64,000 bases of DNA. Origin: Tubiluchus corallicola (lineage: Eukaryota; Animalia; Priapulida). Of the stretch, positions 1 to 64,000 are shown piece after piece. The stretch's first letter is position 1; every line of letters starts with the position of its first letter. The stretch lies in NCBI GenBank assembly GCA_030141605.1, contig JAQGDQ010000084.1, forward strand, positions 620,001 through 684,000, read 5' to 3'. The position numbers and the translations under genes are program-made. The notes under the pieces were generated by a model. It saw nothing but the letters and a program-made list of their open reading frames with translations. It searched no databases and was not told where the DNA came from.

Positions 1-1707
1 TATTTTTCTGTAAATCCTGTTTAAAATGTATCCACTAATGGTATTACTGTCCTAATTTAAAATGGTATTTTACTCACTTACTTGATATAGACAATTATGG
101 TTGAAAATCACTGTTGGAAAATTACACCCATCACTGTTTTTGTTTTATTAAAATTTATTTTTTTTTGTATATATTTAACCAAGTTATTCTATGTGCGACA
201 TATATAGTGTAAAACTGCTTTTCCTCTTTGTACACCCATAATATAACTATAATTTTGTGTAGTGGGTGCTAATTTCTTGTTTTGAGCGTTGTGAGAAATG
301 CTTTGAAGTTTTTATGCATACAAGCAAATGTAGGTCACTAGAAAGGTTGTGATTTTGCTTGTGAATGTCAGTAAAGACTTTGTTGTCATTTTCAGGCCTC
401 GTAATTTCATGTCAACGTTCTTTCGGATTATGCCTGAGTTATGTAAAAAAAAATTAGACCAAATGGACTTCAGTGCCACTGTCATGTTTACTTTATTCAT
501 CACGCCTTACCTACTGCTTGCTGTCAATCTTAAAAGAGCTTCCTTCAGTATTTTAGACAATATTCATAATTTTTTCGCTAATTGTCGTATGGTAGCCACC
601 ATAATTGCACAACGAATATTAGGATTGCCGAATGGACGAATATTAAGCCAAACGCAATCAAATCTAGCCAAATCTGTGAGTTAAATAATTCAGTTTGTAG
701 TCAATCAATAATCAATAATCGATGTTTAGTTTTATCATTCGAAAGCAGCAATAATGTTTGCCGATTTTAAAGAAACATTCCTTGGTTAAGCGAAATATCA
801 ACACCATTGTTATACAGAGCTTTTATTTTTGCAAATATATAAGCAAACTTGATAATTGGTAGGTGAACAATGGGTTACGCAAGCCAAATGCAACGAGAAT
901 GGGTTTTGGACATTATCTAAATTTATGGAATTTTGAGGCCTGAACTTTGCTAAATTTCAAGTGGAAGGTATTTCAGCTATGCGTAATGTTTGTAATAATG
1001 TGTGCTCTAAGCTTCACTGAAATACCTTGAGCAGATTTGCAAATGTTAAAACAAGCCCAGTGACAAGTTGTGGAAATTTAATAAATTTGTGCATCTTATT
1101 ATTTATTTATTTGTTGTACATAGGTTAATTGGACGAATATTAGGAACCTGTTAAAATTATTCAGCAATAACGTGTAATCGTGTCATTTAATTCGAACTTT
1201 TATACCAGCTTAGCCACATTGAATAACATCGTACAGTTTTGGACAAGTTAGATTGTTATTCTTGCAGTAGCTGAACAAAATACTATAGCATTTCACAGTT
1301 AGCTTGAGACACGAAGATTTAATGTTTGCTACCCGAGTCGCAAACACACAGGTTGAGAGAAAAAGTGTGATCTGCACTATGTCGGAATTGTATATTTTGT
1401 TGAAAGCGTTTTTTAAATAAAAGGCATGAAGTAATTCATCATATTCAAGTATTATGTTTTTTATTTTGCATTTAATGTTTCGAAATTAACAACTTGCTTA
1501 AATCCATTGAAGAAAATAGGCAAGCTACATAATTGAGTGCACTTTTAGCACGAATTATTGTTTATGTCATAATTACGTAAAAAGTGCTACCTAACTACAA
1601 ACCATTATCATCCAAAATATTAACGAATTAAGACGAGTCATTTATTCGGATTTGCTTTCATCTTACCAATTTAATTTTGAATGCATCCACTAGATGGGGA
1701 AAACACC

Positions 1708-1721
1708 GTTGTTGTGACAAC
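1708..1721. promoter_or_regulatory. Possible RFX X-box upstream of SPATA4
   Basis: Near-palindromic 14-mer GTTGTTGTGACAAC about 180 bp upstream of the ATG of a ciliary-type gene. It is an imperfect match to the GTTGCCATGGCAAC-type consensus. Confidence 0.3.
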
Positions 1722-1899
1722 CGCACAACAAAGCCATACAGTGCACACTCATGATTACGTTATAGCAGTTGCTGCGCTTTTCTTGTGACCTTGTGTAAGA
1801 TGTACTATAGGATAAGTGACTACCATGGATAGATCTAGCACTTTTTGCGACAATGATGATACGTTTTAAAAAAAATTTCCAAAAGTTTTTGAAATACAA

Positions 1900-4800
1900 A
1901 TGGCTGCACTTCCAAGAGAGGTGCTGAAATGGCTTCAAAGTTTAGATTTGAGTAGTCCAGTAAGAAACACAAAATGGTAAGCTAGTCTGCAGTACACTTA
2001 GTTGTAATAATATTAATTTCCACATTTAAAAAACTTTCGGTGATATATTACACTAGTGCAAAAACAAAAGTAGGCAATTCTATCTGTGTACATATATATA
2101 GTATAACTCTATTACACAGTCGGCATAAATCTTGGATTTAAAGCAATGTAACGTGGCAGTGCTTCCCTGTCAAAAAAACTTGTATACCTTTTCCTTTTCT
2201 ATGTCTGTGCATAGCATCCAGTTTTTAGATTCAGAATTTTTGGTGACATTTTGGGTTTGTCAAACAATTTGACTTGTAATACTGTATTAGTTGATCGCAT
2301 TGATGGACAAGATATTATGCCTAGACTTTGCTCATGTAAGTATATGATCAGAAATTTTTACCACTTTACTCAAAGATTCTAATAGTATGGCAGCATGGGG
2401 TCTTTAAAGATGTGATGCCCTGGGCCCGTGGCGGGTTGTAGCTAAAATTAGCGGGGTGCTCCTTCGGAAAATTTTTTGCCATTTTAATATTGTGCAAAAC
2501 GAAACAAAAATACGTAATTTTAATGTTGTAATTTGTAATTGTAATTTTAAACAAACAAACGTATGAAAGTTGATACATAAACTTGATAAAATCCATTCAC
2601 GGTAAGCACATGAAAATTGACAAAAAACTGTGTGAGCGACAGTACTTTCTCTGTCTGGGCTCAGACATGCACATGCTCACAGCAACCAAACAGCGTGTAC
2701 TAGAGCGCATTGTGCTGGGCTATGAAGCAAACAGTACTACCCTCACATACTCTGGTTCCATACAAGTATAAAGAAAGAACTAAAGAAAAAGACTAATTAT
2801 ATTGAGTATTATCGATAATATCGAGTGAAAATAGGGGGTGCTGTAGTTCCACAGTATTTATACACAAGCCGCCACTGCCTGGGCAATTGCCCAGTGTGTC
2901 TGTGCCTTACACAGCACTGTTTCAAACCAAAAAAGCCAAAATTAGAAAAAAACTGTTTTTGTAGTGAAAAAACCATAGCCGGTAAACCACTCTTAGGGGA
3001 AGTAATCTTGTATACAATAACATGGTGATCTTAGTTCATGAATGCAGTTTTTATTAATTTTGCTTCTGCACAGGGATTTCTCCAATGGATACCTAATAGC
3101 AGAGATATTTTCCTGGTATTACCCGCAGGATATTCAAATGCACTCATTCTCAAATGGAACGGCTTTGCAAATCAAAACGGAAAATTGGCGTTTATTACGT
3201 AAGGTAAGTCCAGTGCTTTTTACACTTCTAATTTGAGAACACGAGGTGAGCTGTTGTAGTTTATCTGGTAACTCTGTTGTTCACATTTTGAAAAGGTTGG
3301 TTAGTTTGCTTTAAAGCAAAACAGTATGATTTTTCATATCCTACACCATTTTGAAGTACGATAAAATGTATACATTTTAACATCTGTAATAGTGCCAAAG
3401 CATTTCTGATAATTAAATATTAGGCTAAAAACTTAATTAATGACTGGCGAGCCAAGGTAGTGATGATGTCACAAACGAACACAATTTTCAACAACACAAA
3501 CATTCCATTAGTGTGTTGCAAGTGTTTGTCACATAATACATAGGTTTGAAAAAATAGTATGTTTCCTTTCAACATTTTAAAGAGTAGACTGTTTTGACTT
3601 ACAGTTGTGGATTGAGTCCAGTTTTCCTTTTAATTAATTTTCTACGATGCCTTGATGAAAAAATGCAGATAACTTCATAAAAAAAGACGATGATAACAGC
3701 AGAACAATACAGCAAAATAAACACAAGTGTATAGTAGCTTTACTAGGAAATTAAAGCAATTCCAGAACTTAAATTCGGAATATTTCTTGCATCTGTTTAA
3801 AGTGATTTTTTTCAAAAAAATTTACGAACAAGTTTTTAGATCCAAAAATTCCCACTTTCGTCCTTTGTTTGACTCTTACAAGAGCCATGCTGCTATCAGC
3901 ACATTTGTTCCTAGGTATGATGTCACTTCGTCCTCATGGCTTTGGTAGCCATAGGTTATGTACGATTGACCTCAAAGCATTTGTGGTCAGCTGTGTGCCG
4001 TACAGCAAGCCACAATGTCAGGTTGAAATGAGATGATTCTTGCGTGTACATTGCACAAACATGGCCACTTGGTTGGCTGTTTATTTTCTCAATAAAAAAC
4101 AACCAGTTATTACATCCGTGAAGGTTTTCACATTGCATGATATTCTTGGTAACTTTTGTTAACAAATAAATGAAACTAAAGTTACATTACAGTTTAGAAT
4201 CTTTTTAATCACTCATATGAAATTAATGCCTCTCTCAGTCTGTCATTGGAAGAATGTAATTACGTGAACATCACCCTGTAACTGTGTTGATAAATAATGT
4301 CTTCCTGTAAAGTTGATGAGTTGAGATTGACAAGTTTGTACTGGACCACACTGTGTTATGAGTTGCTATTGGTTACAAAATCACTCTGAACAAACAGAGA
4401 TGCATTTGTGGCATTACTCCTTTTTTATTGTCAGTGAATAAAAAATAACAAAAACAAAACATCACAGCTGTCATCCTAAGCAGTCGACATTACTTCCACC
4501 TCTATAACAACTAACTAACTAGGTCAAAATCAAGTTACAGAACACTGGCGAGAAGCCAACCTGGCACTTAAATCAGAATCGGCAGGCGGATCATAACATT
4601 GGCCTTAAATAAAGATAAAAAATTCTGATATAAATACTGATATTTCTGATATAAATTCTGATGCAACCTTGCTATAACTTACTTATCATTAGTCATGCCT
4701 GATTATTTTTGACACACTTCGACACGGTACACGCTGGAAAGCACTCAAAACCAGTGCCTACGCGACAAATGTGACCGGAGCTTAGCTCACCATCTAGAAC

Positions 4801-7800
4801 AACCCTCTACGATGGGCCACTGAACCAACAGAGGATATACTGGAAACAGAAAAAAACACTATGAAAGCTACATATTGGTAGCAGATGATTAGTGCTATAA
4901 TGACTTTTTTCTCCAGTTAACTGATTTCTGAGAAAATGGCATTTTTAAAAAGCATTTTCTGAGAATTTAAGCTATCATTCTCATCAATTTTGTCTCACTC
5001 TGGTGTAAAAAGCAGTTATTTTCAGTTCTAAGAAAACAGCATTTTTAAAAAGCGTTTTCTGAGAATTTAAGCTACCATTCTCATCAATTTTGTCTCACTC
5101 TGGTGTAAAAGTAGTTATTTTCAGTTCTTCACGAAACAAAATGTTGAAATTTCTCAAAAATTGATGGAAGCTACAATACACTGCAAGGAAGGAGCAGGAA
5201 GACTCATCGTCATGCGCACGTATGAAATTCTTACCAATAAATGGTGAGTTGTTACAAATGCGAAGCAGTTTAGTCTTACCAACAGTTTATTAAACAACAC
5301 AATTTGAGATTTGACAGTAACATACGTAAATAGATTTGGTGTATGTCAATTTCTGTATTTTTGGAAGTTCAAAATATTACGCCGTGTATTGTGAGCATTA
5401 CTCCGTATTGTTACTGCCCTTATTAGCATGAGTATTAACATAATTACAGTTTGTTTAATACACATCACAATTCTACAAACAAGAGTTAGTTGTGAAAAGA
5501 ATGATACCTTATTTAGCCTTTTGCCCATTTTATTTCACGTTCAGATGACCTGGCTTCGTTTCACATTGGGACGATGTTCATATCACCTCATTTACAGAGA
5601 AACAATAAGCCTTTTCACAGTTTCGTTGTGCACAAGCACAGTTGCTGTAGGTCAAAGGTTAAGTATACCACAGCAACACGTCTTAACTACAACCCTCATG
5701 TGACATGTAGGTAAAGCAAAGCTGTCTGCCACATCAGTTCAGTAAACTTCAATTGCTTTACGTGAAATTTACTTAATTATGCATTCATCTGTGCGTAGAG
5801 TCATTTATTAGCAGGATTTTAAAATGAGAAAAAGAAAAAATGAACTAACACAAGTGTAAAAGATTTAACGAATTCATCGTGTTTTGCTAAAAACTTTCAA
5901 TGGAGAGCCTAAAGGTTTTGCCTTAGATTTAATCAGACAAACCAGCATTTCTAAATGCACATTGAAATGACAAATGAGTCTGCACATTGTACGGCATTAA
6001 CAAATCACAGTTGACCAACAAAATGATACGCTAAAATATGGTTGTAATTAGTGGTAATTTGTGCTTAGTGTTTTACCTGTAGTGCAGACATAGATTCTGT
6101 ATTTATTTTGTGACTTTCTTTAATCAGTGCTTGCATTACAAATGAGAAAATAAGAATTTTGTTTTGTGGTTTTTTTCCTATTTGTTTTTATCTTTCACCT
6201 TAAAGTTATGCGCAGCATTTTAATGACGGCGTGTCTTTCAATTTTATTCTCTTGAATTTTTTACTTAACGTTGCTGTTATAGCTTGTATAGGCAGTTTTC
6301 CATCTGTGTTTATTCTACTCTGTCCTAGATTTTCTTCCATTTTTGCAAAATGTAAATGTGTGAATGTGAATGATTTATGTACTGGTATGTACTTGAAACT
6401 GTGTGCTGTAATAAATGGTCTTAGACTGTTTAGCAATGATCAATAATGCGCGGACATTCCACGTAGTTTTGTTTGCCGCTTCTCGCATGATGATAGGCTA
6501 ACACAACTTACTTACATGTAAAGTCTATACCTCTATAGAGCGGCGGGTGACAACAATACCTGGAACAGCCACGAAATTTCTCAAACTCAAAGACAATGGA
6601 TGTTCCAAATAGCATGCAGCACAGGGGGGTAGAAAAAGAACTTAGAAATACACCCCTCACATTTCGTAAAGTATACATCTCTCCCAACAAAACCTTCAAC
6701 ATTTTGTAGACCGGTTCGTCCTCTTTCTGCGTGTGTGCCTTTTCCCAACTTGCCCATACAGTTGCACAAATTGAGTTTTTCTAGAGACTGTTTGAGCAAT
6801 TTTCAGCAAAATTTGTGTGGTTGGGTCCGGGAAAATTCCCGTAGCGGGCATTTGTGGCCCTCCCGTGAAATCTAAATATGACTATTAAACCCACCGTTGA
6901 ATGCGCTATTCAACCATTATCAGCACCGCCCTCGGCACGTTCCTGTTCTCTAGAAATAGGAGGTATAAGTATTCGTATTGGGTTAGATTTCATTGTTCTT
7001 GATTTAACGTAAATGTAACCGCTATTTTCGTAATGAACGTGATCCGTAATGCGTGATCTTTGATCCATAATGCGTGATGTGTATTGACTGTTTCCATGTG
7101 TCCATAAACGCTACATGAATTAGCAAAGCCCACGACGCTCTTTCTTGCCATTTTTGGTCACTATTCGTGAAATTGCAAGCAATAATTTTTGGAAACCATG
7201 TCTCTGGCGCACAAAATTTATGCGTGATAATTACGACTACGGTATTACACTGCTAGACGAAAGTTTTGGGTGCACAACATTTTCCAGGAGAGAGAACAAT
7301 ATGGCAGGTATCATCATTTAGTGAAAGAACTGCAGTTAGATGCATAATACATATCTACATGCTTCTTCCACCTCTCAAAAACTCGAATAGAAAAAACATT
7401 ATTGTTTGTATGTCCTAGAGTGACTAAAACTCACCCAACCAGAATTTTCAGAAAGCCAAACTGCGAAAATGGTCACCGGAAACTTGAAAACTCGCTATAA
7501 TCACCTAGGCAACGACGGTTTCCTGTCTGCGTATCGCTGAGTAATCGTATTCGGACAACAGCGATCATGTTCAAATGAATACGGATCACGCATCATGCAT
7601 TACGGATTACGCATTACATATACATGGAAACACTTCTACATGTTTAAATACAAACTGTTGTACACACATTATGGATAACACATTGCGCACACATGGAGTC
7701 GTACAGAAATAAGAACGATTTATGTTCTTTATTGCTACTAGTTTGCAGTATGCGAAAAGTAGTGATTTCACAGACAAAGAGTACCAGAACAAACTCCCGC

Positions 7801-8759
7801 TCCACGCCAGGTCTACAGCTTCAACTGCGGTTAAGAGCAACCTTCGTAGTTCAGAATGTATCCAGTATCCAAGCATAGATGTTGGTCAACAGAAGGTACA
7901 CGAAATGCTAGTAAATTTAAGCATTTTAGGAAAGTATTAATAATTACAGTTAATAAAATTTCGCAAGTATTAATCTTGATGTTACAAAAACAATGTTTGA
8001 CAGTATCTAATGATATCTCGATACTTTTTTCAATATCGTGTAATGTAACATGGTACTTCACTAAACCATTATGCGATGATGTTCCTTTAGTCTTTTTATG
8101 ATCTTCCCCCAATGCTGCCATGGCCATTGAATGCATAATTTATTGTAAGATAAACTATTAACTACTCTATGACTACATCAGTACACGTGTCTCACCCAAC
8201 GAATTTGAAACACCTCAGTTTGCAATTGTGCGCATGTAAGGCGAGAAAAATAAAGAAAAACACAAACATTCCTTGTGCTAAAATATTGCCTTTTAGTCAG
8301 CATGTAACACGTATATTCTGCTGTCAGTTAATTGAATTACTGTTCAATTGCAGATTATATCGATTCATACATAGTTGTAATCGCAATTAATTCGATTAAT
8401 CTATTAGTCGCCCATCATTAAACCACGTGGTCCACTAACTTAGAACTTAAACATTTTTCCTTGCATTTTAGGCAGAGGCCATTATCAAAACACACAGTGA
8501 GCTCAAACAACATGCAAAAGACATATTTCCGGCAAGGTATAAAGTACCCCGGAGTGTTCGATCTCCTCTGTGCCACGGAAAAAGTGCACCAATTCTAGAC
8601 GATTCTGAGGAGACGAAGACACCGACTTCTGCAGTAATGACTTGCAGCTCCAGTGACGTTTTAATACAAACGTTGAAACATAGCGAGACGAAAAAGCGCT
8701 CCATTTTGCGGCATACTATCGTAACTGCTGTTGAAAATGAACCAAAGGACAATTCATAG
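1900..8759 (+). CDS. SPATA4: Spermatogenesis-associated protein 4 (SPATA4/Spef1-like CH-domain ciliary protein), 5 exons, 255 aa
   Basis: Exons are 1900-1976, 3074-3203, 5125-5243, 7742-7895 and 8472-8759. All introns are GT-AG and phases are consistent (768 nt). Translation [26 protein letters not shown]|[43 protein letters not shown]|[25 protein letters not shown]...|[20 protein letters not shown]... matches recalled SPATA4 motifs (VLRWLQGLDLS, DFSNGFLIAEIF, TIHCK, FTDxxYQxxLP). AATAAA at 9029-9034. Confidence 0.9.
2427..2877. mobile_element. hAT-like MITE in SPATA4 intron 1
   Basis: Terminal inverted repeats CGTGGCGGGTTGT / ACAAGCCGCCACTG, flanked by near-identical 8-mers cctgggcc / cctgggca. 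Confidence 0.6.
4931..5128 (+). repeat. ~100-bp tandem duplication that copies the SPATA4 exon 3 acceptor
   Basis: 4931-5029 and 5031-5128 are nearly identical, and both end in ttattttcag-ttct. Confidence 0.9.
5604..5776 (-). mobile_element. MITE family B, terminal fragment
   Basis: AATAAGCCTTTTCACAG terminus. The body is the reverse complement of the 3' halves at 32960-33134, 37578-37749, 58630-58788 and 62680-62846. Confidence 0.7.
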
Positions 8760-9969
8760 CAGGAAAGGAAAAATTTGAATATTAGTATTTCTTACTTTCA
8801 TCTGACACAGATTGAAGAGAATTCTATGAATCACTGTGCCAATTTTAAGCACACTTTACATGCTTTGCGGTGCTTTCATTTTAAGCATAAACACTTTCTG
8901 TAATTTGCATAAATTATAGAGAAAAATGTTATTATTTTAAAATATACAATTGTGATAAATCGTGTATAACTAATATGTTGAACTTGAACCCTATATATAT
9001 ATATATATATATATGATTATGTTATGTAAATAAAAATTCTTTCTTTTACAAGTTATAAGTGATTTTAAGACTGGATTGAAACAAACAAATACTGTGCTGT
9101 GACTGCATCATTAATCGTACAATCCTCAGCAGTTCATTAAGTACAAAAATCTTGAAATTTTTCAGTTTTTGACAAATTTGAAAAAACTTTACCATCACCT
9201 TAAGGATAAATTGAAAGTTTACCATTTCCTGTTTAAAAAAGACAAATCAAACAATAACTTAACTTTTGTTGCGGAGTTCGGAGGAACTCGCGTTGATGTT
9301 TGAACTGAATTTCAACTTTAAGTTTTTTGTAGAGTTAGAGAATGGAAACTGCATGTGGTGACAAATATTAAAAATGCCAAAAATTATTTTGTGTTAGAAT
9401 GCGATTTCTTATAATTTAGTCTAATGCTGTATGTGTGTTACAATGCCACGTAGACACACGAACCCAAACTATCATTTTTCATACCTTTGGTCCTCCGCTA
9501 ACCTAATGATGCAGATTAGTTGATGCTGAAACCATCCCACATTTCGAATATACCCAGTCACAGCCAAAAAATAACCACAGACGCTTTATCTCTTTTGCAA
9601 AAACAAAATGTTTACCCTTAGATCATACCCAACTGTCACTTCAAGTGTTGCGTGTTAGCCAAGATTCTACGCCTAGCATAGCAGAATACTAAGCAGACAG
9701 AGAACACATAAATTACCAGATTTGTAGAAAAACGCATCGTTTGTGTTATCTTGAAGCCAAAGAACTGCTCAGAAGACTTATCATAAAATTGCATTCCGTA
9801 CTCATGTTCAATTATGAAAACCACATTTTATTGTGTTTATTTTTGAAATCAGAACTGCTTAATATCCCAACATGAAATTTGGTTCTGTTAAATTAACTTT
9901 TTTTAGTTGGAATAAATTCCTGTTATGATAGCTACGAATATCAAAGTCTATTGGTGCTGGCTGCCACTC

Positions 9970-10407
9970 CAGCGGTGGATACAGGCTTTACAAAAAGGGT
10001 GGGCCCAATGAAAAAGCAGCTAGGGGGTCTGGGAAATTGATGTATTTTACTGTATTTTAGATCATTTTTCTTGCTGTTTCCTCAAGCAAATTCAATAGTT
10101 TGAAACTCATTATGTCACATCAAACTTTTGACTCGTAATTACATACCACCAATATACTAGTATACACACTAGTATAGCATATAACTGCACACAGCGATAT
10201 CTTTGCCAAAACTTCAATTATCACTTAAAGGGCACAAACGTTTTTACACTGAAATCATTAATGCAGAACTTTTTTATGAGTCATTAAATGCTACCACTGA
10301 ACGTTCTAACGCTTATAATCCAGAGAAAACATTCACTAAGTGTGTGTAACTGCTACTACAAAAGGGTGGACCCAGGCCTCTTTGGCCCACCCCTAAATCC
10401 GCCACTG
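9970..10407. mobile_element. hAT-like MITE
   Basis: Termini CAGCGGTGGAT / ATCCGCCACTG with GGGCCC-type subterminal boxes. The target-site duplication is not preserved. Confidence 0.5.
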
Positions 10408-12149
10408 CATTCCCTATCTGTCCTACTCCCCCTTTCAAAAATTTTATTCCTGTGTCCTGCAAACTCAGAAATTAGGAATAAGAATGGACTAAATTACAAA
10501 ATCAACATTAAATTTCTATAAATAGATAGTACTTTGTGATTTCCTTATTTGCTGCTTATCCTTTGCTTAGGTACAGAAGTTTGGTACATAAGTAAGACTT
10601 AGATAAGAGAAGTGCCCTGCAACATTGCTAAATAATGGAAATGAAAACGCAATTACCAGTCTCTGATAACCAGTAACTCTGCAAACTATCTAAGCATCTA
10701 CTGGACTTGTTCACCTCTGCTCTCTCATTGAAGTTTGCTTTGGCAGAACTTGTCCATAACACTGATTCAGTGCTATTTATGCATCTTCTTAATTAAGCAG
10801 CATTGTGATCTAAAACAAAGTCAATCGAATAGTTATTTAAAATCTTAATATCAAGTGTATCATTAATAAAAGTACAAACCCGCTGGAACCAAAATTAAAA
10901 AATAGTAAAGTTGAAAATTTGGAACACGGTCAGCAATTTATGAGATTAAAATGTTTAATAAACATTTATCGTTAATAAACATAGACGTTAAATTTTGTCT
11001 TACAATTATTTTCTTTGCAAATCTAATTCATCATCAACATTACTACCAATGGATACAATGTCATCATTAGCATCAATTTATTAGTCTGTCATCACCATCG
11101 CCATGGTCATCAGCATTAATATCACTATCGTTGTCATCATCATCATCATCAACATCGTCATTATCATTTTCTCGCATCTGCTTACTTCGCTCCATTTAAC
11201 ATATTTTTTGTTGTTGTTTATATCATTAATTTAGTGTTATGTTGAGCGTAGCTTATAAGTTAATTTTTTCTGCAGTGCTCATAGCACTGTAATGCATTGT
11301 TAATTTGTAATTTTATAACTTTTATTTTGTATGTGCTAAATGGCTGAATAAATAAATCTAATGATTTTAACTAGTAAGTAATTTTTAACTAGTACTATTT
11401 TAACTATGCAACTAAAACGCTTCACGCAGCACTGTAGCCTGACGATGAAGAAATTATCAGTAGGAATAATAATTAACACTTATGACTCCATAAAAATCAT
11501 TTAACTCATTAGATTCACTTCTCTTCAAGAACATATTCATAAATGAATTGAAGTTTTTCTATCAGGAATCAGTGGCTGGCTGGTAAGTCGCACGGGTAAC
11601 CGTTTTACTGGCTTCGCACTGATTTCATTTCATCTTCTCCATTGTCAGCACAGATCAACTTTTCTGCAATAAGCTGCGCTTTATGATCTGCAAATATGTG
11701 TCCTCTAATATCCTATAATCATCGGCGTCGCCAGAGTTTAAAAAATTGACGAACAAGTAGCTAGAGGGTCTGGAGGAGTGCTGTAAGCTCTCCCTGCGGG
11801 GTCTGAGGTGGAGCCCCAACCACCAAGTTATTTTCCTGTATGTAAGCACAATTTGGAGGCCTTAAATGAGATCTAGATTCTGGTACACAGACTTCCTCAA
11901 ACGTGAAAAATTCTGTTTTAATAAACATATTTTATCTACATTTACCGAGGTAATGTTCATTGTATTCTATTGCAGTAGTTACATATCTTAAAAGCAAGTT
12001 CATAATACGCTGCAATGCAGATGACCCATTACTTAAGCTAAATTTATTTAGTGTCAAGATTATCTATGCAGCAAAATGTGGATAGTCAAACATAAAACTG
12101 ATTTGAGACATTTAAGTTTACAGCCCCCGCCCACTAGACAATCTGCTAG

Positions 12150-12180
<31 letters not shown>

Positions 12181-12370
12181 ATTGTAAAGATTTGTAACAA
12201 TGAAATAGTAACAACACATACATATATTAAAATACATAAATATTAGACATAACAATGCAAAAAACATAACAAAATAATTCCGTAGCAAATTTACAAAAGT
12301 ATGATTTAAATTAACTCCGACAAAATTGATTCAAATTCGATTACAACAATGGGAAGAACCAACTGTGCTA

Positions 12371-13630
12371 TTAATCATAGCGTACAACAGATTGCAAAAC
12401 TTTTGGACTATATTTAAACAAAGGAATAACCAAGCCAGTCATTAATATCAGCACAGCAAATGTTGCACTGTATCCGAAAAATTCTGCGATTGACCCCACA
12501 CACGAAGAAAATAACAACTTTCCTAGAACTTCCACAGTCGTTAGAACAGCGTAATGTGTGTTTCGCACATGATTAACAGACTGTCGTGAACAGTGCATCA
12601 TGATCGTAAATGTTGCCGTGGTAACTGCTCCGCTGTGAAACTGCAAAACGACAATGCAAAGTACTGAACTGATGGACAGCGTCAGTGGATTGGCCTGCGC
12701 ATAGAGGGTTAGCGTAAGCATTCCGAACAAGGGTACTAATCTGACCAAACAATGGCGTTTTAAGGATGTTAGAAAAGACGCTTTTCTTACAGAAAGCAAA
12801 AAACCCCCATAAACTGAGCCAAATATGGATGAGGACATGCCAAGTATGCCTGTCCAAAAGTTTACTGATGTGCTAGATACTCCAGCATCAATCAGAAACA
12901 ATGGAAACAGCGATAAAGCACCTTGCGAACCAAGTTTATAAGTTAACACAAAGACTAACATCCAAAGTGTCCCGGGTGTTTGTGTCACACTTATATACAC
13001 TCCAATCCATGTTTTCCAAAAACCCAAGTCGCTAGCCGTACGTACGTCATGGCCAGTATTCAATTTTTCGTTATTTGGAAAAGTTAGTTTGCATTTATAG
13101 GCTATTGCTAAGATGAAACTAAGAAAATAAAGAGAAGAAAGTAATAAGAAAGTGAAAAACCAGCCTAACCAATGTTCGCTGAATGTCATAAATAAGCCCC
13201 CAAACACTGCACCAACTTTATATGCAACGACCTGCACGGAATTTCCAAATCCAAGTTCAGCGTCTTTCAACATGTCAATTGCTAGTCCGTCTACTGCTAT
13301 GTCTTGAACTGCCGTAGAAAGGTTTAAAACGAATAACACAAAACAGACAGTAGAAATCCGGTTCAAATCGGTCAGCGACAACATAACGCACGACGCAGTC
13401 ATAAGCAGTTTAGTCATCGACAACCACTGAAAGTGCGTCCCTCGTCGATCAACTAACGGTGCCCACAAACCCTTTAACAGCCAAGGAGACAGCAGTAATT
13501 TCATACCGCCGATCCTCGTCAGGGTGGAATTGCGAGTTCGCATATATGTAGGTAAAAAGTTTGATTGCAGTCCATATGGAATGCCTTGTGAAAAGTAAAA
13601 CCATGCCAGCAAGGCAATTTCTGTTCTCAT
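12371..13630 (-). CDS. MFSD3: Major facilitator superfamily domain-containing protein 3-like (AmpG/acetyl-CoA transporter-related MFS), single coding exon, 419 aa
   Basis: Long hydrophobic ORF with YFSQGIPYGLQ, PWLLKGLWAPLVD, AVQDIAVDGLAI, GNSVQVVAYKVG and THYAVLTTVEVLGK, typical of MFSD3/AmpG-like proteins. First ATG is at 13630 (the ORF-track start is TTG). A splice acceptor (tttttcag) ends at 13656. Minus-strand AATAAA at 12043-12048. Confidence 0.88.
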   Translation of the reverse strand: MRTEIALLAWFYFSQGIPYGLQSNFLPTYMRTRNSTLTRIGGMKLLLSPWLLKGLWAPLVDRRGTHFQWLSMTKLLMTASCVMLSLTDLNRISTVCFVLFVLNLSTAVQDIAVDGLAIDMLKDAELGFGNSVQVVAYKVGAVFGGLFMTFSEHWLGWFFTFLLLSSLYFLSFILAIAYKCKLTFPNNEKLNTGHDVRTASDLGFWKTWIGVYISVTQTPGTLWMLVFVLTYKLGSQGALSLFPLFLIDAGVSSTSVNFWTGILGMSSSIFGSVYGGFLLSVRKASFLTSLKRHCLVRLVPLFGMLTLTLYAQANPLTLSISSVLCIVVLQFHSGAVTTATFTIMMHCSRQSVNHVRNTHYAVLTTVEVLGKLLFSSCVGSIAEFFGYSATFAVLILMTGLVIPLFKYSPKVLQSVVRYD

Positions 13631-14502
13631 GATGTAGTTCAAATCATTACTTACCCTGAAAAAGTAACATAATGAAATGACAATAACTGTTAACAGTAAC
13701 TTACCACAAGCAAATAGTGAAGCGAGAAATTGCTACCCCAAACAAATGTTTAAGTTTATTCTTGAAGGTATAAATGTTTTGGTCCATTACCCCTTCCCAA
13801 GGTATTATATGCATTAGAAACCACAATATGTTAGATTGTAATATAACAAGCTAGACTACTTTTCTACTGTTACATTGTACAGGCAAAACTTGTTATGTAT
13901 ACACATCTCTGTTATGTTTAAAATTTAACCTGTGATCAGGCTGCAACTGGCTACCTTTTGCTGACATTCTTGAATTTCTGGACTCAATATTGGACCTACA
14001 ATGTATGTATACATTCTAGTTTTCTTGTCTAGTGTAGTACTCTGTAAAATGTATAGTTCTAGTACATATTTCAATAGTTTGCAGAAATAATAGTTGTAGG
14101 TAACCAGTAAAAATGTTGTAGGCAAGAGCAAATTTGTATTTTTGCAGAATAAACAACTTAGCTATAGAAACGCAATACTGATTTGAGCAAGTACATTATA
14201 TTTATCAATCGCAGAGTTTTAAAAAATGAAGGTATTGCTGTTCAAAAGAAATGGTCAAATACACCCCTGATTGTCTACATTAATTTTTGGCAGATGCCAC
14301 AGCCTTGGGTTCAAGACTATAATTATAATATATACCGTACCACACCCACATGCAGATTTAAATACCTCACATGCAAAACAGATTTTTTTGCATAGACATA
14401 TTTATACAAAAAAATCTCTTCTGCATATAAGGTATATATATTGATACAGTATTAAGACGCTGTTTATTAGACTCACGCTTAATAGAATCAGTCGCCTAAT
14501 TG

Positions 14503-15076
14503 ACTATAAAAACACCTGGCATGGGTGGTTTCACTAAAAACACCTGGCATGGGTGGTTTCACTAAAAACATCTGGCATGGGTGGTTTCACTAAAACCATC
14601 TGGCATGGGTGGTTTCACTAAAAACACCTGGCATGGGTGGTTTCACTAAAAACATCTGGCATGGGTAGTTTCACTAAAAACATCTGGCATAGGTCGTTTC
14701 ACTAAAAACATCTGGCATAGGTCGTTTCACTAAAAACATCTGGCATGGGTGGTTTCACTAAAACGATCTGGCATGGGTGGTTTCACTAAAACCAACTGGC
14801 ATAGGGGGTTTCACTAAAACATCTGGCATGGGTCCTTTCACTAAAACCATTTGGCATGGGTGGTTTCACTAAAAACATCTGGCATGGGTGGTTTCACTAA
14901 AAACATCTGGCATGGGTGGTTTCACTAAAAACATCTGGCATGGGTCCTTTCACTAAAACCATTTGGCATGAGTGGTTTCACTAAAAACATCTGGCATGCG
15001 TTGTTTCAGTAAAAACATCTGGCATGGGTGGTTTCACTAAAAACATTTGGCCTGGGTGGTTTCACTAAAAACATCT
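14503..15076. repeat. 28-bp minisatellite, ~20 copies, inside a MITE starting at 14447
   Basis: Unit ACTAAAAACATCTGGCATGGGTGGTTTC with a 28-bp period (14521 to 14549 and onward). Confidence 0.95.
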
Positions 15077-16067
15077 ATTCAAATGTATATAGAAATCATT
15101 GGCAATTAGCTCAAACAACTCTGCACAACTGATTTGATATTCTTGCTTCACATACTAAAATAAAACACCTGTGTACGCTCATGGAGTTTTTGTGACTTTT
15201 ACATCGTCTTTGTTTACTTTTCTATACTATAATCTGCGCATAGAAATAAACGTTAGTGCCTTTTTGTTGGTAAGCAGGTATGTTTATTACGTGCTAATAT
15301 GCTAACGTAGCAGTAACTTTTTGTAACTTTTAGTTTAAAGAAACAGACTTGTAAGATTTAGATAAGATACAAGACGTATTTATTTCACACATATGATAGA
15401 ATACAAATTAGCCACTAATAAAACTATTTTTTCTAGAAGAAAATGTGTGAGGGCAGCGTACGACAATAACAGTCCTAAAAAGCACTGCCCTTATATATTG
15501 CTCATTTATAGAATTTAGTTTTGGTGGCTCGGCTCTACGTAAAACAGGTCGTCATTAGAAAAATAATATTAGTATATTTTTATAGGCCTATTATATAATT
15601 CAAATGCATGTTAATCGATATGAATAATTATTGGAATAAGACACATGACAATGATGGGCAAGTAGAATCACGTCTCCAGATCAGTAAACTCAATCACAAA
15701 GGTGTCACAAAACTAAGGTATGAAACAAAACTAATCTTCAATGTATTACTGCTCGAAATAAATAGTTCGGTTTAATTTCGGGTATTGATGAGAATGAAAT
15801 GTAAGTAATAGTTACTTGTATTATATTTATACTTAGAAAAGTATCATTTTTCATTTTCTTTTTTTATTATTTCACTTATATAAATTAACATTTTTTAATA
15901 ACTGCATTGGAATTTAGGCATTACTTTGTCACTAAAATTCATTAAAAGCCTATTTTATATGAGCAACTACCGGTACTGTGCCATCATCGTTGCTGCAGTT
16001 AAATTATTGGCAATCAACATATAATATTCGAACTTACTCACGACATTCTGTAATCGTGATGCAGATA

Positions 16068-16539
16068 CAGTTAACCTTGGGTATAAGGTACTTGCTTATA
16101 AGGGACAACCAACACCGGCCCCGACTTTTCGTAATGTTTTTCCTATGTAAAAATTTTCGTATATAAGGTACTCGGATATAAGGGACTTTCAGTTATAAGG
16201 GACGATATCTTCAGGTCCCGCGTAATAAAAACCCAGGTAAATTACCTTGCATATAAGGGACTCTATGATCAAAGGAAATTGATCAATTTTTAACCTCAAT
16301 TTTTCGCAAACTCGGCCTCCGAACAGCTCGGTTTCCATGGTCACACACATCTAGCATCACTGAAGGAGCTTCCTACATACCGTTTGCACTGAATGTGTAG
16401 CAACAATCCATAAAAACATGGGTAAAAGTACAGGTCTAGATACACCCTCAGTCTGACTCAACTTTGGCTATAGGGGATATCGGATATAATGGTCAAGTTT
16501 TTTCTGTCCCGAGGTGTCCCTTATATTCGAGGTTGGCTG
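16068..16539 (+). mobile_element. pogo/Tigger-like MITE family A, copy 1
   Basis: TA-flanked. TIRs are CAGTTAACCTTGGGTATAAGG / CCTTATATTCGAGGTTGGCTG, with internal TATAAGGGAC repeats. Homologous to 18625-19107 and 38961-39259. Confidence 0.85.
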
Positions 16540-17564
16540 TATGTCCTAGATACAAGAGACACATTTCTGGGACGTTTAGGGACAACTAATCACTTAAATA
16601 GGTCTGTCTTGGTAATTAGGTCTAACATTTATAATTTTCATCAAATTTACTTCAAGAATAATGGTGGAATTAACATACCACAAAGGAAGGAAATGTGAAA
16701 TATGGGACCAAGCCTGAATCTAAATCAACCTGAAAGCACGCTAGCATCTGCCATTTAATAAATAACAATTTTTTAATATAGCACAGCTAGTGACCATAGA
16801 CACCCATTGAAAAGGATTATTCAGATCAGTGGTTATGTGATAAGCCGTCCTCCTCTAGGTTTCTTCTCAGTTATTAGTACTTGATGTAATGCTGTAGTAA
16901 GTGGAGAATTCCATGGTACTCTAAAGACGTCCAATCTATCTATACCCATATCTATACGACGCGTCTGTATGGCACCAATGCATTCTTTCTTGTTCGTAAA
17001 ATTGTATAGCATCTAATTTGAAATTATCTCTGGCCAATATATACACGTTTTTCTATACAGACGCCTTTGGAAGGCGTCGAAACCCCTTCCTTGGGCAACT
17101 TTGACTGTCCACAATTTAGAATTATACAACTACAACTTACAAGTTCTGCAAAATGATGATAAAATATGTGGTTTAGTTTCTGTTGTGAGATTCGGATTTT
17201 CGAAGATGCTTATAAGCTGGTAATATGCAGCCAAAGCTAATATTTGGCACTTTCAGTCAATACTAAGCTGACCAGATTCAGATATTTCATACAGATATTT
17301 ACAGGTGACAACTGAACTGACCACCGATACCGGTTACTACCAATAACGGCTACCTTCACTTCCAGGCGTTTTATCATATTTGGTTTTATTGCCTTATAAG
17401 TTATGGCCACAGCCACACGAGCCTTCACAATCATTGGAATTTGAAAGTGACACTGACTGTACTAAAGTAATAATCAGCACTAAGGTAGCAATATTATATG
17501 ACAACATAATATTTCTACATTTTTTCAGCCATGCCATCCAATGGCAGACCAATGCAGCAGCAAT

Positions 17565-17755
17565 AAAGTGGCGTTCACCTAGCATCCGGATGCGTTTTCA
17601 ACCTGCGGAATAACCTACGAAAAAAATCAATTGGAACAGCTGCGGAAAAAGAATAACGCACACACAGGGTGCATTGAAGACAATATAAACCAACTTTTAT
17701 CTACTCCGCACCCCCAAAATGCATACGCATCTGAATGCTACATAAACGCCACTAT
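17565..17755. mobile_element. Short palindromic MITE (Harbinger-like ends)
   Basis: AGTGGCGTTCACCTAGCATCCGGATGCG pairs imperfectly with CGCATCTGAATGCTACATAAACGCCACT. Confidence 0.5.
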
Positions 17756-18624
17756 ACATAATCCAATATGGACAACTCTTCCTGTGAATCATCAAGACTC
17801 TCTTCAGTAGTTAACTTGCTGACAATTCTCTGGTTTTGGGATGGTACCTATAGCAGCTGTCTTTAGTCTTCAACAGTTTGAGGTTGAGGACACATTTAAT
17901 TCGTCTAAGTTCAAAGCCCACTATATGATTTAGGACTTCTGAGCCCCCGCTAAAACTAATCCTGTACAGCAGATGCCTTGTATGTGTGTACTTGATTTGT
18001 GAAAATAAACATACAGCTGAGAAGTAGCCATGACCGATGACTAAACAGCAATTTTGACCTTTTCTAATACTTAATACCAATGGCACCTAATTAAATGTCA
18101 TGGATTGCCCCAAATGCCTTTCCTTCTATCTTAAAGATGTTGCATGAACTGCTAGACAGTCTACGAGAAATGCAAATGCACTGGATGGACTAACCTGCAG
18201 CTGGAGATCATTTTCGCCTGATTTGTACAATCGAAACATGTTTCACGGTGCCCCAGTCATTAATTCAGTAATCCTTTAATCTCAATACTCTATATGGCTT
18301 GCTTTTGTCTGCTAACAACTGTACAGGACTGCAGATCTCGATCAAATTATATACAGTGACAAATTAAATTTTGTATTCCGATTATAAAAATCACGCACTG
18401 ATGCTTACAGAACGACCAAAATCTTAAAAAATACCAGACAACCAGACCCAAGATAATCATCAGTTAGCAGCAAATTAGCAGGGTAATGAAGAATCAAGCA
18501 TTATCATGTGCGTTTATACCACATGTATGCAAACCACAAAGCATTCAAAGACTAAAAGAGGCATACTAACTCCCGCACAGCTGAACAAGCTAAACGTAAC
18601 TTTAATGGCATATTTTTTGGTATA

Positions 18625-19107
18625 CAGTCAACCTCGGATATAAGGGACACCTCAGGACCAGAAAAAACAGTCCCTTATATCCGATGTCCGTCATAGCTGA
18701 AGTTGAGTCAGACTGAGGGTGTACCTAGACCTGTACTTTTACCCATATTTTTATGGATTATTGCTACACATTCAGTGCAAACGGTATGTAGGAAGCTCCT
18801 TCAGTGATGTGAGATGTATGTGACTGCGGAAACTAAGCTGTTTGAAGGTCGAGTTTGCGGAAAATTGAGGTTAAAAATTGATCAATTTCGCTTTGATAAT
18901 AGAGTACCTTATATGAGAGGTAATTTACTTGGATTTCTATTACGCAGGACCAGAAGATATCGTCCCTTATAACCGAAAGTCTCTTATATCCGAGTACCTG
19001 ATATGCGAAGATTTTTACGTAGGAAAAACATTACGAAAAATCGGGACTGGTGCTGGTGGTCCCTTGTAAGTGAGTACCTTATTATCTTATATAACCGAGG
19101 TTTACTG
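18625..19107 (-). mobile_element. pogo/Tigger-like MITE family A, copy 2 (inverted relative to copy 1)
   Basis: TA-flanked, CAGTCAACCTCGGATATAAGGG ... ATAACCGAGGTTTACTG. The body is the reverse complement of 16068-16539. Confidence 0.85.
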
Positions 19108-20020
19108 TAGTTAATTAAACTAATATACAAACTGTGGCTTAATGATAGTAAGAAAAGTTAAGAAAACAAATAAATCTAACAGCATAATTTATGATGATAC
19201 AGCATAGATTAAATTAAAATTTATTAGCACTTTTATTCATTACGTACAACAGTACATGCTCCAAGCCAAAAACTGACTTTTTACAAGATCCACAAAGAAA
19301 ATAAAGCATTCTAACTACAAGGCTGGTAAATTAAACTTCATATTAATATTTAGTATAATAGTAGCAATAACTTATTTTACAATATAATAAACCACAACCT
19401 AGCCTTAAAATACCTGTACAATAACACAACGAAATGTCTGACATCTTAGTGGAATACAAGCAGAAACGGTCAGTATTGTCAATTTCCTGTCATAAGCTGA
19501 CAGCATAACAATCTATACAACTGAAAGCTGTTACAACCATTAAAATTCCATGCTTGTGTACTATAAAATCATTAAATAAGAATTGTAGACGACAACATAG
19601 ATGAAGATTCCAACAGTGAAAGAGGAAAGTACAGCACACTACTTACAATAGTATCATTCTAACGAACTTAACTTAGACAATTTTCCATTGAAGAACGAAA
19701 AATGGTTTCACATTCTGCAAATGAAGTTTAAATATAAAAATAAAAATGTCATACAAGTACTCATTCCACATATGGTAAACTTACATTAAAACAATTTAAT
19801 CACAGGCATCTGTAAGCAGATTTTATGCAAAGCTAAAAATTAAACATGAATCTTTTCAAGACATGTTTTGTATAACTGAAACAAAGACGAACCTGAAAAA
19901 CATCATCTCATGAACAAAGGTGTTTACTGATGTTCCACAGCTGCACCATGTGCTAATCTAGCAATATGTACGTTTGTACATTTTCGTTGACTTGAAACCT
20001 CAAAATGAGAGTCATACATA

Positions 20021-20555
20021 CAAGGTGGTACATAAACTAGGGAGTACCCTTTCATAGGGGGTACAGAAGTAATTAGTAAAAGAACAGAAAGAATGTTTAC
20101 ATCAAAGTATTCCTAAAATAATTGTGAATCCATCATGCGCTCAAAAATTAGTGTGCAAGTTATGGCACAACCTCCAACTTCGAGGGCTACAATCAGAGCA
20201 GTGACTCGCTGAACTCATGCAGACATCTCACAATTTTGCCTCTTGAATGCCTCTCAATGGCACGTTCCTGGATCATCTATGTATCATCTGTGTTTTTCAG
20301 GATAGCTCTAATGTGTTTTGTGGCTGAAATCTGGTGAATTCTCAAGCCATTCAGTTCAGTTGAAAAAAATTTGCAGCTTCGATCATACCGTTCAAGACTA
20401 CAGGCTGCGTGAGAGCCCCACAAGGTTCTCGCACTAAATTTTTAGGGTACCAATAGTTTCGCTATTGTTTCAGGAATACTTTGATGTAATGAACTAGTCT
20501 CAACTATTATTCGTTACACTTGAACCCCTCTAACAAAAGGTTGTGTACTACCCTG
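20021..20555. mobile_element. Tc1/mariner-like MITE in the presumed Patronin 3' UTR
   Basis: TA|CAAGGTGGTACA ... TGTACTACCCTG|TA termini. It also has a perfect internal 18-bp inverted pair, TTACATCAAAGTATTCCT (20097-20114) / AGGAATACTTTGATGTAA (20472-20489). Confidence 0.7.
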
Positions 20556-20661
20556 TACATATTAATCAACGAATGTGCCTTGTTAATAAGATTATAAGTG
20601 AAATTAGTGAAAACTACTATAAGGTAATATTACACTATGATTATGCTCAAAAATTAGAATA

Positions 20662-23600
20662 TTACTTCCTTCTTGTATTGGAAATAGCAGTCTGTTTTTT
20701 ACTACTCTGCCAGAACTTGTCATGTATAGTGAATGCATCGATAGTGGCTGACAGATGTTTAGATGGTATGGCTGTAAAGTGTTTAGCTCCCGAATCATAC
20801 TTGTAGAAGGAATGACACATTTTGTGGGTTATTGTTTTCGGTCCGGTGCCACAAAGTTTTGTAATTAAATCACTTTCCGGATCATATGAATACAACGCAC
20901 GAAACTGACAACCATTATCACGAAATAAGACTAAGAAGTGATTACTTTCAGACAGAGAAAGAGCATCTAAAACCCTTTTTTTCAAATCTTCATTAACAGT
21001 GCCAGCTAAGCAACGATAGTTAATGGCATTCATTACAATGCCGCGGTTAGACTTTGCACTTGGCTTTACAAATAGCTTAGGACCTGCATAGACCTCACTA
21101 GCATTAGACGATTCTGACATCTGATCAGATGCTTTACTGCTAAATCTGTCAAAAGCCTGAGCAGCAGATGGAGGAGATCCTCGTCCTCTTGGACTAGGTT
21201 CTCGTCGACGTGTTGAATAAATGTAATCACCATTGCCTTCATCTTCCTCAACGGTTTCTTCTTGAAACATGGATTTTGGTCGAAAATTGGGAGAAGTATT
21301 CAGTTGTCCAGGGGAATTTTCTTGAAGCAGTGATTTTGGTCGATTAGCTTTTGGCTTTTGCTTTAATTTAACTGGGGGAGAATCTCCTGCGGCACCTCCT
21401 TGCTCGTTAAGCTGTGCCTCCAACTTCCTCCTCTGATAATCTTCCCAGATAAGCTGTCTTCTAATTTTTTCTTCCTCTTTCTTTCTTTCTGCTTCTTCTT
21501 GTTTGAGTTGCAATTCTTCACGTCGTTTTGCATTTTCCATTTCTATCTGCAATCGCCTTTGTTCTTGCTTTTCCTTTCGTTTGAGAGCACTCAACATAAT
21601 CTTTTCCTTGCGTCTCATCATCTCTTCATCGTCTAATTTTTTATCTGATTCAGTTTGACCGAGTTCAAAAGCCACACCAGGAGCAGCTTCTACACGTTGA
21701 CTGGTGGTTTCTTCCACATTTGACATGGAGACAGAATCTTTGTTAGTTTGCTTTGACTCGGGTTTCTTTGCAGGTGGGGTACTGCCAGCAACAGAAGTGC
21801 GTAATTCAGTTTTTGTCTGGCTCATAGGTGATATATATTGGGGAGGTGGAGGCGGGGCATCTATATCAGCTGGCTCAGTTTCCTCTGGTGCCTTTTGCTC
21901 ACTAACAGCTTGCGAGGTTTTCTTACCATTTTTCTTTCCCTTGAGTTTTGGTTTACGTTTTCTTGGTGTTCCATCATCAAAGGAAATAACAAATCCTTGG
22001 TTATCGCCACCTGGTAACGGCCCAACATCACCAGTAATTTTACTAGTCTTCTCCTCAGCTCTATCAGTGTATGACATAACAGGTTCAGAACTACTACTGT
22101 AAGTACTCGATTCTAATGAGTGAGATTCTGCTGCACTCGTTTCTAAATTACTTAATTCCTTAGCCTGTTGCTCTTGGGTGTGAGAATGTTCTGGCGACTT
22201 CCTCTCTTGCTGCTGATCTGAGGCATATTGACTGTTATCAGTTTCTGCAGGTTGTCTTGCATCCATTTCAGCATTCTGAACTGCAGAGTCCGTGTGACCT
22301 GTACCACGGTAAGCCCTATCAGGAGACGCACGCAAATTTTCTTGGGAATGCCTTAGATTGTGCAGGTGTTCCTGCGATCCGCTATAGTGCTGAGGTGGTG
22401 AAGGTTGGAAACCATAAGGAGGATAAGGTTGCGGGTAAGGTGGATGAGGGTATCCATGTTGTGGATCGTAGTAGAGATTGTACTGACCATGATGATAAGG
22501 GCTAAAGTGTGGCATGCCATGCCCACTGTAAAGTTGCTGTTGAGGAACAGGATGAGACGGAAGTCCCTGATAATGTGGCGAATACTGAAACTGAGGATAA
22601 ATTTGAGGAGAACTATGTGAGTGAGGCGGAGCAAAACCAGGATGCATCACATATGCAGGTTGAGGTGGCATCATGGGCATGACAGGCTGAGCAGTTGACG
22701 GGGGGTGTTGCTGCATGGCAGTCTGCTGTGGCTGATGAAGAGTAGATGGTGTTCCAACAGGTGCTGCCAGTTCATGGGCAAGAGTTGCACTATCACGTGA
22801 ATCTGCCATTGCGACCTGTTCAAGTTGCGTTAGCTCGGACTGCAGTTCTTGCATTTTAGTTTCGTATTCGTGAAGCGTTTCACTTATTTGATCCTCGTTC
22901 ATTGCGTCCACTTTACCTTCGCCGTCAGTTGATTCACTCAGCCACCGTTGCCGTAGCTTATCCAGTATGTCTTCAATTTCACTTCTTGTCATTGGCCTTT
23001 TTGCTTTTGCAGATGTTTCTTCAACGTTATCATTTCTTGTAATCTTTGCACTCCCAGACTCTTCTAAAGGGGGCCTTATTTTAGCTTTGTCTAGTTTGTA
23101 TGTAGCATAATTAATATCAGACTTTGGTGGCGATTTTGCAAACACTCTATCACCTTCATCTTTGCTGTTTAAATCATTGGCTTTATGAACTCTAAAAGTG
23201 GCACTACGATCTACATAATTAGATTCTAAATCCTCATCCTTTTCCTGTATATCGTCTTTCCTGTCAGGTTTTCCCCCTTTCACGACCTGCATAAATGCTT
23301 GTTTTCCCATTCTTTGCCGATGCTTAGCTAAGTGTGCTTCCATTTGCTTTCGTTGGATTTCCATCTTCTTTCTTTTTTCCTCCAAGCGCATGCGGAGACT
23401 AGTTAATTCGGCATTGAGAGGTTTTGCATGATTAATAACTAAACTTGACCCATCTGGCTGTTTCTGCTGAGCACTTGCAGCCCACGTCGTCTGATTCGGC
23501 AATGCCGCGAATGTTGTCCGTTTCTTAGGAGAATCTTCTAGATTGGATTTTGGAGATCTTCTGTCGCTTTCCTTAACTGTTCCAGGATTGTGATGCATAT

Positions 23601-25203
23601 AAACGTCGCTATGTATTTCGCCATTTACCGGAGGCCTATCCTGAGATTTATTCAAATCCATAAAGTTATTTTGCGGACTTCTGCACAACGACAGATCAGC
23701 CTCCTGCGAATCGCTTTTCATACCAAATATATGGTCATCTATGACTGGAATCCCCGCCGCTCTTGCAGAGTTTGCTGTATGAAAAGAATCGTGAAGAGTG
23801 AAGCTCTTCCCAACTAAGCCAAGAGCATTTGCATTACCACTGCCTGGCTTTGTTAATCGCACGGGGTCTTCACCCCTTTCCATGTTTTTACTCTGCTTCA
23901 GCCTCTCCTTGTTCACTTTTAGCCTGGCAGGCATGAGAGGTTCGTTATCTAAGCTGGGAAGCTCTGGACCCGACGAAACGCTTTCCACCTCCATATCATC
24001 ACACTGTTTAGATACACGAGGGTGCTGCTGTTCCGTAAACAGCTTTGGCAACAAGCCATGCCTTTTTCGCTCTTGTGGGTCACACAAAGAGTCCGTGTCC
24101 ATTACGAACTTGGGCTTTCCAGGACTATGGGCTGCCCAAGTCTTCTTTCCTGGAGAAGATGAGATTTGCACAGGTTGACGAGCACGAGTAAACGAAGAAG
24201 AAAGACCAGAACTATGATGCTCTACCATTGCTGGGTGTTTTTCACGCACTGAATTAACAGGATTCACCTCTAAATGATAAAACAGTTCTGCAAGCAAAGC
24301 TTGAATGTTCAGGCGGCACACAGCTGGTGTATAAATCATATCTTCTAGTGCAAGCACAAATGGTTGGGAAGGGAAAAACTTCCGGCAAAAGTTTATGCAT
24401 AACTGAAGATTGTACAATGAATCACCCAAGCTCATGGGATGCTTAATATAAATATCACTAACGCGGAGATGTTCAGGACAATAGAAGCTAAGCAGTAAAG
24501 CAAAACACTGTCCATCACTTAAATCCTCTGCTAGGTTATTAAGTTTTGGCAAATTTACTTGACCTACTCTACACAATTCCAACCTGGCAGTGAAAAGCTC
24601 CATAACTTTATTTGCCCACAAAATTAATCCTTGTTCCCCAGGTTCTGGAGATTCTGAAGAACTAACGCCGAGGCATTTCAATGCGTATGCAATATGACTG
24701 CCGCTTGCCGCCTCGGTTATGAACGCCATCATAAGAGCATCAATCATAGCAATGTGAGCGCTGAGTTTCACAGGTGACGTCTGCAATAATGATGCTTCAG
24801 TTACCACTGCATCATTTCTTTCCATGGGACATATCCCCTTACGAGAAAGAAACTGTATTATAATAGACACAGGTTGTCCCTTAAAGTTTGGATCATGAAA
24901 AATGGATGCCGAAGCCAAACTGTATAACTCACCAGATGAGAGTTTGTTGACTATCGCTGGTTTCAAGTGGTGATCTTCTTTTTCTGACGTAAAATACAAA
25001 TGTCGAAAATTTTCAGGTATTTCTCCACCATACGCCTTCGTAATAAGCCATTTAATATTTGCTTTTTCTTTGGCTCTCACACGGTCATAATCATTCAACG
25101 GCACAATTTCTGGAACATCACCATACAACTTCTCAGCATCTAGTGCTGACGGAGGACGTTTTTTGTCCACTACTGCATTTTCGGTTTGCTTATTGTCTGC
25201 CAT
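20662..25203 (-). CDS. CAMSAP: CAMSAP/Patronin microtubule minus-end-binding protein, intronless, 1513 aa
   Basis: Single uninterrupted ORF. It has the CAMSAP N-terminus (VPLNDYDRVRAKEKANIKWLITKAYG), a CAMSAP CH domain (DLSDGQCFALLLSFYCPEHL...SLGDSLYNLQL), CC1 (LRMRLEEKRKKME...RQRMGKQAFMQVV), CC3 (EEEKIRRQLIWEDYQRRK) and a C-terminal CKK domain (GPKLFVKPSAKSNRGIVMNAI...HFLVLFRDNGCQFRALY...FYKYDSGAKHF). First ATG is at 25203 (ORF-track start 25212 is GTG). Candidate minus-strand AATAAA at 19220-19225 and 19232-19237. Confidence 0.96.
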   Translation of the reverse strand: MADNKQTENAVVDKKRPPSALDAEKLYGDVPEIVPLNDYDRVRAKEKANIKWLITKAYGGEIPENFRHLYFTSEKEDHHLKPAIVNKLSSGELYSLASASIFHDPNFKGQPVSIIIQFLSRKGICPMERNDAVVTEASLLQTSPVKLSAHIAMIDALMMAFITEAASGSHIAYALKCLGVSSSESPEPGEQGLILWANKVMELFTARLELCRVGQVNLPKLNNLAEDLSDGQCFALLLSFYCPEHLRVSDIYIKHPMSLGDSLYNLQLCINFCRKFFPSQPFVLALEDMIYTPAVCRLNIQALLAELFYHLEVNPVNSVREKHPAMVEHHSSGLSSSFTRARQPVQISSSPGKKTWAAHSPGKPKFVMDTDSLCDPQERKRHGLLPKLFTEQQHPRVSKQCDDMEVESVSSGPELPSLDNEPLMPARLKVNKERLKQSKNMERGEDPVRLTKPGSGNANALGLVGKSFTLHDSFHTANSARAAGIPVIDDHIFGMKSDSQEADLSLCRSPQNNFMDLNKSQDRPPVNGEIHSDVYMHHNPGTVKESDRRSPKSNLEDSPKKRTTFAALPNQTTWAASAQQKQPDGSSLVINHAKPLNAELTSLRMRLEEKRKKMEIQRKQMEAHLAKHRQRMGKQAFMQVVKGGKPDRKDDIQEKDEDLESNYVDRSATFRVHKANDLNSKDEGDRVFAKSPPKSDINYATYKLDKAKIRPPLEESGSAKITRNDNVEETSAKAKRPMTRSEIEDILDKLRQRWLSESTDGEGKVDAMNEDQISETLHEYETKMQELQSELTQLEQVAMADSRDSATLAHELAAPVGTPSTLHQPQQTAMQQHPPSTAQPVMPMMPPQPAYVMHPGFAPPHSHSSPQIYPQFQYSPHYQGLPSHPVPQQQLYSGHGMPHFSPYHHGQYNLYYDPQHGYPHPPYPQPYPPYGFQPSPPQHYSGSQEHLHNLRHSQENLRASPDRAYRGTGHTDSAVQNAEMDARQPAETDNSQYASDQQQERKSPEHSHTQEQQAKELSNLETSAAESHSLESSTYSSSSEPVMSYTDRAEEKTSKITGDVGPLPGGDNQGFVISFDDGTPRKRKPKLKGKKNGKKTSQAVSEQKAPEETEPADIDAPPPPPQYISPMSQTKTELRTSVAGSTPPAKKPESKQTNKDSVSMSNVEETTSQRVEAAPGVAFELGQTESDKKLDDEEMMRRKEKIMLSALKRKEKQEQRRLQIEMENAKRREELQLKQEEAERKKEEEKIRRQLIWEDYQRRKLEAQLNEQGGAAGDSPPVKLKQKPKANRPKSLLQENSPGQLNTSPNFRPKSMFQEETVEEDEGNGDYIYSTRRREPSPRGRGSPPSAAQAFDRFSSKASDQMSESSNASEVYAGPKLFVKPSAKSNRGIVMNAINYRCLAGTVNEDLKKRVLDALSLSESNHFLVLFRDNGCQFRALYSYDPESDLITKLCGTGPKTITHKMCHSFYKYDSGAKHFTAIPSKHLSATIDAFTIHDKFWQSSKKQTAISNTRRK

Positions 25204-25529
25204 GATGTTCACAAGACTACGGTCATTTCAACACACAAAACACAACACCGAGATACAGAAAGACACTTGTGCAAAATGCTAAAATCACTTCACACTTTAT
25301 GGTCACTACAAACTAAATCTTTAATTGTACACTTTAGAAGACAAGGTTATTCCAACATACACATTCTTTTAGAGCCACGGGGCTTATGGTGGATTACGGT
25401 AAGCACAGGCACGGTTGAAACAGGTTTGTGATGTATTTTCTTCGCAGTAAAAGACTTCACACTGTGAAAGCAACAATCGGAATTAATATTCTAGTCTTTC
25501 TTGAAAAGGTGCTAACAAAATGCCGAAAT

Positions 25530-28500
25530 TTACTTGTTGGCAACTTTTACATCCATTCTAACACATGCCGACATTGCCTCATCTGCCTCAAAATCTTCCT
25601 AAAACAAAAAAACCATTTTATTGAGAGTCAAGTTAGTAATTGAGTATAAACCTACTCAATTAAATTCAATGTAAATTACAAAATCAGTTGTCCATTAATT
25701 AATTAACAGCTTGTGTTAAATAACAGCAAGCTAAGAATAGTTCTATACAATTTTTGTAATAATTTCACACAAGTAATTGATTAAATTTCCTTGATTTATT
25801 TGCATTTTAGCTAACGGTAAAAAAAACAAATTACTGAGCCAGATAGATCCATGCATAGTTGTGTTTACAGACAAGACTTGTATAAATCTGAAGTGTTTAA
25901 AAGATCAAAAGTCAATCGACAGACTTAAAATGTTTATAAACTGACGAATATAAAACTTATAGAATTTGAACGCACAAAAAAGTAGCTTTACAAAACAAGA
26001 AATGTCGTCAACACTAGGTCTCCAAACTCATATGATAATTCAGGCATAAGTCTCCAGTTATGCATAACTGTAGAGCATTTGAGGACTACAGCTGAACTGT
26101 ATTTAGATGCCCAATACACCTCACTTTCAAGATGTTGTTAAATTATCATTAAAGGAAAGGCTAAGCCTTCTAAGAGGTTGGACTTATCTCAAAGTTTGCG
26201 AAAAATGTCAGAAGGATTTAGTAATAAATCTGCAATAACAGTCTCGTGTAACTAGTAAAATCACTTTAAATTCGTGATCACTTCGTGCTCGGGCGCTGCC
26301 ATTTTCAATGCCCATTCTTCTTCCAATGACGTCATTCGTCTTGACGAAAAGTAGCGCATTGTCAATCTTTGTCAAAAGTATAATAAGTTTTTACAAAAAA
26401 ATTGTATAGTTAATTTTGTAATATTTTTGCGTGAATCAGGAAAACTCCAGAAGTTTAAATTAGTTTAAGCAGCGTGCGCTTACGGAAAGCCACGACTCGC
26501 TTACGAAAAGTCACGAAGTTTCCCAGTTACGTCATGATTTTCAAGGGAATGGCGGCAACCACCATGCCTGAAAATTTCATTCAGATGTAGTTTATTTTAA
26601 ATTTATGCTTTACAGGCAGTTCTTTGGAATTTTTTGTTATGCTTTTCTAAGTTTAAGTGATAACAGTAAAATAAAATCAACATACTAAGTGATTTATTCT
26701 TTCCTTTAATGTTCATTGATAAAAACAGCATCTGCCCAAGACATTAGCAAGTCTGTACTTCGTTAGTAAAAATGGAAAGAAAATTCACAATACCGCATTC
26801 TACTGAACAACGTATAAGAACTGACAGACTAAAATGCATAAAAGTGGCCCAACAGCCATAATTGATAAAATTTATAAGCATAAACAACAATGGAATTTAT
26901 AAGCATAAACAACAAGTGACACTTTAAAAATATTGAAACATCATTGCAAAGTAACAATAATGCAGGCTTGATACTTACGGGATCATAGATAACTCTCACA
27001 ATTAGGGAACAGCTGGGACACGTAGCGACATCTTCACCATTTTCTAACATTTCCTGAAAGAAAAGTTGTAAATTACAAACTTTGAAGAGTTGCACAATCA
27101 CACAAAATGCAGCTGACCTAACTTAATTGGCATAGAAAGTTTTCTTAAAGGAAGACCGGATGATTGCTTAGACTTAATCTCATTTTAATTTACTGTCCAA
27201 AATATACATTTTCTTGATTAAAAAAGTTGCCTTTAAAAGCAATTATTTCTTATATTTGAATAATTAGCTTAGAAACTTAATTAACGGCAACCGAACACAG
27301 CTATTGCTTATGTCAGAAACTAACCACAGTTCGTGCAATGGCAGACATCTTCCCTTACACGTCAAACACGTTTGCGTAAGTGTTGCTGCTTAAACGCGTG
27401 ATGTCATGAAAATGTGCTCTACATCATGTGACGTCAGAAACTAACACTGCAGTTCATGATCATACTTATCAGGGTATCATCTTCTATTTGTCAGCCACGC
27501 GAAGGTGACAAAAAGGCACCATTGCCAATCTTAGTACATTCAGTGAGCCGCAGGTAGCTTTGAAAGTTTTACGAAATTTGAGTATCTGGGGCAATTATTA
27601 TTTAATCTAAGCTTTGATTTAAAAAAGCTATTGTAGTTTTCTAGAGCATTCTTTATTCTGAACTAATGTTTACACAATCATCCAATTTTCCTTTAAGAAA
27701 AAGGCAGTTTCACACTGAAATTAGATATCACACCTGTAAGAGTTGCGATGATTTTCTAAGAAAAGTTTAAATGACAGTTTGAGGTTCTTTCAATTGGCGT
27801 GAATAGTACGACTGAAGGATAAAATGTACTCTGGGTGTACTTCCACACGATTTGCAATAATGAAAAAAAGAATTCATATCATTTTACTAAAAAGTTCTAC
27901 GTTTTAAACTATGTACATATGTAGGCATATCAGGTCAAGTATACAAATGAACACTATACATAAATAAATCGACGGTAAATGTTATTTAAACATTATTGTA
28001 ACCTGAATCGTTTTGTGACAGTAATCCTGCAACCTAATTAAACCTTTGAACATAGCTACACAGCACGTATATTTTCTCTAACATCACAAACGCTAAATGT
28101 AGAACATAACAATCTCGCAATCTTAAGTAAATTTTTTTTTTGCACAATTGCAAAGCTTCTTGGTGTTCCTGCGAGTGCTGCTCCAATCAAGAAAAGCGCA
28201 AAAAACAAGCTTAGTTCACACTATACTCATATGCAATGTTTCTTGGGGCCTAATTGACGCTTTCCTGCTTAGCTAAGGGCTAATTTTGGCAAGCACAGAA
28301 ACTAATTCATGCTGTGCAAACACACACACGGCCAGAGAAGCGCAAACTGTCCCATTTTCGCATTCCACGTGAAATTATTGTTAAGCATAGGCTCAGCGTT
28401 TGCTTGGACACGACCCCTCCTACGGCAAATAACAGATTTTCTTTTATGTTTTCTTAAAGATCACAAAGACAGCTAATTGAAACAAGTTGAAAGGACCGTG

Positions 28501-31500
28501 ATAGCATTGAAATAAAAAATTGTTAAGTTTTCCAATTTACAATTCTACCATGCACACACAGAAGAATTCTTAGAATAGAATAGTATTGTTTCTTTAGATA
28601 TTACAAATACAATTAACAACAGCTTTCAAATATAACTTGTGAGATGGAATGACAGAGCGATCATACGGCCATCTCTGCTGTCATCCCATGCTAAGGTGGC
28701 TAATGCTACTATGCTTATTTATAAAGAAAAACTCAAAATGAAAAACAAAATCATGACAGTTGCATACTTAACAAAACTAAACTGAAACAAATTTCAAGCA
28801 AAACAAAATCATAACAAATCAAAACATCAACATAAAAAAGCAAATGAAAATGCAATTGCAATAATATATGCAAGCAATAAAAAATAAAAAGAACCAAGTA
28901 ACGGAATCATTTTAAATGCCAAAATTTCATGCTAGAAACTCAAAAATTTTCAAGCAATTTTAATATCTCATAAATATTATTATGTAAATGCAATAAAGTT
29001 TCTTACTAGAGATTTGATTAACTTTTATTTGTGATATAAAACAGCTAAATATGATGCCATTCGCATGCAGATATGCAGAAAACAGATTTTACAACTGGCA
29101 AAAAATTATTGCTGAAACAGGCAGCAGCATTTGGGTACCTGTTACCTAGGAGAGGAAAATTTGCAAATTTCAGTACAAATGATTTTGCCAGGAAGTAAAT
29201 TATGTGAGCGATCATACTTTTGTATAACTAACAAGATGATGTACATTGATAATTGTTTCTGGTATCGTTTCTGTACTCTGTTGACTTTGTATATTTCAAT
29301 TTTAAGTGTTAACTAATGAATTACTTGTGATTTTGAACTAACTATCTATGTAACTATATTCTTGATAACCAGTTGTATATATCTGTTCTCAACTAAAACG
29401 TATTTGTTGCACAGTGGAAAAATTCCGATCAGAAATGTTACTGTATGTCTATCCACTTAAAATAAAGTTTATATATATATATATATATAAAAATTATGTC
29501 TACCTAGAAACCACGGCAGCATTACAGCAACAACGCTTCCAGGGCCGACTCTATGTAGTTTGACACCCTGGACGAAAGTAACTTTGGCGCCCCTTCCTCC
29601 ACGGTCCCCCCACCACACTCCCAACATTGAATTTTTCTTGTATAATATTATAATAAAGTATAATTTATATATTATAGTGTACTAATTAAGCGTAGTTAAT
29701 TACTTATCTACAGCGTGTGCTGATGGACTTTGAAATTGAATTTATGACCCTATTCTACTCCATATGACAAGCCAACTTTTTTAACCTTTTTTCGTCCTGA
29801 AGACTTCGATTCTCATAGGTTTAACTGCCAAATGCTCTTGTAAGAAATTTTTCTATTAACGGAAGGTTCATGTTCTAGAAGTCTCATATAAAAACTGCAA
29901 GCAAAAGCAGCGTAACAGGTCAGTAATGTCTGAGTGACGTAGTCTCGGAAATGAAATAATCTACGGAAACCAAATAAAACAAAAATAGAAACTGTTTGTT
30001 ATGAGAAGACACCTTCTAATATCAACGAATCACACATTTCGACAGGAAACTAACACAATTTGCTTGTTTCTTTTAACTAGTGTGGTATACTTAAGGAATT
30101 ACACATACACTATGCTATTACGTATACTAATTTAAAAATGAAAGAATTGCTTCCTGAATTTGGCACCCCCCCCCCCCCAAAAAAAATGGCACCCCAGGCA
30201 AGTTTGCCTAGTGGTAGAGCCGGCCCAGTATGCTTCTTCATTTTCACTTGTGCCTCTAGAGAACTCTTAAAGTCAGAACATGACAGGTAAGTGGCTTTGA
30301 TAATTAATGCAAGCGAATCAGTTTGTAAGAAGTGATAAAATCGATCAATCGGCCGACCGCTATCTCTCTACAGAAACATCATGCACTACTTATTATGCGC
30401 ACACAGAAAGAAATTAGTATTTTAAATAAAATACTAATGTATTTTGACTAATTCAAGTTAACCAACCAAATGTATACAAAACATCATCTGCACTACAGAT
30501 GAATTCAACATGTATGTAATATTAAACACTAGCACGTGTATGTATGTATGTTGTGTGTATGTGTTGGCAATTAAAACATTACATTACATTAATGTTCAAT
30601 AAAAATGTACACAAATAGTCCACTCTCTGTCATAAAATGCTTAATACGAACAATTTCGGAAGGTTAACGCCCTAATGGAACACTAGAGTTGACTTAGGAA
30701 TTAGAAACCTGAATTCAACCAATCATAAACCACTTAACAGATTGCACTGTAAACAGACAAATAGCAGAAACAATAGAAAAGTGAATAAACCAGATTTGAA
30801 CAATAAATTGAAAAGCCAAAAAAATCACGCCAACTAGTGGTATTAGTACATTAAAAGATTTCTTTTGGTGTTCACTGTGTTTGTTAACTGATTTACAACT
30901 AGGCAAAAATGTATATGATAGGTACATGCAGTTTGGTACGTAGTAATATAATAATAGTGGTGGTGGTGATGATGATGATGATAACCAATGGTTATAGACT
31001 CATGACAGCAGCCTTGTACTAAAAACTGGATGCAAAAGAACTCTACCCGCACAGAATTTACTAATAACTGGACATTAAATATCCGATGGAGATGTTACTT
31101 TTACCTTTTTACCAATTATAAAGAAGTTAATGCAAATACTGAACTTATAAAAATAGATAATGCATGTACAGTATTTATAAAATGGCTTACTTGCAAATTA
31201 TGATTAAAACAAAGCTTATAACAAAGATCAAAAACAAGCATACCATTTCACAGAGCAGACCAACGTGTTAAAGTCACTTATTAACACAGAGAACACTGTT
31301 TTGATCAGTATAATTTGTTGCAGAATTGCTTAAACATATCTATAGCACTATCAGAAAACACGTAAAACTGTCTGCACACAACAATGACGTACTCGAAACA
31401 GTTAACTAAATAGTTCCAACAAGTGCTGGATAACATGCATGCCACTGACAATATACAATAAGCGTTTTTCACAGAACCGAATTTCAACCTGAGCAATGAG

Positions 31501-34500
31501 CATACTAGGGTACACATGTATGAAAACCACGCCTCAGTAAGCAAGCATGAAAGACTGCAATAGCCAGAGGCTGTCATGGGCTATGTGATTAAACTATAAA
31601 CATTGGCTAACAGCAAAACTAAACTTAGGCCCACACAGGGCTGACAAGAGAATTTTTGATTCCCAGGGCAAAAGGAAACTTGGCCCTCTCCTCCAATTCT
31701 CCAAATAATGATACCCAAACTAAGTCCACCCCGGTGTGTCATAAGCAAGGAAAGGGGAGAAGTAGGTTAGGAGTTATAAAACTAAATTTTCAGTATTTTT
31801 TCTAACATTTTAAAGACAATTTTGATGATAGAATATAAAACTCCAATATATTTAGTGCTTGTTTTTATAAAAATAAATATTTGACAGAATTTTTGATGCT
31901 TTTCATTTTGAAGCAGAATAACTTAGTTTCAACTACGCTGACTGATGGACAATTTTGGTTTGCCAGAACATTTTATTTTGTTTGCCTTTGTCAAGGTACA
32001 CCTTCGATTGGCTTGTCGACCGCTAAACTCATGGGCCCCCAGGCGCCACCCCGGTTGATACCCCTCTCAGTGGGCCTGGACCCAACACTATCTATATATA
32101 ACATAATAGATTATATATAATTAATTTGATGTGCCAATAACCTAACAAAAAAACTATCGTTTAAATGCTTTAGCTAAAAGCAATGAAAATCCCATTGCTG
32201 TTAATTTATAGCAACTGCTTTTCAATATCTGCCAAGAATGTTTTCAACATGGTAGGCATTTTGTTGATTTCAAACAGTAGGTTATATATTATATCACTTA
32301 ACATTGAAAGCATTCGGGCATTGACAGTAATTACACCTGGTTAAAAGTCACACCCTGCCATTTGTAGAAAGCTTATAGATCTGAAAATAGGTCGCCTACT
32401 ATAATGCGGTGCAGCTTATGCCGTACAGGCACGCATGACGCATGACTGCATGCAGTAGTTTCAGTGAAATACCAAAATACATGTTCAGCACAGGAAATTC
32501 AAAATTTAACATAATTCATTACATGTAGTCATGATGAATGGTGCAAACACAGCTGAAATGGATATTGATCAGTTATAAATTAGCCTAGAGATGTAATAAA
32601 GTGTCCTACATTATTCAAGCTAGGACCTTCACCATGCACTTAGACTGTTTCATTATCACAGCACTGCCATCTGCATTCTAAATGTGATAACTTTTGCATC
32701 TGTGGATAATTGTTAGATGATGGCACAATCACAGCAATAAGCCGAAACAGTTCCAGCGATTGATGATGATGGTGAAACGGTCAAAGGTTACGTGTACCAG
32801 ACAAGTGTACGCATTTGTGTAGACTTGACAACGCCTCGCAATCCATGCTGATATATTAGTGAAAGTTTTAACAGCTAGCTAAAACCTTACCTAGTTCATG
32901 TTTCCCTATTCCCAAGCAAAATCTGGCTAGAAAATCGCTCTATGCACAGACTAATTCAGAATTAAGTAAAGTCCACGTAAAACAACTGAACTGATTGAAC
33001 TGATGCATCAGACGGCTTTTGCATTACCTACATGTCACATGACAGTTGCAGTTAAGACACGTTGCTGTGGTACACTTAACCTTACACCTACAGTAACTGC
33101 ACATGAGCACAATGAAATGGTGAAAAGGCTTATTAGATGTAATTAAAATTGTAAATTAAAACCCTTTTAATTCTACATCTGGCAGAACACAAAGGCTATA
33201 ATTTTTTAAACCATGTTACTATACACAGCTGCTGCAGCACATAGAACATGGAGACCTGTATTAAACGAAAACCGGATGACTGCGTAGACATTAGTTAAAA
33301 ATAAAGTATGCTCTAAAATATTGAAACTACAAAAGCTTTTTTTAATCAAAACTTAAATTAAACAATAATTACATCGGACGGTTAACTTTAGTTAAACTTT
33401 CAAAGCTACGCACGGCTCAGCGAATATTCTCGTGGCCAGAAAATAGGCGCGGTATCGTGGTAAGCATGATCATGAACTGCAGCGTTTGTCTGTGATCTCA
33501 GTGTGACATAGACGTTTTTGAGAGGTCACATCAGCATCGTATAGCAATCTTCGCTTATGCAAACGTGCTTGAAGAGCAAGGGAAGATGCCTACCTTTGCA
33601 GGAACTGTGGTTAGTTTGTGACGTAAGCGATGGCTGCATTTGGTTGTCGTTAATTAACTTTTCAAATATTAGAAACAATTGCTAACTTTAAATAGGCAAG
33701 AAAATGTGTATTTTGGACAGTAAACTAAAATGAGATTGAGTCTAATGAATCGTCCGATTTTCCTTTAACAGATTGAATATGCTGAAACAGCGTGTCTCAA
33801 CAGTCGCAGTTATATGTTGTTTTTCGTATGTATTTCACTCTCACTTTTAAACTCACTCGAAATTTTATGTTCTCAATTTTCGTCTTAATTCCAGAATTAC
33901 AGCCTTAAAGGACAAGAAAATGGCCAACCAAAGTAAGTCTCAGAAAATTCGCAATAAAAAATCATATCACCTAAGTATAATCTTAAGCAAATAAGTATTC
34001 ACGTTTTCGCATTTACTCCAATTTTTGCAAAATATTCCAACCGCTGCAGTAAACGTTGGCGCAGACGTGTTTCATTTAATCAGCCAATTGAAAAGCCAGC
34101 AACTGTGGTTAGTTTCTGACGTAAACAATAGCTGTTTTCGGTTGCCATTAATTAACTTTCTAAGCTAATTATTCAAATATAAGGAACAATTGTTAACTTT
34201 TATAGGCAAGAAAATGTACACCTTGAACAGTAAATTAAAATGATATTGAGTCTAAACAATCGTCTGGTTTTTCTTTAACATTAACAACTTTCAAAGATGC
34301 ATTTATTCGTGCAAATGTACAACTGAATACAGTTTTACAGTCTATAACCAAATTGAATTTTGTTCTTATTATTGCGAGTGAATATGTAGAGTTTTACTGT
34401 GATTCTCACATTTCATAATGCAGTCTAATGTAGAGTGAACTATAGAGTGAATTCTCCTCCTAATAGCTGCATTAACTATTTTATAATAGTTAAGTTTTTT

Positions 34501-35366
34501 GTAATTTAGTAGTTTTTTGTAATAGTTTAGTGAAATTTTGTATTATTCAGTTGTTTAAGTCGTCATATTAGCATTAGCTTTACGGATTTTTTCTCTCTCT
34601 CTCTCTGCGGTGTTCAAGCACATATTATAAGGATATTAAACTATAGAAAAACAAAATATTTAAAACTCAACAAAAGTTAAAACTGTGATGGATGAAACAT
34701 CGACGAATCAAACGACAATATTTATAATTAAGTAATTTACACTCTAAAATGAATTTCACTGATGTGATTTTTATAGTTTAAAATGCATGAGAATTGGCCG
34801 ATCTGATAATTAATATGTATCTTGTGTATGTAGAAAGAGAACAAAACGATCAGACTAAATCACTGCTTAAGCAGGAATGGTAATATCACAATTTCCTTAA
34901 TACACCTTGTATTTTAGCCAAAAAATAAACTTACGCAGTTGGCATCTATTTGTAGTGATACTATTACTAATTATTAACACAGAATGTTTTGCTGCTTATA
35001 ATTTCTAGTGACAAATTAAATATTTTAACTCTTTAAACATTCAAATTATTTATGAAGTATTATTTTTATACCAATTAGTATGCTATAGTTCAAGTCAGGC
35101 GTCGGCACTTTATTTTATTTTTTTTGTATAACTCAAATATAAGAGTATAAACCCTAGAATTCAGAAAAAATACTGCACCAATTAGAATTTCAAACAATGT
35201 CACAGTTAATACATACAACAGAGCGTGGAACCGTCCGTCACAAGGATCTGACACAAACCTTTGTTATTTCAAATCGGTCACCGCATGGGCAAGGATAGTA
35301 ATAAGTTTCCGCTTCGTCATCATATTCAAAGTCTTCAATTTCTACTTCATCATGAAATACTGACAT
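25530..35366 (-). CDS. DPH3: Diphthamide biosynthesis protein 3 (CSL-type Zn/Fe finger), 3 exons, 83 aa
   Basis: Exons are 35366-35259 ([36 protein letters not shown]), 27053-26979 ([25 protein letters not shown]) and 25598-25530 ([22 protein letters not shown]). All introns are phase 0 and GT-AG. CPCGD and CPSCSL motifs are diagnostic. Exon 3 was chosen from its strong acceptor (ggtttttttgttttag) and a length matching the DPH3 tail, so it is less certain than exons 1-2. Confidence 0.92.
26153..26705 (+). mobile_element. Kolobok-like non-autonomous element family C (TTAA TSD), DPH3 intron 2
   Basis: TTAA|AGGAAAG ... CTTTCCT|TTAA. The body is homologous to 59687-60168. Confidence 0.75.
27149..27692 (+). 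mobile_element. Kolobok-like element family D (TTAA TSD), DPH3 intron 1
   Basis: TTAA|AGGAAGACCGGATGATTG ... CAATCATCCAATTTTCCT|TTAA. An inverted copy is at 33265-33764 and a partial copy at ~34098-34278. Confidence 0.75.
29540..30228. mobile_element. hAT-like MITE
   Basis: CAGGGCCGACTCTA / TAGAGCCGGCCCAG termini. Degenerate 8-bp TSD aacgcttc / tatgcttc. Confidence 0.65.
31636..32078. mobile_element. hAT-like MITE
   Basis: CAGGGCTGACAAGAG / CTCTCAGTGGGCCTG termini with a degenerate TSD. The internal part recurs at ~43545-43750. Confidence 0.55.
32736..33134 (+). mobile_element. MITE family B, full-length copy
   Basis: AATAAGCC ... GTGAAAAGGCTTATT termini. Homologous to 62453-62846 and to the split copy at 36619-37749. 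Confidence 0.75.
33265..33764 (-). mobile_element. Kolobok-like element family D, inverted copy
   Basis: TTAA-flanked and reverse-complement homologous to 27149-27692. Confidence 0.7.
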
Positions 35367-35605
35367 TATATTCCTGATTTCTGTAGAATGAACACAGCCT
35401 CACCCAAAATTATTACAGAAAACTTTACGTTTTCATTAACCCGGAAGTGGCGGTCTCCAGCGGAAGCAGTTTTAAAGCGTCCTCTTGTAGTCATTTGTAA
35501 AACGTGCAATCACTGATCGATTTTTGGCACGCAGGAGTAAATTAGAAGAACAGAATTTTATTTTTAATACTATCTGTAGTTCTGTACCGGAAGAGTTTAA
35601 CGATC
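35367..35605. promoter_or_regulatory. Bidirectional promoter shared by DPH3 and CTR1
   Basis: Only 239 bp separate the divergent ATGs. ETS/GABP-type motifs: CCGGAAGTG 35441-35449, GCGGAAGC 35460-35467, CCGGAAG 35587-35593. Confidence 0.7.
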
Positions 35606-38600
35606 ATGACACACGAAACTCATGATAGTGAAATGATGATGATGAAAAACTCGCCTCATGGTAAAGTATTCCTTTTGATTATAAAGCTTATGTTCCACCC
35701 ATTTCGTAATTCTCGTCTGTTGTATGGTCACTCCAGTATGCTCCTCTCTTTAAAGAACTCAAGATAGATGTACTCGTATTTAGTACAATTATTCAACCAA
35801 AATTAACACAAACTAGCTACCACAGTAGCCGAATATTTGCGTAGAAATGCTATTGTTCTTGCCATTATTGGTATTTAGTGTGTGCCTCACTGCACACAAA
35901 TATCTTGACTGGCGTTTCGTCTTTCGTTCTGGACGGTAATCTTTATCAGTTACCAGCTGTATTGCCTTTTGAGGATCTTCTAATTTTTACACAAAACATA
36001 TTTCTCTGAAAATCAGCTTGTTTTTGGTTCTAGTAAAAAAGGAAAGTTTACAGCTGTCTGCTAGGGCATTTGTTAGGGTCTTTCCAAATGTATTTCACAG
36101 CTACAAAGTGTTCCTCTTGTACTTTTTTCGGTTTTTGTATTATTCCACGTACATTCCAATACTTGTAACCGAATGCTAGCTTAAAATGTCCATAATTTGC
36201 ACGCAACAGCTTAAAATCGTCCGGTTTTTTTTAAACTTTGTAAGCAAAAGTTTTTGCAACTCTGTTCTGCAACTCCCTTTTACCTTTACGAAGCTGTGGA
36301 GCCTTACAAAGTTTGGGTCATATACAAGCCCTGAGGTGTGAAAAACTTGTTTCTAATACAAATATACTTGTATGCGTTTAGCTACAAGAAACTGTGCATA
36401 TGACAGGTAGTGAGTAATCACCTGTCAGTTGTTTAGAAATATAAGTTATATGCAAAAGTACAGTCTAAAGGACTTAAGTTAGTAAAAAGGGCTAGGATCT
36501 TATACTCATTACAGTCACTTTCAAAGGCAATAATAATGACAAGTTAGTGAAAGTATCAGGTGGTGAGAGAAATATTTGAAAAAATTTAATACATGAATCT
36601 CGCTTGCTTTTTGAACTTAATAAGCCCTTTCACAGTTCTAGTGATTGATGATGATTGTGAAAAGGTCAAAGGTTAAGTGTACCAGACAACGCATTTGTGT
36701 ACACTTGACAGCGCCTCGTAGCCTATGCTATTGCAATAGTAAACAGTTTTAAAAGGCAACTTTACCTAGTCCATTTTTTTGTTCTCAAGCAAGATCATGC
36801 TAGTTAATCACTCTACGCTCATCATAATCCATAGTTAAAGCAAAATCCAAGTCTCTCGGGAAGTTGACCTTATTCTAATATTTGAGAAAAATGATAGAAA
36901 GTTTCAGCAATGCAATTGTGATAAGCGCCTTGTGTAACTAATAATTTCAAGTTAAAATTGTGATCACTTCATGCTCGGGCGCACGCTCATCTTAGTGAAA
37001 AATGGCGTCATCTGGTTACTGTGCAATATAAACAGTTATTCTGCCAAGTGCTTCAGCATTTTTTGACTGATAAAGCGAACTCTATAAACTAAGTAACCTA
37101 CCGGTACCTACTGTATGCTAGCAAGTTTACGTATGTATCTGAGTCAACGAAGGTCTGTAAATTAATTACATTTACGCAATTAACGTATACTACTTACACA
37201 TTTTACGGTATAATCCTGTGGGTTAAAGCTATGTAACCACTTCAATCTTGGTCATAATTGATCCAATGACTAATTTTCACATAAACATAGTTAAATACAA
37301 CGTTAGAATAACTGAATTTCTCAGTGAACTGTAGAATTTTCTCAATGTGTACCTTCATCACAGCTTGCCTTCACAGCATTCATGCTGCCCAGCGGTCACC
37401 ATTAATTTTTTTCAAATATGGCAGCAGCGACATTTGTTTGGCAGGAGATAAAAAATATTTAAATTTCTTTTACATTTTTAAGCAAAGCATTCTATGCGCA
37501 TATCTTGTGTGGTGATTTCAATATTTTTAATTGTATATTAAGATGCAATGAATGTTGCTCGAGGGTTGGCTCTTCCTTTAAGTAAAGTCCACGTAAAACA
37601 ACTGAAGTTACTGAACTGATGCGACAAACGGCTTTGCTTTACCCACACGTCACATGACGGTTGTAGTTAAAACACGTTGCTGTCATACACTTAACCTTTG
37701 ACCTACTGCAGCTGCGTGCGCACAAAACAAAACTGTGAAAAGGCTTATTATCTTAATTAGTTACATTGTGGTATTTAAAGTATAAAAATCTCATTGCTGT
37801 GTCTTATCTTACAAGACAGTTTGTACTTTTCGTAAATAACTATGGAAGTTTTTGCTGAATCAAAGTGATTCATTTAGGGTGTTGCAGCAATGATCAGGCT
37901 GAAATTACAACAACAAAATAATTACATGTAATACTGCATATAGTGTAGGTGCTAATATAAGTGTTTCGAATTAGACTAATTTAAGAAATGTTCCTTTAAT
38001 CTCAAAAGTAAACCTGCAAATAAAATACCGTTCTCAATGTTAAACATCTGCATGACCACATTAAGTTCTTATTGTTAAATGTATTAAATATGCCCCCCGG
38101 CAAACAGCAATACTCTTTGGTACTCTTCACATGCTGAAATCTTCGAGAGCCTCTATTTCACAACCCTTTTGCATACATGAATCGTAAATTTCTTACTGTG
38201 GTTTTAAATTTAAATAGTGCTCATTTAACTGATTGTCATTTGCAGTATTTTTGTTTTGTAGATGGCATGGCAGATGATGAAACAAAGTCCATGTCTCATC
38301 ACCCAACCATTGGTGATTATCAAATGAAAATGTGGTTTCATTTTGGCACAAATGAAATCATCTTATTCGATGCTTGGCATCCGACTTCGGCCGGCAGCAT
38401 GTTTGGTGCCGTAGTCATTTGTTTCATGCTTTCAGTGCTGTACGAGGGACTAAAATTGCTACGTGAATATTTACTGCTGCGCACACAGAAAGCGCAACCG
38501 GCCGAGTACTGCAGTCCAACACCTGTGAATAGAGATGACGAAGGTACGGTGTATATCAGCCAGCCGAAGCATCAAGATAGTAGCAGCTCTTTCCCCATAT

Positions 38601-38800
38601 TTAGTCTAGTACACATAGTGCAGACAACGATACATTTGTTCCAAGTCTGTATCAGTTATTTACTTATGTTAATATTCATGACGTACAATGTTTGGTTGTG
38701 TCTGGGTGTCGTGTTCGGTGCAGCGACCGGTTACTTCGTTTTTGGCTGGAAAAAGAAATTGCTGACTGTGGTATCCGATTCCAATGAACACTGCCATTGA
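35606..38800 (+). CDS. SLC31A1: High-affinity copper uptake protein (CTR1/SLC31A family), 2 exons, 197 aa
   Basis: Exon 1 is 35606-35660 (MTHETHDSEMMMMKNSPH+G, donor gtaaag) and exon 2 is 38262-38800 (acceptor ttttgtag). The phase-1 join gives D-GMADDE. It has a His/Met-rich ectodomain, MKMWFHFG, YEGLK, the TM2 MxxxM motif (MLIFM-TYN), TM3 GxxxG and a C-terminal HCH. Confidence 0.92.
36619..37749 (+). mobile_element. MITE family B split by a nested family-C-related TTAA element (36839-37577), CTR1 intron
   Basis: The 5' half (36619-36838) and 3' half (37578-37749) rejoin at a duplicated TTAA to give a full family-B copy. The insert ends AG...CCT and shares GTGATCACTTC(A/G)TGCTCGGGCGC with family C. 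Confidence 0.7.
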
Positions 38801-38872
38801 CAATAGCTGTTATATAGCTTAAATATGATTTAGTGAAATTTGTTGTAATGTATTACTGCGAGTCACATTTTA

Positions 38873-39852
38873 CAGTAGGCACTGCTTAATGGACTCACTT
38901 TGGGACCAGATAGTTTTGACCCATTTAAATTATGGGTGTAGTATTACTGGTATAGAAGTACAGTTAACCTCGGGTATAAGGGGCCACCACACTGGTCCCG
39001 ATTTTTCGTAACGTTTTTCCTATGTAAAAATCGTCATATATAAGGTACTCGGATATAAGGGACTTTCGGTTATAAGGGATGATATCATCAGGTCCTGTGT
39101 CCTACATACCATTTGCACTGAATGTGTAGCAATAATCCATAAAAATATGGGCAAAAGTACAGAAGCGTACAGGTCTAGATACACCCTCAATCTGACTCAA
39201 CTTCAGCTATAAGGGACAGTTTTTTCCGGTCTGGAGGTGGCCCTTAGGCAGGTTGACTGCATGAGTCACAAGCTTAGTATGCACTGCAAAGGTTTTTAAT
39301 GAATTTTAGAAACGAAGTAATGCCTAAATTCCACATTTTCAAATGCATCACATTCACACCTCTGTCCCATTTTTGGAAGTTTATCATACTGCTCTAAAAT
39401 TTTCAGTTTCTCCTTAACTGTCAGATGTTTAGTCTCATGCTCCACTTTTCAAACTTTTTAACTCTTTGCTCTTATTTGCTATATGATGTTTACTCTTGTA
39501 AGTCACAAGCAACACTGGCTGATTACTGTACCTGCATCTTTGACTGTTAACTGATTAAGCATGAAAGCGTGTTTTGCAACGAAAGCTTCAAAAGGAAACC
39601 ACTAGGCAAGTGATTAAATGTTTAGCTTCCAGAAATTCTTGGGTAACGAGATTAATTGCAGTGGACAAGCGGGTAACAGATTCAAAGCAAAACCGCTAAT
39701 GTAGCGCATGATAAACTAAAAATATTGAGTCAATTATGCCGAGTTATTTGAGTCAATTACCGACAGTTTTATGTACATTTGAATAGAAGCGGCCCGTACC
39801 AGGTGTTTTTGAGTCAATTAAGCGATTCGAGGCTAGTAAACAGCGCCTACTG
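38873..39852. mobile_element. TA-flanked MITE (CAGTAGGCRCTG TIR) containing a nested, internally deleted family-A copy (38961-39259), just after the CTR1 stop
   Basis: TA|CAGTAGGCACTGCTTA ... TAAACAGCGCCTACTG|TA. The right arm is homologous to the 14447-15135 host of the minisatellite and to ~40615-40761. Confidence 0.6.
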
Positions 39853-40423
39853 TACTATTATGAAATGTTGATTGCACCTGTTTTAAATTTTTGATTGTTA
39901 CTGCCATAATCTTATCAGAGCAAACCTAAGTCATGAAACATGTCTTGTCAAACTTCCAGTAGGAAAATTGCATTCTATTTTTCGCATCGGTGAAAACCAC
40001 CTTTTATTGGCAACAATTATTGGCATTGTTAAACGCAATATTATTTTGCTACATTAAATTACTATGCACTTTGCAAAATTTACACTCGATTAAGTTTTTT
40101 TACCAATTTTAGTCGAAAGTTTCAGTGCAAGTGCCAAATATGGCCAGAAACCTGCTAAAAGTTGTGTTGGTGATTACGGGGCAGAGACTTTTATCTAAAA
40201 AATGTTTATTTGAAATCTTCTGCATATGGACATTTATAATATTCTTACATGTATGGACTGAACGCGAAAGCTGCCTTATTTCACGACAGGCATGCCAATC
40301 AAACAAATTGTCATTTCGCAAAATGTAATCGTTTTTAAAGCTTTTGTTAGCAGCCATTCTTCACACTCATACTGCTTAATCTATTGATGATGTATGTCAC
40401 CTAGAAGTAAGATGTAGTACGTA

Positions 40424-40847
40424 CACTCATATCTCGGTTTGCCGGCCTCGCTTTTACGGATATCGGAAAATTCAGACAAAATCTGGTCCGTTAAAAGTCC
40501 CACATAATACGGACACAGTCCATTATTTTGCGAGCTGACTGCTAGTGGGTGAGCTGTCACTTTCTTTACATCATTCCGTCAGTGTAACCACGTGCATATC
40601 TCTATGTATGAGAACATAGAATCAATTATGCGGAGTTATTTGACTCAGTTGCCGATGGTTTTTATATACTTTTCCGTAGGAGCGGCAAGTACTAGACGTT
40701 TCAGAGACGATTAGACAATTGATTCTGCATTACTGTGAGTCTAATACACGGCGCCTAGTGTATTAGTTTAGTATCGGAAAATACGGACAATCCGCAACTT
40801 CTGACCCACGTCTTCCCGCTTTTGTCCGGCAGAGCGAGATATGAGTG
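40424..40847. mobile_element. MITE with CACTCATATCTCG TIRs
   Basis: CACTCATATCTCGGTTTGCCGG / CCGGCAGAGCGAGATATGAGTG termini. Confidence 0.6.
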
Positions 40848-43800
40848 TCCATCATACATATAATGGTACTAGAATCTGCTGCTTCACCACTGGCTGTACT
40901 AATAGCATTATTATAAATTATTGAAATTATTATGCTATATACACATGATATCGGCAAATTATACATTACGTGCACCAGATACTAGTCCTGCTCAAAAAGC
41001 AGCTAAATATTTACTGTGTGTGTGATACAGGAAAAATCGTTTTGCAGTTGCTATGTAATTTGTCCTGAGTGCTATTTCACGTTAATTATAAAAAATTAAA
41101 AGGCAGCTCATGTACTGTGGAACTGCAGCACCTCCTAATTTCAGTCGATATATCGATAATATTCAATACAAGTCTTTTTACTTCAGTTCTTTCTTTATAC
41201 TTCTATAGAACCAGAGCATGTGAGGGTAGTACTGTTTGCTTCACAGTCCAACACAGTGGTGTATTTGGCTGTTGTGCGCATGCAGCTGTGTGCACATGTC
41301 TGAGATAACATGATGTACGCTGCACTGCGAGCATCTGCTGATAGGTAGAGAAAGTACTGTTGCTCACACAGTTTGTTGTCAGTTATTAGGTGGTTACTAT
41401 GGATGGATCAGGCTTGAACTGTGACAATTTAGGCTATTAGTAAGCAAAAAAATTTTTGTTTAGGACTTATCAAGTTTATGTATCGACTTTCGTATGTTTG
41501 TTTGTTTAAAATTACAATTGCGAGTTACAAAATTAAAATTACACATTTGTTTTATTTTATACAGTATTAAAACAATAGTTAAAAATTTTCTGAAGTAGCA
41601 CGCCCACTAATTTTAGTCACCATTGTTGGTGACACACTGTAACTGAAATGCTATGTCATACTGCCTAATTTATGATTTTCCCTGATCTAAGAATGCAAAG
41701 AATTTTCAAAGTAAGGCACTCTTCGAAAATGTCGTTGCAGTAATGTTTTCAATGTAAAGTGAAATGATTGCAGTAATGCTTTTAATGTAAAGTGAAATTG
41801 TTACAGTAATGCTTTCTAAACTCATACATTTACATGTAGCATAATTTGAATTAGATTTGTATAGATAAGTTGATGGATTATTGTTGAATGTAAAGAAAAT
41901 ATTAATATCTGCAATCTTATTGTCTGTGTTAAAATATCACATATCACCTGTGTAATGATAATGTTGTGATATAAAACGTCTATTTGTTTAAAAAACATGT
42001 CAGTTAGGCCTATACGTGTTGTCCTGCATTGAAATCGTGGTATGCAAACTATAGCAAAGTTTGATGTTTTATCAAATAAACGTTTTACCATGATACTTAG
42101 GTGTTCATGATTGCTTGTTTCAGAGGTGTATTAACCAATACCTAATTAAGCTATGGCTTAGGAGGCTATTCACATTTTGAGGGCTCGTCACATTTTAGGA
42201 AAAACGTATTCTTCTCACAAAATGTGTATACTTTCATATTCATGTAAAGGGCGTATTTTATAACACACCACAGGCAGTTATTGAGTGCAGCTTTTATATA
42301 AGTACCACATAACGAACAGGTGCAAAGTATTACATAACAAGCAGTTACACAGTCTGCTTGAATATAAGTGCTATGCAAATACATATAATTAATAATGACA
42401 ACGTAGAAAGTAGGTTTATAATGTTTCTAATATACCACAAGTAATTGTTTAGCAAGCTCATTACATAAACAACCATAAATTCACAATAGAGGTGGGCAGG
42501 GCAGAACTATCAAACTAGAGCATCGTAAAGTCTTGACACACTCCTGCTTATAAAATTCATAGTCATTCGAGTCTCTATTAATAGCACTGAGATACACGTT
42601 TAGAAAGATGGCAGCACACACAGATTATAGGGGTGGATAGACTTTACCACTAGCGAAATCCCTACAGAAAGCGAATATGAGACTCAAACTCGAATTAAAC
42701 CAAATTTCCAGATTTTGAATATGCCGCTATGAAAAATACAAAAATAAACCTTTTAAATACTTAATAATAAAAAATGCTTTACGTCATTGTAAATGTCTAC
42801 ACGGCAACTTAAGTCATCTTGTTGTAACTTAACTGTATACGGTTAGTTGACAAATCATAGACGTATCTTTAACTAATTGAAAATCATTTTTAACTGGCTT
42901 CGAAAAATAATGCTCTAAAACACAGAGATCGTGTAGGTAACAACAGAACCGAACATTGCTACCTCATTTGATTCACTAGATTCCTTTTTATTTTTGTGTT
43001 GTTTGTGACATGCCCCCTCCCGTTTTCAGTGCTGCCAGAAATATATATATTTCTCAAATTCAACGAATTTTATAAAATTCGAAAGTTTATCATAATAATT
43101 TTTTATCGTCCACAAGTCGGCAATTAAGCTTTTCTAGTTATTCACATATCCTGAATCTCCATTTCACGAGGATCATTTTGATACCAAGCTCATCGCTCTA
43201 CAGTATTTATAAGCTGAGATAATCCACGTTGAAGTTGAGGTGCAGGCTGCACTGAAAAACATAACCTTGAGAAAATCATTGTTAAAGTCAGCCATTGTTT
43301 TTGTCGCGTTTCTACTTAGCGACCGTACGAAAGTGTGGTTGCTACGGACTTTGCAAGAGCATACTGAAGTTATGTTTAAGTCCAGTAGATGGCTCTTCAG
43401 GACGAAGATCTGGGCTTGACAACAGGAAAAACCGAAACAAAATGACTGCTTCCAGGAGCTACTATCGGAGTTTGAAAATATAAAAGTTTCTCAATTGCAG
43501 TACTAGTTTGCAGCTAGCAAAGTGAGTACCAGTTTATAAAATTGGATTTTTAGTATTTTTTAAACATTTTCCTGATAATTTGAAGCTAGGATATTAAAGT
43601 CCAATATATTTTACCGTTTGTTTTTATAAAAAGCAAAAAATTGACATTTCACCAAATTTTTTGTGCATTTCACTTTGAAGCATCATATTCATAACGTAGT
43701 TTTAAGCATACCGACTAATGGACGATTTTGGTTTGCAAGCATTATTTTTGCAGTTTTTATGCTGTATTAGCTTAATGAAAAAACCTATTGTGCCTTTGTA

Positions 43801-44443
43801 TCACTTTAGTGTGTGTTACAGTTCGTAATTAATTGATTCGGCCTTGAAAGTTATTTTCTTGTCTACTAGCAATATTATTGAACAATAAACGTTTACAATC
43901 TCTGAAGCCATAGTGGTGCACATTGGCTTCTTGTTGATCTGCTACCTAACAGGAAATTGTGCACCTAATGACGTTACCTGGAGCACTTAACATGATTTGC
44001 CTGTCAATTCTAAGTGGTTTGTCAGGTGTTAAACATTCTTTGGTATCATTGTGATCCAAAAAATTCAAGAATGGAGTCAGTTGCCAGGAATAACTCGTGA
44101 TGAATGTATGGTATTCCTTAAATCTCTAGAATTTCTATACACCGGTATTGACGTCGAGTAGAATCAGCTGCACTAAATTTGCTACCAGGACGTAGTTGTG
44201 ACAGTTTTTATAATTTATTTGGTTTAACAGACACCAATTTTCCCAATACCACTGTACATATAGGTGGCTTCTAGTTCTAGTAAATTTAAATTATTCTGTT
44301 TAAGAGTATGTGTTAACTATATATTCGCAATAATTATTAAATATCTAACTGTGTATGTTAGTATACATATTATTTGTAACTACAATACAAACAATGAGAC
44401 TAAGTTGTTATTGTGTACAATAGCGTAAAATAAAGATTTTTTA

Positions 44444-44888
<445 letters not shown>

Positions 44889-45117
44889 AGTGATTTATTG
44901 GGATCGAATTTCCTCATTTCAATTATTTCACCAAAAACAGTTAATTATTTCTGCATAAATGAAACTTTCAATATAAAATTATAGCGTGTTTATAAACTTG
45001 TCTTGCACAAGCTCAGATGCTCTGTAGAAAATAGCTTAATTATACTGTGTAATTGTATAGGCTAATTTAAAGGACCAATCACAATTCTTAATTATAAAAC
45101 TTTAACTACAACAGATT

Positions 45118-45408
45118 TTTTAAAAGAAAATGACTCATTATAATGATAACAATATAATGCTGTTTCATTTATATTCATAACATATATTGATATGTTTATT
45201 ATATATGATTTTATATATACACAGTCATTGTACTACATTGTTTAATATTTAATAGCGTAACAATTTCTAAAAGAAAATAAATCATTATAATGATAACAAT
45301 ATAACACTGTTTCATTTATATTCATAATATATATTTATATGTTTATTATATATAATTTTATATATACACACTCACTGTGCTACATTGTTTAATATTTAAT
45401 AGCGTAAA
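45118..45408. repeat. ~147-bp AT-rich tandem duplication
   Basis: TAAAAGAAAA...TCATTATAATGATAACAATATAA...TTTAATATTTAATAGCGTAA occurs twice in tandem (45121 and 45268). Confidence 0.85.
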
Positions 45409-47599
45409 AATATACACTTTTACGTGAGCATCTTGCTGAGTGACATCTAATACTTCGGTTTAAAAGCTCCGAAATTTAAGGTTAGCAAAACCGTTGCAAC
45501 ATATAATTATTAACCCAGAAACAGATAAAACGAAAAAAAACAAAATTGCGACTTCGTGTCATTATAAAAACGAATTAATTTGAACTTAATTAATGGAAAG
45601 CAAAAGTTAGTTGTTTAATGCTCATCTGATATGATGTCACTCAGACAAGAAGGCTGGCAAATTACGATTTCTTTCCTAATACCTTATTGGTTTACTAATC
45701 AGTAAAATGCCCTGTACAATATAGAATCAAATAGTAAATAAAACAAACAAGCTATGCAGATCTTAAAACGAGGCCTGCCACAAAACATTGATAAATTTCT
45801 TTCAAAATGACACAATATTATGTGAAATTTAATTTTATAAAAAAGATCTGCAACATCTTCGCGTTCCGTTGAAAATAAACGCGATAAAGAACCATTATTA
45901 AGCAAAGCAAAACATGAAAGATTTTAATATAATGAATCTTGAAATTATACTGGAAAGCGCATTTCTAAGAATTTTTTGAATTTTGCACAATAATATAAAC
46001 GTCTTACATAAACAAAACTATGTGAATTTTCTCACAGTATTACAGCAGTAACGGTTTTAAGCTGTATAAACACGGCAGCATATTTTACTAACAAAGAAGT
46101 ACGTAAAAATGTTTGTAAGAAAAGACAAAGACAGATTAATTTTTTGAGCCTATTTGTCAGAAAAAAATTATAATAAATAAGAAAGATGATTAGTTATATT
46201 AGTGGTAATTAAATGTATAGACGGTAACGTTAATTTATTATAATAGTCGATATTACAGATAAATCCTACTTACATCAGCAGTACAAGAAATTAATCACAA
46301 TGGCATTATTTGGTTTAGAAAGCATCGCCTGATGTCATTACTTTTGCTCGGCTCATTATAAAACATCGTGTTTTATATCATTGTATGACAAGATATCATT
46401 ATATGACATCGTGTCATCATTAAATTATAATGACAAAGAGCTGTGCTTAGAAAGGATGATAGATGAACTAATGCAAAGATAGACGTGTAGAGACAAATAA
46501 ACCCAGGTTTGATATTTCACGAAATTTATGTAAAGAAACTTCTATGTAGTTGAAAAGCACGGAAGTTTTTGGACAAGGACGCGTTTATCAGCCCACAATC
46601 TTCGTGTGTGGAGAGACTGGAACGTAGGAACCATGTAAATCGACCAGATAGACTTTGCTAGTGTGGAGAAAGCATATAAACATAGGAACTTGCTCTTTGC
46701 GATTGTACAAAATTAGTGAGCATCTTAGAGCATAACTAGAATAATAGAAATCTTGGGAATAGTAACTTAAATAGAGATACTACTACTAATTAAAGTAACA
46801 TTGCAGTAGAAACTTTGATTTTGCCACTGGTTAAATACATTAATTATTATTATTATTATTAATAAACATCAAGATACTAATTAGTTAATGCGGGTCATGC
46901 TACGATGTTTTGCTTTGCTGTTACATAGGCTTCATTTTAAGATCTGACATAGCTCGTAGACAATAACCATAAGCTACGTTCACACTTACGTGGTAACAGA
47001 AATGGCAACGGCATTCGCCGTATTTTCTCCCGGTGATTAAAGTACGATGTGATGTTGCGTTGTCAGTTACAGAATATGTAAAAACAATTGAAATGAACAC
47101 CCCCACGTTTAAGAACAATTAGAAAAGTAGTATCGTTTGATTGCCGTTGCCGTTCATAGTACTAGATAAATGTGAACGTGAAATTAACGATGTTATGACA
47201 ATTATTATATGCAATCGTGTTGATTCGCATTTTACAATTAGCATTACAAACGTTTTCAGAAAAGGTGAATGTGTTTCCTGCATTACATCTTTCATTAATG
47301 ACACGTTGCCACCGGGTTTGAGAATGCTAATTTTAAAGGAAAACAGAATGGAAATACAAGGATAGGGTGGTTCGATTTTCCTATGCGGGAGACTTACTTT
47401 GCTTCCTGTTACTAAGTTACTGACTGTATTCGCTTTTGATGAACCTATTAATTTATCTTGGCATATTACCTATCAGAAATATAATACATCACAAATATTA
47501 AATTATGGTTTACCTCTGTTACCTTACTGCCCTGCCTCCCGTAAAATTTTCAGTCTTTTAAACTTAATTTAAAGCTATTCTAATTAGGGATGGAGGGAA

Positions 47600-48780
47600 T
47601 CCTTATAAACAAATTGCCTTTCTACGCTGCTCATCTAAACCTCTCTGACAACTTCCGGTTTCTCTCCAATTTCCAAACTTTCAAAACACACAGAAATTCT
47701 TACAAACAAGCTGCCCTTCCACGCTGCTCATATAAAACCTGTCTCTGACAACTGAAGTTTGGTTTCTCACCAATCTGTAAACTTCAAAGACACGCTTACA
47801 AACAAGCTGCCCTTCCACGCTGCTCATATAAAACCTGTCTCTGACAACTGAAGTTTGGTTTCTCACCAATCTGTAAACTTCAAAGACACGCTTACAAACA
47901 AGCTGCCTTTCCACGCTGCTCACCTAAACCTGTCTCTTGCAACTTCCGGTTTCTCTCCAATCTTCAAACTTTCAAGACACACCGAAGTTCTTACAAACAA
48001 GCTGCCTTTCCACGCTGCTCACCTAAACCTGTCTCTGGCAACTTTCGGTTTCTCTCCAATCTTCAAACTTTCAAGACACACAGAAGTTCTTACAAACAAA
48101 CTGCCCTTCCACGTTGCTCAACTATACCTGTCTCTGACAACTTCCGGTTTCTCTCCAATCTTCAAACCTTCAAGACACACAGAAGTTCTTACAAACAAAC
48201 TGCCCTTCCACGTTACTCAACTATACCTGTCTCTGACAACTTCTGGTTTCTCTCCAATCTTCAAACTTCCAAGACACACAGAAGTTCTTACAAACAAACT
48301 GCCCTTCCACGTTGCTCAACTCTACCTGTCTCTGACAACTTCCGGTTTCTCTCCAATCTTCAAAACTTCCAAGACACACAGAAGTTCTTACAAACAAGCT
48401 GTTCTTCTATGCTGCTCAACTATTCCTCTCTCTGACAACTTTAGGTTTCTCTCCAATCTTCAAACTTTCAAGACACACAGAAGTTCTTACAAACAAGCTG
48501 CCCTTCCACGCTGCTCACCTAAACCTGTCTCTGACAACTTCCGGTTTCTCTCCAATCTTCAAACTTTCAAGACACACAGAAGTTCTTACAAACAAGCTGT
48601 TCTTCCACGCTGCTCAACTATACCTGTCTCTGACAACTTCCGGTTTCTCTCCAATCTTCAAACTTTCAAGACACACAGAAGTTCTTACAAACAAGCTGTT
48701 CTTCCACGCTGTTCAACTATTCCTCTCTCTGACAACATCCGGTTTCTCTCTAATGTTCAAACTTTCAAGACACACAGAAC
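47600..48780. repeat. 99-bp tandem repeat, ~12 copies
   Basis: Unit ACACACAGAAGTTCTTACAAACAAGCTGCCCTTCCACG...CAAACTTTCAAG. It shows up as a 33-aa periodicity in ORF 47855-48874. Confidence 0.95.
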
Positions 48781-48799
48781 ACAAACGAAGTACTACAAT

Positions 48800-49180
48800 G
48801 GGTCAGTGATGCACAGCCATTTGCACAGCGAGCATTTTAGCGCAAAGGTCAACAATGTACAGCCATTTGCATAAGGAGCATTTTAGCACAAAGGTCAGTG
48901 ATGTTCAGCCATTTGCATAAGGAGCATTTTAGCAGAAAGGTCAGTGATATTCAGCCATTTGGATAAGGAGCATTTTAGTACAAAGGTCAACAATGTACAG
49001 CCATGTGCATAAGGAGCATTTTAGCACAAAGGTCAGCGATGTACAGCCATTTGCACAAGGAGCATTTTAGCACAAAGGTCAACAATGTACAGCCACTTTG
49101 TACAACGAGCATTTTAATACAAAAGTCAACGATGTACAGCCACTTTGTACAACAAACATATTAACACGAAGGTCAACAAT
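48800..49180. repeat. 46-bp tandem repeat, ~8 copies
   Basis: Unit AAAGGTCAACAATGTACAGCCATTTGCATAAGGAGCATTTTAGCAC (48844 to 48890). Confidence 0.92.
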
Positions 49181-52149
49181 ATCTGCATCTTAATTAAATG
49201 TTGCAAAAAATGGTGTCTTCTGCCGTCCCTTTACTAAGAACATAATTCATCGCTGACTTACAAACACATTCAAACCAGGCCTACATATATACATTTCCCC
49301 ATGACGAATTCGAAGCCATTAAAACAACAAACACTTAGCATACAGATAAATACGGATTAGTAAACAGATTAAAAAATATCGTAAGCTAACATTGAATACA
49401 AATCAGCGAAAATGAATAGGCGTTGCATATACCCACAGTAAACTATTACAGATAAAGCTAAACTCGTAATACTCATATACAAAAACCACTAGAAATCAGC
49501 CAAAAACTACTACTTTACGACCATATTAAAGTTTTAATTTTTTTAAGAAAACATTTAAACATTAGTCATTTTACGAGCATGAATTGGTAAATCGTTCTTT
49601 AATTTTGGTGTTGCTACGCTAAAACTATAAGAACCACATGTGACGATATAAAAACGCGACACAACAAGAATCGACGAACAACTGATCTACATTACGATTC
49701 ACCAATTGGTAAAATGTCACTGACTCACCCTCCAGGGTGCACCACTCTCTAACCAAAATACGTATTTTTAATCTTATTGACAAGATACACTAATTTAAAA
49801 GTTTACTTAGTTAGTGACGTGTGCGCTACGAATGCTTTGATTATTTTTTCAAACTTTACTCAGTGTTATCTAAACTTGTTTCAAATGACCTGTCGTCAAA
49901 ATAGCTGCGTCTAACGGTCATCCTGGGAGTTTAAATTTACAAGTTTTAAACAGCTTTACTGCCGACGCAAGCCTTGTATGCAAAAAGGCTTTGTGCAAGT
50001 AATATAAAATGTCAAGACGAATTTTTTTAACCTTTATGGAAGTTGTGGATTTTGTTGTGCTTTAAGAAGTATATTAGCATCTTGTTCTGCAAAACGTTTT
50101 AACGTCTGAAGTCCTGACAGGATATAAGACGACGAATGACTCAACATGAGCAAAGTGGTTTGGCAGATTAAACAACAGGGACCTCGATACGCTAATGGAT
50201 CTCACAGTCGTTCCATTTATTCACTTCCAAGCGGACATGAATCATTTGAGGATGTCTTAGGGAATTCCATTATTTTATATAGCTCTGCTAATTTGTATTG
50301 CTCTGGAAATATGTAGGGTCGCACGACAGATGCGTGAAACGTTATGGCTCGTTCACAAGCGAGGAGTCTTCTGACACCGGTATAGGCCTAAGTTGCTGCA
50401 GTAGTGCTGTGACTCCGAAATTTTCTGTTCACCATGGAATTTAGGCTTCGTTCGCACGAGACGCAAGAGTCTTCTGACACTGTCTCGAAAGTGTTTAGAT
50501 AAGACTTAAAGGAAGCCAGTTGTTATGAAATGTTGTTGGTTAGTAACATCTCCCTGAGACGGTGACCAAGACACACTGTAAGCGGAGGAGCGTTGACCAG
50601 CATGTAATGGCTGCTGTCTCAACGAAATGACAGTTTACAAGTCGTGCTTGCTTTCTGACTAGACGAAACCACGAAATTCTTTTTCTCTGTTTGTTTCTGT
50701 TTGCAGCGAATCTACGACGACCAAGTGATGCGACAAAAGCTCTAAAAACGTAGCCAAATCTGGCTTAGCAAAACTGTTCATGTCGTCGAAATTTAAACTT
50801 ATAGCACGGCATCTCAGACTTGGCAACTCACGCGCATTAGGCGTGTGTCACACGCATTTTAAATCTTTCACACGTGCACACGCACCCAATTTTAACTCCC
50901 ACGCATTCTGCAACGTCACACGAAACTTTGCAAACGATCTGGCTTCTTTTGTCAACAGCACCAATCACGGCACACTTAGTAGTACTTCCAATAATCTCAA
51001 TAATACAGTCATATTTGTGCGTCTTGCGGCGTATGAAACTGTATTCAAATCGAAATCAATTTTAAATGGTAATTAGATTTTTCTATGACTACAGAAGAAC
51101 TTAACAGCCACAGTACCAACATAAGAAACCTCAGCTGAAACTAAAAATGCCTTATTTACCGCTTTGATCTCTTGATTTTCACACTTTAAGTGCAAACATT
51201 TCTGAGGCATTGCCCCGTGGATCCCACTGCATTAAATGATTGGCAAGTCTGATATCTTGTCTATATAAGCGCCGCTCCAAAGGCATTAATATCAGTATTA
51301 ATTCTACTCCACACAGATGTCATTCATTTCTAATCTACATTAAACCACGTAACGCCAACATGTCTTCTCACAAACATCCCCACCATGTAAATCATATTGT
51401 TACGGGGGCGATATGCTATTTATTTTCGACCCCCCCCCATTACATTGTGATGGTCTCGTCCGTACGAAGCCATTTCATAATGGCGTTCAATACCAGGTAT
51501 AAAACTGTCGCTATGAAATGACCTCATTGATTCAGCAGATAAACAGACAGGTGTTCTTACCATCACACAGTACAAAGGACAAGTGTACTGACGAGTTTAC
51601 TTTAACAAATCTCTGTCTGACTTTACAAAGTTTGCATCATACTGGCAGTGAACCCGCTCTACTTGACCTCCGAAATACGAGGGAACGAACCGACTAGGGG
51701 AGAGCCACTAATCAGACCTACTGGCGGCGAACACCCAGCAATGTTACAATGTTTATCCTGGCGTACAGTCAGTCAGTCATTCAAGCATTTCCTGACAGTC
51801 AGTCAAGCATTTCCTCTCTGCCGTATGTTCATTGGTTTCGAATTAAATAAAATTCTAACGACGTCACCCGTACAGTAGCACGATTATACGTTCACACGAA
51901 CAATTCACTTTCAGAAAATTGTGCACATTTAGTCCCATGCTTCAACGTAAATCAACAGCCTTTCACAAGCGACCTTGTACAGTACCTCCCAAAATGCCGC
52001 CAGGTGTTACTCTTTCGCAAAAACAACAGCCGCTTTCAGCCCCATTTATAATGGCGATCTCGATTCACTCAAACTTTCACGCATACACATACATGCACGC
52101 ACGCATGCGCACATGCACACGTCATCATAGAAAAAGAAATATTGTTCTC

Positions 52150-52690
52150 ATTCTGAAGTATAAGCAAATCTATACTTATTCCTAGCTACGAAGTTCCATT
52201 TTAATTCAGGCTCAAATATGATGCCATTTTGGGAAGAAAGGAGGGCTTCGTTGAGTACAGGCAAATCTATACTTATCCCAAGCCACGAAGTTGTTCCATA
52301 TTAATTCAGGCTCAAATCTGTTGCCATTTTGGGAGGAAAGGGGGTTTCGTTGAGTACAGGCAAATCTATACTTATCCCAAGCCACGAAGTTCCATGTTCC
52401 ATATTAATTCAGGCTCAAGTCTGTTGCCATTTTGAGAAGAAATGAGAGCTTCGTTGAGAACAGGCAAATCTATGCTTATCCCAAGCCACGAAGTTGTTCC
52501 ATATTAATTCAGGCTCAAATCTGTTGCCATTTTGGGAGGAAAGGGGGTTTCGTTGAGTACAGGCAAATCTATACTTATCCCAAGACACGAAGTTCCATAT
52601 TAATTCAGGTTCAAATCTGATGCCATTTTGGGAAGAAAGGAGGTCTTCGTTGAGTACAGGTAAATCTATACTTATCCCAAAATACGAAGG
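52150..52690. repeat. ~99-bp tandem repeat, ~5.5 copies (unrelated to the 47.6-kb array)
   Basis: Unit TTGAGTACAGGCAAATCTATACTTATCCCAAGCCACGAAG...GCCATTTTGGGAGGAAAG (52251 to 52350). Confidence 0.92.
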
Positions 52691-52922
52691 TTGACCGTGC
52701 ATGACTCGAGATATATTTGGCATGAGGTAGGACATGACCTTGCCAGAATTTCAAGTACATTTTCGTTTTACGTTACAATCACATTCACACGTTACAGCAA
52801 AGGTGGATCTTTTCATGATTAGGAGACTAAGAATTCGGAAGTGCAAAAGTATTTACTCAAGATTTATGTAGCGTAAGAGCCTCTTTAGTCATTGACTATG
52901 AGTTCCTCTTTGTAATTTACTG

Positions 52923-53440
52923 TGTTACTGATACATTTCCGCTATAGTGGCTGTAGAGGCCAATGCGAGCAGAGCAAGATCTTCCACAGTTAGTGCACTG
53001 GAATGCTGAAGTGCTTTCCGTAATTGTGGGATTCTTCCTTCATTGATGCCTCTATTCCCACTTTGTCCGGAGACCGTTTTCTTTTTGCTTAACCCCATCA
53101 AACAGTAACTTTCTCCGAGTTTCTCTGTCCAAGGCCGCAGTTTCCCAGTTTTGGCATCTAAGCTTGAAAAGCTGCAAATCTTTCTTTAGAACATCCTTAA
53201 ATCTCAAATCTCAAATCTGTCTTCTTTCAGCACTCCATAAAACTAATCCTTTGGTATCTACCGTCAAGAATCCTAACCATAATGTTCCGCACATCTCGGT
53301 CGGCGATGTTTTAGCATGGACTGTAGTTAGTGTAGTGTCAAACGCTTGTGAGTTGGTGACACGACCCTTCGATGATATCCCTACATTCTGCGAAGACAGC
53401 TTTAATTGCAGCCAGCAAAAAGAGGCAGGCTTCTACAATA
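52923..53440 (-). mobile_element. Degenerate 3' fragment of an RTE-clade LINE
   Basis: The minus strand reads, with stops and frameshifts, ...CLRRM*GISSKGRVTN... and ...RFKDVLKKDLQLFKLRCQNWETAALDRETRRKLL...FQCTNCGRSCSARIGLYSH. This is the typical RTE ORF C-terminus with CxxC...RIGLxSH. Confidence 0.8.
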
Positions 53441-55130
53441 TGTAATTTTTGAATATAGAAATTCTAAATTTTGAAATTTTAAGAAAGAGTTATTTGCCCA
53501 GAAAATACTTAGCTTTTGCACTGAAAATGTTCAATTCATTTGCCCTGACCCCTCGCTTCCCACGCCCATCAACGTGGCGCAGGAACTGGAGATTTCGAAG
53601 CGCACTCAAAATCAATGCAAAGCAATTGCGTCTCTATGGCTATTCCTTTCGAGGAAGGTGATATAGTGTCAACCAATGGTAAAGCCAAACTTATAGACCA
53701 CACATTTCAATCACACAATTATATCGTATTGCATCATTCCATTGTTCCTTAAATGTCATTCTTGCTGGATCATTCAAACTCCACATCGAGCAATTAGTCA
53801 AGAAGACACCGCAACACTCATCCAGTCATTTACTAACTAGTCACTGCGCTGCACAACTTTCATAGTCAAGCGTACAGCATGATCACTCAGTCGGCTTCTC
53901 ATTACCATTTTCAATGTTTGGCATTATCACAGCAACAGCGAATGGCAGTTGTGGTGGCAGTGGCTGCTGGAGTAGCAACGGCAGTAGCAGCAATGACAAA
54001 CAATCAGCTAAAATTACAAGAGAGGAAATCTTATACTGCGCTACAGTTGAGCAATGAGCAAAATGTATAAAACGTTAGTTGGTTTTCTCTTACCAACAAC
54101 AGCGTTATACGCAACTTAAACCTTGCCAACTTATTCATTCTGTAATATCGTTATTAAACACGAGATCTCCAATCTCCAAGCGAGTACTTTATAAGTTTGC
54201 ATAACGGATAACAAAGCAAAATGAAAAGATGTATTGTACTTGATACACAAAAAGGATAAGAGCGATTTGAAGAGAATTTCGGAATGAAACTCGACATTAA
54301 GATCCTCTACCAGACATCAGATATTTCTTCAGTTAGACCCCCAATACACGACGGAGGAACAAACGGAACAGTAACAGATCAAGCATTCAATATGGTAAAC
54401 GCTTTTCGTAGTCTGCTTGCCTGTTTGCATGTGTATCTTATGGACAAACGCCACGTGTAAAGAGCAGTTTCCTGTGAAAGCTCTGCAGGCGTGAGATTAT
54501 AATACTTAAGAGTTTGGAATCACTGATCCTGCCACCGGAAGTTTGCTATAAGGTGTTACTCTAGCCAATCAGATGTGTATTGAGATGCATCTTTTATTAC
54601 TGCGCCTAAAGGCCAATCATCAGCAACTTAGAAGTAGTCCCGTCTCCGTGGTGACACGGCAGCAGACGACATTACAAAAGGTGACAGGTCAGCAGAGGCT
54701 CGTTGCTAGGTTTTACTAAGACTAGGTGTTCGACACAAGTTAACTAAGTTTCGCCTTAGAATTGTGGGTTATAAGGATCAGCATTATCAGCTGGAAGGCA
54801 GTAAGTTTGTAGACTGAAGTGCTTTGCTATAGACTCAGCACCAGGCGTTTAGACGTTTAGGCGTCTTACCCTCTTAGACTTATTGTGGATGTTCATCAGT
54901 GCACTTAATGTTCAATATACTATACGATCACATATGCTAAACAAGACTTTATGTTGCATACTTCATCACGTGACGATAATTATAGTGCTTATTCAAAGAG
55001 AAGTTTACAATTGATAATGAACTAGTCCACTCAAAGAACATGTTCATTATTACCAGACACACATACATTATTGCTTATGTTCCGTCACTAACATCAGCAA
55101 GCTTGCAGACATTGGAGAAAAATTTAAAAA

Positions 55131-55536
55131 GATAATTAGAAATAGTACATAGTGACTTTAGGCATAGTACATAGACACAAGAACGAAGATAATAATTAGA
55201 AATAGTACATAGTGACTTTAGGCATAGTACATAGACACAAGAACGAAGATAATAATTAGAAATAGTACATAGTGACTTTGGGCATAGTACATAGACACAA
55301 GAACGAAGATAATTAGAAATAGTACATAGTGACTTTAGGCATAGTACATATACACAAGAACGAAGATAATTAGAAATAGTACATAGTGACTTTAGGCATA
55401 GTACGTAGACACAAGAACGAAGGTAATAATTAGAAATAGTATATAGTGACTTTAGGCATAGTACGTAGACACAAGAACGAAGGTAATTAGAAATAGTACA
55501 TAGTGACTTTAGGCGTAGTACATAGACACAAGAACG
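55131..55536. repeat. 57/60-bp minisatellite, 7 copies
   Basis: Unit AATTAGAAATAGTACATAGTGACTTTAGGCATAGTACATAGACACAAGAACGAAGAT(AAT). Confidence 0.95.
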
Positions 55537-55852
55537 TCTTATACAGATGGAAAATTACGCTTGTACAATGAAACTTTAAGTGAATGGAAAACAATTAGGG
55601 TTTTACCATAAAACGAATACAGAAATAACGAAGCACAAACAGATGGTTTGCTTTATGCAGGTCTTACAACAAAAATGATTTAAACAGCAAAAAACAGACG
55701 AGCTAAGGTAACTATTTACATCAAGGTAACATAAACGAACTGTTATTCAAAGTGACTGAAAAAGCAACACAATTTTCAACATTCCTCATACAACAATTTC
55801 ATTCAGCGCTAAATATCACATAAGCTGCAGCTTTAAAATTTATCGTTCTGTA

Positions 55853-56101
55853 CGTTGTTGTTGTTGTTGTTGTTGCTGTTGTTGCTGTTGTTGTTTTGTT
55901 GTTGTTGTTGTTGTTGTCACTGCTGTTACTGTTGCTTTTGTTGTTGTAACTGTTGTTACTGTTGCTTTTGTTGTTGTCATTGACGCTATTGGTGTTGTCG
56001 TTGTAATTTTCATCGTCGTCATTGCCATTGCCATTGCCATTGTTGTTGTTGTTGTTGTCACAGCTGCTGTTGTTGTTTGTTGTTGTTGTCACTGCTGCTG
56101 C

Positions 56102-56146
<45 letters not shown>

Positions 56147-56658
56147 CACAGCTACTGTCGTCGTCGTCGTTGTTGTTGTTGTTGTCACAGTTACTGTCGT
56201 TGTTGTTGTTGTTGTTGTTGTCACAGCTACTGTCATCGTCGTTGTTGTTGTCGTCACAGCTACTGTCGTTGTTGTTGTTGTCACTGCTGCTGCTGTTGTT
56301 GTCGTCGTCATTGTTGTTGTTGTCACAGCTGCTGTCGTTGTTGCTGTTGTCACAGCTAGTGCCGTCATCGTTGTTGTTGTTGTCACAGCTGCTGTCGTTG
56401 TTGTTGTTGACGCAGCTAGTGTCGTTGTTGTTGTTGTCACAGCTGCTGTCGTTGTTGTTGTTGTCACAGCTAATGTCGTCGTCGTTGCTGTTGTTGTCAG
56501 AGCTACTGTCGTCGTCGTTGTTGTTGTTGTCACAGCTACTATCGTTGTTGTTGTTGTCATAGCTAGTGTCGTCATCGTTGTTGTTGTTGTCACAGCTAGT
56601 GTCGTCGTAGTCGTCGTCATCGTTGTTGTTTGATGTTTTTGTTGCTGTTGTTGTTGTT
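55853..56658. repeat. Degenerate (GTT/GTC)n repeat with recurring GTCACAGCT interruptions
   Basis: Directly visible. It produces the poly-T, poly-V and poly-L ORFs on both strands. Confidence 0.95.
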
Positions 56659-57789
56659 AAGCAACAAACTGCTGATGTGAAATGTCAAAAGTTGTGTTGA
56701 GTCTTTGACGTCATTATCCAGGCACTGCTATTTCTACAACTAACCTCACGTCCGCGTCAATAGTTTTATTTTAAAAACTGTAACCATGTGTTTGGTCTTA
56801 TATTTATACACTGTATAATCTCAGTGACATTCTTAGCTGCCATACAAGGTCAATGCAACGTTCGGTAACTACCAATATGTTTCAAGTCTGTTACTTGTAT
56901 AGGATATCCCAGTAATGTAACAACCTGGCGTAAATGAAAGCTTATTCATTCCCTGCACATTATCAATCGTCTGTTGACTTGTGGGTGAACGAGGAATGTC
57001 CATAGGGTGTTTGGTTAGTAAAAATGAATAAAATATAATGGAACCTTGTGACAACACATCACTCCTCACACTTGACTATTACTGCGTCACAGTGACACAA
57101 CACACTCACCATTTCGTCACACGTTTCATTGGTCATTGTTTGCAAAAAAGTCGTTGGTTATTGCCTCAAAGGATTACGTTTTGGTCCACGGGTATTAACG
57201 TTGTTCGTCCACATTGTCCTTGGTCTCAGATGCCATCAATACGTCACAGACAGCAGCGGACCAACAATGGTTCGAGTCGGGTAACAATGTCAAGTTCCCG
57301 AATGAGCAAGAATAATATCACATACAGACGCCGACATCACACGACTCGTGGCGCCACTCTGCGTACTTTTTTCTGCAATAAACAATTATTTTTACCGACT
57401 TCGTAACAACCGACAAAGTTACACATTCAGCAATGCGTGGACATGAAACACACATTTAAATACATTCCTTTCTTCTCGTTTGGCTTCGCTTCCGTTTCCG
57501 CACTTTCGTTTCATTCTCGATTTTAATTTTCTAGTTGCCTGACCAGTCCTTTCGTCTAGTTAATTTTGTGCATAATGAATTCACATTCTTATCCCTAGTT
57601 TTCCTTTTCATCAGATGCTTAAAACATCATCTAACTTATTTGCTTCACTTGCAACACAGAGTAACTATCGTAAACGGGACAAAGTTGCGAACGCTACAGC
57701 AGAATGAGCAGGTGTCACGTTCGTTTAAGCCAATGATTCCTCTAAACCGCATTCCCCTTACAAGTCCATCTCCAATGTGATTCTTACTG

Positions 57790-58575
<786 letters not shown>

Positions 58576-59482
58576 ACCTGCCTTGTTCCTGGACTTTGAT
58601 CTTCTGCTTATGTTCTGAATACTTAGTTACTGCTTATGAACTGAAGTTACTGAATTGATAAAGCAGCCGGGTTTGCTTTACCCGCATGTCAAGTGGCTGT
58701 TGTAGTTAAGACGCGTTGCTGTGGTACACTTAACCTTTGACCTACAGCAAGTGCGCGTGCGCAAAACGAAACTGCGAAAAGGCTTATTAGGACAAAGGTG
58801 GCAAATATTACAGATTTGTGAGAATTAATTTCACACATCTCTGACGTGCTGCTTTAAACACAAGTAATTTCAAATGCTAATTATGACAGTAAAGACAAAA
58901 AACTAAAATTCAATACAACAACCATAATCCAGAAAATGACAAACTACATTTAGGAATGAAATCCATACGTCTACACTCACTGGGGCGCTGGTTGTTAAGT
59001 TTCTAATTATTATTTAACTCGAATAAAACCGGACAGAAAAAATACAAAATGCAATATATTGACCACTAGCACGTCATTCAGCTGTACAGTCTGTTAAACT
59101 AGACATTTTTTAAACGTTTTTATTTTGATTTTTATTACTAATTTCGTTGCACACCACGCCTCAAACTGTTCACATTGCACTAATTCATGAAATATATAGA
59201 CGGATTACAGAAACGTTAAAAACATCAAGATTTCGGTTTGATTGTCAAAAACGATACGTCAGACTGCTTATACTGCCTGTTGCATTAACGCCCCAGCAGT
59301 TGGAGTTTCAAAATGTCTGTTTCCAAATTTAAGTTACGTCACATTACATTAAAATAAGGAGTAGAAGAGAGAGAGATGATAACGTTTGCACCCAGAGATT
59401 CACAATCGATTAAACGCAGGCGCTCTTTCCTCCCCCGCTTCGTCCCTCTTCCCTTATTTTAATCTAATGTGACTTATAGTTG

Positions 59483-60284
59483 TTATACTTGAGCTTCTGG
59501 ATCGGTGGAATCTTCCTGAAAGGAATCCCGTATTTGCGTCATGTGATTAGCTATGATGTAACCATAAAATTTGTTATACCATTCCACAGATCTTCCCCTG
59601 TAACAGCACAACATGTAACGCGTTACAACACGCATAAACACCAGGAGAACACAAGCAGTGTTAAATTTTTCATGCATTTCTGTTAAAGGAAAAGTTAACA
59701 CTTCTGAGCAGTTGGTCTTATTTTCAATAATTGCGAAAAATGTTAAAACGACTTTGTGATAAGTATGTGATAAGTGTCTTGTGTAATCACTTTAAAGCGA
59801 TTCTTCCACCAATGACGTCACTAGACGGTCAAAGAAAAGCAGCACATTGTCTATTTCTGTTAAAAGTATAACAAACTTTTACAAAAATTAGATACGTAGT
59901 TTTGTGACATTTTTGCATTAGATGAGCTACAGAAGGTTGAATTAGTATACAGAGATTGCTTACGGAAAGCCACGATACACTTTCCAAAAGTCACTAGTTA
60001 TGTTATAATTTTCAAGCGAATGGCGGCTACCACCGCGCCCGAAAATTTCTATACAGCCGTAGTACGGATTGACTTTGTGCTTTATAGACAGTTTTGGTGC
60101 AAATTTCTTCTTCACATTTTTCTATAACAGTAAAATACACTCAACAGGCTGAGTGACTTGGCTTTCCTTTAAACAGTTTTAGGAAGAGGAATGTTTTTAG
60201 ATTAGACGATTATAAAAATTACTGGCTTTAAAAGTAATAACTTTTTTTAGAGAAGAAAGAATTTAACACACACACACACACACA

Positions 60285-60316
<32 letters not shown>

Positions 60317-63204
60317 CACACACACATGTATATACAAATATATACACATATATATGTATGTGTTGTTTATTAGACCCTTTCTTCTCTAAAAAAAAGTTAT
60401 ACATGTGTGCGTGCGTGCATGCATGTGTGTATATAATGACTGTGGCTGGCATACGTGAATAAATGTTTGATTCCACAGTACAGGAGCAGCAAATGGATGA
60501 GATTGATCATCCTCCAGGAGTGACTAGTTTTATTTTAGGTTGGACCAGGTTCATTGAATTTGCTCAACTCAAACTACATTGTGAAATTAACTCACGAAGA
60601 TAACCGGAAATAAAAGTGCAGAGTAAAGGATTTATCAAACTCACTTAGTATCGATCCTACAAATGTGTGTTACTTTGCATTTGTCCTCTCCAATGGGTTC
60701 AAATAGGTATCGTGATGCTAGAACAATTCCTCTGACTTGTCCTCGTGATGTAGCTTGAGGATGTTTCACTGATGTTATTATTGCTACGCAAGCACCTTTT
60801 GGGACGTCTGTTCTCCACGACCTAGATAAATAGTAGCAAGAATATACTTTTGAGTTTGGGCAATATTCAGTAGGTCGGTCGATCGGTCGGTCGGTCGGTC
60901 AGTCAGTCAGTCAGTCAGTTAGTCAGTCGGTCGGTCAGTCAGTCAGGCAGGCGGGCAGTCAAGCAGTCAATCAGTCAGTCAGTCAGTCAGTCAGTCAGTC
61001 AGTCAGTCAGTCAGTCAGTCAGTCAGTCAGTCAGTCAGTCAGTCAGTCAGTCAGTCAGTCAGTCGGTCGGTCGGTCAGTCAGTCAGGCAGGCAGGCGGGC
61101 AGTCAAGCAGTCAATCAGTCAATCAGTCAGTCAGTCAGTCAGTCAGTCAGTCAGTCAGTCAGTCAGTCAGTCAGTCAGTCAGTCAGTCAGTCAGTCAGTC
61201 AGTCAGTCAGTCAGCCAGTCAGTCAGTCAGTCAGTCAGTCAGTCAGCCAGCCAGTCAGTCAGTCAAGCAATTAGGTGGCTGTTTGTCAGTTGGTCTTATT
61301 AGCCAATTAGTTTGTTAAAGAACCAGCTAGTTATTTAGTCTGACAAGCCCTAACTCAATATCGTCTGATGGACCATGACACTGGGTGGGTGGCTGGAATA
61401 ACTTAACCAGGTCTGTCGAGCGATTGATTAATCGGCTAATTATTAAACATACCTAAGTACGCAGTAGTCTCGAGTCAGATGTGGTGCAATACCATTGAGA
61501 GTGTATTGAAATACTTCTGTACGCTTATCAAGCTTTTCTAACAACCTTGATTTCGCGAAGTTGTGGTCCCACAGTTCCCTGAAAGCAGAGAAATTGATAA
61601 GCAGATGTGTTAAGTTGTGACGTAGTGCACGCACTCGATAGTTCTTGCGTGAACACAGTTTGCAATTTGGTTCTTAAAGTTAAAATATAAGAACATTTGT
61701 TCAGTTGTGACGTAGTGCACGCGCTCGACAGCTCTTGCGTAAACACAGTTTAAATTTTAAACTTAAAATTTGCCTTGTTTTTTGTGTGCCACACTGAATA
61801 TTAAACAGTAACACTGCACTTCAGTTTTCACTTTCTGAACACATGCAACGTGCTCGTGGAATGTTTATGCTGTTGCAAATTATGTTCAGTTGTGATGTCA
61901 TCACTAGCTTGGATCTCCGGCCGTAAAGAAAGTTGTTAATCTATTATTTTGTCAGCCGAATCACTTTGACACTATTATGAGAGTTAAAACGTATATTTTT
62001 TACCGCACTTCAAAATGAGTTAGCATATGAAAAATCGTCCTGTTTTCCTTTAATTATTATGACATGGTATTAATACCTTTCACGCAAAACTCTGTGAAGA
62101 ACTTCCAGTGGGGGCGCATCGACTTCAACTGAATATTTCCACAGTTTCAATGGATAACCATCTGAGAGTTTCTTATACGATAAGTCAGTGATCTTATTTG
62201 CTCCTACAGAAATCCAACCCTTGAACTTCTCACGTGACTCCTGCAAAATAAACACAGATTCCCCTCATTTCATGTTCCCTTCAATGGCAGGTGTGGTTCT
62301 TGAAATTATGCTTTTTACGACTTTTGCTGACGTTTCACAAACACCAAGAAATTTTGCTCTAAATTTTAATGTGGTTGATTTCACGACAGCCCCTTGGTAG
62401 TCATGGCAACGTCTAAGAGAGGAAGATACTGCGTCTATTTGTAATTTCTGCTAATAAGCATTTTTGTGATTGTCCTGGCGATTGATGATGCTCGTGAAAA
62501 GGTCAAAGGTTAAGTGTACCAGACAACGCATTTGTGTACACTTGACAACGCCTCGCAGCCCATGCTATTGCAATAGAAACAGTTTTAACAGCTAGGTAGA
62601 ACCTTACCTAGTTCATTTTTTCTTGTTCCAAAGCAAGATCCTGCTAGTAAATCACTCTACGTACAAACTAATGCATAATTAAGTAAAATCCATATAAGCC
62701 AATTGAAGTAAGTGATGTGGCAGATGGCTTTGCTTTACCCACATGTCACGTGACGGTTGTAGTTAAGACACGTTGCTGTGGTACACTTAACGTTTGACGT
62801 ACAGCAATTGCGCGTGCGCACAACGAATCTGTGAAAAGGCTTCATTCTCCATTGAAATATTGAAGCCTACTTAATTTTTCATTCACACAGTTGCCATCGT
62901 AGACTGATTATGACGTAGATTGTTCATTGTTTCTGAGGCAGATGATTATGACGTAGATTGTTTATTGTTTCTGAGGCAGAATGCTGTATGAAATTGAAAG
63001 TACTTTAATACACGAAGAAAATGTCATTCACATAAAATGATAGAAAAAGAGTAACAAAAATTAAAAGCATACCTTTATCGTGCTGTTGATGCAAGCATTA
63101 ATGTAACTGTTGTAACCTCCACTTAAACCAAATTCATCTGTTCCGGCAATATTCAGTTGCTCTAGACTGGGCAGTCGGTAGACTGACGCAGGTGCTTCCG
63201 GCAA
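59483..63204 (-). CDS. STARD13: DLC/STARD13/crossveinless-c-type RhoGAP, START-domain 3' exons (5' part lies beyond the window end)
   Basis: Exons are 63204-63073, 62240-62077, 61578-61453, 60821-60645 and 59597-59483, all GT-AG with matching phases (0,2,2,2). Translation ...ESREKFKGW...LSYKKLSDGYPLKLWK...VDAPPLEVLHRVLRERELWD...APHLTRDYCVLRSWRTDVPKGAC...LASRYLFEP...CRIDTKGRSVEWYNKFYG...IRDSF...EAQV* matches the DLC1/STARD13 START domain. The exact paralog name cannot be decided for an invertebrate. Confidence 0.9.
59687..60168 (+). mobile_element. Kolobok-like family C copy in the last STARD13 intron
   Basis: TTAA|AGGAAAAG ... CTTTCCT|TTAA. Homologous to 26153-26705. Confidence 0.75.
60872..61266. 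repeat. (CAGT)n tetranucleotide microsatellite
   Basis: Directly visible, with a higher-order duplication of the GGCAGGCGGGCAGTCAAGCAG interruption. Confidence 0.97.
62453..62846 (+). mobile_element. MITE family B, full-length copy
   Basis: AATAAGCATTTT ... GTGAAAAGGCTT termini. Homologous to 32736-33134. Confidence 0.75.
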
Positions 63205-63401
63205 CTGCCAAAATAAAAGCAAAATATTTCATAACAGACGGCAACAATGGCAAATACCGCACATCGCGTACGTTGGGTTAACATTGTGAAAGCAAAGTCT
63301 ATTGAGAGGAAGTGACGAAACGCGCCTATATCCACCATAGTTTCACTTCTGCGATATACCTATAACGGGTACGGCAAATTGGGAATATGGCGATAAATTA
63401 C

Positions 63402-63866
<465 letters not shown>

Positions 63867-64000
63867 AAGAATTCCCGGCCGTCAAAAAAGCACTTTAATC
63901 TGGAATCTGGATCAATCGATATGGACTAATCACGTATTTACACAAAAATTGTCAAAAGATTGATTACCATGAACAGGTTATGGTAGCGTTCGATCATAGT

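What the first reader, a model, noticed from the sequence alone, without database searches (positions are those of the whole stretch)
25203..25598. DPH3 runs almost directly into Patronin: candidate bicistronic or operon-like transcript
Seen: the DPH3 stop (25530) is only 326 nt upstream of the ATG (25203) of a complete CAMSAP ORF on the same strand. The spacer must hold the DPH3 3' UTR and leaves little room for a Patronin promoter. It has no AATAAA, but has ATTAAA (25325-25320) followed by a GU/U-rich tract (GGTGTTGTGTTTTGTGTGTTG, ~25249-25229) and an AG (25218-25217) just before the ATG. It also holds two tiny uORFs, MCMLE* (from 25364) and MTVVL* (25226-25209). The two genes are in different frames with a TGA at 25230-25228, so stop readthrough cannot fuse them. 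Established: a poly(A) signal about 100 nt before a U-rich element and trans-splice AG is the layout of SL-resolved operons in nematodes and some other animals, and small ORFs upstream of large ORFs occur in animal bicistronic mRNAs. Inference: Patronin is expressed from the DPH3 promoter, either by reinitiation on a bicistronic mRNA (tuned by use of the weak ATTAAA) or by trans-splicing. This would couple a diphthamide/Elongator cofactor to a microtubule minus-end organiser. I know of no description of this linkage but cannot search for one.
Basis: partly seen in the sequence, partly recalled or inferred. Interest (0 to 1): 0.82.

Follow-up and report, generated by a model that had tools for sequence, protein, structure and literature searches.

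The report
Intronless Patronin jammed behind DPH3
In what is likely a priapulid worm, the microtubule gene Patronin/CAMSAP has no introns and starts only 326 bases after the small housekeeping gene DPH3; the two are likely made as separate mRNAs from overlapping signals, but a shared transcript is not excluded because no RNA data could test it.

Summary
The layout is real. CAMSAP groups with the Priapulus caudatus protein and lacks an intron kept in 20 of 21 other animal loci, so it is retrocopy-like. The spacer reads best as a well-formed DPH3 poly(A) site (UGUA twice, AUUAAA, GU-rich tract rarer than chance) about 100 nt before the CAMSAP start. The proposed trans-splice AG is weak, no priapulid spliced leader turned up, and a read-through mRNA would carry 19 upstream AUGs. 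I put a CAMSAP start site overlapping the DPH3 3' end at 0.42, a bicistronic mRNA at 0.27, a shared promoter with cis-splicing at 0.20 and a spliced-leader operon at 0.10. No RNA holder was listed and synteny in priapulids could not be tested, so the mechanism is inferred. The scan had not noted this pair before; it did note another giant intronless gene inside a housekeeping gene in this genome.

The parts
35441..35593 (.). Three ETS-type cores (CGGAAG/CTTCCG) above the DPH3 start; likely DPH3 promoter, possibly shared head-to-head with the Ctr gene
   Evidence: window frequency 0.28 per kb; motif label recalled
35398..35406 (-). Donor-like site (GT at 35403-35402) 37 nt above the DPH3 ATG; candidate non-coding first-exon end for CAMSAP
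   Evidence: 99.4th percentile, home-made matrix; 34 of 1,172 75-nt windows hold one as strong; use not shown
35259..35366 (-). DPH3 coding exon 1 (36 codons)
   Evidence: Pfam Zn_ribbon_CSL E 2e-12; intron position shared with homologues
26979..27053 (-). DPH3 exon 2 (25 codons, second CxxC)
25530..25598 (-). DPH3 exon 3 coding part (22 codons + TAA)
   Evidence: EDF start matches homologues; acceptor at 95th percentile
25204..25529 (-). 326-nt single-copy spacer: DPH3 3' UTR, poly(A) site and CAMSAP leader
   Evidence: no stable fold, z -0.38; no Rfam match
25462..25480 (-). Strongest acceptor-like site in the spacer (AG at 25463-25462), upstream of the poly(A) hexamer
   Evidence: 97.8th/98.4th percentile; use not shown
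25320..25361 (-). Predicted DPH3 poly(A) signal: TGTA at -36 and -6, ATTAAA at 25325-25320; cleavage predicted near 25300
   Evidence: cleavage place inferred from the usual metazoan spacing (recalled)
25229..25249 (-). 21-nt G/T-only tract, likely downstream element of the poly(A) site
   Evidence: P 0.005 in shuffles; 2 such tracts in 60 kb of strand scanned; 4 of 264 hexamers have as G+T-rich a downstream region
25347..25364 (-). uORF of 5 codons (second AUG at 25358 in the same frame)
25209..25226 (-). uORF of 5 codons ending 5 nt before the CAMSAP ATG; contains the weak AG at 25218-25217
20662..25203 (-). Intronless CAMSAP/Patronin ORF, 1,513 aa (CH, CC1, CKK)
19220..19237 (-). Two AATAAA hexamers with three upstream TGTA; predicted CAMSAP poly(A) site after a 1.4-kb 3' UTR

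Best explanation
An intronless CAMSAP/Patronin gene, likely an old reverse-transcribed copy, sits 326 nt behind the DPH3 stop codon, and the two genes are likely expressed as separate mRNAs: DPH3 would be cut and polyadenylated near 25300, and CAMSAP would start from its own site overlapping the DPH3 last exon. Shown: both ORFs, the exon map, the missing CAMSAP introns, the motifs. Inferred: that intron loss came by retroposition or cDNA recombination; that the UGUA/AUUAAA/GU-rich site is used; that a CAMSAP promoter lies in the DPH3 3' UTR or the end of intron 2. On this reading the gap stays short because terminator and promoter are interlocked, while both DPH3 introns took up high-copy repeats. 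Some read-through RNA is expected but would not be the main source of CAMSAP protein.
For: The poly(A) site has the full element set: TGTA at -36 and -6, and 55 of 80 downstream bases G or T, matched by 4 of 264 hexamers in the window; CAMSAP's own AATAAA has the same upstream TGTA pattern. A used site there ends most DPH3 transcripts before the CAMSAP ATG. A read-through mRNA would have a leader of about 650 nt with 19 AUGs including an 83-codon ORF; PMC4705651 (passages) cites a prediction that upstream ORFs over 55 codons block reinitiation. The AG next to the ATG is weak. The spacer has no stable fold and no Rfam match. Retrocopy-like state: 20 of 21 metagenome loci have an intron inside the CKK domain that this gene lacks. 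PMC4772013 (abstract and passages): most expressed mammalian retrocopies use new or nearby proto-promoters rather than a host promoter. FlyBase regards a 3' UTR overlapping the next gene's 5' UTR as ordinary (PMC4528330 section 8).
Against: No promoter signature was found in exon 3, the spacer or the unique part of intron 2: no ETS core against three above DPH3, no TATA or GC box; only single Inr-like and TCT-like matches of chance grade. CpG observed/expected is 0.70 in the spacer against 0.94 above DPH3 (few CpGs, weak). Neighbouring genes are 2.8 and 7 kb apart, so this is not a generally compact region. The stop-to-start distance is just above the -34 to 319 nt range of fly loci that are only polycistronic, and small proteins are over-represented among them (PMC4528330 section 6). 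The G/T tract lies 50-70 nt after the predicted cut, rather far for a downstream element (recalled norm).
Confidence: 0.42

Rival explanations
1. Bicistronic mRNA: a share of DPH3 transcripts passes the AUUAAA site and ends at the CAMSAP poly(A) site near 19220, giving a roughly 6.6-kb mRNA from which CAMSAP is made at low level by reinitiation or internal entry, while the upstream site gives DPH3-only mRNA.
For: Small conserved upstream ORF plus large downstream ORF in one continuous terminal exon. Because CAMSAP has no introns, the DPH3 stop is in the last exon, the NMD-immune layout described for human MTPN-LUZP6 (PMC3951408 passages). All three spacer AUGs open ORFs of 3-5 codons that close before the CAMSAP ATG, which has A at -3 and G at +4. 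No promoter motif in the spacer. 69 of 159 fly dicistronic loci have one gene with and one without monocistronic forms. SLC35A4 shows a 102-codon upstream ORF among 11 is tolerated.
Against: 19 upstream AUGs and an 83-codon ORF; last uORF ends 5 nt before the ATG; poly(A) site looks well formed; no structure suggesting internal entry; AUG depletion only P 0.058.
Confidence: 0.27
2. Shared promoter with cis-splicing: transcripts from the DPH3 promoter use the donor at 35403, above the DPH3 AUG, and splice over the DPH3 coding exons to an acceptor in the spacer, giving a monocistronic CAMSAP mRNA, in the manner of mouse Taf9 in Ak6.
For: The donor scores above the two real DPH3 donors (4.5 against 0.8 and 2.4); 34 of 1,172 windows hold one as strong. 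An acceptor at 25462 scores like real ones. Splicing to 25217 would skip the poly(A) site and all spacer AUGs. Taf9/Ak6 and 13-14 host-chimeric retrocopies per species; 130 fly genes share promoter and non-coding 5' exons. An unreviewed scan note describes an intronless CEP290 inside PLPBP in this genome.
Against: The strong acceptor (25462) lies upstream of the poly(A) site, so that mRNA would be exposed to the same cleavage; the acceptor that skips it (25217) is weak. The donor was noticed after the fact, scored with a matrix of recalled frequencies, and may lie in a 5' UTR intron, since an acceptor-like AG sits at 35381. DPH3 exon 1 or 2 spliced to any of three spacer AGs hits a stop, so no fusion protein.
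Confidence: 0.2
3. Spliced-leader operon: one pre-mRNA is cut at the DPH3 poly(A) site and a leader is trans-spliced at 25217, as in nematode operons.
For: About 85 nt from the predicted cut to the AG, near the roughly 100 nt of C. elegans operons (PMC7986045 passages); a real U/G-rich tract between them; the splice would remove all upstream AUGs. DPH3, MFSD3 and Ctr also have acceptor-like AGs 5-25 nt above an ATG.
Against: The AG has only 2 T in the 11 bases before it against 7-10 at four reference acceptors. No leader RNA family in the window. No priapulid leader in the listings or in the part shown of the distribution table in PMC2481426. Other genes in the window are kilobases apart. AGs near ATGs are equally explained by 5' UTR introns.
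Confidence: 0.1

Closest known systems
Intact retrogenes, including orphan retrogenes and Taf9/Ak6-type host-chimeric retrocopies (PMC4772013, abstract and passages read)
   Same: Intronless, intact copy of a normally spliced gene lying against a small housekeeping gene on the same strand
   Different: Lies after the host's last coding exon, not in an intron; 4.5-kb CDS; loss of the parent copy could not be tested; a distant relative (P0122) seems to keep or have gained one intron
Drosophila dicistronic loci and tandem genes with overlapping UTRs or shared 5' exons (PMC4528330 sections 6 and 8 read)
   Same: Short stop-to-start distance, small upstream protein, upstream poly(A) site able to give a monocistronic form
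   Different: No transcript evidence here; Dph3 and Patronin were not found in 12 searched supplement files, but one file could not be searched
Human bicistronic mRNAs MTPN-LUZP6, RPP14-HTD2, CERS1(LASS1)-GDF1, SNURF-SNRPN, SLC35A4-STREMI (passages of PMC3951408, PMC4705651, PMC13303939)
   Same: Two unrelated conserved ORFs in tandem; upstream stop in the terminal exon
   Different: Much larger downstream ORF; 19 upstream AUGs; a well-formed poly(A) site between the ORFs; DPH3 not mentioned in the main text of the two papers searched for it
Spliced-leader operons of nematodes, tunicates and chaetognaths (passages of PMC7986045, PMC12460157, PMC2481426; PMC3342872 section 23)
   Same: Poly(A) signal, U-rich tract and an AG within about 100 nt
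   Different: Weak acceptor; no leader RNA known from my searches for this lineage; no gene clustering elsewhere in the window

Membership tests
DPH3/Kti11 | CSL zinc ribbon with two CxxC motifs, about 80-90 aa | tested here: met
   Pfam PF05207 on exon 1; second motif in exon 2; 83 aa
CAMSAP/Patronin | N-terminal CH, CC1 coiled coil, C-terminal CKK | tested here: met
   groups with Priapulus caudatus XP_014677218.1
Retrogene | Loss of introns present in orthologues | tested here: met
   CKK intron in 20 of 21 loci (many are near-duplicates of one lineage), absent here
Retrogene | Intact and under selection | tested here: met
   1,513 open codons; in a diverged 189-nt contig 12 of 16 listed differences are at third positions and 10 of 13 codons keep the residue
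Retrogene | New locus distinct from a spliced parent (versus intron loss in place) | not testable with these tools
   no genome held; no priapulid contigs fetched
Bicistronic mRNA | One mature mRNA holding both ORFs | tested here: inconclusive
   no RNA holder listed; contigs only
Bicistronic mRNA | No exon junction after the upstream stop (NMD-immune layout) | tested here: met
   DPH3 stop and the whole CAMSAP ORF lie in one unbroken stretch; criterion from PMC3951408
Bicistronic mRNA | Leader permissive for leaky scanning or reinitiation | tested here: not met
   19 upstream AUGs, 83-codon ORF, A at -3 of the DPH3 AUG; exceptions exist
Spliced-leader operon | Leader RNA in the organism and leader on the downstream mRNA | not testable with these tools
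   no genome, no raw RNA reads; Rfam scan of the window empty
Spliced-leader operon | Strong acceptor after the upstream poly(A) site | tested here: not met
   the seven AGs from 25313 to 25217 score at the 22nd-81st percentile; 25217 reaches 84 with G treated as neutral
Spliced-leader operon | Intercistronic distance near 100 nt with a U-rich element | tested here: met
   cleavage place is predicted
Shared-promoter, alternatively spliced gene pair | Junction from a shared non-coding exon into the downstream gene | tested here: inconclusive
   candidate donor 35403 and acceptor 25462 by score only

The most novel reading that the evidence does not exclude
Priapulids resolve operon-like transcripts by spliced-leader trans-splicing, and this lets very long intronless retrocopies (CAMSAP here, CEP290 in an unreviewed note on the same genome) plug into small housekeeping genes and replace their spliced parents. 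That would add a phylum to the list of animals with operons.
Probability: 0.1. Interest if true: 0.8.

Novelty: new member of a known kind. Interest (0 to 1): 0.38.

Why it matters
On the best reading this is a tidy example of a known thing: an intron-stripped gene locked against a housekeeping neighbour. It matters modestly for annotation, since gene finders may merge or truncate such pairs, and for genome evolution, since a 4.5-kb intronless CAMSAP suggests that this lineage fixes unusually long mRNA-derived copies. If long reads show one mRNA, it would be an animal bicistronic message with an unusually hostile leader, worth dissecting. If a leader is found, it would be the first operon evidence I could find for priapulids, the slow-evolving outgroup to nematodes and arthropods, and would bear on where nematode operons came from.

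Tried and rejected
Whole-genome search: no genome held. RNA evidence: no RNA holder listed. Run X1 covers introns and repeats and behaves as DNA; run X2 (RNA is a guess, about 10% diverged) gave one 189-nt CAMSAP piece and no cover of the DPH3 exons or spacer; neither blank counts as evidence. Reads were laid only on 23400-27500, so DPH3 exon 1 and the 35403 donor were not examined with reads. Synteny: the N-terminal metagenome scan found nothing; the CKK scan gave 21 loci of other animals, none with a DPH3 hit (best E 0.93), but only L005 has substantial sequence (6.7 kb) above the CAMSAP start. The Priapulus DPH3 record was not among the named hits, so its scaffold could not be compared with the 64,070-nt CAMSAP scaffold; no listed DPH3 hit shares the 5,782-nt contig of P0122 (120 of 929 hits seen). 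Exon 3 elsewhere: rejected by homology. Fusion protein by readthrough or by splicing: rejected, frames differ and three spacer acceptors lead to stops. Structured entry site: z -0.38. CpG-island test: too few CpGs to decide. Leader-RNA-like motif scan of the window: 2 loose hits, not pursued. One row (Ctr, wrong ATG, not an AG) was dropped and redone. The four START-gene acceptors were picked from AGs above the 88th percentile and are not an independent reference. Literature: DPH3 + bicistronic gave 2 papers, 1 listed, irrelevant; DPH3 + dicistronic gave 0; of 316 papers with two of DPH3/CAMSAP/Patronin/KTI11, the 30 listed include none with DPH3 and CAMSAP or Patronin together.


Full report
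Observation. DPH3 has coding exons at 35366-35259, 27053-26979 and 25598-25530 on the minus strand, 83 codons in all. Exon 1 matches Pfam Zn_ribbon_CSL. Of 120 listed homologues (929 hits), most are genomic frames that run into an intron where exon 1 ends; 11 reach the second CxxC, and 8 of these continue EDF/EMF/DDF as exon 3 does while 3 run into an intron at that point. So exon 3 is correctly placed. The CAMSAP frame 25203-20662 is open for 1,513 codons and carries all four family domains. Its start aligns with the start of the nearest relative. The gap is 326 nt, single-copy within the window.

Organism. No close relative is in the databases: named CAMSAPs are 34-39% identical over the CH region. 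The profile-free HMMER search gave one much better hit, an unnamed Logan protein P0122 (46%). In a quick IQ-TREE tree of 66 CH regions (the careful search did not finish), the window protein, P0122 and P0141 form a clade with SH-aLRT 99; P0141 is Priapulus caudatus XP_014677218.1, and it shares lineage-specific motifs along the whole length. The organism is therefore likely a priapulid. Earlier scan notes had suggested this.

In 21 metagenome loci from other animals, 20 have GT directly after the glutamate that ends the first CKK segment, where the window's frame reads on; many of the 21 are near-duplicates of one lineage, so this is fewer independent cases. P0122 reads 632 codons without a break and then runs into an unrelated T-rich tail, which I infer is an intron; so the intron-poor state may be old, and loss in steps is not excluded (three of the loci, L004, L005, L018, also have large N-terminal exons). 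The ORF is constrained: a 189-nt contig from run X2 differs at 20 places; of the 16 listed, 12 are third positions and 10 of 13 codons are synonymous. An unreviewed note reports a 7-kb intronless CEP290 inside PLPBP in the same genome (not checked by me).

The spacer as a poly(A) site. ATTAAA alone is expected by chance in 17% of shuffles, but the 21-nt G/T-only tract is not (P 0.005; two such tracts in 60 kb of strand, the other a homopolymer run). The hexamer has TGTA at -36 and -6, and 55 of the 80 bases from +21 to +100 are G or T, matched by 4 of 264 hexamers in the window; CAMSAP's own AATAAA has three upstream TGTA. By the usual metazoan layout (recalled) this is a working site with cleavage near 25300, about 100 nt before the CAMSAP ATG. 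The U-rich tract therefore needs no trans-splicing to explain it, though it lies somewhat far downstream.

The spacer as a splice acceptor. With a simple pyrimidine score ranked against 3,406 AGs, the two homology-fixed DPH3 acceptors are at 98 and 95, and the presumed acceptors before MFSD3 and Ctr at 99.9 and 99.5. The AG at 25217 is at 72.5, or 84 if G is neutral, with 2 T in the 11 bases before it against 7-10. The best acceptor in the spacer is at 25462 (97.8), upstream of the hexamer. A donor-like site at 35403, 37 nt above the DPH3 ATG, scores higher than the real DPH3 donors; 34 of 1,172 windows of 75 nt hold one as good (matrix frequencies recalled). No splice from DPH3 exon 1 or 2 to the three spacer AGs tested gives a fusion protein.

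The spacer as a leader. Taking a start at 35440, a read-through mRNA has a 652-nt leader with 19 AUGs, one opening the 83-codon DPH3 ORF. The spacer's 3 AUGs are fewer than the 6.4 expected (P 0.058) and open 3-5 codon ORFs. It folds no better than shuffles (z -0.38) and the window has no Rfam match. PMC4705651 (passages) cites a 55-codon limit for reinitiation and also the SLC35A4 exception. In favour of a joint mRNA, the absence of CAMSAP introns puts the DPH3 stop in the terminal exon, the NMD-immune layout of PMC3951408 (passages).

The spacer as a promoter. Three ETS-type cores lie within 230 nt above DPH3 and none in exon 3, the spacer or the unique part of intron 2; other recalled core motifs give only single chance-grade matches. 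CpG observed/expected is 0.94 above DPH3, 0.70 in the spacer, 0.43 in unique intron 2. This is weak evidence against a separate promoter; priapulid promoter grammar is unknown to me.

Direct tests failed for lack of data. No genome is held. No RNA holder was listed. Contigs were laid on 23400-27500 only: X1 behaves as DNA and shows high-copy repeats in both DPH3 introns; X2 gave one short CAMSAP piece. Synteny could not be tested in priapulids; one other-animal locus with 6.7 kb upstream has no DPH3.

Comparison with what is known. FlyBase lists 159 dicistronic pairs, a stop-to-start range of -34 to 319 nt for purely polycistronic loci, 130 genes sharing promoter and non-coding 5' exons, and treats overlapping 3'/5' UTRs as ordinary (PMC4528330 sections 6 and 8; one supplementary file could not be searched, and may be the list of loci). 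Most expressed mammalian retrocopies use new or nearby promoters, 13-14 per species splice into host exons, and over 80% of old ones gained exons (PMC4772013 passages). Polycistronic transcripts are very rare in eukaryotes without leader trans-splicing (PMC3342872 section 23). Operon spacing is about 100 nt in C. elegans (PMC7986045 passages); chaetognath operons were called under 250 nt (PMC12460157 passages). Searches for a priapulid leader (listings, plus passages of PMC2481426) and for a DPH3-CAMSAP link found none; the library lacks most subscription papers.

Verdict. The anatomy is real and the gap is short for this region, where other genes are 2.8 and 7 kb apart. The mechanism is undecided. 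I commit to separate mRNAs with a CAMSAP start overlapping the DPH3 3' end (0.42), ahead of a bicistronic mRNA (0.27), shared-promoter cis-splicing (0.20) and a leader-resolved operon (0.10). Nothing supports a functional link between diphthamide or Elongator chemistry and microtubule minus ends.

Noticed in passing
window 12371-13630 (-): MFSD3 orthologue, 419 aa in one unbroken frame. A strong acceptor 25 nt above the ATG is followed after one base by a strong donor-like site at 13654, resembling a one-base exon or a recursive-type site.
   Followed up: partly
window 38262-38800 (+): Ctr copper transporter whose main coding region is one exon behind a strong acceptor at 38261; head-to-head with DPH3, 2.8 kb apart, possibly sharing the ETS-bearing promoter.
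   Followed up: partly
window 35381 (-): Acceptor-like AG 14 nt above the DPH3 ATG (92nd-96th percentile); could end a 5' UTR intron from a donor at 35587, or be a trans-splice site.
   Followed up: partly
window 25462 (-): If DPH3 exon 2 spliced to this acceptor instead of 25599, an 86-aa DPH3 with a different tail would result; it lacks the conserved EDF.
   Followed up: no
window 26149-26709 and 27145-27696: High-copy repeats inside DPH3 introns 2 and 1 (contig depth in the thousands); the first holds YY1-like and CRE-like motifs and could in principle supply a promoter.
   Followed up: no
window 59480-62300 (-): Last exons of a START-domain gene with ordinary introns full of simple repeats, showing that intron loss is not general here.
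   Followed up: partly
window 22350-22750 (-), CAMSAP residues about 820-950: Pro/Gln/Tyr/His-rich low-complexity stretch shared with the Priapulus protein; a preprint listing (10.64898/2026.10.03.756418, title and abstract start only) describes a prion-like domain in fly Patronin.
   Followed up: no
window 14507-15076: Tandem array of a roughly 30-nt unit upstream of MFSD3.
   Followed up: no
P0122 (Logan, 5,782-nt contig): Unnamed CAMSAP, likely from another priapulid, open for 632 codons and then apparently entering an intron that the window gene lacks.
   Followed up: partly
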